From: Mycobacteriales bacterium
Lineage (GTDB): Bacteria; Actinomycetota; Actinomycetes; JALYNC01
Assembly: GCA_038253225.1 (NCBI GenBank)
Contig: JBBSHH010000004.1
Span: 1-50,272, forward strand
Direction: 5' to 3'
Length of the DNA: 50,272 nt
Both the position numbers and the translations under genes were made by a program. Positions 1 to 50,272 of this stretch are shown one piece after another. The stretch's first letter is position 1. The number at the start of each line of letters is the position of its first letter. The notes below the pieces were generated by a model. The model searched no databases, was not told the origin of the DNA, and saw only the letters and a list, made by a program, of their open reading frames with translations.

Positions 1-65
1 CCCGGGGCGGCCGGCCGCGACCGGGGGGGCGCGGCCGGGCCGCGGCGGCGATGCTCGTCACTGGC

Positions 66-1376
66 TCAACTCTTCTGGCCGACGAGCGTGTCGATCGCCT
101 TGGCCGCCGCGCCGAGCGCCGCCTGCGGATCGGTCTTGCCGAAGATGACGGACTTGGAGTAGGCGTCGCGGAAGGTCTGCCACATCTGGATGGAGTTCGG
201 GACGACCGGGACCTCGACGATCCGGGCGGCCTGGTCGGCGAAGGTCTTGTACGCCGGGTTGGCCTGGAAGTAGGCCGGATAGGTCCCGAGCAGGTCGGTG
301 CGCACCGGCATCTGACCAGTCATCTCGAGCAGCTTGCCGTCCTCGTCCTTGCTCGTCACGAACTTCAGGAACTGCCAGGCGGTGCCGCGCTTCTTGCAGG
401 CGCTGTACATGCCGATGGACTTCTCGTCCGAGAATGTCGTGATCTGGCTGGGGTCCTTGCCGTCCTTGGTCGGCACCGGGACGACGCCCCAGTCGACCTT
501 GCCGCCGTAGACCTTGATGGCCCACGGCCCGACGCTGGACATCGCGGAGACGCCGGTGCCGAACGCGTCACCGTTGAACGGCTCCCGCGGCGCGAGGCCC
601 TTGTCGTAGAGCGTCCTCCAGAACTGGGCCACCGCGATGCCGTCGGCGTCGTCGAACGTCGCCTTCCCGTTCTCGACCAGCTGCTTGCCGCCGGACTGCG
701 CGGCGTAGAGCGGGTAGTAGTCGAACCAGGGCTGGAAGAACTCCGAGGTCGGCGACGGGTAGACCGCCGCCTTCGCGGCCTTGCTCGACACGATCTTCTG
801 TGCGGTCGCGATGAACTGGTCGTAGGTCTTCAGCGGCGGGTTGACGGTCGGTATCCCGGCCTTCGCGAAGATCTTCTTGTTGTAGAAGATCATCACCGGG
901 TTCGCCTTCCACGGCATCTGGTAGTACTTGCCGTCCGCTGACTTGTACTGCCCGGCGGAGGCGCCGGACCGGTCGTTGATGTAGCTCTCGCCGTCCGGGA
1001 ACGAGCCCAGGTCCACCAGGCCGCCCTGCTTCTGGAACTGCGGCACCGCGGCCGGCGCGGTGTTGAGCACCAGGCAGGGGGCGTTGCCGGCGGTGATGGC
1101 GGCCCCGATGACCTCCTCGGATGTCTTGCCGGCGGGGATCTCCTGACCGGTCACCTTCTGGTCGGCGTGCGCGGAGTTCCACGCGGTGACCGCGGCGACC
1201 CCCCACGCCTTCTCCTCCGCGTTGTTCGAGTACCAGATCTTGATCGGGCCGGTGGCCTTGGTGGCGTTCTTGCCACCGCCACTGCCGCCGCCGCTGACGT
1301 CGCTGGCGCAGCCGGCGAGCAGCGTCCCGCAGCAGACGGCGGTCAGCAGGGTGAGGGTTGAGCGAGAGTTGTGCAC
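66..1376 (-). CDS. ABC transporter extracellular solute-binding lipoprotein (sugar-binding type)
   Basis: 436-aa ORF. It has an N-terminal signal peptide with a lipobox (TLLAGCAS), a Gly/Ser linker, then a typical family-1 sugar-binding-protein body (IKIWYSNNAEE, WKANPVMIFYNKKIF). It lies next to a LacI regulator. Confidence 0.85.
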   Translation of the reverse strand: MHNSRSTLTLLTAVCCGTLLAGCASDVSGGGSGGGKNATKATGPIKIWYSNNAEEKAWGVAAVTAWNSAHADQKVTGQEIPAGKTSEEVIGAAITAGNAPCLVLNTAPAAVPQFQKQGGLVDLGSFPDGESYINDRSGASAGQYKSADGKYYQMPWKANPVMIFYNKKIFAKAGIPTVNPPLKTYDQFIATAQKIVSSKAAKAAVYPSPTSEFFQPWFDYYPLYAAQSGGKQLVENGKATFDDADGIAVAQFWRTLYDKGLAPREPFNGDAFGTGVSAMSSVGPWAIKVYGGKVDWGVVPVPTKDGKDPSQITTFSDEKSIGMYSACKKRGTAWQFLKFVTSKDEDGKLLEMTGQMPVRTDLLGTYPAYFQANPAYKTFADQAARIVEVPVVPNSIQMWQTFRDAYSKSVIFGKTDPQAALGAAAKAIDTLVGQKS

Positions 1377-1430
1377 GGCGTGCCTTTCCGGAGGTGGGTC
1401 CTGCGACGGCGGGCTCGGTGTCGGCGGGTG

Positions 1431-2504
1431 TCAGGGCGACGCCCGGTCGGACGGGGGGGAGGTCGAGGACCGGACGACGAGCCGGGACGGGGTGAGCACG
1501 CCATCGCTGCGCGCCGAGCCCTCGGTCAGCTCCAGCAGCACCCGGGTGGCGGTACGGCCCCAGCTCTCGACGTCCTGGGTCACCGTCGTCAGCGCCGGCT
1601 GCAGGTGGGCGGAGAGCGGCGCGTCGTCGAAGCCGACCACCGAGAGGTCATCGGGGATGTGCCGGCCCAGCGCGCGGGCGGCGCCCATGCCGGCCGTCGC
1701 CATCAGGTCGTTCGCGTACACGATCGCCGTCGGGGGCGTCGACAGCCGCAGCATCCGCCGGGTGGCGGCCGCACCGCTGCCGGCACCCCAGTCGCCCGTG
1801 ACGAGCGGTCCGGGTGCGAGGCCGGCGGCGCGTACCGCGGCGCGCCAGGCCTGCCGGCGTGAGATCGAGTGGACGTAGCGCGCCGGGCCGCCCACATGGC
1901 CGATGCGCTCGTGCCCGAGCCCGACCAGGTGTTTGACCGCCGCCGTGACCCCGGCGCTGTCGTCGACCCCGACACAGGGAAACGGCACCAGGTCCTGCGG
2001 CTGGCCGACCGCGACCGCGGGCAGGCCGAGCGAGGCCAACAGCGCTATCCGGTGATCGCCGCTGCGCAGGTCGGTGAGGAACACACCGTCCACCCGGCCT
2101 TCGGCGTGCAGCCGTCGGTAGCCGGCCGCCTCGACCTCCGGGTCGTCGGGGACCACCTGGAGCACCAGGGAAGAGCCGCGCCCGGACAGCTCGGTCTCGA
2201 TGCCGGCGATGAACTGCGGGAAGAACGGGTCGGCGGCGAGCAGGCGGGCCGGCCGGGCGACCACCAGCCCGAGCGCGAACGCCCGGCTGGACGAGAGCGC
2301 CCGGCCCCGCGCGCTCGGCCGGAAGTTCAGGTCGGCGGCCGCCTGCAGGATGCGCTCGCGGGTGGCCGGCGCGACGCCGGACCGTCCGTTGACCGCGAAC
2401 GACACCGCACCCTTCGACACGCCGGCCCGACGGGCGACGTCGTCGATGGTGGTCCGACGCTGCGACGTGACGGCCTCCGACCCGACGGTGGTGGGCGGTT
2501 CCAC
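1431..2504 (-). CDS. LacI/GalR family transcriptional regulator
   Basis: 357-aa ORF starting with GTG. The N-terminal HTH (TIDDVARRAGVSKGAVSFAVNG...RERILQAAADLNFRPS) is followed by a periplasmic-binding-protein-like effector domain. Confidence 0.9.
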   Translation of the reverse strand: MEPPTTVGSEAVTSQRRTTIDDVARRAGVSKGAVSFAVNGRSGVAPATRERILQAAADLNFRPSARGRALSSSRAFALGLVVARPARLLAADPFFPQFIAGIETELSGRGSSLVLQVVPDDPEVEAAGYRRLHAEGRVDGVFLTDLRSGDHRIALLASLGLPAVAVGQPQDLVPFPCVGVDDSAGVTAAVKHLVGLGHERIGHVGGPARYVHSISRRQAWRAAVRAAGLAPGPLVTGDWGAGSGAAATRRMLRLSTPPTAIVYANDLMATAGMGAARALGRHIPDDLSVVGFDDAPLSAHLQPALTTVTQDVESWGRTATRVLLELTEGSARSDGVLTPSRLVVRSSTSPPSDRASP

Positions 2505-2518
2505 CTAAACCGGTTTAG
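2505..2518. promoter_or_regulatory. Candidate LacI-family operator (perfect 14-bp palindrome CTAAACCGGTTTAG)
   Basis: The palindrome directly abuts the LacI start codon (2502-2504) and lies 47 nt upstream of the divergent secreted-protein gene. LacI operators are typically short palindromes centred on CG. Confidence 0.45.
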
Positions 2519-2565
2519 TGCTATGACGTCAAGTTGCCATCCCGAACAGTGCCGGAGGAGTCCCG

Positions 2566-4650
2566 ATGAACCGACTGGTCGCGCGTTCGTTCGTCTCCGC
2601 GGTCGCCGCCGTGGGGATGATCGCCCTGCCAGCCGCCGGCGGGGCGGCCGCGTGGGCCGGTGCCGCCACCGTGGCCGGCCCGGCGGTGGCCCCCGGCCGC
2701 CCGGCGCCGCTGGCCAACCTCGGACACCTCGACTTCCTCCGCAAGGACGTGCGACCGCCGGCCCAGGCCGGCCACACGACCTACCGACTCGCGGCCGAAC
2801 CGGGGATCGGCGTGCTGTGGACCTACGCCGACCGGCAGCCCGACGGCAGCTACCGCAAGGTCGGTGGCGGCCAGTACCACCCGGTGCGCAACACCTACGA
2901 CCAGGGCGCCTACAACGCCGACGACATCTCCAGAGCCGCCGTGGTCTACCTGCGGCACCTGAACCTCTACGGCGACGGGGCCAGCCGCCGCAACGCGCGC
3001 CAGCTGCTGCGCGGGCTGACCTACCTCCAGACCGCCAGCGGGCCGGACGCCGGCAACGTCGTGCTGTGGATGCAGCCGGACGGCACCCTCAACCCCAGCC
3101 CGGTGGTGATCGAGTTTCCCGACCCCTCCGACTCGGGACCGTCGTTCTGGCTGGCCCGCACGATCTGGGCGCTGGGGGAGGGCTACGCCGCCTTCCGCCA
3201 CCGCGACCCGGCCTTCGCCGGCTTCCTGCGGCAGCGGATGGAGCTGGCGCTCGACGCGCTGGACCGCCAGGTGCTCGGCCCTCGGTACGGGCGCTACCTG
3301 ACCGTCGACGGGCTGCGCTGGCCGGCCTGGCTCATCGTCGATGGCGCGGACGCCTCCAGCGAAGCGGTCTACGGGCTCTCGGCGTACGTCGGGGCGGGCG
3401 GCGGGGCGCGGGCCCGCCGGGACCTCTCGCGACTGGCCGAGGGCATCGCGGCGATGCCGCTCGGGACCGCGGACACGTGGCCCTTCGGAGCGGTGCTGCC
3501 CTATGCGCGGTCCCGGTCGATCTGGCACGGCTACCTGGACCAGATGTCCGGGGCGCTGGCCACCGCCTCGACCGTGCTCCACCAGCAGCGGCTGCTGGCG
3601 GTGGCGGTCGGCGAGGTCGGCCGGTTCACCCCGCACCTGCTCGTCCAGGGCGGCCCGGACAACTTCTGGGCGCCGGCCCCGATCGACCGCACGCAGATCG
3701 CCTACGGTGCCGACGCCACCACCCAGAACCTGCTGCGCACCGCCGACGCCACCGGCCGGGCGGGCTTCCGGGCGCTGGCCGGGGTGTCCGCCGGCTGGTT
3801 CTTCGGCAACAACGTCGCCGGCGTTCGCATGTACGACCCGGCGACCGGTGTGACGTTCGACGGCATTGCCGGGGACGGCACCGTCAACCTCAACTCTGGG
3901 GCGGAGTCGACCATCCACGGGCAGCTGACGATGCTGGCGCTCGACGCGCACCCGGATGTGGCGGCCCGCGCGGTCGCCGGTCAGCGCCGTGGCCAGCTGA
4001 CCTGGTCGCTGGTCGAGGCCGAGTCCGGCCGGCTCTCCGGTGCGGCCCGCGTCGTGGTCCCGGTGGCGGCCTACACCGGCGAGAGCCAGTGGAGCGGCGG
4101 GGCGTACGTCCGGCTCGACCCGGGCGGCTCGGTCCGGCTGCCGGTCGTGCTGCCGGCGACCGACCGTTACCTGGTGATGCCGGTATTCGACCGGCGCCCG
4201 GTGCCTCCGGGTACCAGCGTCGTCGCCTACCGCCTGGGCGGGCTCGCCGCCGGCCGGGTGGACCAGGGCGGTGCCGGCCCGCGCGGGGTGACGGCGGTGC
4301 CCGGCTTCCTCGACGTGGCGACGACCCGGACCGACGGTCTGGTCGCCGCCGGCAGCCACACGGTGCTCGCCTCCTACGTCGGCACCGGGCAACCGGCGCG
4401 GCTCGACGCGGTGCTCGTGCAGCCGGCGGTGGAGTACCTGACGCTCGGCTCGGGCAGCAGCGGCACGGCGCTGCTGCGCAGCTTCGACCGGGTCGCCCGC
4501 CGCTACGAGGTGGCGGTGCCCGGCTCCGGGGGCACCGCGGCGGTCCGCAGCTACGACCCGACCGGCCGGCTGGTGGCGTCCTACGCCGCAGCCGGGTCTC
4601 TGGTCAGCGCCTACGTGGTCCCCGGTGGCTTCACGGTCGTCACCCGCTGA
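2566..4650 (+). CDS. Secreted protein of unknown function, possibly carbohydrate-active with a C-terminal CBM-like beta-sandwich
   Basis: 694-aa ORF with a GGAGGAG Shine-Dalgarno 6 nt upstream and a clear signal peptide (MNRLVARSFVSAVAAVGMIALPAAGGAAAWA). The C-terminal segment (VEAESGRLSGAARVV...GESQWSGGAYVRLDPGGSVRLPVVLPATDRYLV) resembles CBM6/35-type modules. I could not recognise the family of the main body. Confidence 0.6.
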   Translation: MNRLVARSFVSAVAAVGMIALPAAGGAAAWAGAATVAGPAVAPGRPAPLANLGHLDFLRKDVRPPAQAGHTTYRLAAEPGIGVLWTYADRQPDGSYRKVGGGQYHPVRNTYDQGAYNADDISRAAVVYLRHLNLYGDGASRRNARQLLRGLTYLQTASGPDAGNVVLWMQPDGTLNPSPVVIEFPDPSDSGPSFWLARTIWALGEGYAAFRHRDPAFAGFLRQRMELALDALDRQVLGPRYGRYLTVDGLRWPAWLIVDGADASSEAVYGLSAYVGAGGGARARRDLSRLAEGIAAMPLGTADTWPFGAVLPYARSRSIWHGYLDQMSGALATASTVLHQQRLLAVAVGEVGRFTPHLLVQGGPDNFWAPAPIDRTQIAYGADATTQNLLRTADATGRAGFRALAGVSAGWFFGNNVAGVRMYDPATGVTFDGIAGDGTVNLNSGAESTIHGQLTMLALDAHPDVAARAVAGQRRGQLTWSLVEAESGRLSGAARVVVPVAAYTGESQWSGGAYVRLDPGGSVRLPVVLPATDRYLVMPVFDRRPVPPGTSVVAYRLGGLAAGRVDQGGAGPRGVTAVPGFLDVATTRTDGLVAAGSHTVLASYVGTGQPARLDAVLVQPAVEYLTLGSGSSGTALLRSFDRVARRYEVAVPGSGGTAAVRSYDPTGRLVASYAAAGSLVSAYVVPGGFTVVTR

Positions 4651-5908
4651 GCGGTCGCGTCACCGGGACCGCCGGTTCGCCCAGCCGGGCCGGCCGGACC
4701 ACCATTCCGGTTCGGGCGGCCGTCCGGGCGGCCGCCGCCGTCGCGACCGCCCGCCACCCGGCGGCGGCGTCGACGGTCGGCGCCCGGCCGGAGCGCACGG
4801 CGTCCACGAGGTCCGCGAGCGCGGCCCGCACGCTCTCGGCGTACACCCGGCCCTTGGCCGGCTCACCGCCCAGGCTGGCCGTGACCCGCAGCCGGTGCGA
4901 CGCGGGCCGGTCGCCGCCGCGGGCGTGCCCGACCGGCGGCGCGTCCGCGGTCAGCACGGTGACGTCGATACGCTCGGAGCCGGTCAACCGGTGGTCCGGG
5001 ACCGCGAGCATCTCCGCGGTGCGCCCTGGCAGGGACGTCAGCAGCGCCCGGCCCTCGGGACCGACCCACGCGTCGAGCTCGAGCTCGACCGGGATCCAGC
5101 CCCGCAGCCGCGCCTCGGCGTAGCCCCAGTCGCATCGCAGCGTCTGGTGCTCGGCCCGGTCGGCGTGGGTGAACGCGTGCAGGTAGCTGGCGGTCGCGCC
5201 ACCGGGGTGCACCGCCGTGGCCACCACGGTGTCGATCACCTCGGGTCGGACCCAGCCGGTGGCCAGCGCCTGCACCGAGACCGGGTCGCTGCCGAGGAGC
5301 CAGCTGCCGGCGTCGAAGAAGTGCACGCCGTGCTCGACCAGGATGCCGCCGCTGACCGCCTCGTCCCAGAACCAGTGCCCGGGCGGCAGGTGCTCGTCGC
5401 TGGCGTCGTTCTCGACCGCGAACCGGCGCAGCGAACCGAGCAGCGGAGCACCGTCGGCGGTGGCGGCGGCCAGCCGCTGCAGGCAGGCCAGCAGCGGGTT
5501 GAAGCGCAGCACGTGGTCGACCGCGACAACCCGGCCGGTGCGCGCCACCGCGTCGAGCACCCGACCGGCCGCCGCCACGCCGAGCGCCATCGGCTTCTCG
5601 CACAGCACGTCGTGGCCGGACTCGAGCGCCGCGACGGTCAGCGCGGCGTGGCTGGCCGGCGGGCTGGCCACCGCGACCAGCGCCACCGCCGGGTCGGCCA
5701 GCAGCTCGGCGACGCTGCCGTGCGTGCGTGCGCCCCACTCCCGGCCGGCCGCGGTGGCCGCCGCCGCATCCGGGTCGGTCACGGCGGCCAGTCGGACGGT
5801 GGGCAGCTCGGCGGTGCTGGCCAGCAGGAACCGGCCGAAGCCGCCGCAGCCGATGAGCCCGAGGCCCAGCGGGGAGGCCGCCGGGCCGGGTCGGTCGAAG
5901 CGCCGCAT
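4640..5908 (-). CDS. Gfo/Idh/MocA family NAD(P)-dependent oxidoreductase
   Basis: 422-aa ORF with an N-terminal Rossmann motif (LGLIGCGGFGRF) and the EKP motif (LCEKPMA) typical of the family. Confidence 0.8.
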   Translation of the reverse strand: MRRFDRPGPAASPLGLGLIGCGGFGRFLLASTAELPTVRLAAVTDPDAAAATAAGREWGARTHGSVAELLADPAVALVAVASPPASHAALTVAALESGHDVLCEKPMALGVAAAGRVLDAVARTGRVVAVDHVLRFNPLLACLQRLAAATADGAPLLGSLRRFAVENDASDEHLPPGHWFWDEAVSGGILVEHGVHFFDAGSWLLGSDPVSVQALATGWVRPEVIDTVVATAVHPGGATASYLHAFTHADRAEHQTLRCDWGYAEARLRGWIPVELELDAWVGPEGRALLTSLPGRTAEMLAVPDHRLTGSERIDVTVLTADAPPVGHARGGDRPASHRLRVTASLGGEPAKGRVYAESVRAALADLVDAVRSGRAPTVDAAAGWRAVATAAAARTAARTGMVVRPARLGEPAVPVTRPLSG

Positions 5909-5943
5909 GGGTGGGATTGTGTCGGCGTGCTGCGACCGGCCGG

Positions 5944-6807
5944 TCAGCGGTCCCGCAGCGACTTCAACAGCGCGATGTCGGCGGCGTGTGCCGCCTCGTT
6001 GCCCGGTGTCTCGACGAGCACCGGGACGTCGCGGGTCGCCGGGTGCCGGAACAGCTCACCGAAGGGCTCCGCCCCGATCGTGCCCGCACCGATGTTCTGG
6101 TGCCGGTCCCGAGCCGAGCCGAGCGGGTCCTTGGAGTCGTTGGCGTGCACCAGCCGCAGCCGGCCGGCACCGACGGTCCGGACGAGGGTGTTCAGCAGCG
6201 TCCGGATGCCCCCGGGGACGGCCAGGTCATGCCCGGCCGCGTGGACGTGGCAGGTGTCGAGGCAGACGCCGAGGCGGGGGTGGTCGTCGAGGGCGGCGAA
6301 GTACGGCCCTAGGTGCGCCACCGTGGCGGCGAGCGGAACCCCGCCGCCGGCGGTCGGCTCGACCAGCAGCGCCGGGTCGTCCTGCCCGAGCTCGTCGAGC
6401 AGCGGCAGCAGGGTCTCCCGCAGCAGCCGCAGGGCGGCGTCCCGGCCGGTCCCGATCACCGCCGAACCGCCGTGGAAGACCACGCCGCGGGCGCCGATGC
6501 GGCGGCCCCGGTGCACCGCCGCCCGCACCGAGCGCACCGAGTTGCCGCGGGTGGTCTCGGCGGGGGAGCCGAAGTTCACCAGGTACGGCGCGTGCACGAA
6601 CACCGGCATCCGAGCCTCGGCGCACATCCCGCCGAAGCGCTCGTCCTGCGCCGGGTCGCCGGCCGAGGGCGCCCAGCCGCGCGGGTTCGAGACGAAGACC
6701 TGAACGGCCTCGGCACCGATCGCACGCGCGTAGGGCAGCGCCCCGGACACCAGCCCGGCGCCGACGAAGACGTGCGCCCCCACCGGTGAGGGCCGACGCG
6801 GCGGCAC
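5944..6807 (-). CDS. nfo: Deoxyribonuclease IV (endonuclease IV, AP endonuclease)
   Basis: 287-aa ORF with xylose-isomerase-like TIM barrel signatures of Nfo (VFVHAPYLVNFGSP, VVFHGGS, LDTCHVHAAGHDL, LVHANDSKDPLGSARDRHQNIGAG). Confidence 0.85.
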   Translation of the reverse strand: MPPRRPSPVGAHVFVGAGLVSGALPYARAIGAEAVQVFVSNPRGWAPSAGDPAQDERFGGMCAEARMPVFVHAPYLVNFGSPAETTRGNSVRSVRAAVHRGRRIGARGVVFHGGSAVIGTGRDAALRLLRETLLPLLDELGQDDPALLVEPTAGGGVPLAATVAHLGPYFAALDDHPRLGVCLDTCHVHAAGHDLAVPGGIRTLLNTLVRTVGAGRLRLVHANDSKDPLGSARDRHQNIGAGTIGAEPFGELFRHPATRDVPVLVETPGNEAAHAADIALLKSLRDR

Positions 6808-6811
6808 CCGG

Positions 6812-8728
6812 CTAGAAGACGGAGAGCGTCACGGTGGTCCCGCGCGGCTGCATGCTGCCCGGCGCCAGGCTCTGCGCCAGCACCTCACCGGGACCGAACG
6901 GCAGCGAGCGCACCTCCACCGTGAACCCGGCCGCGGTCAGGATCGCCCGGGCCCGGCCGACCGACTTGCCGACCACCTTCGGTACGGCGAAGAGCTGCGG
7001 TCCTCGGGAGACCGCGAGCGTCACGGTCGTGCCGCGCAGAGCGGTGCTCCCGCCGGCCACGCTCTGCCGGACCACCGAGCCGGCGGGCACCGTGTCGTCG
7101 TAGCTCTCGCTGGTCGTGACACCCAGGCCGGCTCGACGCAGCGCGCCGGTGGCCTGCGCCACCGGCAGGTTGCGCACGTCCGGCACCGGCACCGGCTGGC
7201 GGCCGCGACTGAGGACCACCGTCACCCGGGTGTCGTGTCGCACGGTGCTACCGGCGGCGGGGACGGTGCGGATGACCCGCCCGCTGGGCAGCGTGTCCGA
7301 CCACTCGGCCGGCCCGGGGTCGGCACCGAGCCGAAGTCGCGCCAACGCCGCCCGGGCCGCGCCCAGGTCGACGCCGGTCAGCTGCGGCACCCGGGCCGTC
7401 AGCGGGCCGTTGGACAGCCCGAGCGTGACGGTGCCGCCGCGGCGTACCCGCTGGCCGGCGGCCGGGTCGGCGGCGGCGACCAGGCCGCGGGCGACGTCGT
7501 CGCGAAAGACCGGCTGCCCCCACCGGATCCGCAGGCCGGCCGCCTGCAGCCGGCTGACCGCGGCGCTACGGGCCAGGCCGGTCACCGACGGTGCGCTGAT
7601 GTAGCGGCCGCTGCCGAGCCACCAGCCCTCGAGCCCGGCCCCGAGCGCGGCCAGCAGGACCAGTAGGACCGCCACCCGCGCCAGCCAGCGGCGCCGGCGC
7701 CGAGGGGGTGGGGTGGCCGACGCCCCGGTCACGGTCCCCCGCCGGCCGGTCCGACCGGCAGCCGGGCCGGCGGACCGCGGGACGACCAGGGTGGGCGCGC
7801 TCGGTGCCTGGCGCAGCACGGTGGTGTCGGCGGCGGTCCAGCTGCCCGGGTCGGTGCCGCCGGTCGGCAGCGCCCGGCGGGCCGCGCGCACCGCGGTGAG
7901 CAGCACGCCGGCGTCCGCCGGTCGGGTGCTCGGGTCGCGACGGGTGGCCGCGGCGACCAGCGCGTCGAGGGCCGGCGGGACGTCGGACACGCGGGCGGAG
8001 GGTGCCGGCACGTCCTCGTGGACGTGCCGGTAGGCCACCGCGAGGGGGGTGTCGCCGGCGTACGGCGGGCCGCCGGTGAGCAGCTCGTAGAGCAGGATGC
8101 CGGCGGCGTAGACGTCGGCGCGGGCGTCGGCGGTGCCGCGCTCGACCTGCTCGGGGGCGAGGTAGGCGACGGTGCCGATGAGCAGCCCGGCGGTCGCGGT
8201 CAGGTTGGACGCCTCGATCGCCCGGGCGAGGCCGAAGTCGGCGACCTTGACCCTCCCGTCGTCGGCGAGCAGCACGTTCTCCGGCTTGACGTCGCGGTGC
8301 ACCAGACCGGCGCCGTGGGCGGCGGCGAGCGCCCCGAGCACCGGCTCCAGCACCCCGAGCGCCTGCACCGCGGAGAGCCGGCCGCGCTCGCGCAGCAGGT
8401 CGCGCAGGGTGCGCCCGGCGACGTACTCCATGACGAGGAACACGACGGCGGCGTGGCCCGGTGAGCGGTAGACGGACTGGTCGTAGACCGAGACCACGTT
8501 GGGGTGGGAGAGCCGGGCGGCGGCGTGCGCCTCCCGGATGAACCGGGCCACGAACTCCTCGTCGTCGGCCAGCGCGGGATGCATCACCTTGACCGCGACC
8601 ACCCGGTCGAGCCGGACGTCGAGCGCGGTGTAGACCGTGGCCATGCCACCGCGGGCCAGCCGGGCCTGGACGCGGTACCGGCCGTCGAGCAGCGCACCCG
8701 CCAGCGGATCGGTCAGGGTGGTGTCCAC
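6812..8728 (-). CDS. Transmembrane Ser/Thr protein kinase with four extracellular PASTA repeats (PknB-like)
   Basis: 638-aa ORF. The Hanks kinase domain is recognisable (GGMATVY, VAVKVM, HRDVKPENVLL, DFGLA, APE). One TM helix follows, then four PASTA-like repeats, each ending in a motif such as GTTVTL or TRVTVVLS. Confidence 0.9.
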   Translation of the reverse strand: MDTTLTDPLAGALLDGRYRVQARLARGGMATVYTALDVRLDRVVAVKVMHPALADDEEFVARFIREAHAAARLSHPNVVSVYDQSVYRSPGHAAVVFLVMEYVAGRTLRDLLRERGRLSAVQALGVLEPVLGALAAAHGAGLVHRDVKPENVLLADDGRVKVADFGLARAIEASNLTATAGLLIGTVAYLAPEQVERGTADARADVYAAGILLYELLTGGPPYAGDTPLAVAYRHVHEDVPAPSARVSDVPPALDALVAAATRRDPSTRPADAGVLLTAVRAARRALPTGGTDPGSWTAADTTVLRQAPSAPTLVVPRSAGPAAGRTGRRGTVTGASATPPPRRRRRWLARVAVLLVLLAALGAGLEGWWLGSGRYISAPSVTGLARSAAVSRLQAAGLRIRWGQPVFRDDVARGLVAAADPAAGQRVRRGGTVTLGLSNGPLTARVPQLTGVDLGAARAALARLRLGADPGPAEWSDTLPSGRVIRTVPAAGSTVRHDTRVTVVLSRGRQPVPVPDVRNLPVAQATGALRRAGLGVTTSESYDDTVPAGSVVRQSVAGGSTALRGTTVTLAVSRGPQLFAVPKVVGKSVGRARAILTAAGFTVEVRSLPFGPGEVLAQSLAPGSMQPRGTTVTLSVF

Positions 8729-8782
8729 GGCCGCGAGTCTACGGCCGGGGGGGGCCGGAACCCGGGCAGGCGCGGGCCGCGT

Positions 8783-9703
8783 TCACCCGCGGGCGAAGGA
8801 CGCGCGCAGCGCCAGGATGCTGCGGACGTAGACCTTCGTGTCGGCGTACATCCCGTGCCGCCGCACCGAGCCGAGGCCCTGGTAGTAGCCGGCGATCGCC
8901 TGGTCCAGCGGCGCCGCCCGGGTCAGCTGCCGGAGCAGCGCCACCCCGGCGGTGACGTTGTCCCGGGCGTCGAAGAGGTCCAGCCGTCGGCCGGTGACGT
9001 ACCGGGAGACGTACGCGCCGGTGGACGGCAGCACCTGCATCGCGCCGATCGCGTCGGCCACCGAGACCACGTGCTGCTGGAAGCCCGACTCCTGGTAGGC
9101 GACCGCGAGCGCGAGGTTGGGGTCGAGGCCGTAGCGGTGGGCGGTGCGGACCACCAGCGTCCGCACGGTCCGCTTCGACGGCGTCGCCCGCCGCGCCATG
9201 ACCCTGCGGTCGCGGGCGGCGGCGGCGTACACGGCCGACGGGTAGGTGCGGCCGAACGGCGCCGCCGGCGCCGCGCTGACTCGGGGCACCGGCACGACCA
9301 GGTGCTGGCCGATCAGGATCAGGCCGGTGGACGACAGCCGGTTGCGATGGGTGATCCAGCCGGTGGTGGTGTGGAACCGCTGCGCCAGGGCGGTGAGGTT
9401 GTCGCCGCCGCGCACGACGTAGGTGCCGTCGACGTAGCGCGACCGGACCGGCCGGGTTGCGGGGGCGGGTGGTCGCGGCATCCGGAGCCACTGACCGGCG
9501 TAGATCAGGTTTCCGTTGCCCGGCAGCCGGTTCAGCGCGACCAGCACCGCCACCGACGTGCGGTACTTGCCGGCCAGCTCGGACAGCGTGTCGCCGGGGC
9601 GGATCTTGACCGGGATCCAGCCGGGGGCACCCGCCGTGATCACCCCGGCGAGCAGGACCGGGATGCCGAGAGCGCGCAGCGTACGTCTCCGGGTGGTGCG
9701 CAT
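8783..9703 (-). CDS. Secreted LysM-domain lytic transglycosylase (2x LysM + SLT domain)
   Basis: I chose the internal ATG at 9703 (GGAGGA 7 nt upstream, signal-like MRTTRRRTLRALGIPVLLAGV) instead of the ORF-track start at 9877. Two LysM repeats are present (IRPGDTLSELAGKY..., VRGGDNLTALAQRF...), followed by an SLT catalytic region (AYQESGFQQHVVSVADAIGAMQV). Confidence 0.85.
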   Translation of the reverse strand: MRTTRRRTLRALGIPVLLAGVITAGAPGWIPVKIRPGDTLSELAGKYRTSVAVLVALNRLPGNGNLIYAGQWLRMPRPPAPATRPVRSRYVDGTYVVRGGDNLTALAQRFHTTTGWITHRNRLSSTGLILIGQHLVVPVPRVSAAPAAPFGRTYPSAVYAAAARDRRVMARRATPSKRTVRTLVVRTAHRYGLDPNLALAVAYQESGFQQHVVSVADAIGAMQVLPSTGAYVSRYVTGRRLDLFDARDNVTAGVALLRQLTRAAPLDQAIAGYYQGLGSVRRHGMYADTKVYVRSILALRASFARG

Positions 9704-9792
9704 GAGCCGTCCTCCGGGAGCGGACCGGCAGCAGCGGATGCCGTGGCCGGGTGCGGCACCGGTGCAGGCCGCCCGGGCAGGGTAGGCATGCA

Positions 9793-9842
9793 GTGACGAA
9801 TGTGACAAGTGGTGTAGCAGTGCGTGGTGTGACCGGTGTGAC
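9793..9842 (-). promoter_or_regulatory. Two pairs of 9-bp-phased GTCACA direct repeats (MtrA-box-like) upstream of the LysM transglycosylase gene
   Basis: On the minus strand the region reads GTCACAccgGTCACAcca-N18-GTCACAttcGTCACT, 90-140 nt upstream of the 9703 start. The repeat unit resembles the GTCACAgcg-type direct repeats reported for mycobacterial MtrA. Confidence 0.4.
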
Positions 9843-9877
9843 CTGGCGGGTTCAGCCGGCGCGCCCGGCAACCGCAC

Positions 9878-10741
9878 TCAGCCCGCACCGGGCAGCCGCA
9901 CCTCGACGTGGTCGCTGAGCACCCGGGTCTCGAAGACCGGCTGCGGCGCCGTCGCCGGGCCGTGCACGACGTGGCCGTCGCGGAGCCGGAACGTGCTGGC
10001 GTGCCACGGGCACTGCACGCACAGCTCACCCGAGTCGAGAACCGTCCCCTCGTGCAGGGGTCCGGCGAGGTGGGAGCAGGCGTCCGCGAGGACGTGCACG
10101 TCGGCTCCCCGGCGCAGCACGAACAGCGGTACGACGCCGAGCATCCGCCGAACCGCCTCGCCGTCGGGAAGGTCGGCGAGCGCGCCGATGTCGCTCCAGC
10201 CGGGCGGTACGAGGTGCGGGACATCTTCGGTGTGGTTCGCGCCGGCCCCCTGCCGGTAGGAGAGGTGGCCGCCGAGCAGTCCGCTGAAGGCCACCGCGGC
10301 CAGGCCGGCGAAGCCGAGCAGCTTGCCGCGGGCGTAGCGCCCGTGCGACCGGGCGGCCAGCGAGCCGGCGTACAGGCCGAGGGCCACCACGTTGCTCGCG
10401 GCGTGGACCAGACCGACCCGCTGCTGCTCCGGGTGCAGTTCCGACCAGTCGGTGCTGCCGGTCAGCGCGGCCGGGACCGCGGTCGCGATGCCGGTGCCGA
10501 TGAGCAGGCCGGCGGCCGGACCGGTGCCGGGAACGAGGTCCAGCACCGCCGCCGAGGCCCAGGCCCCGATCGGGACCTGCACCAGCATCGGGTGCAGCGG
10601 GTGACCGAGCCAGACGCCGTGCAGCAGGTCACGCAGCGCCCGCGGCTGGGTCACCCGGTGGGAGAAGCCCGCCACCCTGCGCGCGACGGGGTCGAGGACG
10701 GAGAGGCGCTCGAGGCGTTCGATGGAGTCGAAGGGCTGCAT
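9878..10741 (-). CDS. Membrane protein with DUF2231-like N-terminal domain and C-terminal Rieske [2Fe-2S] domain
   Basis: I took the internal ATG at 10741, because the longer ORF would run through the upstream gene. The membrane domain shows WLGHPLHPMLVQVPIG. The Rieske ligand motifs are CSHLAGPL and CPWHAS. Confidence 0.8.
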   Translation of the reverse strand: MQPFDSIERLERLSVLDPVARRVAGFSHRVTQPRALRDLLHGVWLGHPLHPMLVQVPIGAWASAAVLDLVPGTGPAAGLLIGTGIATAVPAALTGSTDWSELHPEQQRVGLVHAASNVVALGLYAGSLAARSHGRYARGKLLGFAGLAAVAFSGLLGGHLSYRQGAGANHTEDVPHLVPPGWSDIGALADLPDGEAVRRMLGVVPLFVLRRGADVHVLADACSHLAGPLHEGTVLDSGELCVQCPWHASTFRLRDGHVVHGPATAPQPVFETRVLSDHVEVRLPGAG

Positions 10742-10800
10742 GCCGCCCAGCCTGCCACTCACCGGACCGGACCGGAAACCCGCAGCGCAGCTAGAGAACC

Positions 10801-11727
10801 TCAGCCGGCCTGCCAGCTGGGGTCCGTCACCTGACCGGCGAAGTCGCAGTACTGCATGCTCGCGGTGACGCTCGAGATGCAGCTGCCACCCGCGCCGCTG
10901 GGGGTGTCCCAGGTGATCGCGTAGTCCGTGCTGTCCGGGCTGGCGGTGACGGCGAAGTAGCCGCCGAGGCAGTTGGAACCGGTGCAGTCGACCTGGTTGG
11001 TCATCGCCTGGCGGGGCGCTCCGGTGAGGCCCGAGACCATGACGTTGCGGACCGTGTGGGTGCACTGCCCGGCGGCGACGCAGCCCGCGACGAACACCAC
11101 GTGCTGCCCGTCCGGCATCCAGTCCGCGCTGGCGACCGTGTCGGCCGGGTCGATGACCCCGTCAGCGGTGACCTGCCGGATGGTGCGGCTGCGGACGGTG
11201 ACTGTGAGCACGCTGTGCCGGCCGGCGCAGGCCCGCTGGAAGAGCACCACGCCGGCGGTGGGGGACCAGCGGGGCTCGGTGTCCGCGCAGCCGGTCGGCG
11301 GGGTCGTGAGCGCGACCGCGGTGCCCCCGGTTGCGGGGACCCGGTAGATCGTCCCGCCCCGGGTGAACGCGAGCGAGCGACCGTTGGCGGACCAGGTGGG
11401 GCGGTAGCCCGCGGTCACGCTTCGGACCGGACTGCCGTCCGCCGCCATGATGCGGATGGTGCCGCCGGAGTTGTAGGCGATCTGGGTGCCGTCGGGGGAC
11501 CACGCCGCCTTGCCGCTCTGCCCGTCGGTCGTCAGCTGGGTCGGCCCGGTGTCCCCGGGGCTCTCGGTCCAGATGTCCGGGGCGCCGGTGAACCCGTCGT
11601 ACAGCGTGAACGCGATCATGCCGTTGGCACCGGGGCTGCTCGCGCTCGCGGTGCTGCCGAGAGCGGCTGCCGCGGCGATGGACACCGCCGCGACGGTGAG
11701 CAGGCGTGACATGAGTCCGTGCGTCAT
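10801..11727 (-). CDS. Secreted TolB-like beta-propeller repeat protein with Cys-rich C-terminus
   Basis: A signal peptide follows the internal Met (MTHGLMSRLLTVAAVSIAAAAALGSTASA). PD40/TolB-type repeats are visible (AAWSPDGTQIAYNSGGTIRIM, PTWSANGRSLAFTRGGTIYRV, PRWSP). The start codon is uncertain (11727 or 11712). Confidence 0.65.
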   Translation of the reverse strand: MTHGLMSRLLTVAAVSIAAAAALGSTASASSPGANGMIAFTLYDGFTGAPDIWTESPGDTGPTQLTTDGQSGKAAWSPDGTQIAYNSGGTIRIMAADGSPVRSVTAGYRPTWSANGRSLAFTRGGTIYRVPATGGTAVALTTPPTGCADTEPRWSPTAGVVLFQRACAGRHSVLTVTVRSRTIRQVTADGVIDPADTVASADWMPDGQHVVFVAGCVAAGQCTHTVRNVMVSGLTGAPRQAMTNQVDCTGSNCLGGYFAVTASPDSTDYAITWDTPSGAGGSCISSVTASMQYCDFAGQVTDPSWQAG

Positions 11728-11896
11728 GGGACCCCCGGAAGGTGTCGGAGTGGATGCCTCCCAGTCTCGGCAGGCGACGCCCGACATGCACTCATGCGAA
11801 CGTCCCGATCGTGTCTAGGTAGCATATTGTGACTGGTCAGATACGGCCAGTAGGGGGTCGTGCAGCGTCCACGGGTCTGCCTGGGTGCCGCGCGGC

Positions 11897-12922
<1,026 letters not shown>

Positions 12923-12926
<4 letters not shown>

Positions 12927-14071
12927 CGAGGCGCTCCGGCGGCCGCGAAACGGCGCGGGTCGAAGGGGGCGACGACCGGCGGGGTGTTGCCGCTGGTCAG
13001 CATCGCGGTCACCGCCTCCGCGGTGACCGGGACGAGCAGGATGCCGTTGCGGTAGTGACCGGTCGCGAGCAGCAGGCCCTCGAGGTCGGTCCGGCCGATC
13101 AGCGGGGCGTTGTCCGGCGTACCCGGACGGAGCCCGGCGGTCGACTCCACCAGCGCCAGCTCGGACAGGCCGGGCAGCAACGCCTGCGCGTCGCGGAGCA
13201 GCTCGTACACGCCCCCCACGGTCACGGTGGTGTCGAAGCCCTGCTCCTCGACGCTGGCCCCGACGACCAGCTCGCCGTCGGCACGCGGCACCAGGTAGAC
13301 GTGGCCACCGGCCACCACCCCCCGCACGGTCCGGCGCGGCCCTGCGGCGCCGCCGGGACCCGGAGCCAGCCGCAGGATCTGGCCCTTGACCGGGCGGACC
13401 GGCGGCAGCAGGCCGGGCGGGATGCCGGCCAGCGAGCCCGACCAGCAGCCGGCCGCGAGGACAACCGTGTCGGCGGCGACGGTCGAGCCGTCCGCGAGCC
13501 GGACCCCGCGGACCCGGACGGCGTCGACGACCAGCTCGACCGCCCGGGACCGGCGTACGACGACGCCCGCCCGCTCCGCGGCGGCCAGCAGCGCCGCCGC
13601 GAGCCGCCGGTTGTCGACCGAATGGTCGCCGGCGACGAACAGGCCGCCGCGCACCGACGGGGACAGCAGCGGCTCCAGCAGCCGGCAGTCCCGGCTGGTC
13701 AATAGCTCGGTCCGCAGCCCCAGCCGGGTCTGGAAGGCGTGCAGCTCGGCCAGCACAGCCCGGTCGCCGGCGTCGAGGGCGACCGCGAGCGTGCCCTCGG
13801 TGCGGTAGCCCACCGTCACGCCGGCCGCCGCCTCGAGTTCGGCCACGAACGTCGGGTAGCGGGCGGCGGAGGCGAGGTTCAGCGCGAGCAGCCGCTCCTC
13901 GCCGTAGTGCACCTCGGTGACCGGCGCCAGCATGCCGGCGGCCGCGTGCGAGGCCCCGCCCGTCGGCGTCGGGTCCAGGACCGCAACGGTGAGGCCGGCG
14001 GCGGCGGCCCGCCAGCCGACCGCCAGCCCGATGACGCCGGCGCCGACGACGACGACGTCGGGGGTGTCCAC
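12923..14071 (-). CDS. thiO: Glycine oxidase ThiO (FAD-dependent)
   Basis: 382-aa ORF with an FAD-binding GxGxxG motif (VVVVGAGVIGLAVG). Its position in a thiO-thiS-thiG operon behind a TPP riboswitch supports the call. Confidence 0.9.
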
Positions 14072-14080
14072 CGGGTGCCT

Positions 14081-14176
14081 CCGCTCCCTGCGCCGGCATT
14101 ACCCGGATCAGGTCTGGACGGTCGGGGGCTCGCAGCCCACCCTCTCAGCCTGGTCCGCACCAGGCTCCCGTGCTCG
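14081..14176 (-). promoter_or_regulatory. TPP (THI-box) riboswitch controlling thiO-thiS-thiG
   Basis: The minus strand reads ACGGGAGCCUGGUGCGGACCAGGCUGAGAGGGUGGGCUGCGAGCCCCCGACCGUCCAGACCUGAUCCGGGUAAUGCCGGCGCAGGGAGCGG. It contains the conserved CUGAGA, ACCUGAUCCGGGUAAUGCCGGCG and CAGGGA elements of the TPP aptamer. It ends directly at the GGAGG Shine-Dalgarno of thiO. Confidence 0.9.
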
Positions 14177-14266
14177 CCTGCAGTCTAGGGGCCGGCGCCG
14201 GCGGACGCGGCCCGCGGCGACGGGTCGCCCAGGCACGGACGGCGCAACGTCACTAGCCTCGGTGCC

Positions 14267-15274
14267 GTGACCGCCGCGGAGCTCGACGCCCGGCCGGTGC
14301 GCTGGGGGTTCATCGGCGCCGGTTCGATCGCGCGCACCGCGCTGGCCCCGGCCGTGACCGCCGCCACCGGCGCGGTGCTGCACGCGGCGGCCGCGCGGGA
14401 CCGGGGCCGCGCAGCCGCCCTGCCGGGCCTCGTCGGTCCGGCGTACGGCTCCTATGCGGAGCTCGTCGCCGACCCCGACGTCGAGGCGGTGTACATCTCG
14501 CTCGCCAACGACGCGCACCTGCCGTGGTCGCTGGCCTGCCTGCGGGCCGGCAAGCCGGTGCTGTGCGAGAAGCCGCTGGGGCTCACCGCCGCGCAGGTCG
14601 AGGAGATGGCCGCGGCGGCCGCGGCGGCCCGGGTTCCGCTGGTGGAGGCGTCCTGGTACCGCTGGTCCCCGCGGGTCCGGCTGGCGCAGCGGCTGCTCGC
14701 CGACGGCGCGGTCGGTGCGGTGCGGCACGCCGCCGCCGGGTTCACGTTCGACGGCGTGAGCCCCGGCAACTACCGTCTCGACCCCGCCAAGGGCGGCGGT
14801 GCGCTCTACGACGTCGGTTGCTACGCCGTCTCCGCGGTGCTGTGGGCCTTCGGTGGGGCGCCGGCCACCGAGGTCGCCGCCCGCTCGGACCTCGCGCCGT
14901 CCGGCGTCGACCTCGGCACCGAGGCGGTGGTGTCCTTTGCCGGCGGCGGCGATGCCGAGATCCGGGCCGGCATCTCCGAGACCGGCGGGCAGTGGCTGGT
15001 CGTCACCGGTGCCGACGGGGAGATCGAGCTGCCCGGCGCGGCGTACACCGCCCGCGAGGACACCGAGCTGTGGCTCTCGCAGGGACGGGGATCCGAGCGG
15101 ATCCCGGTCCCGGCCGCCGACCCCTACCGGCTGATGGTCGAGGAGTTCTCCTCGGTGCTGCGGGGCGGACCCGGCTGGCTGCTGCCACTGGCCGAGTCCC
15201 GGGCGACCGCGGCGGTGCTCGACGCGGCGTTCGCCTCCGCCGGCGCGGGCGGCCAGCCGGTGCCGGTGCGGTGA
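14267..15274 (+). CDS. Gfo/Idh/MocA family oxidoreductase
   Basis: 335-aa ORF starting with GTG, with a Rossmann motif (VRWGFIGAGSIA) and an EKP motif (LCEKPLG). Confidence 0.8.
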   Translation: MTAAELDARPVRWGFIGAGSIARTALAPAVTAATGAVLHAAAARDRGRAAALPGLVGPAYGSYAELVADPDVEAVYISLANDAHLPWSLACLRAGKPVLCEKPLGLTAAQVEEMAAAAAAARVPLVEASWYRWSPRVRLAQRLLADGAVGAVRHAAAGFTFDGVSPGNYRLDPAKGGGALYDVGCYAVSAVLWAFGGAPATEVAARSDLAPSGVDLGTEAVVSFAGGGDAEIRAGISETGGQWLVVTGADGEIELPGAAYTAREDTELWLSQGRGSERIPVPAADPYRLMVEEFSSVLRGGPGWLLPLAESRATAAVLDAAFASAGAGGQPVPVR

Positions 15275-15328
15275 GGTGAGGGACCGGGCGCCCGTGCGGG
15301 CGGTCGATGCTGTGACAGCCTGTCTCGA

Positions 15329-15685
15329 GTGAGCGACGACACCGAGACGTTGATCGACCGGTGGCTGGCGGTGCCCGACGCGGCGGAGTTGCTGGGTGAG
15401 TCGGTGCCCAAGGTCCGCCAGCTGCTTCGCGACGGTCAGCTGCTCGCCGTCCGGCGGGGTGATCCGCCCACCCTGCAGATCCCCGCCGACTTCATCGTCC
15501 CGGGCGGCCTGCTCAAGGGACTGACCGGCCTGGTCACGCTGCTGCGCGACCAGGCCTACGACGACGAGGCGGCGCTGCGGTGGCTGTTCACGGCAGACGA
15601 CACGCTGCCCGGCACGCCGGTCCAGGCGCTGCAGGAGAACCGCGGCACCGAGGTCAAGCGGCGCGCGCAGGCGCTCGGCTTCTGA
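15329..15685 (+). CDS. Rv2175c-like winged-HTH DNA-binding protein
   Basis: 118-aa ORF starting with GTG. It aligns by eye with mycobacterial Rv2175c (AELLGxxVxKVRQLLREGxLLAVRR ... LRWLFTxD ... VKRRAQAL). Confidence 0.8.
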   Translation: MSDDTETLIDRWLAVPDAAELLGESVPKVRQLLRDGQLLAVRRGDPPTLQIPADFIVPGGLLKGLTGLVTLLRDQAYDDEAALRWLFTADDTLPGTPVQALQENRGTEVKRRAQALGF

Positions 15686-15709
15686 GGCCGCTCACCTACG
15701 CTGGCCGGC

Positions 15710-16387
15710 ATGGCTGACGGCACGGCTGACGGCACGGCCCCGGGCGGGGCCGACCGCCGTTCCCGGCTCGCCGACGCCCGGCTGTATCTGTGCACCGACG
15801 CCCGGCGGGACCGCGGCGACCTGAGCGACTTCCTCGACGCGGTGCTGGCGGCCGGCGTCGACATCGTCCAGCTGCGCGAGAAGAACCTCGAGGCCCGTAC
15901 CGAGATCGCGCTCGCCGAGGTGTTCAGCGCCGCCGCGGCCCGCCACGGCCGGCTGTTCGCCATGAACGACCGGGCCGACGTCGCCTACGCCGCCCGTCCC
16001 GACATCCTGCACCTGGGCCAGGACGACCTGCCGGTGCCGGTGGCCCGGGAGATCCTCGGGGCGGAGATCCTGCTGGGCCGCTCCACGCATGCGGCCGCCG
16101 AGGTCGCCGCGGCGGCCGGCGAGGCCGGGGCCGACTACTTCTGCGTGGGCCCGACCTGGCCCACCCCGACCAAGCCGGGCCGGCCGGCGCCGGGGCTCGG
16201 GCTGACGTCGTACGCCGCCGGCCTCGACCAGCCGCGCCCCTGGTTCGCGATCGGGGGCGTCGACCTGGACAACCTCGACCGGGTACTGGCCGCCGGCGCG
16301 CGTCGGGTGGTGGTGGTCCGGGCGATCACCGAGGCGCCCGACCCGGCCGCGGCGACCCGCGCCTTCGCGGCGCGGCTGCGGGCATGA
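15710..16387 (+). CDS. thiE: Thiamine-phosphate synthase
   Basis: 225-aa ORF with ThiE motifs ([40 protein letters not shown]). Confidence 0.9.
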
Positions 16388-16713
16388 GGTTCCTCTACCT
16401 GGGGCTGCTGGCCGGCTGCCTGCTCGGCACGCTGCCGTTGGAGATCGTCCTGCACACCCGGGTGTACGCGCGGACCGGGCGCTGGCTGCTGGCGGTGCTG
16501 CCGGTGTTCGTCGTGTTCTGCGGCTGGGACGTGGCGGGGATCGCCGCCGGCCACTGGCGCTACGACGCGCGACAGACGGTCGGTGTCACGCTGCCGGGGC
16601 GACTGCCGCTGGAGGAGGTGCTGTTCTTCCTCGTCGTGCCGACCTGCGCGATCCTGACCCTGGAGGCTGTGCGGGCCGCCCGCGGCTGGCGCGCCGGTGA
16701 CGAGCCGGAGTGA
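16384..16713 (+). CDS. crtYc: Lycopene cyclase domain protein, subunit 1 of a heterodimeric cyclase (CrtYc-like)
   Basis: This is the last 109 codons of ORF 15790..16713. It is a small three-TM protein with the PLEE(V/L)LFF motif of the lycopene-cyclase domain. Its ATG overlaps the thiE stop (ATGA). Confidence 0.8.
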
Positions 16714-17078
16714 GCTACACCGCCGCGGCGGTGCTCGGGGTGGCCGGGACCGTCCTGCTCGACCTCGTGGTGCTGCGCACCGCACTGCTGCGCCGGCGGG
16801 TGTTCTGGGTCTCCTACGCGATCCTGCTGTTCTTCCAGCTCGTCATCAACGGGGTGCTGACCTGTCGGCACGTCGTCAGCTACGACTCCGGCGCGATCCT
16901 CGGGCCCCGGATCGCCTGCGCGCCGGTGGAGGACCTGCTGTTCGGGTTCGCGCTGGTCACCCAGACGCTGGTGTGGTGGGTCTGGCTGGGCCGGCGGGCG
17001 GTCCGGCGGGCGGCAGCACCGCGGCGACCGACCGGAGGCGACCCGGCACCGCCGGCAGGCCGATCGCGCCCGAGCTGA
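16710..17078 (+). CDS. crtYd: Lycopene cyclase domain protein, subunit 2 (CrtYd-like)
   Basis: 122-aa ORF whose GTG start overlaps the upstream stop (GTGA). It is a membrane protein with a second cyclase-domain motif (APVEDLLFGFALV). Confidence 0.75.
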   Translation: MSYTAAAVLGVAGTVLLDLVVLRTALLRRRVFWVSYAILLFFQLVINGVLTCRHVVSYDSGAILGPRIACAPVEDLLFGFALVTQTLVWWVWLGRRAVRRAAAPRRPTGGDPAPPAGRSRPS

Positions 17079-17126
17079 GAAACACCGGGAGCCGCCGGGC
17101 GCACGGATCAGGAGCGGCCGAGTCGG

Positions 17127-18062
17127 TCATCGCAGCGGCCGGCCGGGCGTCCGGCGCGCGGTGGGGCCGCCCCGGCTCCGAACGGCTCGGACCAGGGCCG
17201 GTCCGGCGACGGCCGCCCGCGTCAGCGGGCCGACCCGCACCCGCTGGTCGAGGACCCGGTAGTCCGCCCGCTCGATCGCGTCGAGGATGCCGCCGTAGAG
17301 CCCGAACGCGGTCCGGATGCAGTCCTGGCTGGTCGGGTGCAGCAGCCGGATCCCGGGCGCGGCGGCCCGGTAGAGCTCCCTGGTCCGCGCGATCTCGAAG
17401 GCGAGCAGCCGCCGGACCGGGCCGGTCACCACCCCGGCGGCCAGGTCTTCGCGGGTGACGCCGAAGATCTCCAGATCCGCCAGCGGCAGGTAGATCCGGC
17501 CACGCCGCAGGTCCTCGCCGACGTCACGCAGGAAGTTCGACAGCTGGAAGGCCACCCCGAGATCCTGGGCGTAGGGGTACGCCGCGGTGCTGAGCGGCTC
17601 GAGGACCGGCACCATCTGCAGCCCGATGACGGCCGCCGAGCCGTAGACGTAGCCCATCAGGTCCTCGTAGGTCTGGTACTCGGTGACGGTCAGGTCCATC
17701 CGCATGCTCGCGAGGAACGCCTCGAAGTGCTCCAGGGGGATGTTCCAGCGGCGGATCGTGTCGTGCACCGCCGGCAGGGTCGCCCCGTCGCTGTCACCGC
17801 GCAGGAATCGCTCGCCCCAGCCGAGGAGCCAGTCGGCCTTCTGCGCGCCGGTCAGCGTGCTGCCGAGGTCGTCGACGATCTCATCGGCGTAGCGGGCGAA
17901 GCCGTAGAGCGCGTGGACGTACGGTCGCTTCTGCACCGGCAGTAGCCTGGTGGCCAGGTAGTAGGTCTTGCCGTGCGCCGCGTTGAGCCGCCGGCACGCC
18001 TCGTACGACGCTCGCAGCACCGGGTCGAAGATCCCGGCGGCGTCGAGTTCCCGACCGCTCAT
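17127..18062 (-). CDS. crtB: Phytoene synthase
   Basis: 311-aa ORF of the squalene/phytoene synthase family (YLATRLLP, LYGFARYADEIVDD, YVYGSAAVIGLQM, NFLRDVGEDLRRGRIYLP). Confidence 0.9.
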   Translation of the reverse strand: MSGRELDAAGIFDPVLRASYEACRRLNAAHGKTYYLATRLLPVQKRPYVHALYGFARYADEIVDDLGSTLTGAQKADWLLGWGERFLRGDSDGATLPAVHDTIRRWNIPLEHFEAFLASMRMDLTVTEYQTYEDLMGYVYGSAAVIGLQMVPVLEPLSTAAYPYAQDLGVAFQLSNFLRDVGEDLRRGRIYLPLADLEIFGVTREDLAAGVVTGPVRRLLAFEIARTRELYRAAAPGIRLLHPTSQDCIRTAFGLYGGILDAIERADYRVLDQRVRVGPLTRAAVAGPALVRAVRSRGGPTARRTPGRPLR

Positions 18063-18107
18063 CGCCGGTCAGTGTGCCAGGGCCGGCGGCCCCGATCCCG
18101 CCGCGGA

Positions 18108-18231
18108 GAGTTCGACACACAATTCGACCAGGATGACCGCGGGCGGCCGCGGCTGGCTGTCGGACACGACCGTCCGCTTCGGGGAACACGTGCCGCGACG
18201 GGCCGCTCGGCGGGGATTGTGTGTCGGACTC
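18108..18231. repeat. 124-bp element bounded by 16-bp inverted repeats (GAGTTCGACACACAAT ... ATTGTGTGTCGGACTC)
   Basis: The terminal 16-mers are 15/16 complementary and are separated by 92 bp. The element lies between the crtB start and the DUF559 gene. A second copy with the same termini lies at 19239-19353. Confidence 0.6.
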
Positions 18232-18335
18232 CCCGCCGCCGTACCGTCGTGCCAGCACGCTCGTCGGCGTTCGCGTCATCCACAGCCGCCGGACAAGCTC
18301 CGCCCCGACGGCGCGTGCTGCGGCACCGTCTGCCC

Positions 18336-19238
18336 ATGGATCTGGGCGTCGCGGTCGCGCTGGCCGGCGGCGCGCGCGACGGTGTGGTGAGCTGGTCGGA
18401 GCTGCGCTCGGCGGGGTTGTCGTCCGCCGCGCTGAGTCGGGCGCTGGCGGCCGGAGAGTTGGTGCGGCTGCACCGCGGCGTCTACGCACACGCACCAGCG
18501 GTCGGACTGGCCGCCGTCGCGGCGGCGGTGTTGAGCCTCGCCGCCACCGCCAGCCATGACTCGGCGGCGCAGCTGTGGGATCTGCCGCTGGCCCACGCCC
18601 CCGAGATCCACGTCACCGTCGACAGAGACCGTTCTCGAGCGCGTGCCGCCGGCGTCCGGGTGCACCGGCTGGGGCTGGCGTCCACGGATGTCGAGGAGCG
18701 TTTCGGCGTACGGGTCACGACGGTGCAGCGCACGGTTCTCGACTGCGCCCGGTCACTGCCGCTGCGCCACGGGGTCGTGGTCGCCGACGCCGCGATCCGG
18801 GCCGGACACCTCAGCGCCGCCGAGCTCGTGTCCGCCGCCGCCGCCGCCCGGGGTCCCGGAGCGAGCCGGGTGCGTCGGGTGGCGGCGCTGGCGGACGGTT
18901 CGGCGGAGTCCCCCCTCGAGTCGCTGCTGCGAGTGCTGCTCGTCACCGCCGGGCTGTCGCCGTCACACACCCAGTTCCAGGTCCGGGACGGCGTCGGCCG
19001 CCTGGTGGCGGTGGCCGACTTCTGCTACCTCGACCGGCGGCTGCTCGTGGAGGCGGACGGTTTCGAGTTCCATCGGCAGCGGCGGGACTACCGCGCCGAC
19101 CGGCGGAAGGCCAACGCCTGCACCGGCCTCGGCTGGCGGCTGCTGCGCTTCAGCTGGGAGGACGTGCTCTTCGACGAGGCGTACGTTATCGCGACGGTCG
19201 GTGCGGAGCTGCGCAAGCCGCTGCCGGTCGCCGGCTGA
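18336..19238 (+). CDS. DUF559 (endonuclease-like) domain protein with an AbiEi-type N-terminal HTH
   Basis: I used the internal ATG at 18336, because the track start at 17973 would overlap crtB. The N-terminus reads GVVSWSELRSAGLSSAALSRALAAGELVRLHRGVYA. The C-terminus shows the DUF559 signature (LLVEADGFEFHRQRRDYRADRRKANACTGLGWRLLRFSWEDV). Confidence 0.8.
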   Translation: MDLGVAVALAGGARDGVVSWSELRSAGLSSAALSRALAAGELVRLHRGVYAHAPAVGLAAVAAAVLSLAATASHDSAAQLWDLPLAHAPEIHVTVDRDRSRARAAGVRVHRLGLASTDVEERFGVRVTTVQRTVLDCARSLPLRHGVVVADAAIRAGHLSAAELVSAAAAARGPGASRVRRVAALADGSAESPLESLLRVLLVTAGLSPSHTQFQVRDGVGRLVAVADFCYLDRRLLVEADGFEFHRQRRDYRADRRKANACTGLGWRLLRFSWEDVLFDEAYVIATVGAELRKPLPVAG

Positions 19239-19353
19239 GAATCCGACACACAATCAGGGCGGTCACCGTCCCGCGACCCCACGACAGCGGCGCGGTCCCC
19301 GCGGGCAGCACACGTCGATGACTGCCCGGGCGACGCCATGGTGTGTCGAAGTC
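19239..19353. repeat. 115-bp element bounded by 16-bp inverted repeats (GAATCCGACACACAAT ... ATGGTGTGTCGAAGTC)
   Basis: It starts 1 nt after the DUF559 stop and lies between two convergent genes. The termini share the core YCGACACACMAT with the element at 18108-18231. The interiors look only loosely similar by eye. Confidence 0.55.
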
Positions 19354-19381
19354 TCCGGAGCCGGTCGGGGTGCGGTAGCCG

Positions 19382-20893
19382 TCACGCGGTCGCGCGGGAC
19401 CGGTACCCGCGGTCCCGGCCGAGGACCCGCTCGGCCGCCAGCCGGCCGCTGATCAGCACCATCGGTACGCCGACCCCCGGCTGGGTGCCGGAACCGACGA
19501 AGACCACGTTGTCGAGGCCGGGAGCGAGGTTCGCCGGTCGGAACGGGCCGGTCTGGCCGAACGTGTGCGCGGCGGCGAACGGTGCACCGCGCTCCATCCC
19601 GCGGCGGCGCCAGTCGGCCGGGGTGGTGACGTGCTCGACCTCCACGGCGTCGCCGAACCCGACGTAGCCGCGCCGCTCCAACCGTTCGACGACCTCGTCG
19701 CGGTAACGCGGACCGACGACTTCCCAGTCGATGGGGGCGTCGAGGTTGGGCGTGGGCACCAGCACGTAGTAGATCTGCCGGCCGGCCGGGGCGAGTCCCG
19801 GATCCGAGGCGGTGGGCCGGGTGACCAGCATCGACGGGTCGGACATCAGCTGTCGCCGGTCGATCAGCTCGTCGAAGACCCGCCGCCAGGAACGCCCGAA
19901 ATGGATGTTGTGGTGCGCCGTCTTGGTATATGTCGCCGACGAGCCGGCCAGCAGCACGAAGCACGACGGGGAGTAGCGCAGGGAGCCCAGCCGACGCGGG
20001 GCCGCCGCCGGCGGCAGCAGGTCGCGGTAGGCCACCGGTAGGTCCGGGTTGAGCACGACCACGTCGGCCGGGATCCGCTCGCCCGCCGCGGTCAGCACCC
20101 CGGTGGCCCGGCCCGCGGCCGTCTCCACCGACCTGACCGTGGTGCCGTAGCGGAACGTCACGCCGTGCCGGGCGGCGGCGCCGGCCAACGCCCGCGGCAC
20201 CGCGTGCATGCCGCCGACCGGGAAGTACACGCCGGCGACCGAGTCCATGTAGGCGATCACGGCGTAGATCGCCAGGGCGTCGTACGGCGACAGGCCGGCG
20301 TACATCGACTGGAAGGAGAAGACGCGGGCGGTGCGCGGGTCGCGGAGGAACTGGCCCACCTTGGGGGCCAGCCGGCGGAACCCGCCGAGCGCCACCAGCC
20401 GGGCCAGGTTGGGGGTGAGCAGGTCCAGCGGCGAGTCGATGTTGCGGTCGATGAAGTCGCGCATCTCCAGCTGGTAGAGCCGCCGGACGAACTCGACGTA
20501 GCGTCGGTAGCCGGCCGCCTCCGCCGGTCCGCAGACCCGGGCGACCTCGGTGGCCATCGCCTCGGGATCGGCGTGGACGTCGAGGGTGGACCCGTCCGGG
20601 TAGAACGCCCGGTAGAGCGGGTCCACCGGGCGCAGCTCGAGCCAGTCGGAGAGCCGCTCGCCGACGCAGTCCAGCGCGTCGGCGATGAGGTCGGGCATCG
20701 TGAGTACGCTCGGGCCCGTGTCGAATCGGTAACCCCCGTCGGTGAGCAGCCCCGCCCGGCCGCCGGGGACGGCCTCCCGCTCGACGACGGTGACCTCGCG
20801 GCCCGCGCCGGCGAGACGCAGGGCAGCGGAGAGACCGCCGAGGCCGGCGCCGACGACGACCACCCGGTCGGTCGGCCCGGCGACGGTCCGCAT
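19382..20893 (-). CDS. crtI: Phytoene desaturase
   Basis: 503-aa ORF with an FAD dinucleotide fold (VVVVGAGLGGLSAALRLAGAGREVTVVEREAVPGGRAG) and the CrtI C-terminal motif (NVVFVGSGTQPGVGVPMV). Its start overlaps the crtE stop by 1 nt. Confidence 0.9.
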   Translation of the reverse strand: MRTVAGPTDRVVVVGAGLGGLSAALRLAGAGREVTVVEREAVPGGRAGLLTDGGYRFDTGPSVLTMPDLIADALDCVGERLSDWLELRPVDPLYRAFYPDGSTLDVHADPEAMATEVARVCGPAEAAGYRRYVEFVRRLYQLEMRDFIDRNIDSPLDLLTPNLARLVALGGFRRLAPKVGQFLRDPRTARVFSFQSMYAGLSPYDALAIYAVIAYMDSVAGVYFPVGGMHAVPRALAGAAARHGVTFRYGTTVRSVETAAGRATGVLTAAGERIPADVVVLNPDLPVAYRDLLPPAAAPRRLGSLRYSPSCFVLLAGSSATYTKTAHHNIHFGRSWRRVFDELIDRRQLMSDPSMLVTRPTASDPGLAPAGRQIYYVLVPTPNLDAPIDWEVVGPRYRDEVVERLERRGYVGFGDAVEVEHVTTPADWRRRGMERGAPFAAAHTFGQTGPFRPANLAPGLDNVVFVGSGTQPGVGVPMVLISGRLAAERVLGRDRGYRSRATA

Positions 20894-22008
20894 CAGACGC
20901 TGCGGGCGGTCGCCGCGCCGGCCAGTTCGGCCAGCACGACTCGGGCGTCGCCGGTGATCGGCGCGTTCGCGAGCGCGGCCAGCGCCTGTCCCGCGAGCCG
21001 CTCGATCAACGCCTCGACCGAGCTGAGCGCACCGGTGTCCTCGATCACGCCGCGTAGGGCCGCCACCCCGCGGGCGTCGAGGTGCGGGTCGCCGAGGTGC
21101 CGGCGGATGACCGCCGCCTGCGCCCGGCTGGCCGAGGTCAGCGCGGCGGCGACCAGCGCGGTCCGCTTGCCCTCCCGCAGGTCGTCGCCGGCCGGCTTCC
21201 CGGTCTCGACCGGGTCGCCGAAGACACCCAGCACGTCGTCGCGCAGCTGGAAGGCCTCCCCGAGCGGCAGCCCGTACGCCGTGTACGCCGCCAGCACGTC
21301 CGGGCCGGCACCGGCCAGCGCCGCCCCGAGGTGCAGCGGCCGTTCGATGGTGTACTTGGCGCTCTTGTAGCGCGCGACCCGCAACGCCCGCTCGATCGAC
21401 CCGCCACCGACGGCCTGCTCGAGCAGGTCGAGGTACTGGCCGGCCATCAGCTCGACCCGCATCTCGTCATAGACCGGCTGGGCGCGGCGCAGCGCGTCGG
21501 CCGGCAACCCGCAGCCGTTGAGCAGCTGGTCGGCCCAGATCAGGCACAGGTCCCCGATGAGGATCGCGGCCGAGGTTCCGAACACCTCCGGGTCGCCCTG
21601 CCAGCCGTTGCCGCGGTGCAGGCTGGCGAAGCGGCGGTGCATCGCGGGGCGGCCGCGGCGGGTGTCGGACCCGTCCATGACGTCGTCGTGGACCAGCGCG
21701 CAGGCGTGCAGCAGCTCCAGGCAGGCAGCGGCGGTGACGATGCCCTCGAGGTCGGCCCCACCGGCCCCCCGCCAGCCCCAGAAGCAGAACGCCGGCCGCA
21801 GCCGCTTGCCGCCGTCGAGGAGGAAGTCGGCGATCGCCTCCTGCATCGGGCCGAGCTCGGGGGTGATGACATCGAAGACCGGCAGCTGCGCGGTCAGGAA
21901 CACCGACAGCGCCTTGTACACCCGCTGCCGCAGGTCGGCTCGGTCGAGCGGACTCGCAGAATCGCACTTCGTGGTCACGGAAGCGGCGCTCCTCGGCTGG
22001 TGATCCAT
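20893..22008 (-). CDS. crtE: Polyprenyl (geranylgeranyl) diphosphate synthase
   Basis: 371-aa ORF with both Asp-rich motifs ([15 protein letters not shown] and [13 protein letters not shown]). It is the first gene of crtE-crtI. Its position equals idsA2 in the mycobacterial synteny. Confidence 0.85.
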
Positions 22009-22052
22009 CGCTGGCAGTATCGGTCACGCCGCGTCGGTTAGCCTCTCCAAGC

Positions 22053-22958
22053 ATGCCGGTCCGCCGAGCGGAGGCGATCCGCGACCTGCTCGGCCGCGGT
22101 GAGCGGTCGTTCTCCTTCGAGTTCTTCCCGCCCCAGACCGACGAGGGCGAACGGGCGCTCTGGCAGGCGCTGCGCGAGCTGGAGTCGTTGCGGCCGACGT
22201 TCGTCTCGGTGACCTACGGCGCCGGCGGCTCGACCCGCGACCGCACCGTGCGGGTCACCGAGCGCATCGCCGCCGAGACCACGCTGACCCCGCTCGGGCA
22301 TCTCACCGCGGTCAACCACTCCGTGACCGAGCTGCGGCGGGTGATCGGCCAGTACGCCGACGCCGGCGTCCGCAACGTGCTCGCGTTGCGCGGCGACCCG
22401 CCGGGGGATCCGCAGGGACAGTGGCAGCGGCACCCCGAGGGCGTGGAGTACGCCGAGGACCTGGTGCGGTTGATCCGACGGGCCGGGACGTTCTGCGTCG
22501 GCGTGGCCGCGTTCCCGGAGAAGCACCCACGCTCGCCGGACCTGGACTCCGACGTGCGCTACTTCGTGACGAAGTGCCGCGCCGGCGCCGAGTTCGCGAT
22601 CACCCAGATGTTCTTCCGCGTCGAGGACTACCTCCGACTGCGCGACCGGGTGGCTGCGACCGGCTGCGCCGTCCCGATCATCCCCGGCGTCATGCCGGTC
22701 ACCAACGTGGCCCAGATCGAACGGTTCGCGGTGCTGTCCGGGGCCGTGTTCCCGGCTGACCTCGCGGCCCGGCTGCGCGCCGTCGAGGACGACCCGGCCG
22801 CGGTGCGGGCGATCGGGGTCGAGGTCGCCAGCGACATGTGCGAGCGACTGCTCGCCGAAGGTGCACCTGGACTGCACTTCATCACGCTCAACCGCTCCAC
22901 CGCGACCCGGGAGATCTACCAACGGCTGCACCTCGGCGAGCGTCGCGCCGCGGGGTGA
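22053..22958 (+). CDS. metF: Methylenetetrahydrofolate reductase
   Basis: 301-aa ORF with MetF motifs ([38 protein letters not shown]). Confidence 0.9.
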
Positions 22959-23054
22959 CCCCGGCGGGGGTCGAGAGCCGGATGGCGCGCGCGGACCGGA
23001 ACCGAGGCGGACCGCGCCGCGTCCAAGCGGCACTGTCGATGCCGAGGAGAGCCG

Positions 23055-23840
23055 ATGTCCAGGTCCGTGCGCGCCACCCTGCTGCCCACCGGGATCACCG
23101 CGGTAGCCGCGGCCGCCGTCGTCACCGCGTACGTGGTGGGGGCCGGTGCGGCCACCGGTCGCGCCGCCGCCGCGCCGGTCGCACTCCCCGCCGCCGCGCC
23201 GGCCGCCGCCACCGTTGCGACGGTCGGGGTGACCGTCTCCGGCGTCGGCACGGTCGCCGGCACACCGGACCTGCTGCGCCTGGACCTCTCGGTCACCGCC
23301 AAGGGGACGGACCCCGCCGCCGCCCTCGCCGCCGTCACAGCGCCGCTCGACCGGGTCCGCCGCTCGCTGCGCGGGTCCGGCGTGGCACCGGCCGACCTGC
23401 AGACCACCGGACTGTCCGTGCAGGCCGAATACGCCTACGACAAGAGCGGCGCCCACCTCCGCGGCTACACGGCCACCGAGTCGCTGCGGGCCCGCCTGCA
23501 CGACCTGCGCCGGGCCGGCCAGGCCGTCGGCGCGGCGGTCGCGGCCGGTGGCAGCGCCGTCCGGGTCGACGGGATCTCACTGGACCTGGACAACGACACC
23601 CCGCTCGTGACGCGGGCCCGCGACCGGGCCTTCGGGTCGGCCAGGGCCAAGGCGCAGCAGTACGCGAGCCTCAGCGGCCGCCGGCTCGGCCCGGTGACGG
23701 CGATCACCGAGAACGTCGCGGCCGGCCCGCCCATCGCGGTCGGCGACTCCCTCGCCCTCCGCTCGGCCGCTGCGGTACCGATCGAGGCCGGTTCCCAGGA
23801 CGTCACGGTCACCGTCGAGGTGGTCTTCTCGCTGCGGTAG
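23055..23840 (+). CDS. SIMPL/DUF541 domain secreted protein
   Basis: 261-aa ORF with an N-terminal hydrophobic signal or anchor, followed by a SIMPL-like pattern (VTVSGVGTVAGTPDLLRLDLSVTAKG ... LQTTGLSVQAEY ... IEAGSQDVTVTVEVVF). Confidence 0.75.
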   Translation: MSRSVRATLLPTGITAVAAAAVVTAYVVGAGAATGRAAAAPVALPAAAPAAATVATVGVTVSGVGTVAGTPDLLRLDLSVTAKGTDPAAALAAVTAPLDRVRRSLRGSGVAPADLQTTGLSVQAEYAYDKSGAHLRGYTATESLRARLHDLRRAGQAVGAAVAAGGSAVRVDGISLDLDNDTPLVTRARDRAFGSARAKAQQYASLSGRRLGPVTAITENVAAGPPIAVGDSLALRSAAAVPIEAGSQDVTVTVEVVFSLR

Positions 23841-23880
23841 CCGGCGGTCGGCAGCGCACCGGGCCGCTAGCCTGCCCGCC

Positions 23881-24624
23881 GTGGTCGGGGTGCTGGCGGT
23901 TGCCGCGGTGGCGCTGCTGCTGCTGGTCGTCACGGCCCGAACCGCCCGTCGCCCGAGCGCGTCGCTGCCGGGGCTGCCCGGGTACTACGAGCGGTGGTCG
24001 AAGCTGCACGGCGGCTACGACCCGACCCGGTCGCGGGTGGTCGCCGGTTGGCTGCGGATCGCCTTCGTCGTCGGCCGGCCGCTGGCCCGGCGCGGGGTCG
24101 CGCCGGACGCGTTGACCGGCTGGGGGCTGCTGCTGGGCGCCACCGTGCCGGTCGTCGCCGCCGTCGGCGGCCGCTGGCCGTTGCTGGCCGCCGCGCTGGT
24201 CACCGCCTCCGGGCTGGTCGACAACCTCGACGGGGCCGTGGCGGTGCTGACCGACCGGGCCAGCCGGTTCGGCTACGTGCTGGACTCGGTGGTGGACCGG
24301 CTGGTCGACGGCTGCTACCTGGTCGCGCTGTGGCGGCTGGGCGCCCCCGCCGGCTGGTGTGTCGCCGCCGGAGCCGGGCTCGGCCTGCTGGAGTACACCC
24401 GGGCCCGGGCGACGGCGGCCGGCATGGACGACATCGGGGTCGTCACGGTGGGGGAGCGGCCGACCCGGATCGTGCTCACCGCGATGACGTTGCTGAGCGG
24501 TGGCCTCTACCTCGGGTGGCAGCGCCGGCTCGCCGCCACCGGCGCGGTCGCGCTGCTGGCCGTGAGCGTGGTGGGTCTGGCGCAGCTCGCCCGGATCGTC
24601 CGCCGACGGCTGGACGGCGGCTGA
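23881..24624 (+). CDS. CDP-alcohol phosphatidyltransferase family membrane protein
   Basis: 247-aa multi-TM ORF with the family signature D-x2-D-G-x2-A-x8-G-x3-D-x3-D (DNLDGAVAVLTDRASRFGYVLDSVVDR). Confidence 0.8.
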   Translation: MVGVLAVAAVALLLLVVTARTARRPSASLPGLPGYYERWSKLHGGYDPTRSRVVAGWLRIAFVVGRPLARRGVAPDALTGWGLLLGATVPVVAAVGGRWPLLAAALVTASGLVDNLDGAVAVLTDRASRFGYVLDSVVDRLVDGCYLVALWRLGAPAGWCVAAGAGLGLLEYTRARATAAGMDDIGVVTVGERPTRIVLTAMTLLSGGLYLGWQRRLAATGAVALLAVSVVGLAQLARIVRRRLDGG

Positions 24625-24645
24625 GGGTCGCTCGGTCGGTCGGCC

Positions 24646-26121
24646 TCAGGCCGGTCCGATCAGCTCGGCGACGATCGCCGCGGACAGCGTGACCAGCGGG
24701 AGTCCGCCGCCGGGGTGCGCCGAGCCGCCGACCAGGTAGAACCCCGGGACCGGCGATCGGTTCGCGGGCCGCAGGAACGCGGCTCGGGCTCCGTTCGAGG
24801 ACGTGCCGTAGATCGCCCCGCCCGGTGACCAGGTGTCGCGCTCGAGGTCGGCCGGCGTCCGGATCTCCCGGAACAGCAGCCGGTCGCGGACGTCGTAACC
24901 CCGGTCGGCGAGCAGGTCCAGCAGCCGGTCGGCGTAGCGGTCGGCGAGCCCGGGGGCGGCCCAGTCCACCGGCCCGTGGCGGGGGGCGTTGACGAGGACG
25001 AACCACGCCTCGAACCCCTCCGGCCGCACCTCCGGGTCGTCGGGGGCGCTGATGTAGAGCGTGGGGTCCTCGACCGGTCGGTACCGGGGCCCGAACACCG
25101 CGTCGAACTCGGCGTCGTAGTCGGCCGGGAACAGCACCGTGTGGTGCGCCAGCCCGGGGGTCCGGCCGCGGACCGCCAGCATCATCACGAAGCCCGACAG
25201 CGACGGGGTGGCCCGGCGTAGCCGCCGCCGGGCCGCCGCGCCGGCCCCGCCGGGCAGCAGCTCTCCGTAGGTGCGGGCGGCGTCGGCGTTGCTGACCACG
25301 ATGTCGGCGGGAAGCCGCTGCCCGTCGGTGAGGGTGACGCCGGCCACCCGGCCGGCGGCGAGGGTGACCGCCCGGACCGCGGTGCCGGTGCGGATGTCGG
25401 CGCCGCGGGCCGCGGCCCGGTTCGCGACGGCGTCGGCGAGCCGGCGCAGCCCGCCGCGGACGTACCAGGCGCCGAACGTCTGCTCCACGTAGGGCACGGT
25501 GGCGAGCGCCGCGGGTGCCCGCCGCGGGTCCGAGCCGGTGTAGGTGGCGTACCGGTCGAGGAACATTCGTAGTCTGGCGTCGCCCAGGTAGCCCGCGCCG
25601 AGCCCGCGCAGGGTCCGCCACGGGGCCACCGTGCGCAGGTCCGAGAGCCGCAGCGACCGGCGGAGCAGGTCGCCGGGGCCGGTCAAGGCCGACTCGAGGA
25701 ACGGTCGTCGGGTCGCCGACCAGATCGACCCCGCCCGGAGCAGGAAGCGGTCCCAGTCGGCAGCCGCCGCTGGCCCGAGTGCGGCCGACATCGCCGCCCG
25801 GACGTCGGCTGGTCCGGTGCCGGGGACGTCCATCCGGACCCCGTCCGGGAACCGGTAGCGGGCGATCGGATCGACCCTGACCAGCTCGAGCTCCCGCTCG
25901 AGCGGCCGGCCGGTCGTGACGAACAGGTCGCGGAAGACCTGCGGCAGGGTCAGCAGCGACGGTCCGGTGTCGAAGCGGAACCCGTCCCGCTCGAGCAGCC
26001 CGAGCTTGCCGCCGACGACAGGCGCCTGCTCGCAGACCGTGACCGCGTGCCCGAGCCGGGCCAGCCGGGCAGCGGCGGCGAGGCCACCTAGACCGGCGCC
26101 GACGACGACGACCCGGCTCAT
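24646..26121 (-). CDS. CrtI-family carotenoid desaturase (CrtD-like, 3,4-desaturase candidate)
   Basis: I took the ATG at 26121, which overlaps the upstream stop (ATGA). The 310-codon Arg-rich extension in the track is rejected. The FAD fold reads VVVVGAGLGGLAAAARLARLGHAVTVCEQAPVVGGK, and the C-terminus reads GFYLVGGSAHPGGGLPLV. The paralog assignment rests on context only. Confidence 0.75.
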   Translation of the reverse strand: MSRVVVVGAGLGGLAAAARLARLGHAVTVCEQAPVVGGKLGLLERDGFRFDTGPSLLTLPQVFRDLFVTTGRPLERELELVRVDPIARYRFPDGVRMDVPGTGPADVRAAMSAALGPAAAADWDRFLLRAGSIWSATRRPFLESALTGPGDLLRRSLRLSDLRTVAPWRTLRGLGAGYLGDARLRMFLDRYATYTGSDPRRAPAALATVPYVEQTFGAWYVRGGLRRLADAVANRAAARGADIRTGTAVRAVTLAAGRVAGVTLTDGQRLPADIVVSNADAARTYGELLPGGAGAAARRRLRRATPSLSGFVMMLAVRGRTPGLAHHTVLFPADYDAEFDAVFGPRYRPVEDPTLYISAPDDPEVRPEGFEAWFVLVNAPRHGPVDWAAPGLADRYADRLLDLLADRGYDVRDRLLFREIRTPADLERDTWSPGGAIYGTSSNGARAAFLRPANRSPVPGFYLVGGSAHPGGGLPLVTLSAAIVAELIGPA

Positions 26122-27206
26122 CGGACCGGCCGGCCCTTCCACCGCAGGGAACCGCGCCGGCGCAGCACCAGCGACCGGCCGGTGAGCGCGCACAGCATCA
26201 GCACCGACACCGGATGGGCCGCCGCGTCGGGGAACGTCCTTCCGCCGGTACGCCGGGCGGTGACGAGCCGGCCGGCGACCGCCGCGGCGTACCCGACGAT
26301 GCCGGCCCGGCTGCCCCGCAGCGCGGCCACCGGGGGGACGACGTAGAGCACCAGCAGCGCCGCGCAGGCTCCGACCGCGCCGGCCGGGGTGCCGAACCCG
26401 GCCCACAGCGACTTGGTGTACCCGTCGCGCAGCTCCGGCCAGCCGGCGTACATCCGGCAGCTGGCGACCGCGGTGCCGTCGGCGACGGCGCCCCGTAAAC
26501 CCCTTCGTTTGAAGGCCTTCAGCAGCTCGAGGTCGTCGAGGACGGCGGCCCGGACGGCGCCGTGCCCGCCGGTCGCACGGTAGGCCGCGGCGTCGACGGC
26601 GAGCAGCTGGCCGTTCGCGGCCGCCAGCGACGGGCGCGCCGACCGCTCGGCCGCCCGCAGCGGCAGGAACGTCAGCCACGACCACTGCAGCAGCGGCTGG
26701 ACCAGCCGTTCGGTGGCGGTCCCGGCGAGCTGCCGCGGGTACGGGCTGACCAGGTCCAGACCGGCGGCGCGCAGCAGGCCGACCGTGGCGGCGACCCCTG
26801 CCGGCGCGAGCACCACGTCGGCGTCGAGGAAGACCAGGACGGTTCCGGTGGCGGCGTCGGCGAGCTGCTGGCAGGCGTACGGCTTGCCGAGCCAGCCGGG
26901 CGGCAGCGCCCGGCCGGTGTGCAGTCGCAGTCGCGGGTCGCCGGCCCCCACCCGGCGTACGACCTCCGCCGTGCCGTCGGTCGAGCCGTCGTCGAGGACC
27001 AGCACCTCCAGGTCGGGCAGCAGCCGCTGGTCGAGAACCGAGCGCAGGCACGGCCCGACCCGGTGCGCCTCGTCGCGGACCGGCAGCAGCACCGACACCG
27101 GCTCGGCGACCGGCGCCGGCCGGGCCGGCGGCACCCGCAACAGCCGGGCGTTGACCGCCGCGTGCAGGCTGGCCACGGCCGCCCCGGCCGCGCCGGCGCG
27201 GACCAC
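26118..27206 (-). CDS. Family-2 glycosyltransferase (carotenoid glycosyltransferase candidate)
   Basis: A GT-A fold is recognisable (VSVLLPVRDEA..., LVLDDGSTDGT, LVFLDADV), followed by C-terminal TM helices. I assigned the start to the GTG at 27206, 8 nt after the upstream stop; the start is uncertain. Confidence 0.8.
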   Translation of the reverse strand: MVRAGAAGAAVASLHAAVNARLLRVPPARPAPVAEPVSVLLPVRDEAHRVGPCLRSVLDQRLLPDLEVLVLDDGSTDGTAEVVRRVGAGDPRLRLHTGRALPPGWLGKPYACQQLADAATGTVLVFLDADVVLAPAGVAATVGLLRAAGLDLVSPYPRQLAGTATERLVQPLLQWSWLTFLPLRAAERSARPSLAAANGQLLAVDAAAYRATGGHGAVRAAVLDDLELLKAFKRRGLRGAVADGTAVASCRMYAGWPELRDGYTKSLWAGFGTPAGAVGACAALLVLYVVPPVAALRGSRAGIVGYAAAVAGRLVTARRTGGRTFPDAAAHPVSVLMLCALTGRSLVLRRRGSLRWKGRPVR

Positions 27207-27214
27207 GGCCCGGC

Positions 27215-27991
27215 TCAGCGCCGCCACAGCCGCACCGCGAGCGGGACGGCGACGAGCCCCATGCCGAGGCCGCCGGCGAGCGCCACCGCCGGCCGGTGAA
27301 AGAACGCGAGGTTGGCCAGCACGGAGGAGGCGTAGGTCCACAGGTAGAGCGCCAGCGGTACGCCGTCGTCCGCGGCCGGCGCCGCGGCCGGCAGCAGCGC
27401 GGTCAGCCCGGCCATCATGGCCACCGCGGTCAGCGTCCAGCCCAGGAAGTTCGTCAGCGGCACCTCCGGGATGCCGGGGAGCGCGGCGCCGACGTCGGTC
27501 CATCGCCAGTGCCCGGCGGCCACCATCTGCGGGTCGAGGAAGAGGTCCCAGGCCGCCAGCGCCGCGCCGGCGACGAGCGCCCGGGACCACCGGCCGGCGA
27601 CGAGCCGGCGGGCCGCCAGCAGCGCGGGGTAGGCCATCATCGTCCAGGCCAGCGGGATCACCAGCGGAACGCCGAGCAGCCGCGGTCCGAGGGTCGCGGT
27701 GTAGGTGTAGGCGCCGAACGGGACGCCGGTGCGGGTGCCGACCGACTCGACGAGCAGCCCCGTACCGGCGGTCACCGTGACCAGGACAATGGTCCACCGC
27801 CGGCCGCGCCACACCGCGGCGTGGCTCACCGACGCCAGGAAGAACGTGACGACGGTCGCGACCGTGAGGGCGTCCCGGCCGGTTCCGTGCACCCGCGGGT
27901 AGCCGACCTCGAGCAGCACGGTGCCCGCCGCCAGCGTCACGGGGACCGGCCGCCGCCGGGTCCCGGCCGGGGCCGTCGCCGGGACCGTCAT
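27215..27991 (-). CDS. cruF: Carotenoid biosynthesis membrane protein, CruF-type 1',2'-hydratase family
   Basis: The ATG at 27991 overlaps the upstream stop (ATGA). It is a multi-TM protein with family motifs (TGVPFGAYTYTATLGPRLLGVPLVIPLAW, AAWDLFLDPQMVAAGHWRW). Confidence 0.7.
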   Translation of the reverse strand: MTVPATAPAGTRRRPVPVTLAAGTVLLEVGYPRVHGTGRDALTVATVVTFFLASVSHAAVWRGRRWTIVLVTVTAGTGLLVESVGTRTGVPFGAYTYTATLGPRLLGVPLVIPLAWTMMAYPALLAARRLVAGRWSRALVAGAALAAWDLFLDPQMVAAGHWRWTDVGAALPGIPEVPLTNFLGWTLTAVAMMAGLTALLPAAAPAADDGVPLALYLWTYASSVLANLAFFHRPAVALAGGLGMGLVAVPLAVRLWRR

Positions 27992-29601
27992 GGCCGCAAC
28001 TGCCGCAGCCGCCGCAACTGCCGCAGCCGCCCGCCCACCCGGCGCAGCGGGCTCGGGCTGCGGTCGGCGAGCAGCACCCGTGCGGCGCTGCGGCCGCTGG
28101 CACCGAACACCCCGCCACCCGGGTGGGTGGAGGCCCCGGTCAGGTACAGGCCCGGCACCGGCGTGCGGTAGCCGGCCAGCTCGGGCAGCGGTCGCCAGGC
28201 GAACATCGCGTCGAGGCCCATCTCGACGTGCATCACGTTGCCGCGCCGCAGCCCGAGCTCGCGCTCGAGGTCGAGCGGGGTCTGCACGTGCATCGCCTCG
28301 ACGCTGGCAGCGAAACCCGGTGCGGCCGCATCGACGGCCGCGACCAGCTTCTCGCCCTCGCGCTGCCGGATCCCGTCCCAGTCCTCCCCGTTGCTGAGCT
28401 GGTAGGGGTGCCACTGGCCCCAGACCGTGACGTTGTGCCGTCCGGCCGGCGCGAGCGTGTCGTCGAAGGCGCTGAACGTCATGGCCAAGGCCGCCGGCGC
28501 GGCCGGCGGCCGGCCGGCGACGAAGTCACCGTGCGCGCCGCGCAGGAACGTCCGGCTCGGGGCGAGCAGCTGCAGCGCCCGGTAGCTGCGCTCCTGCGCG
28601 GCCGGGTAGCGCGGCAGGTCACGGGTCGCCAGCCGAACCACCATCCCGATGCCGTTGCCGACCCGCACCGCGCTGCGGCCGCGGGCCAGCAGCCGCTGGT
28701 CGCCGAGCAGCTCGAGCGCGGTCAGGACGTGGCAGCCGGCCAGCACCGCGGTCGCGCCGATCCGCTCGCCGCCGGCGGTGAGCACCCCGCTCACCCGGTC
28801 CCCGCGACGGGTGATGCCGGTCACCGCGTCGCCGAGCCGCAGCGTGCCGCCGTACGACGCGAACCGGCGGGCCAGCGCGACCGAGAGCATGCCGGAGCCG
28901 CCGACCGGATGCCCCGGCGGGCGGCGGTGCAGCATGGTGTTCCAGCCGACGAGGTCGGCCGTGGCCACCTCGTGCGTCGGCGGCCCCGACTGGGCACCCA
29001 GCCAGGACAGCGCGGTCTTGAGCCGCTCGGAGTCGAAGTGCGCGTCGAGCAGCGCATCCGCGGGCTGCAGGAACTGCCGGGACAGCTCCAGGCCACCGAG
29101 GCCGGTGGCCTTGCCGACACCCCACAGCGACCGCCCGAGGTTCGCGACGGTCGGCGGGCTCTGGAACGCGCTGAAGATGCGGTCGTTGCGCGCCGCCCAG
29201 TCGGTGACAAAGGCGGCGTAGGCGTCGGCGTCGCGCGCCCCACAGACCGCGGCGATGGAGTCGCAGGTCTCGGCCAGGTCGACCGAGAACGTGATCGCGA
29301 CCTGCTCGTCGGCCACGCCGAACGGTGCGAACCCCCACGGGTCGAGGTCCTGGTAGACCAGGCCGCAGTCGGCCAGCGCGAGGTCCTCCACGATGCCGGT
29401 GTGCCGCACCATGATGTGCGCGGAGGACCCGACGTCCATCCGGTAGCCGGGGAACCGCTCCACTGTCGAGACCGCACCGCCGACGACATCGCGCCGCTCG
29501 ACCACCTCGACGTCGAGGCCGGCGCGGGCCAGGTAGCAGGCGGCGACCAGCGCGTTGTGGCCGGCGCCGACCACCACGACGTCGCGCGATGGGGCGCTCA
29601 T
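27988..29601 (-). CDS. CrtI-family FAD-dependent oxidoreductase (CrtO-type ketolase-like)
   Basis: 537-aa ORF with an FAD fold (VVVVGAGHNALVAACYLARAGLDVEVVERRDVVGGAV) and a C-terminal GLYLTGASTHPGGGVFG motif. It is the third CrtI paralog in the window. The function is inferred from size and context. Confidence 0.65.
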   Translation of the reverse strand: MSAPSRDVVVVGAGHNALVAACYLARAGLDVEVVERRDVVGGAVSTVERFPGYRMDVGSSAHIMVRHTGIVEDLALADCGLVYQDLDPWGFAPFGVADEQVAITFSVDLAETCDSIAAVCGARDADAYAAFVTDWAARNDRIFSAFQSPPTVANLGRSLWGVGKATGLGGLELSRQFLQPADALLDAHFDSERLKTALSWLGAQSGPPTHEVATADLVGWNTMLHRRPPGHPVGGSGMLSVALARRFASYGGTLRLGDAVTGITRRGDRVSGVLTAGGERIGATAVLAGCHVLTALELLGDQRLLARGRSAVRVGNGIGMVVRLATRDLPRYPAAQERSYRALQLLAPSRTFLRGAHGDFVAGRPPAAPAALAMTFSAFDDTLAPAGRHNVTVWGQWHPYQLSNGEDWDGIRQREGEKLVAAVDAAAPGFAASVEAMHVQTPLDLERELGLRRGNVMHVEMGLDAMFAWRPLPELAGYRTPVPGLYLTGASTHPGGGVFGASGRSAARVLLADRSPSPLRRVGGRLRQLRRLRQLRP

Positions 29602-29623
29602 CCGGCTCGAGTCTAGGGAGGGT

Positions 29624-30160
29624 TCAGCCGGTCGCCAGCGGCAGCCGGCTGCCCATCATGCAGTAGGGCTCGGTCATGCCGGGGAAGCAGAACCCGGTGC
29701 GCAGGTCGAGGAACCCGAGCGACCGGTAGAGCCGGCGGGCCCGGGTGTCGGCGTCCGCGGTGGACAGCACCGCGGTCCGCCCCGGCGCGTCGCTGAGCAG
29801 GTCGGTGAGCAGCCGGTGGCCCAGCCCCTGTCCCTGCCGGTCGGGCAGCACGTGGAGCTCGGCGACCTCGAAGGTGGTCGGCATCCACTCCGCCGAGACG
29901 GCCGGCTCCAACGCCCCGGCCACGACGTCGTGCCACCACTGCCCGGGCGCCCCGGGGAAGCCGTAGCCGAACCCGACCAGTGCGTCGGCGTCGACCGCGA
30001 GCAGGGACCGGAACCCGGGGTAGGTCGCGTGCCGCGCCACGATGTCCCGGCGCGGCCGGATGTCCGCCAGGCTCCGGCCCATCGCGAGCCGGTAGACCTC
30101 CAGCGACTCGTCGGCGTAGGGCTCGAAGCCGGACCCGTCGACCCGGCGGATGCCGGTCAC
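29624..30160 (-). CDS. GNAT family N-acetyltransferase
   Basis: The GTG at 30160 overlaps the upstream TAG by 1 nt; the track's longer N-terminal extension is rejected. The acetyl-CoA motif is present (LHVLPDRQGQGLGHRLL ... ARRLYRSLGF). Confidence 0.8.
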   Translation of the reverse strand: MTGIRRVDGSGFEPYADESLEVYRLAMGRSLADIRPRRDIVARHATYPGFRSLLAVDADALVGFGYGFPGAPGQWWHDVVAGALEPAVSAEWMPTTFEVAELHVLPDRQGQGLGHRLLTDLLSDAPGRTAVLSTADADTRARRLYRSLGFLDLRTGFCFPGMTEPYCMMGSRLPLATG

Positions 30161-30846
30161 TACCGGCCCTGCGGCGTTGGTCCGGTCAGGGCGACCGGCT
30201 CCCGGCCGTCGACGGTGCCGTGCGCGGCGACCACGGCGAATCTGGCGAAGAGCTCCTCGGCGTACCAGCGCTCCTCGGTGGTACGCCGGACCGCGACCTG
30301 ATGCGCCGGCCGCCGGTGCGCGAACTCGCGCAGTGCTGCGGCGCTGTCCCAGACGCTGAAGGTGCCCTGCAGCCCCACCGGCGCCTCCCCGACCCCGATG
30401 GCGAGGCGGAGCCCGTCGACCTCGTGCAGGTCGGCCGAGACCGGTGGCACCGCCCGCCAGAACGTGACCGCCTTGCGCGGCGCGATCCGGGCGCGGGTGA
30501 GCGCGGCAACCGGGCCGTCGTGGCGCACCGGCCGGGGGTCGCCGAACGGCTGCCGGCCGGACCAGCGGCCCCGGGACGCCAGCGGCCGCAGCTCGGCCCA
30601 CCACCGTTCGGTCGATATCCGACTCCACGACCGGGACACCGCGGAGTCATCGAAGCCGGCCGCGTCCTGCGCGCTCGCCCAGGTGGCCAGCAGGCCCCAG
30701 CGTCGAGGAGTGACGTCGCGGACGGTGAACGTTTCGCCGTCCCCGGTGCCGAGCAGCTTGGCGAACCGCAACCCGGGCAAGGCGCGCAGTCGAGCCCGGT
30801 CCCGCGCCATCCGCAGCACCGCGGTGCCGACATGCCGGCCGGGCAC
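30160..30846 (-). CDS. CrtA-like (spheroidene monooxygenase family) protein, carotenoid 2-hydroxylase/ketolase candidate
   Basis: 228-aa ORF from the first canonical start (GTG). It resembles CrtA as I recall it (GLRFAKLLGTGDGETF, WGLLATW, LRPLASRGRWSGRQPF). The true N-terminus probably lies further upstream (see findings). Confidence 0.6.
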   Translation of the reverse strand: MPGRHVGTAVLRMARDRARLRALPGLRFAKLLGTGDGETFTVRDVTPRRWGLLATWASAQDAAGFDDSAVSRSWSRISTERWWAELRPLASRGRWSGRQPFGDPRPVRHDGPVAALTRARIAPRKAVTFWRAVPPVSADLHEVDGLRLAIGVGEAPVGLQGTFSVWDSAAALREFAHRRPAHQVAVRRTTEERWYAEELFARFAVVAAHGTVDGREPVALTGPTPQGR

Positions 30847-30905
30847 GCCCCACAGGTGGATGGTGACGGCGCCCGGGACCGGCTCGGTCGGGCCGTCGCG
30901 GGAGG

Positions 30906-31154
30906 TCAGGGCCGGCCCGACCCGGAGGGGGAGGCGGTGGGGGCACCCTTGCCGTACTGCCGGTCGGCATCCTGCTCACCCTGGGCGGCGGTGTCGTCCC
31001 CCACGGTGGTGGTCGGGCCGGGCTCGGAGACCACCCCGTTGCGGGTGACGCTGTCCCCGTTTCCGCCGTTGGCGGCGCAGCCGGCCGCGGCGAGCGGAAG
31101 CAACGTGGCGGCGATGGCGGCGGCGAGGGCGCGAACCGGCGGGCGTGGCGTCAT
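30906..31154 (-). CDS. Small lipoprotein
   Basis: The internal ATG at 31154 gives MTPRPPVRALAAAIAATLLPLAAAGCAANGG, a signal peptide plus lipobox, followed by a low-complexity mature part. It is the first gene of the minus-strand operon. Confidence 0.55.
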   Translation of the reverse strand: MTPRPPVRALAAAIAATLLPLAAAGCAANGGNGDSVTRNGVVSEPGPTTTVGDDTAAQGEQDADRQYGKGAPTASPSGSGRP

Positions 31155-31328
31155 GGCCCCATGCATACCCGATGCCGGCCCTTCGATCAGCGACCGGCCC
31201 GCCGGCGGGCGCAGCGGCTGGCGGTCGCCGGTCACCGGTCACGCCGCCGCGGGCTCGGTGCCGAAGCGACAGCCGTCCCCAGCCGACGTTGACGGACCGT
31301 CCGTACCGGGGTGTACGCTTCCCATCGT

Positions 31329-31344
31329 TCGAACATATGTTCGA
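31329..31344. promoter_or_regulatory. LexA (SOS) box, perfect palindrome TCGAACATATGTTCGA
   Basis: It matches the actinobacterial LexA consensus TCGAAC-N4-GTTCGA exactly. It lies 9 nt downstream of a possible promoter (TTGACG at 31289-31294, 19-nt spacer, TACGCT at 31314-31319), in the divergent region upstream of the DUF6504 gene. Confidence 0.8.
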
Positions 31345-31570
31345 TCAGCCCGCGGCCGCCGCCCTCGCGGACGGTGCCGTAGGCAACCGGCTTCCCGGCC
31401 GGGCCGGCGGACCTCGACCCCTGCCGGGCCGGCCGGGATTCCGGCGCCGGTCCGGGTGGCACGTGGGGAAGCGTCTCACCCGGACCGGCGTCCGTCGCCG
31501 CCTTCCCCCGGCGACTCCGCCGCGGTCTCGACCCGAGGCTGCGGCCCGGAGCGAGCGGGGGGAGCGGCCC

Positions 31571-32005
31571 ATGACACGGCGATACGCCGACGCGGTCGAG
31601 GTGCAGCGGCGGGACGACGCGCCGGCCCAGTTCCTCTGGCGGCGCCGGCTCTACGTCGTGCGGGCGGTGCTCGCCCACTGGTTCGAGGCGGGCGGATGGT
31701 GGCGCGGCGTCGCGGCGGCCTCGGTGTTCGGAGAGAGCACAGCGCCGCCGGCCACCGCCGACCTCGTCCTCGCCCCGATCCCGCCAGCGCCGATGTGGGG
31801 GCAGCGGGCGTGGGGAGAGCCGGCCCCGGACGTCGGTGTCGCGGTCGGGTCCGCTGCCGTCGAGGACCGCGAGCGGGAGTACTGGCGGGTGGAGGCCGGC
31901 ACCGGGCAGGCGGCCGGCACCGGGCAGGCGGCCGGCACCGGGGTCTACGACCTGTGCTTCCACTGGTCCGTCGGCGGTTGGACCGTCGTCCGCGCGATCG
32001 ACTGA
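31571..32005 (+). CDS. DUF6504-like small protein
   Basis: 144 codons from the ATG at 31571, with GGGGGAG 7 nt upstream. The N-terminal motif is AQFLWRRRLYVVRAVLAHW and the C-terminal motif is YWRVEAG...GVYDLCFHWSVGGWTVVRAID. The family name is from memory of similar annotated neighbours of SAV_6107-type HEPN genes. Confidence 0.65.
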   Translation: MTRRYADAVEVQRRDDAPAQFLWRRRLYVVRAVLAHWFEAGGWWRGVAAASVFGESTAPPATADLVLAPIPPAPMWGQRAWGEPAPDVGVAVGSAAVEDREREYWRVEAGTGQAAGTGQAAGTGVYDLCFHWSVGGWTVVRAID

Positions 32006-32014
32006 GGAGAAGTC

Positions 32015-32485
32015 ATGACTCGGCCGATGCTGACCCGGCCCGCGCCCACCGGGGCGATGCCGGCCCGGCCCCGCCGCCCCGCCGCGGCCGCCGGTGCGCT
32101 GCTGGCCGCCGCCCGCCGTGGTCTGATCGAGGCCGCGGGGCTGCCGGCTCCTGGCGAGCGGTACGCCGCCGCGCACCTGGCCGCCCTGCGCACCGCCGCC
32201 GCGGTCCTCGCCGCCCGGGCCCAGCCGGAGACCGCGCCGCCCCGCCGCCGCCGGCCGACGAGCGCCTGGGTGTTGCTCACCGCGGTCGCGCCCGAGCTGG
32301 GGGAGTGGGCCGCGTTCTTCGCCGCCGGCGCGGCCAAGCGGGCGGCCGCCGAGGCGGGGCTGACCGGGGTGGTCACGACCCGGGAGGCCGACGACCTGGT
32401 CCGCGACGTCGAGACGTTTCTCGCCGTCGTCGACACCACGCTCGGGCTGCCCCACCAGCCGGTCCTGACCGGCCGTGCCGGCTGA
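32015..32485 (+). CDS. HEPN domain protein (SAV_6107-like family)
   Basis: 156-aa ORF with GAGGAGA 4 nt upstream of the ATG. It is all-helical and Ala-rich, with an Rx4H motif (R49-YAAA-H54) and a conserved-looking tail (VAPELGEWAAFFAAGAAKRAAAEAG...TREADDLVRDVETFL). Confidence 0.65.
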   Translation: MTRPMLTRPAPTGAMPARPRRPAAAAGALLAAARRGLIEAAGLPAPGERYAAAHLAALRTAAAVLAARAQPETAPPRRRRPTSAWVLLTAVAPELGEWAAFFAAGAAKRAAAEAGLTGVVTTREADDLVRDVETFLAVVDTTLGLPHQPVLTGRAG

Positions 32486-32487
32486 CT

Positions 32488-35400
32488 ATGTCCGACCCCT
32501 TCGTTCACCTCCACGTGGCGTCCGGCTACTCGCTGCGCTACGGCGCCTCCCATCCGCAGGTGCTTGTCCAGCGGGCCGCGGAGCACGGGATGGACACGCT
32601 GGCCCTGACCGACCGGGGCGGTGTGTACGGCGCTGTGAAGTTCGTCCAGGCGTGCTCCACGGCCGGGATCCGGCCGGTGCTCGGTGTCGATCTCGCCGTC
32701 GCCCCGCTCGAGCTCGACGCGCGCCGGTCGACCCCGAGCCGTGGCCCCGGCACCCGCCAGCCGGTTCGGGGCGGTGCTTTCGTCGACCTCGCCTCGGCCC
32801 GGGTGACGGTGCTCGCCCGCGACGTGCGGGGCTGGGCGTCGGTGTGCCGGCTGGTCAGCGCCACCCACCTCACCGGCGAGCGCGGCACGCCGGTGAGCTC
32901 GCTGGACCTCCTCGCCGCGCACGCGGCCGGTGTGTTCGTGCTGCTCGGCCCGGGGTCGGAGGTCGGCCGGGCGCTGGCGGCGCGCCGGCTCGACCTGGCG
33001 CGGGCCCACCTCGACCGCTGGCGCGCCGTCCTCGGTGACGACGTCCTGCTCGAGGTCGTCCATCATCGCGGCGCCGGTGACGCCACCCGGGCGGCCCGGA
33101 TGCTGGGACTGGCCGCGGCCGCCGGGGTCGGGGCGGTGCTCACCAACGCGGTGCGCTACGCCGACCGGGCCGACGCGCCGACCGCCGATGTCCTCGACGC
33201 CGCCCGCCGGCTCGTCGTCCTCGACCCGCGCCACGTCGACCGGACGACGGCGGAGGGTGCCTTGAAGTCCGGCAAGGAGATGGCCGAGGTCGCCGACGAG
33301 GTCGCGACGATGGCCGGCACCGGACCGGCCGGCCGGCGGGAGCTGCTGGCCCGGACCCGGCGCGTCGCCGAGCAGTGCGCGCTGCCGCGCGGCACCGGCG
33401 GGCTCGGCATCGGTGAGATCCACTTCCCCGAGCTCGAGGTGACCGGCGGAGCCGGGTCGCTGGTCGGGTCGGCGGCCGCGGACGCCGTCCTGCGGGAACG
33501 CTGCACGGTCGGGTTCGGCCGGCGCGGGATGCCGGCGTCGGGCGCAGCGCTGCGTCGGCTCGACGCCGAGCTCGAGGTCATCCGTGGCCTGGGCTACCCG
33601 TCGTACTTTCTCACGGTCGGGGACGTCGTCGAGCTCATCAAGAGCATGGGGGTGCGGTGTGCCGCCCGCGGCTCCGGCGCCGGCAGCCTGGTCACCTACC
33701 TGCTGGGGATTTCCGACGTCGACCCGATCGAGCACGGGCTGGTGATGGAGCGGTTTCTCTCGCCGCTGCGGCACGCGCTGCCCGACATCGACATCGACGT
33801 CGAGTCGGCCCGCCGGACCGAGGTCTATACGGCGATCCTCGAGCGGTACGGCGGGGACCGGTGCACCTGCGTGTCGATGATGGACACCTACCGCGCCCGG
33901 CACGCCATCCGCGACGTCGGCGCCGCCCTCGGGCTGCCACCGAACGAGATCGACACCGTGGCCAAGGCGTTTCCGCACATCCGGGCGAGCCAGGTCCGGG
34001 CGGCGCTGCGCGACCTGCCGGAGCTGCAGGTCAGTGGTCTGGGCGCCGGCCGGCTCGACCTGCTGTTCCGTCTCGTCGAGCGGCTGGACGGGCTGCCCCG
34101 CCACATCGCCCTGCATCCGTGCGGGGTGCTGCTCTCCGACACCTCCCTGCTCGACCGCACCGCGGTGGAGGCGAGTTGGCTGGGCTTCCCGATGAGCCAG
34201 TTCGACAAGGACGACGTCGAGGCGCTCGGGCTGCTCAAGCTCGACGTGCTCGGCATCCGGATGCAGTCCGCGATCTCCCATGCCCTGGGGGAGGTGCGCC
34301 GGGTGGACGGCGTCGATGTCGACATCGACCGGATCTCCCGCGCCGACCCGGCGACGTTCGCGCTGGTCCAGTCCACCCGCACGCTCGGGTGCTTCCAGAT
34401 CGAGTCCCCCGGTCAGCGCGAGCTGGTCGGGAAGTTCGCGCCGGAGACGTTCGGCGACCTCATCATCGACATCTCGCTGTTCCGCCCGGGGCCGGTGAAG
34501 AGCGACATGGTCACCCCGTTCCTCGAGGCCCGACAGGGCTGGCGGCGGGTGGAGTACCTGCACCCGGACCTGCAGCCGGTCCTCGAGGAGACCTCTGGTG
34601 TGGTCGTCTTCCACGAGCAGGTGCTGCGGATGGTCTCGATCCTGACCGGTTGCACGTTGGCCGAGGCCGACGAGGTACGACGGGCGCTGGGCGATCCGCT
34701 CGGGCAGCCGGAGGTGCGGGTGTGGTTCGTCCCCGCGGCGCTGGGTCGGGGCTACCACCTCGACATGGTCGAGCGGGTGTGGGAGGTGCTCAAGGCCTTC
34801 GCCTCGTTCGGTTTCTGCAAGGCGCACGCGGCCGCGTTCGCCGTCCCGACCTACCAGTCGGCCTGGCTCAAGGCGCACCATCCGGCGGCGTTCCTCGCCG
34901 GCGTGCTGACCCACGACCCCGGCATGTATCCCAAGCGGCTGATCCTCGACGACGCGCGGCAGTTCGGTATCGCCGTCCTGTCGCTCGACGTCAACCGGTC
35001 CGACGCCGAGTACCGGGTCGAGCGGGTCGGGATCTTCGACGAGCCGCCGCCCGCGATCCTCGACGCCCCCCCACGGGACCGGCCGGCGAACGGCCCGGAC
35101 GCCCGCCGGTACGGCATCCGGCTCGGCCTGGCCGAGGTCAAGGGCAGCACCGACGCGGAGGTGGCCCGGATCATGGCCGGGCGGCCCTATGCCTCGCTGG
35201 CCGACTTCTGGCACCGGGCCGCGGTCTCCCGCCCGATCGCCGAACGGCTCGTCGTGGCCGGCGGCTTCGACGAGATCTACGGTCTGGGCTCGGCCGTGCC
35301 GGTTCGCCGGCGCGGCCAGGTCACCCGCCGCGACCTGCTGCTCCAGGTCGCCGAGCTCGACGCCTGGACCCGGTCCCGCGCGCGGCCGGGACGCCGGGCC

Positions 35401-36210
35401 GCAGCGGGGCAGCGCCCGGGCGCGAACCAGCCGGCCGACGTCCGCACTCTTGCCGCGCGCCAGTCCCAGGCGGCTCGGCCGGTCCAGCCGGTCGACGTCC
35501 AGCTCACCCTCGACCTCGGCGACACCCCGGCCGAGACCCGTCCGTCCGGGCTGCCGGAGATGACCGACGCGGAACGGGTCAGGGCCGAGCTCGACGTCCT
35601 CGGGCTCGACGCCAGCCGGCACGTCATGGACTTCTACGCGCGGTTCCTCTCCGCCGTCGGCATCACCCGGGCGCGCGACCTGGTCCGGTGCCGCAGCCGG
35701 TCCGACGTCCTGGTCGCCGGGGTCAAGGTGGCCACCCAGACACCGCCGATCCGTTCCGGTCGGCGGGTCGTCTTCGTCACGCTCGACGACGCCACCGGCC
35801 CGCTGGACGCGACGTTCTTCGAAGACGCGCAGAGCGGGTACGCCGCGACCCTGTTCCATTCCTGGCTGCTCGTCATCCGCGGCACGATCCGTCGCACCGG
35901 ACCGCGCGGAGTCTCGATGCGGGCCAGCGGCTGCTGGGAGCTCCCCCGGCTGCGGGCGGAGTGGGAGACCGGCGGCCTGCCCGCGGTGTGGACGGCCATG
36001 ACGGCGCCCCCGATCCGGAGCGAGCTCGCGCTGCACGGCGCGGCGGAGAGCCGCTCCACCCGTCCGGTGATGGCCGACCCGCCGCCCGCAGCGCTGGTCT
36101 ATCCGAGCGGGTTCGCGCTCTCGCCGTACGCCGACATCACGCCGGCCGGGGCCGGCAGCGCGCCCCCGCGCCGGCTCTGGCACGCCAGCCCGGGCAGTGC
36201 CGGTGGCTAG
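32488..36210 (+). CDS. dnaE2: C-family DNA polymerase (Pol III alpha homolog), DnaE2-like / error-prone type with degenerate PHP domain
   Basis: 1240 codons from the ATG at 32488, 2 nt after the HEPN stop. The PHP N-terminus reads FVHLHVASGYSLRYGAS...LALTDRGGVYGAVKF. The catalytic palm motifs are intact (LPDIDIDVES, SQFDKDDVEALGLLKLDVLG). An OB-fold is present (VLVAGVKVATQTPPIRSGRRVVFVTLDDATGPLDATFF). There is no long tau-binding C-terminal domain. The subclass (dnaE2 versus a separate paralog) is uncertain. Confidence 0.85.
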   Translation: MSDPFVHLHVASGYSLRYGASHPQVLVQRAAEHGMDTLALTDRGGVYGAVKFVQACSTAGIRPVLGVDLAVAPLELDARRSTPSRGPGTRQPVRGGAFVDLASARVTVLARDVRGWASVCRLVSATHLTGERGTPVSSLDLLAAHAAGVFVLLGPGSEVGRALAARRLDLARAHLDRWRAVLGDDVLLEVVHHRGAGDATRAARMLGLAAAAGVGAVLTNAVRYADRADAPTADVLDAARRLVVLDPRHVDRTTAEGALKSGKEMAEVADEVATMAGTGPAGRRELLARTRRVAEQCALPRGTGGLGIGEIHFPELEVTGGAGSLVGSAAADAVLRERCTVGFGRRGMPASGAALRRLDAELEVIRGLGYPSYFLTVGDVVELIKSMGVRCAARGSGAGSLVTYLLGISDVDPIEHGLVMERFLSPLRHALPDIDIDVESARRTEVYTAILERYGGDRCTCVSMMDTYRARHAIRDVGAALGLPPNEIDTVAKAFPHIRASQVRAALRDLPELQVSGLGAGRLDLLFRLVERLDGLPRHIALHPCGVLLSDTSLLDRTAVEASWLGFPMSQFDKDDVEALGLLKLDVLGIRMQSAISHALGEVRRVDGVDVDIDRISRADPATFALVQSTRTLGCFQIESPGQRELVGKFAPETFGDLIIDISLFRPGPVKSDMVTPFLEARQGWRRVEYLHPDLQPVLEETSGVVVFHEQVLRMVSILTGCTLAEADEVRRALGDPLGQPEVRVWFVPAALGRGYHLDMVERVWEVLKAFASFGFCKAHAAAFAVPTYQSAWLKAHHPAAFLAGVLTHDPGMYPKRLILDDARQFGIAVLSLDVNRSDAEYRVERVGIFDEPPPAILDAPPRDRPANGPDARRYGIRLGLAEVKGSTDAEVARIMAGRPYASLADFWHRAAVSRPIAERLVVAGGFDEIYGLGSAVPVRRRGQVTRRDLLLQVAELDAWTRSRARPGRRAAAGQRPGANQPADVRTLAARQSQAARPVQPVDVQLTLDLGDTPAETRPSGLPEMTDAERVRAELDVLGLDASRHVMDFYARFLSAVGITRARDLVRCRSRSDVLVAGVKVATQTPPIRSGRRVVFVTLDDATGPLDATFFEDAQSGYAATLFHSWLLVIRGTIRRTGPRGVSMRASGCWELPRLRAEWETGGLPAVWTAMTAPPIRSELALHGAAESRSTRPVMADPPPAALVYPSGFALSPYADITPAGAGSAPPRRLWHASPGSAGG

Positions 36211-36315
36211 CGGCGCCGCCGCGGCGCGGCCGCCGTCACTAGGCTGCCGGTGCCGGCGGCCCGGGCCGGCCCACACCGCCCGCACCCGCGTTCACGCCGC
36301 CCGAGGAGGACAGTG

Positions 36316-37080
36316 GTGGACCGCCTGCGGTCCCGCACCTCGGTGCGAACCGCCGTCGTCTGGGAGGTGCTCCGCGCCGCGCTGGCCGAGCAGTTTCCCG
36401 GCTCCGACCCGGCGGCCCCGGCGCCGCTCGACATCCTCGACGCGGGCGGTGGCAGCGGCGGCTTCGCCGTCCCGCTCGCCCAGCTCGACCACCGGGTCAC
36501 CGTCGTCGACCCGAGCCCCGACTCGCTCGCCGCCCTGCGGCGTCGCGCCGCCGAGGCCGGCGTCCGGACGCCGGTGCGGGCGGTGCAGGGCGACTTCGCC
36601 AACCTGCACGTGGTGGTGCCGGCCGCCAGCTACGACGTGGTGCTCTGTCACAGCGTGTTCGAGGTCGTCGAGGACCCCGCGGCGGCGATGGCGGCCGTCA
36701 CGGCTGCGCTACGGCCGGGTGGACTGGTCAGCATCCTGGCCGCGAACCGGACCGCCGCCGTGGTCGGCCGAGCGGTCGCCGGGCACTTCGCGGACGCCCG
36801 TCGCATCCTCACCGACCCCACCGGGCGGTGGGGTGACGGTGACGCGTTGGTGCGCCGGTTCACCGTCGCCGAGGTCGCCGGGCTCGCCGCCGCCGCCGGT
36901 TTGGTGGTCGGCCCGGTCCACGGCATCCGGGTGTTCACCGATCTCGTCCCGGGCGGCCTGCTCGACGCCGACCCGGAGGCCGCCGCGGCGCTGCTGGGTC
37001 TCGAGCACGCCGTCACCGGTCGGTCGGAGTTTCTGGGGCTGGCAACCCAGCTGCACCTGCTCGCCTCGCGGCCACGGTGA
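36316..37080 (+). CDS. Class I SAM-dependent methyltransferase
   Basis: SAM-binding motif I is present (ILDAGGGSGGFAVPLA), with an acidic post-I residue (VTVVDPS). I preferred the GTG at 36316, 5 nt after AGGAGGA, over the track start at 36250. Confidence 0.75.
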   Translation: MDRLRSRTSVRTAVVWEVLRAALAEQFPGSDPAAPAPLDILDAGGGSGGFAVPLAQLDHRVTVVDPSPDSLAALRRRAAEAGVRTPVRAVQGDFANLHVVVPAASYDVVLCHSVFEVVEDPAAAMAAVTAALRPGGLVSILAANRTAAVVGRAVAGHFADARRILTDPTGRWGDGDALVRRFTVAEVAGLAAAAGLVVGPVHGIRVFTDLVPGGLLDADPEAAAALLGLEHAVTGRSEFLGLATQLHLLASRPR

Positions 37081-37083
37081 CCG

Positions 37084-38358
37084 GTGAGCCGGGGCCAGCT
37101 TCGCCCGACCGGTCGCCCGACCGGACCGCCGGGCGACGACACCGGCTGCTACGTGCTGCATGTCGACATGGACGCCTTCTACGCCAGCGTCGAGCTGCGG
37201 TCCCGTCCGGAGCTGCGCGGCCGGCCGGTGATCGTGGGCGGGAGCGGGACCCGGGGCGTGGTGCTCTCGGCGACGTACGAGGCGCGGGCCTTCGGGGTCC
37301 ACAGCGCGATGCCGATGATGCGGGCGCGGCGGATGTGCCCGACTGCCATCGTGCTGCCGCCCCAGTTCGACCGCTACCAGCAGGCCTCGGCGGGCGTCAT
37401 GGAGGTGTTCCGGTCGGTGACGCCGCTGGTCGAACCGATCGCGCTCGACGAGGCGTTCCTCGATGTGCGTGGCGCCCGGCGGCGGCTGGGCGGTCCGGCG
37501 CAGATCGGGGAGTGGGTCCGGGCCCGCATCGCCGACGAGCAGGAGATCACCTGCTCGGTCGGGGTGGCGGCGACGAAGTTCGTCGCGAAGCTGGCGAGCA
37601 CCCGGTGCAAGCCGGACGGCCTGCTGGTCGTCCCGCGCACCGGCGTGGTGGCCTTCTTGCACCCGCTGCCCGTCGGCGCGCTCTGGGGAGTCGGTGAACG
37701 TACCGAGGAGTCGCTGGTCCGGCTCGGGCTGCGGACCGTCGGGGACATCGCGCATACGCCGCTGCGAACCCTGCAGCGGGTGGTCGGGCCGGCCGTCGGG
37801 GAGCACCTCTACGGGTTGGCCTGGGGTCGGGACGAGCGGCGGGTCGTGCCGCACGAACCGGAGAAGAGCATCGGTGCGGAGGAGACGTTCGGCCGCGACG
37901 TCGACGACCCGGCCGTGATCCACCGCGAGCTGCTGCGGCTCAGCGAACGGACGGCCGCGCGGCTGCGGGCGGCCGGGCAGGTCGGCCGCACGGTCAGCAT
38001 CAAGGTCCGGTTCGCCGATTTCACCACGATCACCCGGGCCCGCAGCCTCACCGACGCGACCGACGTCGGTCGCGAGATCTACACGGTCGCGCGATCCCTG
38101 TTCGACGCCCTCGGTCTGCAGCGGGCCCGGCTCCGACTGGTCGGCGTCCGGGTGGAGGGGCTGCGACCGGTGGCCACCACCCCCCGCCAGCTGCTGCTCG
38201 ACGAGCGGCCGCAGGGCTGGCGGGAGGCCGAGCTGGCGGTCGACCGAGCCAGCCGGCGCTTCGGCGCGGGGACGGTCCGACCCGCCGCCCTGGTGCGGTT
38301 CGACGACGACGACGACGCCGCCCCGCCGATGCCCCCCGGACCGCTGCGTCCCGACTGA
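37084..38358 (+). CDS. dinB: DNA polymerase IV (Y-family)
   Basis: 424-aa ORF whose GTG lies 3 nt after the methyltransferase stop. DinB motifs are present (LHVDMDAFYASVE, SATYEARAFGVHSAMP, LDEAFLDV, SVGVAATKFVAKLAS). Confidence 0.9.
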   Translation: MSRGQLRPTGRPTGPPGDDTGCYVLHVDMDAFYASVELRSRPELRGRPVIVGGSGTRGVVLSATYEARAFGVHSAMPMMRARRMCPTAIVLPPQFDRYQQASAGVMEVFRSVTPLVEPIALDEAFLDVRGARRRLGGPAQIGEWVRARIADEQEITCSVGVAATKFVAKLASTRCKPDGLLVVPRTGVVAFLHPLPVGALWGVGERTEESLVRLGLRTVGDIAHTPLRTLQRVVGPAVGEHLYGLAWGRDERRVVPHEPEKSIGAEETFGRDVDDPAVIHRELLRLSERTAARLRAAGQVGRTVSIKVRFADFTTITRARSLTDATDVGREIYTVARSLFDALGLQRARLRLVGVRVEGLRPVATTPRQLLLDERPQGWREAELAVDRASRRFGAGTVRPAALVRFDDDDDAAPPMPPGPLRPD

Positions 38359-38617
38359 TCGTCACGAGGACCCGGCCACGCCCGCTCGCCGACCACGCCC
38401 ACCCTCGCCCGCCCTCGCGCATCGGCCTCGGTGCCTCCGCAGGTTCGCTTTCGGCCCGGTCGGGGAAAGTCGAAACCACCCAGAACCCAGTCCGCCTTTC
38501 GCACTCGCCCGACCCCTCGTATCCTCGAAGGCCTACAACCGTTCGTCGTGGCCCGGCGAATGGGTGTGGTCCGCGTCCGGTCGGAGTGCGGAGGGACCGT
38601 CCCTCGGGAGGAGCGTC

Positions 38618-39007
38618 GTGCCGCTCTCTGAGCACGAGCAGCGCCTGCTCGATCAGATCGAGCGCGCCCTCTACGCCGAGGACCCCAAGTTCGCCACCTC
38701 CGTGCGGGCAACCGACCTTCGCAGCCACTACCGGCGGCGGATCGTCCGCTCGGTCGTGCTGTTCGTGCTGGGTTTCGCCCTGCTCTTCGTCGGCGTGATC
38801 AGCAAGATCGCGCCGGTCGGTGTCGGCGGTTTCCTGGTCATGCTGTTCGCCCTGTTCTGGGGCCTCACCAGCTGGCAGCGGTTGGCGGGGAACAAGGACG
38901 CGCGCACCCCCCGACGCCGGGCCCCGGCCGTCAAGACGCCGCGGGCGTCGGTGATGTCGCGGTTGGAGGAGCGGTGGCGACGTCGCTGGGAGGAACGCGG
39001 CCGCTAG
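38618..39007 (+). CDS. DUF3040 domain membrane protein (Rv2169c-like)
   Basis: I took the GTG at 38618, with GGGAGGAG 5 nt upstream. The typical N-terminus PLSEHEQRLLDQIERALYAEDPKFA is followed by two TM helices. Confidence 0.8.
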   Translation: MPLSEHEQRLLDQIERALYAEDPKFATSVRATDLRSHYRRRIVRSVVLFVLGFALLFVGVISKIAPVGVGGFLVMLFALFWGLTSWQRLAGNKDARTPRRRAPAVKTPRASVMSRLEERWRRRWEERGR

Positions 39008-39018
39008 TCGCCGCCCGC

Positions 39019-39100
39019 TCCTGCTGGTAGCACCGGCTTGCTGGTAGCACCGCTTGCTGGCGGCACCGCTTCCCGGCAGCACCGCTTCCGGGCAGCACCG
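39019..39100. repeat. Degenerate 16-bp tandem repeat, about 5 units (CTTGCTGGTAGCACCG-like)
   Basis: The units are CTTGCTGGTAGCACCG, CTTGCTGGCGGCACCG, CTTCCCGGCAGCACCG and CTTCCGGGCAGCACCG, preceded by a partial unit. The array lies in the convergent intergenic region between the DUF3040 and transglutaminase genes. Confidence 0.7.
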
Positions 39101-39138
39101 CTCGGCTCTGGCGTCAGCCCGCCTGGCCCGGCGGACCC

Positions 39139-41580
39139 TCAGCCGACCGGCCGGCTGCGCAGCACCAGTGACCGCAGCCGGGCACCCGTGCGGTCCACCG
39201 CGTCCAGTACGTCGGCGAGCCCGGCGGCGACGACGCGGACCCGGGTCAGCGCGGAGCTCGGGAACAGCCGCGCCCGCCAGCGCCGCCGCCGGCCGGCGGC
39301 CGCGGCGAGCGCCGCCCGGACGGCAGCGACGGCCTTCGCAAGCTCGTCAAGGACCGCGTCATCGAGCGGGAGCCCGCCGTCGGAGCGGGCATAGCGGGCC
39401 CGCTCCTCAAGGGCGACGAGCCTCCCGACCGCGGTCGCCGCCGGCCCCGTCAGCCCGGCCGCACCGACCAGGGCCGCGCCGGCCCGCCGGGGCGACGCGG
39501 CGCGCGACCAGCCGCGGCCGAAGTCCCGGGCGTCGTCACGCAGCTCGGACCAGGCCGCGTGCGCCGCCGCCGCCGGCGTCCGAGCGGTCGCCCACCGCCG
39601 CCGCCGAACGATCCGACGGCCGGTGCTCGGTGCCGCCAGCAGCAGGGCGAGAACCATCAGGCCAGCGAGGAGCCAGCCCAGCCGAGACGAGCGGTTCTTG
39701 CCGATGTTGGCGTCCAACGCCGGGCCGGTGGGGCGCACGCAGATGCGTTCGACGGTGTACTTCCGGCTCGGGCACTCGTCGATGGTGTCCCGCTGGGTAA
39801 GCGCGTCGAGCTTGTTGTTGCGGCTGGCGGCACCGGCCGCGCCGCTGCCGTTCGCCGCCCCTGGGTCGCTGACCGTCCCGGTCGGGCCGACGACGCTATA
39901 GGTCGGGGTGACCGCGCGCCCCTGGCCGCCGAGCGGCGTCGGCTCGAAGGGCAGCCAGCCGGCGCCGGCGAAGTACAGCTCCGGCCATGCGTGCGCGTCC
40001 GCCGTGGTCACCGACCAGCTTCCGTCCTTGCGCCTCTCGCCGCGGGTGAAGCCGATCGAGACCCGGGCCGGAATGCCCTCGATCCGCGCGAAGATCGCCA
40101 TCGCGGCGGCGAACTGCTCGCAGTACCCGCGCTTGAACTGGATGAAGTTGTCGAGGTCCCGGTTGGAGTTGCCGCGGGGGACGCTGACGTCGTAGCTGAA
40201 GGAGGTGCGGAAGTAGTTCTGGATCGCCACCGCCTTGTCGTAGGCGGTCGGCTTGTTTCGCGTGATGGTGTCGACCAGGGTCTGCACGCTCTCGGAGATG
40301 TTCGTGGGCAGCTCGACGAACGGGCTCAGCGACTCGTCCGGCACCGCTGCCTGCCGCAGCATCTCCGGGTCCGGCGCCACCTTGCGGCTGAACACGGTGA
40401 TCTTGAGCTTCCGGGTGCTGGCCCGGCTGGAGAAGATGGTCTGGGTGGCGGCGTCGTACCGCCAGTCGCCCTTGGCCTTCGCGGTCGTCGGCGGGTACGG
40501 CGTCGGCAGCCAGTGGACGTCGAGGTTGTCGACCTTGATGGTCGTCCGGACCCGCGCGCTGGGGGTCAGCTTGTTGTCCAGGCCGGCCGGCGCCGGCATG
40601 CCGTCGGCGATCCGGGACCGCTTGCCGCCGGAGAGCGAGGACTCCGACCACGTCGTCCCGTTGTAGCGGTCCAGCGCCGCCATCCGGATGTAGCCGGGGT
40701 CGCGGTCGCTGGTCGTGACCCGCATCAGCTCCTTGGGCGTCCGGCGCTCGAGGTAGCCCTTGAGCGCCACGATCGGGTTGAAGGTCGTCACCGAGTTCGA
40801 GCCGTTGCCCGTGGGCAGGCCGCCGCCGGAGCCGCCGAAGACGCCGCCGGAGAGCCCCGGCACCAAGGCGGGGAGGAACAGCGCCACACCGACCGCGGCG
40901 GCGCCGATCCGTCGGCCGACGGCCGCCAGCGGAGAGGTCTCGGCGTGCTCCTCGGCGTCGGGAGTGACCGCCGTGACGGCTCGACCGAGCCCGAGCGGTC
41001 GTCCCCAGCGGCCCAGCCGGTCCCGGCCCTCGGCGAGCAGCAGCGCGAGGAAGCCCCCGGCGGAGAGCACGAACGGCAACCATCCGACGCCATTCGGCAC
41101 GACCGCCGACGGCACCGCGAACAGCGCGAGCAACGGCAGCCCGGCGAGCGCCGCCCGGCGCAGGGTGACGGCCAGCAGATCCACCAGCAGCGCGACCGCG
41201 GCCACGCCGGCGACTGTGATCAGCACCATCCCGGTGTTGGTCGGGACCGGAGCCGCGAGCAGCCGCATGTCGGAGAAGCCCTGCGACACCTCGGCCGAGA
41301 GGCTGCGCACCGCGGCCGCGTCGGGCAACACGCCGCCGATCGCCGTGTCCGAGGCGAACACCGCCGTGAGGTAGCCGAAGACCGTCACCACGGTCAGCAG
41401 CGGGGCCAGCAGGACCGGCACGGCGAAGCGGCGGCACAGCTCACCGATACCCGCCACCAGCAGCACCGCGCCGGCCACCGGCAGGACCCACGCCAGGGAG
41501 TCGTACGCCGCCCCCAGCGAGGAGGCGCCGAGCAGCGTGGCCAGCGCCGCGAACAGGCACAACCGGGTTCGGCTGGTCAT
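39139..41580 (-). CDS. Transglutaminase-domain membrane protein (TgpA/DUF3488-like)
   Basis: The ATG at 41580 overlaps the DUF58 stop (ATGA). An N-terminal multi-TM region is followed by a transglutaminase core (GYCEQFAAAMAIFARIEGIPARV ... ADAHAWPELYFAGAGWLPFEPT) and a C-terminal TM plus tail. Confidence 0.85.
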   Translation of the reverse strand: MTSRTRLCLFAALATLLGASSLGAAYDSLAWVLPVAGAVLLVAGIGELCRRFAVPVLLAPLLTVVTVFGYLTAVFASDTAIGGVLPDAAAVRSLSAEVSQGFSDMRLLAAPVPTNTGMVLITVAGVAAVALLVDLLAVTLRRAALAGLPLLALFAVPSAVVPNGVGWLPFVLSAGGFLALLLAEGRDRLGRWGRPLGLGRAVTAVTPDAEEHAETSPLAAVGRRIGAAAVGVALFLPALVPGLSGGVFGGSGGGLPTGNGSNSVTTFNPIVALKGYLERRTPKELMRVTTSDRDPGYIRMAALDRYNGTTWSESSLSGGKRSRIADGMPAPAGLDNKLTPSARVRTTIKVDNLDVHWLPTPYPPTTAKAKGDWRYDAATQTIFSSRASTRKLKITVFSRKVAPDPEMLRQAAVPDESLSPFVELPTNISESVQTLVDTITRNKPTAYDKAVAIQNYFRTSFSYDVSVPRGNSNRDLDNFIQFKRGYCEQFAAAMAIFARIEGIPARVSIGFTRGERRKDGSWSVTTADAHAWPELYFAGAGWLPFEPTPLGGQGRAVTPTYSVVGPTGTVSDPGAANGSGAAGAASRNNKLDALTQRDTIDECPSRKYTVERICVRPTGPALDANIGKNRSSRLGWLLAGLMVLALLLAAPSTGRRIVRRRRWATARTPAAAAHAAWSELRDDARDFGRGWSRAASPRRAGAALVGAAGLTGPAATAVGRLVALEERARYARSDGGLPLDDAVLDELAKAVAAVRAALAAAAGRRRRWRARLFPSSALTRVRVVAAGLADVLDAVDRTGARLRSLVLRSRPVG

Positions 41581-42872
41581 CGACCGCCTCCGGCGCTTAG
41601 CCGAACCGAGTCGAGGCCCCGGGTGGGGCTGGTCGCCGCGGCCTGCGGCCACACCGAGCCCAGCGTGCTGCCGTGTCGGGCCGTCAGGACCCGCCAGCCG
41701 GCGACCTGCAGCAGCCGGGCGTTCGCGGCGTAGCTCACCTCGGCCTCGGCCCGGGCCCGCGCACCGAGCGTGGCCCACGTCGAGGTGTCGAGCAGCACCG
41801 CGACACCGGAGTTGGCCCCGTGCCGGATCCGGGCGAGCAACTCGGTCTCGTCCGGGTGCAGCAGGCCGAGTACGGCGACGAGCAGACCCTCCCCGCCGGC
41901 GCGGCGGATACCGCCGATGGCGTTGCCCAGCGTGGCGCTTTCCGCCGGCCTGACCACGGCGAGCGAGTCGAGCAGGACCCCCTCGGCGGCCCCGCCGTTG
42001 GTCGCGGTCGGATGCTCGCCGGTCCCGGTGACGAGCCGCACCGCGTAGCCACCGCGGGCCAGGTGCACGCCGATCGACGCCGCGGCGCTCACCGCCCACT
42101 CGAACGACGAGCCGGGGCCGTCCCCGCGGTGGGCGCTCTCGCGAGTGTCGAGCAGCACCGCGGCGCGGCTCTGCCAGGGCTGCTCCTCCCGGCGCACCAT
42201 CAGCTCGCCGTAGCGGGCGGTGGAGCGCCAGTGCACCCGGCGCAGGTCGTCGCCCTGCCGGTACTCGCGGGTGGCGGCGTCGTCCTCGCCGGCACTGGCG
42301 ACCGAGCGGGCACGGCTATCGCCGCCGCCGGCCCAGTCCCCACCGAGCCGCACCGACGGCAGCGGCGTGACCTGCGGGGTCACCACGAGGGTGTCCACCG
42401 CGCTGAACGAGCGGGTCAGCTCGACCAGCCCGAACGGGTCGGTCAGCCGCACCGCGAGCGGGCCGATCCGGTACCGGCCGCGCAGGTCCGACCGGACCGG
42501 GTAGGACACCTCCCGGACCCCGCGCGGCTCCACCCGGTCCAGGACGAACCGCGGTCGACCGCCCAGTACGTAGGGCAGCGTGTCCTCGACCAGCAGCACC
42601 CCGGTCGGCAGCCGGGAGACGTTGTCCAGCCGCAGCACCACGGTCGACGCCCGTCCGGCCGGCACCCGGGCCGGGTCCATCCGGCGGGTGCAGGCCAGCC
42701 GGTAGCGGGTGCGGGAGACGACCGCGAGCGCGACCGCGGGCAGCGCCAGCAGGAACACCCCGACCCGCAGCAGGTCGCGCTGCCCCAGCACGAACGCGCA
42801 GACGGTCGCCGCCGCCCCGGCGGAGAGGAAGCAGCGACCTCGCACGGTCACCCCGGCCAGGGCTTCGCGCAC
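41577..42872 (-). CDS. DUF58 domain protein
   Basis: I took the GTG at 42872, 2 nt after the MoxR stop. Two N-terminal TM helices are followed by the DUF58 signature (TREYRQGDDLRRVHWRSTARYGELMVRREEQP). Confidence 0.85.
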   Translation of the reverse strand: MREALAGVTVRGRCFLSAGAAATVCAFVLGQRDLLRVGVFLLALPAVALAVVSRTRYRLACTRRMDPARVPAGRASTVVLRLDNVSRLPTGVLLVEDTLPYVLGGRPRFVLDRVEPRGVREVSYPVRSDLRGRYRIGPLAVRLTDPFGLVELTRSFSAVDTLVVTPQVTPLPSVRLGGDWAGGGDSRARSVASAGEDDAATREYRQGDDLRRVHWRSTARYGELMVRREEQPWQSRAAVLLDTRESAHRGDGPGSSFEWAVSAAASIGVHLARGGYAVRLVTGTGEHPTATNGGAAEGVLLDSLAVVRPAESATLGNAIGGIRRAGGEGLLVAVLGLLHPDETELLARIRHGANSGVAVLLDTSTWATLGARARAEAEVSYAANARLLQVAGWRVLTARHGSTLGSVWPQAAATSPTRGLDSVRLSAGGGR

Positions 42873-42874
42873 GG

Positions 42875-43894
42875 CTAGCGCCGCCGATCGGGGTCGGGAA
42901 CCGGCACCCGGGCCACCAGGTCGGCGACGACCGCCTCCGGCGTACGCCGCGCGATCTGGGCCTCGGCGGTTGGCAGCAGCCGGTGGGCGAGGACCGGTCC
43001 GACCAGCGTCTGGATGTCGTCCGGCAGCACGTAGTCGCGGTTGTCCAGCGCGGCCGCGGCCCGGGCGGCCCGCAACAGGTGCAGGCTGGCTCGCGGCGAC
43101 GCGCCGAGCCGCAGGTCCGGCGAGAGCCGGGTGGCGGTCACCAGGTCGATCACGTAGCGCCGCAGCGGCTCGGCGACGTAGACGGTCCGGACCAGCTCGG
43201 TGAGCTTGGCCACCTCCCGGGCGTCGGCGACCGGCTCCAGCTCGTCGAGCGGGGACGTGGCGCCGTGCGAGTCGAGCATCGCGAGCTCGGCGACCGCCGC
43301 CGGGTAGCCCATCGAGATGCGGGCGGTGAAACGGTCCCGCTGCGCCTCCGGAAGGGGATAGGTGCCCTCCATCTCGATCGGGTTCTGGGTGGCGATCACC
43401 ATGAACGGCGGCTCGAGCTCGTAGGTCACCCCGTCGACGGTGACCTGGCGCTCCTCCATGCACTCCAGCAGCGCCGACTGCGTCTTCGGCGACGCCCGGT
43501 TGATCTCGTCACCGACCAGGATGTTGGCGAAGACCGCGCCGGGCTTGAACTCGAAGTCGCGCGTCTCCTGGTTGTAGACGCTCACGCCGGTGACGTCGCT
43601 CGGCAGCAGGTCGGGGGTGAACTGGATCCGGCGCACGCTCGCGTCGATGGATCGGGCGAGGGCCTTAGCGAGCATGGTCTTGCCGACTCCGGGGACGTCC
43701 TCGATCAGCAGGTGACCCTCGGCCAGCAGCACGGTCAGGGCCAGCCGGACGACGTCCGCCTTGCCCTCGATGACCCGCTCCACGGCGGTCGCGATCCGAC
43801 CGGCGGTGGCGGCGAGCTCGGCCAGCCCGACGCTGGCCGGATCCGACGGCGCCGCTGTCATCGACGTACCCGACATCGATGCCGCAGCCGCCAC
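42875..43894 (-). CDS. MoxR-family AAA+ ATPase
   Basis: 339-aa ORF with Walker A (DVPGVGKTMLAKALA), Walker B (LVGDEINRASPKTQSALLE) and the MoxR C-terminal lid. Confidence 0.9.
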   Translation of the reverse strand: MAAAASMSGTSMTAAPSDPASVGLAELAATAGRIATAVERVIEGKADVVRLALTVLLAEGHLLIEDVPGVGKTMLAKALARSIDASVRRIQFTPDLLPSDVTGVSVYNQETRDFEFKPGAVFANILVGDEINRASPKTQSALLECMEERQVTVDGVTYELEPPFMVIATQNPIEMEGTYPLPEAQRDRFTARISMGYPAAVAELAMLDSHGATSPLDELEPVADAREVAKLTELVRTVYVAEPLRRYVIDLVTATRLSPDLRLGASPRASLHLLRAARAAAALDNRDYVLPDDIQTLVGPVLAHRLLPTAEAQIARRTPEAVVADLVARVPVPDPDRRR

Positions 43895-44126
43895 CGGACC
43901 TCCTACCGCGCAACCGGCCCAGCGGCCGCTGACCCGTCCGGGCCAGTGTGACAGGTGCCGGCGGGCTGGTCAGTGCCTGCGACCAACCCGTAACCGTTAC
44001 CTCCCGTTGACCGTGCGGCGCCCCGCGCCCCGCGGCATCCTCGCGTCCCGGCCGGTCCGGGGACACCGGTTGGCGGTAGGGCGCGCCCCGCAGGCGGCGC
44101 GGCGCTGGGACATCCGGCTGTTGTAT

Positions 44127-44172
44127 GTGGGGCAAAGTGGAGTACAGTGGTGCCAGGTGGAGGACGGAGTGG
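44127..44172 (+). promoter_or_regulatory. Candidate MraZ operator: GTGG repeats with 10-bp phasing
   Basis: GTGGGgcaaaGTGGAgtacaGTGGTgccagGTGGAggacggaGTGG. Four repeats are spaced exactly 10 bp apart, with a fifth at 12 bp. The array overlaps a possible promoter (TTGTAT at 44121-44126, 16-nt spacer, TACAGT at 44143-44148) and ends 44 nt before the mraZ start. Confidence 0.6.
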
Positions 44173-44215
44173 CACGCCGGCCGTTCATCGAGAACCGAGG
44201 AGAGGCGGCGGGTCG

Positions 44216-44647
44216 GTGTTCTTGGGCACCCACACCCCCCGGCTCGACGACAAGGGCCGGCTGTTCCTGCCGGCGAAGTTCCGGGACCAGCTGGCGGAGG
44301 GCCTTGTGATCACCAAGGGGCAGGACCATTGCCTGTACCTCTGGGCCCTGCCGGAGTTCGAACGGCTGGCCGAGGCGGTGCGGACCGCCCCGGTGACCGC
44401 CAAGGCGGTGCGCGACTACAGCCGCATCTTCTTCGCGTCCGCCTCCGACGAAGTCCCGGACCGGCAGGGCCGGATCACGGTGCCCGCGGCGCTGCGGGAG
44501 TACGCCGGGCTGGGGCGCGACTGTGTGGTGACCGGCGCCGGCAACCGGGTGGAGATCTGGGACGCCGACTCATGGGCGAGCTACAGCAGCGAGCAGGAGC
44601 CCGCATTCGCCGACCTCGCCTCGGAGGTGTTGCCGGGAGTGTTCTGA
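44216..44647 (+). CDS. mraZ: Transcriptional regulator MraZ
   Basis: 143 codons from the GTG at 44216, with GAGGAGAGG upstream. The classic N-terminus [22 protein letters not shown] and the second SpoVT-AbrB repeat ([20 protein letters not shown]) are present. Confidence 0.9.
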
Positions 44648-44907
44648 CCGGCCCCTCCAGGCCGATCCCGCGCCGATACGTCGAGCGAGGTCTCCGACCG
44701 CTCCGACACGCACCTGACGCACCTTCCCCGGCGCCAGGTGCGGAGCGGGCGGGGACCTGGCCCGACGTCTCCGGACCCCTCGCCGCCATGCCGCCGAGCG
44801 TCCATCCGGGACACCACCCGCCCGGGAGCGGGGACCGCACCCCTGCCCGCGGGCCTCGCACTGCTGGAGGGCACCGCCGATTCCGCACCACCGTCCAGGG
44901 GGTCGAG

Positions 44908-45153
44908 ATGGACAGCAGTGCCGGGCCGGCCGGGAGCATGCCGGCCGGGAGCATGCCGGCCGGGAGCATGCCGGCCGGGAGCATGCCGCCCGGGAGCATG
45001 CCGCCCGGGAGCATGCCGATCGACGCCGTGACCGGCTACCCGTCGTTGACCGCCGAGCTCCGCGGCACCGCGCTGCTGTTCGGGCTGGCGCTGCTGGTCA
45101 CCGTCGGGGCCGCCACCGGCGCCACCATCCTCGTCCGGGCGCTCGGAGGATGA
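44908..45153 (+). CDS. Small single-pass membrane protein with (P-A/P-G-S-M)x6 repeat
   Basis: 81 codons with GGGGG 6 nt upstream of the ATG and very high GC3. The N-terminal pentapeptide repeat is followed by one TM helix ([22 protein letters not shown]). The stop overlaps the rsmH start (ATGA). No homolog is known to me, and the start is uncertain because the frame is open upstream. Confidence 0.5.
44926..45015 (+). repeat. 15-bp perfect tandem repeat, 6 units (4x CCGGCCGGGAGCATG + 2x CCGCCCGGGAGCATG)
   Basis: Read directly from the sequence. The repeat is in frame within the small ORF and encodes PAGSM x4 and PPGSM x2. Confidence 0.9.
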
Positions 45154-46103
45154 CCGTCCCGGTGCACGTCCCGGTGCTGCTCGACCGCGTAATCGAGCTG
45201 TTCGCGCCGGCGGTCAGCGGCGCCGATCCGGTGATCGTCGACGCCACCGTCGGCCTCGGTGGCCACGCGGCCGCGCTGCTGGCCGACCATCCCCGACTGC
45301 GGCTGGTCGGGATCGACCGCGACCCGCAGGCCCTCGCGGCCAGCGCCGGGCGGCTGGCCGCCTACGCCGGCCGGGTGGAGCTGGTCCCCGCCGTCTACGA
45401 CCAGCTGCCCACCGTGCTGCGGCGGCTCGGAATCCCGGCGGTCGCCGGAGTTTTGCTCGACCTCGGTGTGTCATCGCTGCAGTTGGACGCCGCTGGGAGA
45501 GGGTTCAGCTATGCCCAGGACGCGCCGCTGGACATGCGTATGGACCCCTCGTCCGGCCAGACGGCGGCGGACATCCTGAACACCTACACCGCTCCGGAGC
45601 TGGTCCGCGTGCTACGGGAGTACGGCGAGGAGCGCTTCGCCCGCCGCATCGCCGCCGCCATCGTCCGCCAGCGGCAGCGCTCGCCGTGGCGGTCCAGCGC
45701 CGCCCTGGCCGAACTGGTCCGCGACTCGATCCCGGCGGCCACCAGACGCACCGGGGGCCATCCGGCCAAACGCACGTTCCAGGCGCTGCGCATCGAGGTC
45801 AACGGGGAGCTGCGCGCGTTGGAGCGGGTGCTGCCGGCGGCCATCGCCGCGCTCCAGGTGGGCGGGCGCATCGTGGTGCTCTCCTACCACTCGCTCGAAG
45901 ACCGCATCGCCAAGCGGGCACTCGTCGCCGCCGCCACCGGCAGCACCCCCGAACGGCTGCCGGTCGAGCTGCCCGGCACGGAGCCGCGGCTACGACTGCT
46001 CACCCGCGGTGCAGAGACTGCGACCCCGGCGGAGGTCGCGGCCAACCCGCGAGCCACCTCCGCGCGGTTGCGCGCGGCCGAGCGGATCCGGCCCGCCGCA
46101 TGA
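45150..46103 (+). CDS. rsmH: 16S rRNA (cytosine1402-N4)-methyltransferase
   Basis: 317-aa ORF with RsmH/MraW motifs ([53 protein letters not shown]). Confidence 0.95.
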
Positions 46104-46693
46104 GCGCCGCGATCTCGACCGGGGCCGCCCAGGCCCCCGGCGCGCCCGATCGGGCCGGTACCCGCGCCCGGCCCGCCGCTGCGCGGCTCGGCCTGCGGCT
46201 GGTGCCGGGCAGCTCCAGTCGTCCGGCCAGGGCGCCGTTCGTGCTGGCGGTGCTGACACTGCTCGCCGGGGGGCTGATCGGTCTGCTGCTGCTCAACACC
46301 GTGCTCGCCCAGGACGCCTTTCGGCTGCACGACCTCCAGCGCACTACGGCCCTGCTGACCGATTCCGAGCAGGAGCTCCAGCAGGAGCTGGCGCTGGCGC
46401 AGTCACCCGCCGAACTGGCCCGTCGAGCCACGGCCCTCGGCATGGTTCCCGGCGGCGACGTGACCTTCCGGCGGCTGCCGGACGGCCGGGTGGTGGGTCA
46501 GGTGGCCCCGGCGCCGTTGCCCCCACCACCGGCGCCGGTCGCCAAGCCGGGCGCGAAGCCCACCGCCAAGCCGGGCGCCAAGCCGGGCACCAAGCCCACG
46601 GCCAAGCCCGCCACTAGGCCGCCCACGCGGCCGGCTCCGACCGCCAAGCCGACCACCAAGCCGACCGCCCCGGCCCCCGGCGGGCACCGGTGA
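46100..46693 (+). CDS. ftsL: FtsL-like cell division protein with Pro/Lys/Thr-rich C-terminal tail
   Basis: 197 codons whose ATG overlaps the rsmH stop (ATGA). It has a basic N-terminus, one TM helix ([19 protein letters not shown]), a coiled-coil segment and a KPxAKP-type tail. It occupies the ftsL position in the dcw cluster (equivalent to the Pro-rich Rv2164c). Confidence 0.7.
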
Positions 46694-48540
46694 GTCCACC
46701 GCGTCCACCGGCGCGATACGCGACCGTGCGGCCGCGCCGGGCCACCGCTGCGGCCATCTTGCCGCAGCCCCGGCCGCAGCCCAGGCCGCAGCCCCGGCCG
46801 CCGAGCACGACGCTGGGCAGCCCCGGCCGGCGGCTCACCGCCGGCCTGCTCGGCGTCGGGATGCTGCTCAGCGTCCTTGGTGCCAGGCTGGTCGAGCTGC
46901 AGGGACTCGACGGTTCGGCGTACGCCGCCCGCGCCGCGAAGCAGCGCGAGCGTACGGTCGAGCTGATCGCGGCCCGCGGAGCCATCCTCGACCGCAACGG
47001 CGCTGCGCTGGCGATGAGCGTCGACGCCCGGCTGGTCTTCGCCGACCAGCTGCTGATCCGGCCGGCGGACGCGCTCTCGGTGGCGGCCGAGCTCGGGCCG
47101 CTGCTGGGGCTGCCCGTCGCCACGCTCGCGCCCAAGCTCGTCGCTCACGGCCGCAAGGACAACCGCTACGTCGTGCTCGCGCGTGGGCTGACGCCCTCGG
47201 CCGGTCGCCGGGTGGCTGAGCTGAAGGTCCCCGGCATCGGGGTGGCGGCCGAACCGCGCCGGCTCTACCCCAACGGCAACCTTGCCGGCAACCTGCTCGG
47301 CTGGGTCGGCCGCGACGGGGTGGCACACGCCGGGTTCGAGCGCTGGCAGCGGGCGCTGTTGACCGGCCGCAACGGCGAGCTCGTCGCCGAGGTCGGGCAC
47401 AACGGTCGCCCCATCCCGTCCGGCCAGCACCTCGAGCGGGACCCGGTCCCCGGCCAGGACCTGCAGCTGACCATCGACCGGGACATCCAGTGGAAGGCCC
47501 AGCAGGCGATCGCCGCGCAGGTGACGGCGACCGGGGCGGTCAACGGCTCCGTCATCGTCATGGACCCGCACACCGGCGAGGTCCTGGCCATGGCCACCGC
47601 CCCGACCGTCGATCCCAACGATCCCGCCGCCGCGCCGTTCGACGATCGGTGGAACCGCCCGCTGACGGACGTCTACGAACCCGGCAGCGTCAACAAGGTC
47701 ATCACGGCAGCGGCAGGTCTCGAGCTGAACGCTTTCAACCCGCAAACGCCGTTCACGATCCCGCCGACGCTGCGCCTGGCCGGCAAGACCTTCCACGACG
47801 CCGAGACGCACGGCGTCGAGCGGCTGACGTTCGCCGGCGTGCTGGCCAAGTCCAGCAACATCGGCACGATCCTGGCCAGCCAGCGGATCGGTGCGCAGCG
47901 GCTGTACGGGTTCCTGCGCTCGTTCGGGTTCGGTCAGCCGTCCGGGCTGGGCCTGCCGGGGGAGAGCCGGGGGATCCTGCCGCCGGCCGACCAGTGGAAC
48001 GGCACCCAGCAGTACACGATCCCGTTCGGTCAGGGCCTCTCGGTGACCGCGATGCAGGTGGCGTCGGTGTACGCCACGGTGGCGAACGACGGGGTGCGGG
48101 TGACCCCCACGTTGGTCCGCGGCTCCATCGGAGCGAACGGTGAGCTGCGGCCGGCCGCGCCGCCCAGCAGCCGGCGGGTGATCAGCGTGCGGACCGCCCG
48201 GCAGCTCCGCGACATGCTCGAAGCCGTCACCGGCGTGGAGGGCACCGCGCCCAAGGCCCGGATCGCCGGCTACCGGGTGGCCGGCAAGACCGGGACGGCC
48301 CAGCGAGTCGACTCCGCCTGCCACTGCTACCGCGGTTACACCGCGTCGTTCGTCGGTTTCGCCCCCGCGGACCGGCCCCAGCTGCTGGTGGCGGTGGTGC
48401 TGCAGAACCCGGTTCGCGGTCACTTCGGAGGTTCGGTGGCGGCGCCGGTGTTCCACGACGTGATGACGTTCGCCCTGGAGACCCGCGAGATCCCGCCGAC
48501 CGGCACGCGGCCACCGGTGGTCCGGCTGACGGACCCCTGA
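46690..48540 (+). CDS. ftsI: Class B penicillin-binding protein (FtsI/PBP3-type transpeptidase)
   Basis: 616-aa ORF whose GTG overlaps the ftsL stop. It has an N-terminal TM anchor, a PBP dimerisation domain, and the transpeptidase motifs SxxK (GSVNK), SxN (KSSN) and KTGT. Confidence 0.9.
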   Translation: MSPPRPPARYATVRPRRATAAAILPQPRPQPRPQPRPPSTTLGSPGRRLTAGLLGVGMLLSVLGARLVELQGLDGSAYAARAAKQRERTVELIAARGAILDRNGAALAMSVDARLVFADQLLIRPADALSVAAELGPLLGLPVATLAPKLVAHGRKDNRYVVLARGLTPSAGRRVAELKVPGIGVAAEPRRLYPNGNLAGNLLGWVGRDGVAHAGFERWQRALLTGRNGELVAEVGHNGRPIPSGQHLERDPVPGQDLQLTIDRDIQWKAQQAIAAQVTATGAVNGSVIVMDPHTGEVLAMATAPTVDPNDPAAAPFDDRWNRPLTDVYEPGSVNKVITAAAGLELNAFNPQTPFTIPPTLRLAGKTFHDAETHGVERLTFAGVLAKSSNIGTILASQRIGAQRLYGFLRSFGFGQPSGLGLPGESRGILPPADQWNGTQQYTIPFGQGLSVTAMQVASVYATVANDGVRVTPTLVRGSIGANGELRPAAPPSSRRVISVRTARQLRDMLEAVTGVEGTAPKARIAGYRVAGKTGTAQRVDSACHCYRGYTASFVGFAPADRPQLLVAVVLQNPVRGHFGGSVAAPVFHDVMTFALETREIPPTGTRPPVVRLTDP

Positions 48541-48557
48541 CGGGTAGCCTGCGTTCC

Positions 48558-50120
48558 GTGCCCGCCGACTCCGGCCGCCCCGCGAGCCCGCGTCCGTCGG
48601 CCCCGCCCCCCCAGCCGCTGACCGACCTGGTCCGGCTGCTCGAGCACACCGCCGGCCCCGTGCGGACCCTCGGCCCGACCGGTCCGGTGTCGGTCACCGG
48701 CGTCACGCACGACTCCCGCGCCGTGCGCCCCGGCGATCTCTACGCCGCACTGCCCGGCGCTCACGCGCACGGCGCCCAGTTCGCCGCCGTGGCCGCGCGC
48801 GACGGCGCGGTGGCGATCCTCACCGACCCCGCCGGGGTGATGGCGGCCAGCGTCGCCGGGCTGCCGGTGCTGGTCGTCCCGTCCCCGCGGGCCGTGCTCG
48901 GCGCGGTGTCGCGTTGGGCCTTCGGCGCGCCGGCCGACGACCTGCTGATGCTCGGGGTCACCGGGACCAACGGCAAGACCACGACCACCTATCTCATCGA
49001 GGCCGGCCTGCGCGCGGCCGGCCTCCGCACCGGCCTGGTCGGCACCGTGGAGACACGGATCGACGGCGATGCCGTGCCCAGCGTCCGAACGACGCCGGAG
49101 GCGCCCGATCTGCAGGCGCTGTTCGCGCGGATGCGCGAGTGCGGGGTGGACGCGGTGGCGATGGAGGTCTCCAGCCACGCGCTGGCGCTGGGCCGGGTGG
49201 ACGGCACCCGGTTCGACGTGGGCGTGTTCACGAACCTCTCCCAGGACCACCTGGACTTCCACACCACGATGGCGGCCTACCTCGCCGCCAAGGCCCGGCT
49301 GTTCTCCGGCGGGCTGGCGGCTAGCGCCGTCGTCAACCTCGACGACCCGGCGGGGGCGGAGATCCGGGCCCGGGCGGCCGTGCCCGTCACGACGTTCTCG
49401 GCCGCCGGCGATCCGCGGGCCGACTGGCGGGCGACCGATGTGCGCAGCGGCTCGGCGGGAACCGGGTTCGTGCTGCGCAGCCCGGACGGTCGGGCGCAGC
49501 CGGCCTCGGTCCGGCTGGCCGGAGCGTTCAACCTGAGCAACTCCGTCGCGGCGCTGGCAGCGCTCGGCACCGCCGGAGTTCCGCTGGCCGCCGCCGTGGC
49601 CGGGGTCGCTAGCCTCGTCAGCGTGCCCGGCCGGATGGAGCCGGTCGACACCGGCCAGCCGTTCCTGGCGCTGGTCGACTACGCGCACACCCCGGCCGCA
49701 CTGGCCGCGCTGCTCGCGACGGTCCGGACCCTGGTTCGGGGTCGGATCATCGTGGTGGCCGGCTGCGGCGGCGACCGCGACCGGGACAAGCGGCCGGCGA
49801 TGGGGGCGGCGGCGGCGGCCGGTGCGGACCTGGCGGTGCTCACCAGCGACAACCCGCGGTCGGAGGATCCGACTGCGATCCTCGCGGCGATGACGGCCGG
49901 GGTCGCTGCGGTGCCGGCCGGGCGGCGCGCGGAGGTGCTGGTGGAGACCGACCGCCGGGCCGCGATCGCGCTGGCCGTCGGCCGGGCTCGCCCCGGCGAC
50001 GCCCTCGTGGTCGCCGGCAAGGGTCACGAGCAGGGGCAAGAGGTCGCCGGCCGCCGGGTGCCGTTCGACGACCGCAGCGAGCTGCGGGCGGCGCTGCTGA
50101 CGGCGGGGAGCACGGCGTGA
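48558..50120 (+). CDS. murE: UDP-N-acetylmuramoyl-L-alanyl-D-glutamate--2,6-diaminopimelate ligase
   Basis: 520-aa ORF of the Mur ligase family, with the P-loop GVTGTNGKTTT. The MurE-specific DNPR motif (TSDNPRSEDP) indicates meso-DAP specificity. Confidence 0.95.
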   Translation: MPADSGRPASPRPSAPPPQPLTDLVRLLEHTAGPVRTLGPTGPVSVTGVTHDSRAVRPGDLYAALPGAHAHGAQFAAVAARDGAVAILTDPAGVMAASVAGLPVLVVPSPRAVLGAVSRWAFGAPADDLLMLGVTGTNGKTTTTYLIEAGLRAAGLRTGLVGTVETRIDGDAVPSVRTTPEAPDLQALFARMRECGVDAVAMEVSSHALALGRVDGTRFDVGVFTNLSQDHLDFHTTMAAYLAAKARLFSGGLAASAVVNLDDPAGAEIRARAAVPVTTFSAAGDPRADWRATDVRSGSAGTGFVLRSPDGRAQPASVRLAGAFNLSNSVAALAALGTAGVPLAAAVAGVASLVSVPGRMEPVDTGQPFLALVDYAHTPAALAALLATVRTLVRGRIIVVAGCGGDRDRDKRPAMGAAAAAGADLAVLTSDNPRSEDPTAILAAMTAGVAAVPAGRRAEVLVETDRRAAIALAVGRARPGDALVVAGKGHEQGQEVAGRRVPFDDRSELRAALLTAGSTA

Positions 50121-50272
50121 TCCCGCTGTCCCTGGCCGAGGTCGCCGCGGCCGTGGGTGGCCGGCTCGACCGGGCCGACCCGGCGACCTCGCTGACCGGA
50201 CCGGTGGTCATCGACTCGCGAGATGCCACGGCCGGCTCGCTGTTCGTGGCGCTCCGCGGCACCCGCACCGAC
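50117..50272 (+). CDS. murF: UDP-N-acetylmuramoyl-tripeptide--D-alanyl-D-alanine ligase (5' fragment, runs off the window)
   Basis: The GTG at 50117 overlaps the murE stop (GTGA). The N-terminus IPLSLAEVAAAVGGRL...VVIDSRDATAGSLFVAL is typical of MurF, and the dcw gene order supports the call. Confidence 0.8.
   Translation, partial: MIPLSLAEVAAAVGGRLDRADPATSLTGPVVIDSRDATAGSLFVALRGTRTD

Follow-up and report, generated by a model that had tools for sequence, protein, structure and literature searches.

A LexA-fronted operon, probably of the putative DnaE2B-PolY-ImuB-C-RecA mutasome type, with HEPN and methyltransferase genes in a Mycobacteriales bacterium

Mutagenesis after DNA damage, and with it mutation to drug resistance in mycobacteria, is driven by DnaE2-type mutasomes. 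Their DnaE2B variants occur in many actinobacteria that live in soil or resist radiation, and the putative system that they form is known from sequence and models. In a 50,272-nt stretch of Mycobacteriales DNA (contig JBBSHH010000004.1; hereafter, the window), a C-family and a Y-family polymerase gene lie behind a LexA (SOS) box together with genes for a DUF6504 protein, a HEPN protein and a SAM methyltransferase, raising the question of which system the operon encodes and what the HEPN and methyltransferase genes contribute to it. The perfect LexA box and five same-strand genes with intergenic gaps of 9, 2, 105 and 3 nt, as given in the preliminary description, are all borne out by reading of the sequence, and profile searches with Pfam and NCBIfam uphold the five family assignments.

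The polymerase genes and the separate ImuB-C protein

Third-position GC periodicity supports the coding of the DUF6504 (31571–32005), HEPN (32015–32485) and DnaE (from 32488) frames. The last of these, dnaE2B (32488–36210, + strand), encodes a 1240-aa C-family polymerase of error-prone type in which Pfam recognizes PHP, DNA_pol3_alpha, finger, HHH_6 and OB domains; the catalytic residues D433, D435 and D586 are intact, conserved motifs are present in the C-terminal tail, and the protein has no QxxLF clamp motif. Its placement is based on blastp and an NJ tree of the N-terminal ~400 aa (about 350 columns), the references being N-terminal parts only. In this region the identity is 58% to the Nocardioides DnaE2B, 52% to that of Tessaracoccus and 47% to the DnaE2B-clade polymerase of S. 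alboniger, compared with 31–32% to DnaE2X, 30% to E. coli DnaE1 and 24–27% to DnaE2A, and in the tree the protein nests among the published four-component DnaE2B systems. By N-terminal comparison the polymerase is a member of the actinobacterial DnaE2B clade, not a DnaE1 or a DnaE2A.

The polY gene (37084–38358, + strand) encodes a 424-aa Y-family polymerase with IMS/IMS_C domains that passes the NCBIfam Pol IV cutoff (NF003015; 408 vs 367 bits). Its DMDAFYASVE and LDEAF motifs, as well as WREAELAVDRASRRFGAGTVRPAAL near the C-terminus, line up with the published PolY partners. Judged by its motifs, the enzyme is catalytically intact, and it has a RecA-NT-like motif at the C-terminus and a candidate clamp motif, QLLLD.

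The first gene (31571–32005, + strand; PF20114, E 4.5e-14) encodes the DUF6504 protein. The family profile matches the published ImuB-C subunits with E 2e-24 to 7e-13. PF20114 passes its cutoff on 5/6 of the standalone ImuB-C proteins that have been published, and on a true ImuB C-terminus it is the best match, although sub-threshold; the published ImuB-C of Kineococcus is named "DUF6504 family protein" by NCBI. By these profile matches, what Pfam calls DUF6504 is the standalone ImuB-C protein, and the window copy differs from the published ones in an extra conserved insert of ~40 aa. Neither the cassette nor the ten flanking genes that were scanned include an ImuA-like gene or a canonical ImuB, and the profile scan of cassette and flanks detected no RecA-fold gene. 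The earlier statement that the cassette is without ImuA'/ImuB is thus correct for ImuA' and for a canonical imuB gene; ImuB is split rather than absent, because DUF6504 corresponds to its C-terminal domain as a separate protein.

The operon is very likely of the DnaE2B-PolY-ImuB-C-RecA putative mutasome type, with a "split ImuB" and predicted SOS control. This combination had been thought to be without a functional description, but DnaE2B with an active PolY and a standalone ImuB-C has been described computationally (Timinskas and Venclovas 2019, PMC6511836; NAR 2026, PMC12926913) with Kineococcus radiotolerans (Krad_3213/Krad_3215 region), Janibacter indicus, Nocardioides euryhalodurans and Tessaracoccus lapidicaptus as exemplars; the type is confined to actinobacteria and the complex is known from AlphaFold models alone. 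By direct sequence comparison the window shares three of the listed components. In K. radiotolerans the order of the five genes is identical, including the two unlisted ones, and is followed by DUF3040 and TgpA, and the same architecture recurs in further loci; nothing sets the window apart from exemplars of the Kineococcus type. According to the published models, ImuB-C would bind the PHP domain of DnaE2B so as to link this polymerase to PolY, which may provide the contacts with the beta-clamp and with RecA, the latter standing in for ImuA'. Neither the HEPN and methyltransferase genes nor the dual promoter and leader RNA figure in the published description. The searchable literature makes no mention of these two genes, of the PafBC/LexA promoter combination or of the leader hairpin and, in particular, contains no paper connecting HEPN with DnaE2, so the view that these two components are undescribed holds.

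Two known operon types are related to this system. The canonical ImuA'-ImuB-DnaE2 (DnaE2A) mutasome of Mycobacterium, Caulobacter and Pseudomonas has in common with the window the SOS control, a C-family error-prone polymerase next to a Y-family protein, the ImuB-C domain and a RecA-NT-type motif on the Y-family partner. However, the window has no ImuA/ImuA', its Y-family protein is intact and separate from ImuB-C, and its polymerase falls in DnaE2B; the canonical assignment was rejected on the lack of a RecA-fold gene, the intact PolY, the separate gene for ImuB-C and the non-DnaE2A polymerase. The dnaE2-dinB2 operon of Streptomyces (SCO1739/SCO1738) likewise has a DnaE2B-clade polymerase beside a Y-family gene and an SOS box, but its DinB2 is catalytically dead and joined by an ATGA overlap, ImuB-C is absent from the operon, and the HEPN and methyltransferase genes are left at a dcw-proximal site without a LexA box. 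This operon is induced by UV and MMC and bound by LexA (PMC3273824; S. venezuelae LexA target, PMC9380542), and deletion of dnaE2 gives no UV phenotype (PMC3273824).

Two readings have to be weighed against this classification. The first, that of a replicative DnaE1 encoded within a housekeeping replication locus, would agree with the NCBIfam DnaE1 model giving nominally the best score (665 bits, with the error-prone DnaE2 model at 659 bits against a cutoff of 939), but this score is far under the cutoff of 1002; the protein scores 347 bits with M. tuberculosis DnaE1, less than with Thermus or E. coli, and the Kineococcus ortholog Krad_3215 is one among several dnaE genes (PMC2587704). On the cutoff, the clade and the LexA box before the operon, identity with DnaE1 is for practical purposes refuted, and this reading is practically out of the question. 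Improbable, too, is the original proposal of a distinct, undescribed damage-inducible module without ImuB function that couples two polymerases to an active HEPN RNase. It draws on the missing ImuA' and canonical ImuB, on the solid HEPN family membership and on the silence of the polymerase-system papers in the searchable literature about HEPN; against it, DUF6504 is ImuB-C, the system type is published with loci of the exact gene order, and the canonical catalytic histidine is missing from the HEPN protein (see below). The distinctness of the module is largely refuted.

Promoter and leader RNA

A promoter is read from the sequence at 31289–31319 (+ strand), with TTGACG at 31289–31294, a rather long 19-nt spacer and TACGCT at 31314–31319; a generic sigma-70 scan does not call it. 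The LexA box TCGAACATATGTTCGA (31329–31344, no strand assigned) begins 9 nt past the -10 hexamer and is single in the window even with 3 mismatches allowed, the chance expectation being 0.03 matches. It fits the experimentally derived LexA motif tCGAAC-N4-GNNCGa (PMC9380542) and, as a TCGAAC-N4-GTTCGA operator located at the promoter and conserved in orthologs, it is consistent with membership of the LexA regulon. It is not a chance match: of the 20 orthologous loci that carry the polymerase, 18 have a perfect copy and two a copy with a single mismatch. A LexA-fronted, predicted damage-inducible operon pairing a C-family with a Y-family polymerase, as first proposed, is therefore supported by a box that is unique in the window and conserved in all 20 polymerase-type loci. 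From LexA biology, DNA damage would lead to RecA filaments, self-cleavage of LexA and transcription of the operon.

A second motif overlaps the promoter. The RecA-NDp/PafBC consensus is tTGTCRgtg-8nt-TannnT as printed in PMC5656591, and the window carries a PafBC-like CGTCCGTA-N8-TACGCT at 31298–31319 that is degenerate and weak, with 5/8 core positions plus TAnnnT. At 7/8 or better, the motif is found in 10/20 orthologous promoters vs ~0.0005 by chance; since many orthologous promoters carry it, control is probably dual, through the LexA box and a PafBC-type activator motif whose copy in the window is degenerate.

Between the LexA box and the first gene lies a 226-nt leader (31345–31570, + strand) that is non-coding and highly structured: GC periodicity is absent across 31160–31570, the MFE is -169.8 kcal/mol (z = -6.58 vs shuffles), and no Rfam family is matched by the leader. 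It contains a conserved hairpin (31446–31489, + strand) with an 18-bp stem and an invariant GGGGAA loop at 31465–31470. In the alignment of ten loci (A4), 94% of the cells are paired, compensatory changes occur in 11/18 pairs, and covariation is 0.486 vs 0.204 +/- 0.032 in shuffles (0/500 reaching it) and 0.08–0.14 with slid partners. Downstream, the near-invariant GCCTTCCCCCGG block (31499–31510, + strand; CTTCCCC at 31502–31508) has the complement of the hairpin loop sequence GGGGAAG; the MFE fold of the window pairs it with the Shine-Dalgarno region GGGGGGAG. Its pairing partners are inferred from the fold, and covariation gives no support to these pairings because the sequence is invariant. 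A further, translational level of control may come from the hairpin together with the CCUUCCCCC block, for which the ribosome-binding site is a possible pairing partner.

The HEPN protein and the methyltransferase

The second gene (32015–32485, + strand) encodes a 156-aa helical-bundle HEPN protein of the SAV_6107 family (PF18726 HEPN_SAV_6107, 127 bits, E 3e-37). Its AF2 model has a pLDDT of 87, and in the fold search the top matches are HEPN proteins with E 0.18 or worse, the best being 2hsb (probability 1.0, TM 0.63, E 0.18). The Rx4-6H motif is not found at the start of the helix that, from the model and the HEPN topology, we take to be the last core one; this position reads R123-EADDLV-R130 without a histidine, and its designation as an RNase-type HEPN, made in the preliminary description, is consequently doubtful. 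An invariant R49-x4-H54 occurs in helix 2, away from the canonical site. The protein shares Pfam membership and helical-bundle fold with the SAV_6107 family of Anantharaman et al. 2013 (PMC3710099), a survey in which no gene context is recorded for this family.

The fourth gene (36316–37080, + strand) encodes a class I SAM methyltransferase (Pfam Methyltransf_11/25/12) that is distantly CmoM/SmtA-like. Its GTG start at 36313/36316 is preceded by a strong ribosome-binding site, GAGGAGG, and by a spacer of 102–105 nt. It resembles the tRNA 5-carboxymethoxyuridine methyltransferase CmoM/SmtA (PDB 8joz and 4htf) over its full length (E about 4e-16), in the class I SAM fold and in motif I, but it is not a CmoM ortholog, because it scores 63 bits with these entries and 90 bits with the NCBIfam CmoM model, whose cutoff is 366.

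The gene neighbourhoods agree with the expectation that the small genes are co-conserved with the polymerase, HEPN lying between imuB-C and dnaE2B in 6/6 DUF6504-anchored loci; its junctions with neighbours measure from -4 to +13 nt in 5/8 tabulated loci. The CmoM-like methyltransferase is usually present in orthologous loci. Tessaracoccus appears, from consecutive accessions, to have no HEPN and seemingly no methyltransferase either. Both genes are conserved accessory genes of the operon, and a HEPN protein without the canonical catalytic histidine may serve the polymerase complex in an accessory or regulatory role other than that of a nuclease, which is the favoured reading though a tentative one.

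It is possible, although somewhat doubtful, that HEPN and methyltransferase are instead an independent RNA-directed pair, such as a tRNA-modifying or RNA-binding module long resident beside dcw, around which the polymerase genes were assembled or from which they were lost or relocated in Streptomyces; co-transcription would then mean co-regulation with no shared complex. In 67/68 Streptomyces-type loci the pair stands alone at a syntenic, dcw-adjacent site, without LexA box, DnaE, PolY or DUF6504, so that the methyltransferase is not merely "appended" as first described; no GAAC-N4-GTTC core lies near HEPN in these loci, just degenerate CCGAAC-N4-GATCGA-type matches with 1–2 mismatches. The same polar residues of HEPN are at least 95% conserved in the polymerase-type and Streptomyces-type groups, the methyltransferase is a full-length, if distant, homolog of CmoM with its own ribosome-binding site and an upstream spacer of 50–325 nt across loci, and RNA binding or RNase activity is typical of HEPN domains (PMC3710099). 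However, HEPN is kept where the methyltransferase is missing (L086-88, L092, L066) and its gene abuts or overlaps imuB-C and dnaE2B rather than the gene of the methyltransferase, which in turn remains far under the CmoM cutoff; DnaE2B is still encoded elsewhere in Streptomyces genomes (PMC3273824) and action in trans is therefore possible. Highly improbable is a toxin/modifier pair, like HEPN-MNT or yafNOP, causing damage-induced growth arrest. The dinB-yafN-yafO-yafP operon of E. coli, under LexA control, combines a translesion polymerase with an RNase-type protein and a group-transfer enzyme, and its toxin-antitoxin pair counts for this reading. However, YafO works as an active toxin paired with an antitoxin, an arrangement of which the present operon gives no sign, and the families are unrelated to those of the window. 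HEPN-MNT toxins occur among the weak fold matches, and SAV_6107 is classed with the MNT-associated minimal HEPN clade (Anantharaman et al., PMC3710099). On the other hand, the window HEPN has neither the canonical Rx4-6H, with its catalytic histidine, nor an MNT partner, a 3.7-kb polymerase gene separates HEPN and methyltransferase in most loci, PADLOC matches are marginal or generic, and the fixed chromosomal position, vertical inheritance and strong conservation are unlike typical toxin-antitoxin or defence genes.

Joining the accessory-factor reading with the regulatory features, HEPN could be an unrecognised near-constant component of actinobacterial ImuB-C/PolY/DnaE2B systems, either a subunit with a regulatory role or an RNA-binding factor that responds to damage, perhaps together with the CmoM-like methyltransferase, under three stacked controls (LexA operator, PafBC-type promoter and RBS-sequestering leader RNA); this wider proposal is possible and is held with rather low confidence. 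In the loci examined, HEPN is translationally coupled with the adaptor, ImuB-C, on one side and with the polymerase on the other, which makes it, with the usual CmoM-like methyltransferase, a protein to include in reconstitution or modelling. These leads are concrete enough to be tested in culturable species, Kineococcus radiotolerans and Modestobacter among them; if the two genes are an unrelated resident pair, the locus is one more catalogued example of the operon type.

Some observations speak against HEPN as a subunit. The published four-protein models (ImuB-C/DnaE2B/PolY/RecA) scored well without it, Tessaracoccus apparently does without it, and a search for HEPN-ImuB-C fusions found none; moreover, Streptomyces keeps the HEPN-methyltransferase pair, with the same conserved residues, away from any polymerase neighbours.

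Assignment of the operon to a putative DnaE2B-type mutasome

The five (+) strand genes behind the LexA box are imuB-C (DUF6504, 31571-32005), HEPN (32015-32485), dnaE2B (32488-36210), a methyltransferase gene (36316-37080) and the DinB-like polY (37084-38358), and on sequence grounds the cassette belongs to the published DnaE2B-PolY-ImuB-C-RecA kind of putative mutasome (PMC6511836; PMC12926913). The box, the promoter hexamers and the five-gene layout noticed in the preliminary description were recovered in the window, and its gene gaps of 9, 2, 105 and 3 nt were borne out. Its family assignments also hold for all five products, namely DUF6504, HEPN_SAV_6107, a polymerase with PHP/pol3-alpha/finger/HhH/OB domains, a class I SAM methyltransferase and a Pol IV-type Y-family polymerase. 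The frame-by-frame profile of third-position GC places coding sequence at 31571-32005, 32015-32485 and from 32488 onward. The gene layout is identical to that of the Kineococcus exemplar, whose polymerase gene was termed "lone imuC" in an older review (PMC3901139) and whose genome holds several dnaE copies (PMC2587704); the cassette lacks what defines the canonical ImuA'-ImuB-DnaE2A mutasome, and its polymerase lacks what defines DnaE1.

Profile matches identify the DUF6504 product as a standalone ImuB-C protein: the profile of the window family recognizes the "ImuB-C" proteins of Supplementary data file 4 of PMC12926913 with E-values of 1.9e-24 to 6.6e-13, PF20114 exceeds its cutoff for five of the six scanned proteins published as standalone ImuB-C, those of Firmicute DnaE2X systems included, and the published Kineococcus ImuB-C subunit is labelled "DUF6504 family protein" at NCBI. 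PF20114 is also the best match, although sub-threshold (E 0.06), of the C-terminal domain of a true ImuB. The window's ImuB-C clade is distinguished by an additional, strongly conserved insertion some 40 residues long (PIPxSPKWxQRAWGEPAPDVG, residues about 62-102 of the 31571-32005 product), which the ImuB-C proteins of Kineococcus, Nocardioides and Tessaracoccus do not have. The insert is predicted to be unstructured in a low-confidence monomer model, whose pLDDT of 50 was too poor for a fold search, and the DUF6504 profile found only chance matches among PDB sequences (E at least 0.5).

A replicative DnaE1 identity of the polymerase was rejected, since the protein reaches the curated cutoff of neither the DnaE1 nor the DnaE2 NCBIfam model, matches M. 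tuberculosis DnaE1 with 347 bits, a lower score than against the enzymes of Thermus or E. coli, and is placed with DnaE2B. Its N-terminal ~400 residues share 58% and 52% identity with DnaE2B polymerases of published four-component systems, against 31-32% with DnaE2X, 30% with E. coli DnaE1 and 24-27% with DnaE2A, and a neighbour-joining tree of this region, which was all the reference sequence there was, nests the window polymerase in the four-component DnaE2B group. The palm aspartates are intact and the QxxLF motif is absent from the polymerase sequence. The tail that follows the OB domain (36031-36210) contains two strongly conserved motifs, GFxxSPYADIxPAG and, at the extreme C-terminus, PR(K/R)LWH(A/S)SxGSxG, present also in the orthologous loci L082, L084, L086 and L090-L093; both are candidates for protein interaction, and no discussion of them was found in the main text of the survey of 2026 (PMC12926913). 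Unlike the inactivated Streptomyces DinB2, the window Y-family polymerase keeps its catalytic motifs, and its C-terminal end bears a RecA-NT-like motif that can be aligned with published PolY partners.

The DNA and its translation establish the position of the operator, the families of the products, the intactness of the active sites, the presence of the motifs and co-conservation; from LexA biology, DNA damage would lead to derepression of the operon, and AlphaFold models (PMC12926913) suggest that ImuB-C would bridge the PHP domain of DnaE2B to PolY, which in turn would contact the clamp and RecA. In this arrangement ImuB would be split, and RecA would take over from ImuA'.

Orthologous loci and their chromosomal site

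A scan with the HEPN profile, one genome per species, gave 80 loci that were kept and annotated by tblastn and the DUF6504 profile; seven further distinct contexts (L082, L084, L086 and L090-L093) were added, six of which were anchored on DUF6504 and not on HEPN. In all six DUF6504-anchored loci the HEPN gene lies directly 3' of DUF6504, in one case recognized by the in-house HEPN profile alone (E 2.5e-55), and the junctions on both sides of HEPN usually measure -4 to +13 nt. Polymerases occur in 20 loci, window included, and half of these (10/20) show the complete arrangement imuB-C, HEPN, dnaE2B, methyltransferase, polY, with the window, Acidothermaceae B102 and Kineococcus radiotolerans among them; the methyltransferase is missing in 3/20, dnaE in 5/20, and 2/20 are incomplete or rearranged. 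Natural operon variants without dnaE2B (imuB-C, HEPN, methyltransferase, polY) are found at L002, L018, L032, L023 and L070, and variants without the methyltransferase at L086-L088, L092 and L066; L023 and L070, at which DUF6504 was undetected, still have their LexA box and leader hairpin.

The accessions of the published systems from Janibacter, Kineococcus, Nocardioides and Ornithinimicrobium show gaps exactly at the HEPN and methyltransferase positions, and in Kineococcus both genes were confirmed directly in these gaps. No mention was found in the open-access literature of HEPN and methyltransferase membership in operons of this type, of the HEPN-methyltransferase pair alone in Streptomyces, or of a dual promoter or leader RNA of the DnaE2B operon.

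Of the 68 Streptomyces-type loci, 67 have the same methyltransferase after HEPN; by tblastn and the DUF6504 profile none of the 68 has DnaE, PolY or DUF6504, and the LexA box is absent as well. All loci have the same downstream neighbours, DUF3040, TgpA, then MoxR-type genes and, where the dcw cluster begins, rsmH, and the cassette locus is therefore a fixed chromosomal site and not a mobile element. The DUF3040 gene (38564-39007, + strand), constant in this position in Streptomyces too, begins 205 nt past polY and may be co-transcribed with the operon, since no terminator was detected between the two; a generic promoter/terminator scan of 31100-39100 made no calls. In the Streptomyces-type loci (L003-L080) the palindrome ACTGAC-N2-GTCAGT, flanked by A/T runs, is highly conserved about 120-240 nt upstream of HEPN, in the intergenic region shared with a divergent ABC-transporter/TetR gene set, and is probably a TetR-family operator of these divergent genes, unrelated to LexA. 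The adjoining CCGAAC-N4-GATCGA was considered as a decayed LexA box, a reading rejected as unsupported because of this proximity to what is probably the operator of other genes.

The HEPN protein and the methyltransferase

The HEPN model is a confident helical bundle (pLDDT 87) whose closest structures are HEPN proteins, none with a significant E-value. The canonical catalytic position reads R123-x6-R130, with the histidine absent, and an invariant R49-x4-H54 lies in a different helix; an accessory role in the polymerase machinery, without nuclease activity, is the reading that we tentatively place first. One and the same set of polar HEPN residues is at least 95% conserved in the polymerase-type and in the Streptomyces-type group, and the methyltransferase resembles the tRNA methyltransferase CmoM distantly, though over its full length, and scores far beneath ortholog level. 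That the two proteins form an independent RNA-directed pair is an explanation ranked slightly below the accessory factor. As regards an accessory role, no ImuB-C-HEPN or other fusions were seen in the best 150 of about 1,180 HEPN representatives, in which long, low-complexity N-termini are probably over-called starts. A defence-gene reading by PADLOC models was discarded, the HEPN match being marginal (E 0.0013) and that of the methyltransferase being to a generic domain. The methyltransferase start is a GTG at 36313/36316 with the ribosome-binding site GAGGAGG.

Promoter and leader RNA

The promoter hexamers TTGACG (31289-31294) and TACGCT (31314-31319) are spaced by 19 nt, and 9 nt separate the second from the LexA palindrome TCGAACATATGTTCGA (31329-31344), which occurs once in the window even at 3 mismatches (chance expectation 0.03) and is consistent with the ChIP-derived actinobacterial motif tCGAAC-N4-GNNCGa (PMC9380542). 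The box is perfect in 18/20 polymerase-type loci, with one mismatch in the other two, and in nearly all it lies 8-10 nt past a TAnnnT hexamer. Ten of the 20 promoters agree at 7/8 or better with the PafBC/RecA-NDp consensus tTGTCRgtg-8nt-TannnT (PMC5656591), for a chance rate of about 0.0005; this motif, TGTCGGTG-N8-TACTGT, is located directly upstream of the LexA box at L001, L012, L013, L023, L055, L056, L066, L086, L090 and L091, and its position in half of the orthologous promoters implies a putative dual damage control. Mycobacterial genes with both LexA and PafBC motifs are already known (PMC8223512). The window's own PafBC-like motif (31298-31319) is degenerate (5/8). Two (-) ORFs of uncertain call and without Pfam match, 30186-30833 and 30906-31154, lie directly upstream of the promoter, the latter opening with a lipoprotein-like signal sequence.

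Third-position GC periodicity marks 31160-31570 as non-coding, and the 226-nt leader (31345-31570) is far more stably folded than shuffled sequence (z = -6.6). Its hairpin with an invariant GGGGAA loop (31446-31489) is common to the 10 aligned loci (the window, L001, L013, L023, L056, L070, L086, L090, L092 and L093), with compensatory changes in 11/18 pairs and a covariation score of 0.49 versus 0.20 for shuffled alignments and 0.08-0.14 with partners slid. A near-invariant CCUUCCCCC block (31499-31510) lies 3' of the hairpin; because this block is complementary both to the loop (GGGGAAG) and to the Shine-Dalgarno/ribosome-binding region, a possible sequestration switch is suggested. At gathering and at permissive thresholds the leader matched no Rfam family; what appeared were spurious miRNA-like hairpin matches far below threshold, and hairpin and block may thus constitute a new cis-regulatory RNA. 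Elsewhere in the window, a TPP riboswitch (14083-14173, - strand; 56 bits versus a gathering score of 54.3) precedes the (-) gene 12923-14071, and an mraW RNA motif (44672-44778, + strand; 61 bits) lies just past mraZ (44216-44647), where the dcw cluster begins.

Follow-up and report, generated by a model that had tools for sequence, protein, structure and literature searches.

The window analysed here is a metagenomic stretch of 50,272 nucleotides, present only in a soil-metagenome DNA run, in which five genes on the forward strand follow one another with intergenic gaps of 9, 2, 39 and 3 nt, in that order. As read from the sequence, the first gene runs from an ATG at 31571 to a TGA at 32005 and encodes a 144-residue protein (Pfam family DUF6504) that Pfam, BLASTP and AF2 point to as a stand-alone ImuB-C domain protein; its Shine-Dalgarno, GGGGGGAG, lies upstream of the ATG at 31557-31564. 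The second (ATG 32015, TGA 32485) encodes a 156-residue protein assigned to the HEPN_SAV_6107 family on the basis of Pfam, its AF2 model and PDB fold matches, and the 9-nt spacer before it, GGAGAAGTC, contains a GGAG Shine-Dalgarno. Downstream are a 1240-residue DnaE2B-type error-prone C-family DNA polymerase (32488-36210), a class I SAM-dependent methyltransferase of 276 residues (36250-37080) and a DinB-type Y-family polymerase (Pol IV) with intact catalytic motifs (37084-38358). An earlier sequence-only reading had described the two small genes as lying 9 nt apart, the second with its own Shine-Dalgarno and coupled across a 2-nt gap to a DNA polymerase. Each of these points held, and both small genes, together with an R-x4-H string in the second protein, were confirmed as genuine, far beyond chance. 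A scan of positions 30800 to 38800 found no terminator-like sites, and the five genes would be transcribed as one operon under LexA control.

For comparison we used 80 related loci, found with peptide patterns from the window HEPN protein and thus closer relatives only; 74 of them entered the counts for the SOS box and DUF6504, and 68 the polymerase tally. Gaps between DUF6504 and HEPN in these loci mostly range from -4 to +15 nt, and the gap from HEPN to DnaE2B has a median of 7 nt.

Polymerases and methyltransferase

The large polymerase has the domains PHP, DNA_pol3_alpha, finger, HHH_6 and OB (Pfam; NCBIfam). Over its N-terminal 400 residues it shares 52% identity with DnaE2B of T. lapidicaptus and 47% with that of S. 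alboniger, compared with only ~32% for the canonical imuB-linked DnaE2 of three related loci. The DinB protein matches Pfam IMS and IMS_C and scores 408 bits against a cut-off of 367 for NCBIfam Pol IV. It shares 56% identity with PolY from the T. lapidicaptus system, the sequences DMDAFYASVE and DEAF and an RFG motif at the C-terminus being among the matching stretches. Judged by sequence, these two enzymes are orthologues of the published DnaE2B and PolY. Neither imuA' nor imuB was found within the 50 kb window. The methyltransferase matches Pfam Methyltransf_11, Methyltransf_25 and Methyltransf_12, and most related loci have a homologue of it on the downstream side of HEPN.

SOS box, putative promoter and leader RNA

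TCGAAC-N4-GTTCGA occurs without mismatch just once in the 50 kb window, as TCGAACATATGTTCGA upstream of the first gene (31329-31344, no strand assigned), and this consensus matches Streptomyces SOS boxes (PMC9380542). Of the 74 related loci, 69 have a perfect box ahead of their first gene and 3 more have a box with one mismatch, conservation that strongly supports the previously proposed wiring of the gene pair to the SOS response. A putative forward-strand promoter (31289-31319) consists of a -35 element TTGACG at 31289-31294 and a -10-like hexamer TACGCT at 31314-31319, the SOS box beginning 9 nt downstream of the latter. Its function is suggested by TTGAC and TAnnnT blocks that related loci conserve at a constant distance of 8-11 nt ahead of the SOS box; a generic sigma-70 scan did not report it.

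Between the box and the first gene, covariation, a covariance model and fold energy indicate a structured leader RNA (31442-31516, forward strand). It forms a hairpin (31443-31492) with an invariant loop, GGGGAAG, at 31465-31471, followed by a C-rich tract, CUUCCCC, at 31502-31508 whose complement occurs in the loop as well as in the Shine-Dalgarno of the DUF6504 gene. Thirteen of the 14 stem pairs covary across 29 loci, with none of 500 shuffles reaching the observed score, and the minimum-free-energy fold (z = -6.5) pairs the C-rich tract with the Shine-Dalgarno. Run over 934 kb, the covariance model matched this leader alone, with 33 hits that all lie on the forward strand; a search of Rfam returned no family, only chance microRNA-like matches far below threshold. 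These results suggest an operon-specific structured leader RNA that would provide a post-transcriptional layer of control on top of LexA.

The hairpin accompanies HEPN in loci with and in loci without DUF6504 or a polymerase, as six of the related loci exemplify. This co-occurrence favours a reading in which HEPN, induced by the SOS response, binds RNA or acts as an RNase in a way unconnected with the polymerases, for example by feedback on its own operon via the GGGGAAG hairpin or by removing or silencing transcripts as the damage response proceeds. HEPN would then share a promoter with translesion synthesis (TLS) genes only through joint membership of the LexA regulon.

The DUF6504 protein

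The first protein matches DUF6504 (PF20114) with an E-value of 4.5e-14 and 53 bits, against a cut-off of 24.2. By BLASTP it is 30% identical (E 2e-11) to VEP41449 of Tessaracoccus, which itself matches Pfam DUF6504 (1.2e-13) and carries the label ImuB-C in PMC12926913. Since a published ImuB-C matches both the window protein and the Pfam family, the window DUF6504 protein can be identified, at the level of these matches, as the ImuB-C adaptor that the published actinobacterial mutasome has in stand-alone form. Its AF2 model has a beta-rich core (strands in 2-39 and 102-143, pLDDT ~90) and a disordered insert, and Foldseek found no PDB relative, with no match above a probability of 0.13; a small beta-barrel without a PDB relative agrees with the account of ImuB-C given in PMC12926913. 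Alignment by hhalign with ImuB C-termini from five loci and with two published stand-alone ImuB-C proteins was collinear but fell short of significance, with pairwise E/P values of 0.008-0.13 from shallow alignments. An iterative search over all locus ORFs did not recruit the ImuB C-termini, and homology to the ImuB C-terminal domain rests on published PSI-BLAST and HMM searches. For the DUF6504 and HEPN proteins alike, NCBIfam gave no match and a sequence search against PDB chains returned nothing meaningful.

Within the ImuB-C gene, Tandem Repeats Finder located a perfect 18-bp tandem repeat of 2.7 copies (31894-31942, forward strand). It encodes GTGQAA repeats in a variable loop of the protein, and homologues have a single copy of this unit.

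The HEPN_SAV_6107 protein

The second protein matches HEPN_SAV_6107 (PF18726) with an E-value of 3.2e-37 and 127.4 bits (cut-off 27.2), its residues 40-139 aligning to positions 1-97 of the 98 in the profile. No record was found to match the protein sequence exactly. The family comprises 955 clusters at 50% identity, and HEPN proteins are 50-75% identical across several actinobacterial families. Long N-termini among 270 HEPN homologues look like low-complexity sequence or miscalled starts. AF2 predicts a four-helix bundle (pLDDT 87.6) with helices at 21-42, 46-68, 84-113 (kinked) and 122-142 and a loop at 69-83. The best Foldseek matches in the PDB are HEPN proteins (2hsb, TM 0.61, then 3o10, 1wol, 1ufb and 8xeh), all PDB matches having E-values above 0.1 and designed helical bundles scoring similarly.

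The sequence-only reading had singled out R49 and H54 as the Rx4-6H signature of HEPN RNases. The string E48-R49-Y50-A-A-A-H54 is indeed present, and the conservation asked of it was borne out at about 94%: among 150 representatives of 50%-identity clusters, R49 is arginine in 95% and H54 histidine in 93% (tyrosine in 5%), and both residues are invariant in 59 closer homologues. What did not stand is its identity as the HEPN signature. The Rx4-6H site of HEPN proteins lies at the helix-3/helix-4 junction (PMC3710099), whereas R49-x4-H54 sits at the N-terminus of helix 2 in the AF2 model, a mapping onto the canonical helices that we infer from this model and the collinear fold matches. At the canonical position, R109 is 98% conserved and followed by AAAEAG, with no histidine. 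The canonical motif would on this model be absent, with only R109 kept, consistent with the 'No' scored for the SAV_6107 family by Anantharaman et al. 2013 (PMC3710099). Being labelled HEPN and containing an R-x4-H string does not suffice for a protein to be called a toxin.

The conserved polar residues are R49, Y50, H54, R109, E113, R123, D126, D127 and R130; residues 72-83 form an arginine-rich loop, and the protein has many invariant arginines. Bundle topology suggests that R49 and H54 cluster spatially with R109 and with R123, D126 and D127, as does the joint loss of these residues in one subclade. The strong conservation of an Arg/His pair and of a number of acidic residues would be compatible with an enzyme, too. 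The HEPN-like fold, the arginine-rich loop and the conserved R109 all favour a HEPN that acts on RNA, as does the precedent that some HEPN families use a histidine from elsewhere in the protein (Anantharaman et al. 2013, PMC3710099). Against such a role, RNA binding is putative only, and in natural clades H54 is replaced by tyrosine together with Y50F, an exchange more in keeping with a hydrogen-bonded pair of structural role than with a general acid or base.

Related loci

HEPN heads DnaE2B sets in 20 loci, DinB-only sets in 13 and imuA'-imuB-dnaE2 in 4 of the 68 tallied (5 of 80 overall); in these 5, it sits ahead of, or directly after, the canonical imuA'-imuB-dnaE2 cassette. The proposed link of the gene pair to translesion polymerases is thus supported at the window and by the DnaE2B, DinB or imuA'-imuB-dnaE2 sets beside HEPN elsewhere. 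A polymerase neighbour is not universal: in 31 of the 68 loci, no gene for a TLS polymerase lies within 6 kb, and in some loci HEPN stands alone behind an SOS box. DnaE2B systems also occur with no HEPN gene next to them. The S. venezuelae dnaE2-dinP genes have an SOS box directly upstream of dnaE2, whose divergent neighbour is a DUF3533 gene, with no HEPN there; ImuB-C, DnaE2B and PolY of T. lapidicaptus have consecutive accession numbers, which suggests that this DnaE2B system lacks an adjacent HEPN gene. Taken together, the 31 loci and the DnaE2B systems without HEPN indicate that a direct partnership with a polymerase is not obligatory.

The constant unit is the SOS box with HEPN, which, along with the polymerase-free loci, again favours a protein acting on RNA. 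Its tight translational coupling to DnaE2B and its recurrence beside three different TLS gene sets argue the other way, and on balance we regard action on RNA independent of the polymerases as rather unlikely, while giving it an appreciable chance.

The survey also bears on the idea that HEPN is an RNase toxin neutralised by DUF6504, the pair forming an SOS-induced toxin-antitoxin-like module that would halt growth during the work of the polymerases. Two small genes, closely coupled and in the usual antitoxin-then-toxin order, a HEPN fold with a conserved arginine and histidine, and the precedent of E. coli dinB-yafNOP, where the SOS response controls a toxin-antitoxin pair within a TLS operon, are in keeping with it, as is a weak PADLOC match to a candidate defence protein (PDC-M05B, E 1.3e-3), the only PADLOC hit. 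Nevertheless, the supposed neutraliser appears to be a polymerase-docking ImuB-C domain, and DUF6504 is absent from 18 of the 74 HEPN loci, whereas a type II toxin would be expected always to have its antitoxin gene beside it. In these 18 loci HEPN retains its residues (R49, R109, R123, D126 and D127 each in 18 of 18, H54 in 14 of 18) behind the same perfect SOS box, and in at least 14 of them the interval from box to HEPN is too short for another gene. Type II modules are further expected to be mobile and patchy, and often plasmid-borne and multicopy. HEPN gave no tblastn match in 72,556 plasmids and is found as one chromosomal copy per locus, in a syntenic position with the same flanking genes in related contigs. 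Its high sequence conservation, the lack of the canonical Rx4-6H motif and the absence of DUF6504-HEPN fusions among the 270 homologues point in the same direction. We therefore find the toxin-antitoxin interpretation offered by the sequence-only reading unsupported, and hold such a module to be very improbable.

Discussion

Our tentative preference, to which we give a little less than an even chance, is that the region is the promoter-proximal end of an operon of five genes that LexA represses and that serves damage-induced error-prone DNA synthesis, in which HEPN is a non-toxic accessory, not half of a toxin-antitoxin pair. Upon DNA damage, LexA would leave the perfect SOS box 9 nt downstream of the -10 element, and a leader of ~220 nt would be transcribed, comprising the GGGGAAG-loop hairpin and the C-rich tract, the latter pairing either with the loop or with the first Shine-Dalgarno. 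Coupled translation would then yield ImuB-C (DUF6504), HEPN_SAV_6107, DnaE2B, the SAM methyltransferase and an active DinB-type PolY. ImuB-C is envisaged as a small beta-barrel adaptor for polymerase docking. HEPN, having lost the canonical HEPN histidine and kept a conserved polar pole and the arginine-rich loop, would be an additional non-toxic SOS factor that binds nucleic acid or a shared partner and thereby assists or restrains translesion synthesis. A non-toxic, SOS-induced accessory or regulatory factor is the best reading of HEPN that the sequences allow, and both its activity and a mutasome complex are inferred. Of the two ideas put forward earlier, recruitment of the HEPN fold as a polymerase accessory is accordingly the better one, though unproven.

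A more specific possibility, which we consider improbable, is that HEPN is an RNA-directed component of SOS mutagenesis that recognises, and perhaps cleaves, the GGGGAAG hairpin/pseudoknot of its own leader through a relocated HEPN active site formed by R109 and R49/H54. If true, this would mean post-transcriptional feedback on the timing of the error-prone polymerase, or RNA tethered to the mutasome.

Mutasome composition outside mycobacteria is known from comparative genomics alone, and comparative papers on actinobacterial mutasome operons (PMC12926913, PMC6511836, PMC3765255) do not mention HEPN_SAV_6107. What is new here is a widely conserved HEPN-fold gene, which a perfect LexA operator precedes in over 90% of the related genomes compared, and a structured leader RNA specific to this operon.

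Among known systems, HEPN-MNT type II toxin-antitoxin modules likewise have a small HEPN-fold protein, second of two genes, and their toxins are among the weak PDB fold matches of the window HEPN. The window pair differs in that it has no MNT partner, appears to lack Rx4-6H at the helix-3/helix-4 junction, and is probably controlled by LexA and immobile. E. coli dinB-yafN-yafO-yafP (PMC2814082, PMC3105422) is a case of small accessory genes co-transcribed with a LexA-controlled TLS polymerase, so that an SOS-controlled toxin-antitoxin pair beside such a polymerase would not be new in kind, a precedent overlooked when the arrangement was first put forward as new biology. YafNO, whose presence varies, is a toxin-antitoxin pair of the RelE mRNA-interferase type (PMC2814082, PMC3105422), whereas the window pair consists of ImuB-C and a HEPN whose canonical site is degenerate. 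The latter pair keeps its synteny in many actinobacterial lineages, and HEPN often occurs without the supposed antidote.

With mycobacterial ImuA'-ImuB-DnaE2 the window shares a LexA-controlled, multi-subunit arrangement around an error-prone C-family polymerase and an ImuB-C beta-barrel adaptor. In the window, however, ImuB-C is encoded as a protein of its own, the Y-family partner has intact catalytic motifs, the polymerase is DnaE2B rather than the more distant imuB-linked DnaE2, and imuA' and imuB are missing. Closest is the DnaE2B-PolY-[ImuB-C]-RecA system (PMC12926913; earlier PMC6511836, PMC3765255), likewise SOS-linked, with which the window has in common a stand-alone ImuB-C, DnaE2B and an active PolY in one operon, at 30%, 52% and 56% identity to the respective T. 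lapidicaptus proteins. The published complex is a computational model with no HEPN subunit (PMC12926913). Two genes of the window operon go beyond this system: HEPN_SAV_6107, which follows ImuB-C and precedes DnaE2B, and the SAM methyltransferase ahead of PolY.

Results

Operon organization

The window DNA is high in GC, actinobacterial and of soil metagenome origin. On its forward strand, a 144-aa ORF with GGGGGGAG just 5′ of it (31571-32005; Pfam DUF6504, E 4.5e-14) precedes one of 156 aa (32015-32485; Pfam HEPN_SAV_6107, E 3.2e-37), and the 9-base spacer between them, GGAGAAGTC, contains a GGAG Shine-Dalgarno (SD) sequence. ORF reading and Pfam matches confirm that these two small genes, and the R49-YAAA-H54 string in the second, are real, as the sequence-only reading had it. 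Two bases 3′ of the HEPN stop codon begins a 1240-aa polymerase on the same strand (from 32488; Pfam PHP, DNA_pol3_alpha, finger, HHH and OB). A class I SAM methyltransferase gene (36250-37080) separates it from a DinB-type polymerase gene (37084-38358). The gaps along this five-gene set are 9, 2, 39 and 3 nt, and no terminator-like site was found among the five genes. A homologue of the methyltransferase gene lies 3′ of HEPN in most related loci, many of them without any polymerase gene.

Over its N-terminal 400 residues, the first polymerase is 52% identical to DnaE2B of Tessaracoccus lapidicaptus and 47% identical to that of Streptomyces alboniger, whereas identity to the imuB-linked DnaE2 of some related loci is only ~32%. 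It falls under the NCBIfam cut-offs of replicative and "error-prone" models alike. The DinB protein, with catalytic motifs and C-terminal RFG motif intact, is 56% identical to PolY of the T. lapidicaptus system.

Systems confined to Actinobacteria have been described whose core is a separately encoded homologue of the C-terminal beta-barrel of ImuB (ImuB-C), and published models dock this barrel on the DnaE2 PHP domain (PMC12926913). A published example, T. lapidicaptus VEP41449 (sequence in the supplement of PMC12926913), itself matches Pfam DUF6504 (1.2e-13), and our DUF6504 protein matches VEP41449 with an E of 2e-11. AF2 models the window protein as a core rich in beta-strands (residues 2-39 and 102-143) with a long disordered insert between; no PDB relative of the model was found, and for ImuB-C of the published system likewise none is reported (PMC12926913). 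Our profile comparisons with the C-termini of true ImuB proteins gave collinear, non-significant alignments; kinship with ImuB proper rests on the literature. A literature search for the name DUF6504 gave no mention. Within the gene, an 18-bp unit repeated perfectly in tandem 2.7 times (31894-31942) adds GTGQAA units to a variable loop for which homologues have one copy. Residues 76-87 (31796-31831), in the disordered insert, form a peptide invariant in this ImuB-C subfamily (W-x-Q-R-A-W-G-E-P-A-P-D), which resembles a short linear motif for binding. The shorter proteins of Tessaracoccus and Pseudonocardia lack it.

Probable SOS control and leader RNA

We compared 80 loci from species-representative genomes, including Frankiaceae, Geodermatophilaceae, Pseudonocardiaceae, Kribbellaceae, Propionibacteriales, Micromonosporaceae and Acidothermaceae, that encode relatives 48-78% identical to the window HEPN protein, a sample rather than the whole family. 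The window's sole perfect TCGAAC-N4-GTTCGA, TCGAACATATGTTCGA (31329-31344), lies 9 nt 3′ of a TACGCT -10-like hexamer. Such a LexA (SOS) box stands 5′ of the first gene in perfect form in 69 of the 74 loci with sufficient upstream sequence, and with one mismatch in three others, making the proposed SOS link much stronger than had been noted. Streptomyces venezuelae LexA binds the same consensus, and dnaE2-dinP is induced 30-fold there (PMC9380542).

A putative promoter, TTGAC...TAnnnT (31289-31319 in the window), is conserved 8-11 nt 5′ of the SOS box in relatives. Its spacer reads TGTC(G/A)G(T/C)G-N8-TAnnnT in 32/76 relatives, and the window copy, CGTCCGTA, has three mismatches. The spacer pattern would be the RecA-independent, PafBC-dependent damage promoter motif that Gamulin et al. 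reportedly described in 2004, which would suggest dual control.

The stretch from SOS box to first gene is conserved among related loci and holds a structured leader RNA (31442-31516, + strand), in which a covarying hairpin is followed by a C-rich tract. The hairpin (31443-31492) combines a freely variable stem with an invariant loop, GGGGAAG (31465-31471). Across 29 loci, 13 of the 14 stem pairs show compensatory changes, and G-U pairs are numerous. The paired fraction of cells is 88% and falls to 44-55% with the pairing slid; none of 500 shuffles scored as high. A covariance model gave 33 matches in 934 kb, all on the + strand and all in the leader of this operon, among them five non-training sequences and several loci without DUF6504; no Rfam 15 family matches it. 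Two sites are complementary to the C-rich tract, CUUCCCC (31502-31508): the loop (82% paired; covariation is impossible here since the loop is invariant) and the SD GGGGGGAG (31557-31564), with which the tract pairs in the minimum-free-energy fold of 31440-31580 (z = -6.5). A switch involving loop, anti-SD tract and SD would be a reasonable hypothesis.

Discussion

DUF6504 lies directly 5′ of HEPN in 56 of 74 loci after iterative search. Downstream, in the 68 loci for which 4.5 kb or more of 3′ sequence is available, DnaE2B follows HEPN directly in 20 (median gap 7 nt), DinB occurs without DnaE2B in 13 and the canonical imuA′-imuB-dnaE2 cassette in four, while 31 have no translesion synthesis (TLS) polymerase gene within 6 kb. 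The order SOS box, (DUF6504), HEPN, imuA′, imuB, dnaE2 is seen in loci L047 (1675-6334), L033 (1507-6747) and L059 (5202-12093); in L027 and L072, HEPN and its SOS box come directly after the cassette. From these tallies, the constant unit is SOS box plus HEPN and its commonest partner is ImuB-C, with polymerases of three kinds as frequent, non-obligatory neighbours. The suggested link to polymerases was right, and much stronger than the sequence alone could show.

The sequence-only reading further cast the pair as HEPN toxin and DUF6504 antidote. Our results do not support this toxin-antitoxin reading, and we consider it improbable that the HEPN protein is a toxin, since the protein cast as antidote is a polymerase adaptor, and since HEPN stands without it in 18/74 loci, at least 14 of which have no space for another gene between box and HEPN. 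All 18 retain R49, R109, R123, D126 and D127, and 14 retain H54, replaced by Tyr in the rest. Also against a toxin, a HEPN search of 72,556 plasmids gave no match, no DUF6504-HEPN fusions were found, the HEPN proteins are 50-75% identical over several actinobacterial families, and the locus is syntenic. On its 5′ side (26118-30846) lie carotenoid-type oxidoreductase, glycosyltransferase and GNAT genes common to related contigs, and on its 3′ side (38564-42099) DUF3040, TgpA-like transglutaminase, DUF58 and MoxR-type AAA genes. Rfam matches above the gathering score were a TPP riboswitch (14083-14173, - strand) and, beyond the latter genes on the same side, an mraW RNA motif (44672-44778, + strand), which presumably marks where the cell-division (dcw) gene cluster starts. 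Nor would an SOS toxin beside a TLS polymerase be new in kind: in E. coli dinB-yafNOP, a TLS operon includes a toxin-antitoxin pair under SOS control. The reading we rank first, at roughly even chances, is that HEPN is a non-toxic accessory or regulator of TLS.

R49 and H54 are conserved in 95% and 93% of 150 representatives (clusters at 50% identity). The AF2 model (pLDDT 87.6) has four helices (21-42, 46-68, a kinked one at 84-113, and 122-142) and, at 69-83, a loop rich in Arg; its top PDB fold matches are HEPN proteins, collinear and weak. R49-x4-H54 had been taken for the HEPN catalytic signature; in the model it instead occupies the first turns of helix 2, while at the place of the canonical motif AAAEAG follows R109 (conserved at 98%) and histidine is missing. 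The 2013 HEPN census likewise lists SAV_6107 without the canonical motif (PMC3710099). One pole of the predicted bundle would carry most of the invariant polar residues, namely R49, Y50, H54, R109, E113, R123, D126, D127 and R130. H54Y is nearly always accompanied by Y50F, with Phe50/Tyr54 in several lineages, and one subclade has jointly lost H54, R123, E124, D126 and D127, which suggests that residues 50, 54 and 123-127 (32162-32395 in the window) may form one coupled site. Because Tyr replaces His in natural proteins, a binding or structural role seems likelier than acid-base catalysis; an active site moved to this place is conceivable. Our second reading, possible if less probable than an accessory of TLS, is that HEPN acts independently in the SOS response as an RNA-binding factor or RNase. 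In two longer relatives (P0314 and P0315) the N-terminus bears a hydrophobic segment, and both end in a conserved extension, …ENQDTGAAVRHLS.GFD.LF.ALGPPPPG….

The comparative papers on ImuB-C/DnaE2 operons that we searched, supplements included, do not mention HEPN, and our literature search gave no paper tying HEPN to imuB or to the actinobacterial SOS response; SAV_6107 is named there only in a single table row of the 2013 census (PMC3710099). DnaE2B operons without HEPN occur in S. venezuelae and, judged from consecutive accession numbers, in T. lapidicaptus. In the window we see a variant form of the actinobacterial DnaE2B-PolY-ImuB-C mutasome operon described recently (PMC12926913), with two additional elements, a widely conserved HEPN-fold gene and a specific structured leader RNA.

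Follow-up and report, generated by a model that had tools for sequence, protein, structure and literature searches.

A DnaE2B-type polymerase with an intact active site and a lost PHP metal site in a putative LexA-controlled operon with a split ImuB

We analysed a window of 50,272 nucleotides of actinobacterial DNA and find that its gene at 32488..36210(+) probably encodes DnaE2B, the catalytic component of a translesion/mutagenesis operon under LexA repression, whose products would form a putative DnaE2B-PolY-ImuB-C-RecA mutasome. Judged from alignments, the polymerase active site of the protein is intact and its PHP metal site is abolished. DnaE2-type mutasomes drive damage-induced mutagenesis and the evolution of drug resistance in Actinobacteria, and the ImuB-less DnaE2B variants have so far been described computationally alone. 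The locus appears to be a clean, SOS-boxed example with two apparently active polymerases and a split ImuB. It is real but largely ordinary, as the features that had been flagged as unusual are known hallmarks of the family.

The open reading frame encodes 1240 aa, starts with MSDPFVHLH and ends at a stop codon. Its product contains the Pfam domains PHP, DNA_pol3_alpha, finger, HHH_6 and OB. The start is backed by coding bias, which sets in near 32488. Two other open frames were rejected as genes: a 2076-aa frame at 29980..36210 is a high-GC artefact that lacks coding bias upstream of about 32488, and a 1446-aa antisense frame is a GC-rich open frame without coding bias. When compared to the NCBIfam polymerase models, the product passed only the superfamily model TIGR00594. 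It reached 659 bits with the error-prone DNA polymerase model NF004225 (cutoff 939) and 665 bits with the DnaE1 model (cutoff 1002). Because both scores lie under their cutoffs, NCBIfam leaves the choice between DnaE1 and DnaE2 undecided, and we suspect that neither model covers the DnaE2B clade. We thus classified the protein by its gene context and by its orthology to published sequences. Its first 400 aa share 58% identity with the DnaE2B of N. euryhalodurans (QBR90836), where the published supplement sequences used for comparison end at about 400 aa. Furthermore, the identity to proteins of named genomes is about 55–72%. Pairwise identity to the published sequences, rather than a tree, places the protein in the DnaE2B clade.

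To score the PHP site, we took the nine ligand positions from PMC12926913 (E. coli 10, 12, 19, 44, 69, 83, 134, 201 and 203) and mapped them by aligning DnaE2B to Mtb DnaE1 (7pu7/5lew), Taq and E. coli alpha. Of the PHP domain (32488..33390, +), a single ligand is identical (H14, kept as H9) and one is changed conservatively (E73 to D68). The preliminary description had reported three replaced ligands, His to Ala, Asp to Tyr and the His of TDH to Arg, and these are correct in the alignment (H16 to A11, D23 to Y18 and H48 to R43). Beyond these, four further ligands are lost, namely H107 (R105), C158 (P155 or a gap), D226 (A221) and H228 (R223). Thus, with all nine positions scored, no complete metal site is present. 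The pattern of ligand loss is essentially invariant among 120 close orthologs and 78 sequences from named genomes at 55–72% identity, and therefore represents a fixed state and not a sequencing error. Three invariant arginines occupy former histidine positions of the trinuclear site, so no intrinsic proofreading is expected of the protein. This is not unusual for the family: disrupted PHP sites are usual, although not universal, among DnaE2 proteins (PMC3919608), and the dead site is a typical DnaE2 trait.

The palm domain shows the opposite state. The catalytic aspartates D401, D403 and D555 of E. coli map to D433 and D435 (PDIDID) and D586 (KLDVLG) of DnaE2B (33784..34245, +), and all three are invariant in both ortholog sets. 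The acidic motifs had previously been read as intact, and the protein as a paralog that is competent for polymerisation but whose PHP exonuclease site is dead; at the level of sequence, both readings are supported.

The genes around dnaE2B point to an SOS-controlled operon. A LexA box, TCGAACATATGTTCGA (31329..31344, +), lies 226 nt ahead of the imuB-C start, and no other site in the 50-kb window matches TCGAACN4GTTCGA perfectly. It is followed by imuB-C, the HEPN gene, dnaE2B, the methyltransferase gene and polY. Of 80 related loci, 69 have a box of this type ahead of the cassette, and SOS (LexA) regulation of the dnaE2B operon is predicted on this basis. The first gene (31571..32005, +) encodes a standalone ImuB-C of 144 aa that matches Pfam DUF6504 at 1.8e-13 and the Kineococcus ImuB-C ABS04681 (from PMC12926913) at a BLASTP E-value of 6e-16. 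An HMM made from published ImuB-C proteins detected the corresponding frame in 76/80 loci. This gene also carries a perfect 18-nt tandem repeat at 31894–31942. The second gene (32015..32485, +) encodes a 156-aa HEPN protein of the SAV_6107 type (Pfam HEPN_SAV_6107 at 3.2e-37) in which no RxxxxH motif is present. Its stop lies 2 nt ahead of the dnaE2B start, and the gene occupies the same position in 74/80 loci. A homolog search with the HEPN protein returned close relatives only, and tblastn against plasmids gave no match.

Downstream of dnaE2B, a class I SAM-dependent methyltransferase gene (36250..37080, +; Pfam Methyltransf_11/25/12) separates dnaE2B and polY, as it does in 66/80 loci. The polY gene (37084..38358, +), found downstream in 70/80 loci, encodes a Pol IV-like Y-family polymerase (NF003015, 408 bits, above the cutoff of 367) with 72% identity to the Kineococcus PolY ABS04677. 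Its catalytic residues are intact, with the DMD and DE residues invariant in 64/64 sequences. PolY carries the motif QLLLDE (aa 369–374, nt 38188–38205) and a RecA-NT-like motif (aa 379–404, nt 38218–38295), in which WREAELAVDRASRRFGAGTVRPAAL resembles the N-terminus of RecA. Taken together, the synteny and the LexA box recur across several actinobacterial orders, in about 70–76 of 80 genomes. Scans for sigma-70 promoters and intrinsic terminators over the operon found nothing.

The closest known system is the DnaE2B-PolY-ImuB-C-RecA system that has been catalogued in Actinobacteria in NAR 2026 (PMC12926913), with Kineococcus radiotolerans, Janibacter indicus, Nocardioides euryhalodurans, Ornithinimicrobium pratense and Tessaracoccus lapidicaptus as representatives. 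In that study, the DnaE2B genomes have neither imuA nor imuB, RecA is the fourth subunit, and tetramers were modelled for Janibacter, Kineococcus, Nocardioides and Tessaracoccus. Each of the three encoded components has its ortholog in the window, and the genes stand in the same order. Both systems also have a PolY that looks active and carries a RecA-NT-like motif, and a DnaE2B with the dead-PHP N-terminus (FVHLHVASGYS...LTDR.G...LTNAVRY). However, the published description is silent on the LexA box and on QL[AT]LDL, the clamp-type motif of DnaE2B described below. It also leaves unmentioned the HEPN (SAV_6107) and methyltransferase genes, which are part of the operon in this locus and in most others; within the searchable papers, the DnaE2B literature holds no mention of these conserved genes. 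Going by consecutive accession numbers, Tessaracoccus appears to be without both of them.

We further compared the locus to two better-known DnaE2 systems. The mycobacterial ImuA'-ImuB-DnaE2 (DnaE2A) mutasome likewise has an SOS-inducible second PolIII alpha without a CTD, a Y-family module, an ImuB-C beta-barrel, a RecA-like partner and a QLxL-type clamp contact, which is there located on ImuB (352-QLPLWG-357). In mycobacteria, however, ImuB is a single catalytically dead protein that combines PolY, RecA-NT and ImuB-C, and ImuA' is present. The canonical ImuA-ImuB-DnaE2 cassette, with its dead fused ImuB and its ImuA, is therefore not what we find: PolY keeps its catalytic residues, the 144-aa ImuB-C is separate and no imuA is in view. 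The earlier comparison to mycobacterial DnaE2 was thus inexact, as the mycobacterial clade is DnaE2A, whose PHP site is largely preserved (PMC3919608), whereas the protein here is a DnaE2B with a destroyed one. The polymerase of the Streptomyces DnaE2-DinB2 pair (DnaE2B-iPolY-RecA; S. coelicolor) is likewise of the DnaE2B clade: its plasmid copies are about 46% identical to the protein here, and the dead-PHP pattern and the R.L.H.SPGS.G motif at the C-terminus are common to both. There, polY follows immediately, and on plasmids lexA lies close by. In contrast to the window, the PolY partner is inactive, genes for ImuB-C and HEPN are absent, and the linker motif is shortened to QLALGG, without the final hydrophobic residue. 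A dnaE2 mutant of S. coelicolor had no phenotype (PMC3919608, citing Tsai 2012).

DnaE2B itself carries a candidate beta-clamp-binding motif, the hexapeptide QLTLDL (35500..35517, +; aa 1005–1010), with the family consensus QL[ATS][LF][DE]L-GD. The preliminary description had noted its match to QLxLxL and its location at the internal clamp-motif position of replicative alpha subunits, and both observations hold. Among the 78 sequences from named genomes, Q is conserved in 76, L in 77, L/F in 77 and the last L in 76. The linker ahead of the motif is rich in indels and ranges from 2 to 74 residues among orthologs, such that the motif forms a conserved island inside a variable linker. The internal clamp motif QADMF of E. 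coli alpha (aa 920–924) falls within this linker in the alignment, shortly before the E..LG..S/T.H segment. In an AF2 model of residues 821–1240, which we used purely as an indicator of disorder because its overall confidence is low (mean pLDDT 57), the motif is a coil with a pLDDT of about 33, and the linker is probably disordered, which would fit a flexible motif exposed to solvent. Related motifs are known: QLPLGF occurs in related DnaE2B proteins, QLPLx(L)-type motifs were noted in 2014 in some actinobacterial DnaE2 proteins (PMC3919608), and proteobacterial ImuB-associated DnaE2s have clamp-type motifs at the same site (PLPLF, xLPLF; PMC3919608). As DnaE2s that are associated with ImuB also have such a motif, its presence does not track the lack of ImuB; the contrast between DnaE2A and DnaE2B at this position is drawn from statements in PMC3919608.

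These observations suggest how the putative mutasome might work. DNA damage would lead to the cleavage of LexA and thereby to expression of the dnaE2B operon. The ImuB-C beta-barrel would dock on the inert PHP domain, in line with ImuB-DnaE2 AlphaFold models in the literature, and PolY would bind RecA through its RecA-NT-like motif. The QL[AT]LDL motif in the probably disordered linker would tether DnaE2B directly to one cleft of the beta clamp, and the weaker QLxL[GD]E motif of PolY may use the other cleft. The outcome would be error-prone, clamp-dependent synthesis past lesions. More tentatively, in Frankiales, Nocardioidaceae, Intrasporangiaceae and their relatives the chromosomal DnaE2B operon might encode a five- or six-component machine, in place of the four components of the published complex, that includes a SAM methyltransferase and a non-catalytic HEPN protein translationally coupled to dnaE2B, and in which QL[AT]LDL on DnaE2B, and not a motif on the Y-family subunit, is the principal clamp tether. 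If this were true, the C-family polymerase would take over the clamp contact from the ImuB-like module.

The clamp role of QL[AT]LDL is a prediction from a short motif, and the island could instead act within the protein itself or dock a different partner, be it the HEPN protein, ImuB-C, RecA or the thumb of PolY. The acidic fifth residue and the GD that follows the motif match the hydrophobic residues in conservation, which is beyond what a clamp consensus needs, and in published models DnaE2 and ImuB have a second interface at the (HhH)2 domain next to it. We nevertheless consider a role other than clamp binding unlikely, as the motif lies exactly at the site of the DnaE1 internal clamp motif, fits QLxLx[LF] as in Hda, and has QLPLGF as its relative in other DnaE2B proteins.

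It is more doubtful still that DnaE2B is a self-sufficient error-prone polymerase whose own QLxLxL motif replaces ImuB and which needs no ImuB-like accessory. The motif is strongly conserved and nearer to the hexapeptide consensus than that of the adjacent PolY, and no canonical imuA or imuB, nor a recA, was found among the genes of the 50-kb window that were scanned against Pfam or NCBIfam. The preliminary description had proposed that a clamp motif of its own could account for the missing imuB. Against this stand two neighbours that it had overlooked, the ImuB-C two genes upstream (76/80 loci) and the active-looking PolY with its RecA-NT-like motif two genes downstream (70/80 loci), both behind one LexA box. 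Moreover, published multimer models join DnaE2B, ImuB-C and PolY in one complex, and the clamp-type motifs of ImuB-associated DnaE2s speak against replacement as well. The standalone ImuB-C and the PolY with its QLxL and RecA-NT-like motifs would together supply the functions of ImuB in split form. We thus read the locus as a split ImuB and not as a polymerase that dispenses with it.

Finally, E. coli Pol III alpha (DnaE1) shares the fold and the catalytic triad with DnaE2B, and its PHP site is partly degenerate with arginines at two ligand positions; however, it keeps 4/9 ligands, binds epsilon for proofreading, carries a tau-binding CTD, is essential and lies outside SOS control. That the gene is a replicative DnaE1 of a DnaQ-proofreading organism, with a dead PHP site like that of E. 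coli, is hardly credible. The marginally higher score with the DnaE1 model and the two arginines of E. coli alpha would fit this reading. Against it, both scores are far under their cutoffs, the LexA box, imuB-C and polY accompany the gene, it is orthologous to the DnaE2B of genomes that each have a separate DnaE1, and no Pfam domain, and hence no tau-binding CTD, was found beyond the OB fold (aa 1074–1148). A CTD is absent from every DnaE2 (PMC3919608). A sequence search of solved structures with DnaE2B returned DnaE1 structures only and thus no DnaE2 template. In the AF2 model, the 92-aa tail after the OB fold has mostly low pLDDT. The ortholog alignments show that this tail carries an invariant C-terminal motif, R[KR]LWH[SA]SPGS[SA]G(G) (36169..36207, +), which may be compared with the C-terminal SRDF[H/R] motif of DnaE2 (PMC3919608).

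The polymerase gene was placed at 32488..36210 on the forward strand by codon-position GC bias and ORF trimming, which returned exactly the bounds that had been given in the preliminary description. The window is actinobacterial DNA with a G+C content of 75%, and two longer open frames around the gene were rejected as high-GC artefacts without codon-position bias: a 2076-aa ORF at 29980-36210(+) that runs into the polymerase gene, and a 1446-aa frame at 31945-36285(-) that overlaps real genes. Such frames could mislead automated gene callers. The 1240-aa product contains all the domains of a DnaE protein (PHP, DNA_pol3_alpha, finger, HHH_6 and OB), and its nearest solved structures are those of Taq, E. 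coli and M. tuberculosis DnaE1. It scores below the cutoffs of both specific NCBIfam models, with 665 bits for DnaE1 (cutoff 1002) and 659 bits for error-prone DnaE2 (cutoff 939), and passes only the superfamily model. The best matches, at 70-80% identity, come from uncultured genomes of Frankiales and Mycobacteriales type.

The polymerase is encoded in a tightly packed cassette of five genes on one strand. It is preceded by a DUF6504 protein (ImuB-C, 31571..32005) and a SAV_6107-type HEPN protein (32015..32485), and followed by a class I SAM methyltransferase (36250..37080) and a Y-family polymerase (PolY, 37084..38358) that scores above the cutoff of the Pol IV model. A perfect actinobacterial SOS box, TCGAACATATGTTCGA (31329-31344), lies 226 nt upstream of imuB-C and is the sole perfect match in the 50 kb. 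DnaE2 polymerases have been divided into three groups: DnaE2A, which is accompanied by ImuA and ImuB, DnaE2B, which is found in genomes without imuA or imuB, and a small third group, DnaE2X (PMC12926913, NAR 2026). For DnaE2B, a DnaE2B-PolY-ImuB-C-RecA system has been described in Actinobacteria only, with AlphaFold models of the tetramer (PMC12926913). When comparing the window to components listed for this system, we find that the DUF6504 protein matches the Kineococcus ImuB-C (E=6e-16), that PolY is 72% identical to the Kineococcus PolY, and that the N-terminus of the polymerase is 58% identical to the Nocardioides DnaE2B. All three are thus orthologous to components of the published system, and we assign the locus to this family and system with high confidence.

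The cassette arrangement recurs among 80 related loci from GTDB species representatives, including Frankiales, Acidothermaceae, Geodermatophilaceae, Nocardioidaceae, Intrasporangiaceae and Jiangellales. ImuB-C was detected with an HMM in 76 of the 80 loci, and in the remaining four no more than about 1.5 kb precedes dnaE2. HEPN is present, between imuB-C and dnaE2B, in 74/80 loci, PolY in 70/80, an upstream LexA box in 69/80, and the methyltransferase, between dnaE2B and polY, in 66/80. Four loci (L038, L044, L045 and L052), all of them from Geodermatophilaceae (Geodermatophilus, Trujillonella, Blastococcus), have another perfect LexA box at about +9.4 to +10.7 kb relative to the dnaE2 start. 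In three of these four, the exception being L038, a displaced polY about 10 kb downstream directly follows this box. This suggests that SOS control moved along with the displaced polY in these loci.

The preliminary description had proposed a polymerase-competent but proofreading-dead paralog, and the residues at both sites agree with this, although the combination is typical of the family. The catalytic residues D433, D435 and D586, which align with E. coli D401, D403 and D555, do not vary among orthologs. For the PHP domain, we aligned the polymerase to M. tuberculosis DnaE1 (7pu7/5lew), Taq and E. coli alpha, and scored the nine published ligand positions (E. coli 10, 12, 19, 44, 69, 83, 134, 201 and 203; consensus HHDHEHCDH; PMC12926913). 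The window polymerase has H9, A11, Y18, R43, D68, R105, P155, A221 and R223. Thus, one ligand is kept, one is changed conservatively (E to D) and the other seven are missing, with invariant arginines in place of three, which is a more extensive loss than had been noted. This pattern is essentially constant across 120 close orthologs and across 78 named-genome sequences that are 55-72% identical, and it is seen also in Nonomuraea and in Streptomyces plasmid copies, at 46-52% identity. Since the exonuclease of M. tuberculosis is abolished by a single D23N or D226N change (PMC5636811), the loss of seven ligands makes an active PHP nuclease in the window polymerase very unlikely. Disrupted PHP sites are the rule in DnaE2, whereas the site is mostly intact in the M. 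tuberculosis DnaE2 clade (PMC12926913, PMC3919608). Published models have the ImuB-C beta-barrel docking mainly onto the PHP domain of DnaE2 (PMC12926913), which would give the inert, arginine-filled PHP fold a structural role.

The polymerase also carries the motif QLTLDL (nt 35500-35517), in the context VDVQLTLDLGD. As had been proposed, a clamp-type motif is present, and it is conserved: across the ortholog alignments and the 78 named-genome sequences, the family consensus is QL[ATS][LF][DE]L-GD, and the Q and L columns are 88-98% identical. Ahead of the motif lies a linker of variable length, 2 to 74 residues among orthologs. The E. coli motif QADMF (aa 920) aligns to the same linker, just ahead of the E..LG..S/T.H segment. 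In an AF2 model of residues 821-1240, which is weak overall, QLTLDL is coil with a pLDDT of about 33, consistent with an exposed linear motif. We lean, by a modest degree, towards a clamp-binding function for QLTLDL. A clamp-type motif occupies the same position in about 85% of DnaE2s, among them ImuB-associated proteobacterial DnaE2s (PLPLF, xLPLF), and some actinobacterial DnaE2s have QLPLx, often extended to QLPLxL (PMC3919608).

We find no support for the further proposal that this built-in motif accounts for the lack of imuB: such motifs co-occur with ImuB elsewhere, and the locus itself encodes the ImuB functions in split form, as ImuB-C and a PolY that carries both a clamp-type and a RecA-NT-like motif. 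PolY retains its catalytic DMD and DE residues, which are invariant in 64/64 orthologs. At aa 369-379, PolY (peptide PRQLLLDERPQGW) has QLxL[GD]E and, five residues later, an invariant GW; the ImuB counterpart is QLPLWG. Lacking a hydrophobic residue at both position 5 and position 6, the PolY motif is best described as a degenerate clamp-type motif. The end segment of PolY, WREAELAVDRASRRFGAGTVRPAAL, is strongly conserved and resembles the RecA N-terminus. As the DnaE2B motif fits the hexapeptide consensus better than the PolY motif, DnaE2B may be the main clamp tether in this split-ImuB variant.

The sequence shows a conserved LexA box and operon, an intact polymerase site, an abolished PHP metal site and conserved partners, and a working model can be built on these. 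DNA damage would induce the operon; the PHP domain of DnaE2B would dock ImuB-C and PolY would bind RecA via its RecA-NT-like motif, both as in published models of homologs. The beta clamp would be engaged by the DnaE2B linker motif and possibly also by the PolY motif, so that two active error-prone polymerases would act at the lesion.

HEPN and the methyltransferase go unmentioned in the published account of the system, whereas both are inside the operon in most loci studied here. Neither occurs in the main text of PMC12926913, in the supplementary files consulted or in the text of PMC6511836, and in the literature searched we found no mention of HEPN together with ImuB-C or DnaE2. No RxxxxH motif is visible in the HEPN translation, and the catalytic motif is listed as not conserved in the SAV_6107 family (PMC3710099). 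The end of the HEPN gene and the dnaE2B start are 2 nt apart. The HEPN gene is absent from a subset of Nocardioidaceae loci, from Nonomuraea and from the Streptomyces plasmid cassettes. The extreme C-terminus of DnaE2B (aa 1228-1240, 36169-36207) reads R[KR]LWH[SA]SPGS[SA]G, a motif that is invariant in Frankiales, Nocardioidaceae, Intrasporangiaceae and Nonomuraea and recognisable in Streptomyces (RRLGHRSPGSAG). In other DnaE2s, an SRDF[H/R] tail may be its equivalent. Upstream of the C-terminal motif lies a second conserved motif, GF..SPYAD[IV]KPAG (aa 1208-1221), and both are probably partner-binding peptides. We regard HEPN, the methyltransferase and the C-terminal motif as leads rather than findings. 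Within imuB-C, a perfect 18-nt tandem repeat of 2.7 copies (31894-31942) duplicates AGTGQA inside the conserved RVEAG..G..GVYDL, an insertion absent from the Kineococcus ortholog.

The cassette is located in a conserved region upstream of the dcw cluster. Genes at 38618-50120 and 6812-16387 include mraZ, a PBP, murE, a MoxR AAA+ protein, DUF58, TgpA and a DUF3040/SCO2097 gene, together with an Rv2175c-like gene/regulator and a PASTA Ser/Thr kinase; MTHFR is likewise among the neighbours. We take this gene order to resemble M. tuberculosis Rv2166c-Rv2176. A 694-aa ORF at 2566-4650(+) has good coding bias and no Pfam match at E<=1e-6. A carotenoid biosynthesis cluster (about 16384-30846) adjoins the cassette region. 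It encodes two lycopene cyclase subunits, a phytoene synthase, a phytoene desaturase-type oxidase, a polyprenyl synthetase, a Caroten_synth protein, a glycosyltransferase, a CrtO-like ketolase and a spheroidene-monooxygenase-like protein, with MTHFR and other genes scattered within it.
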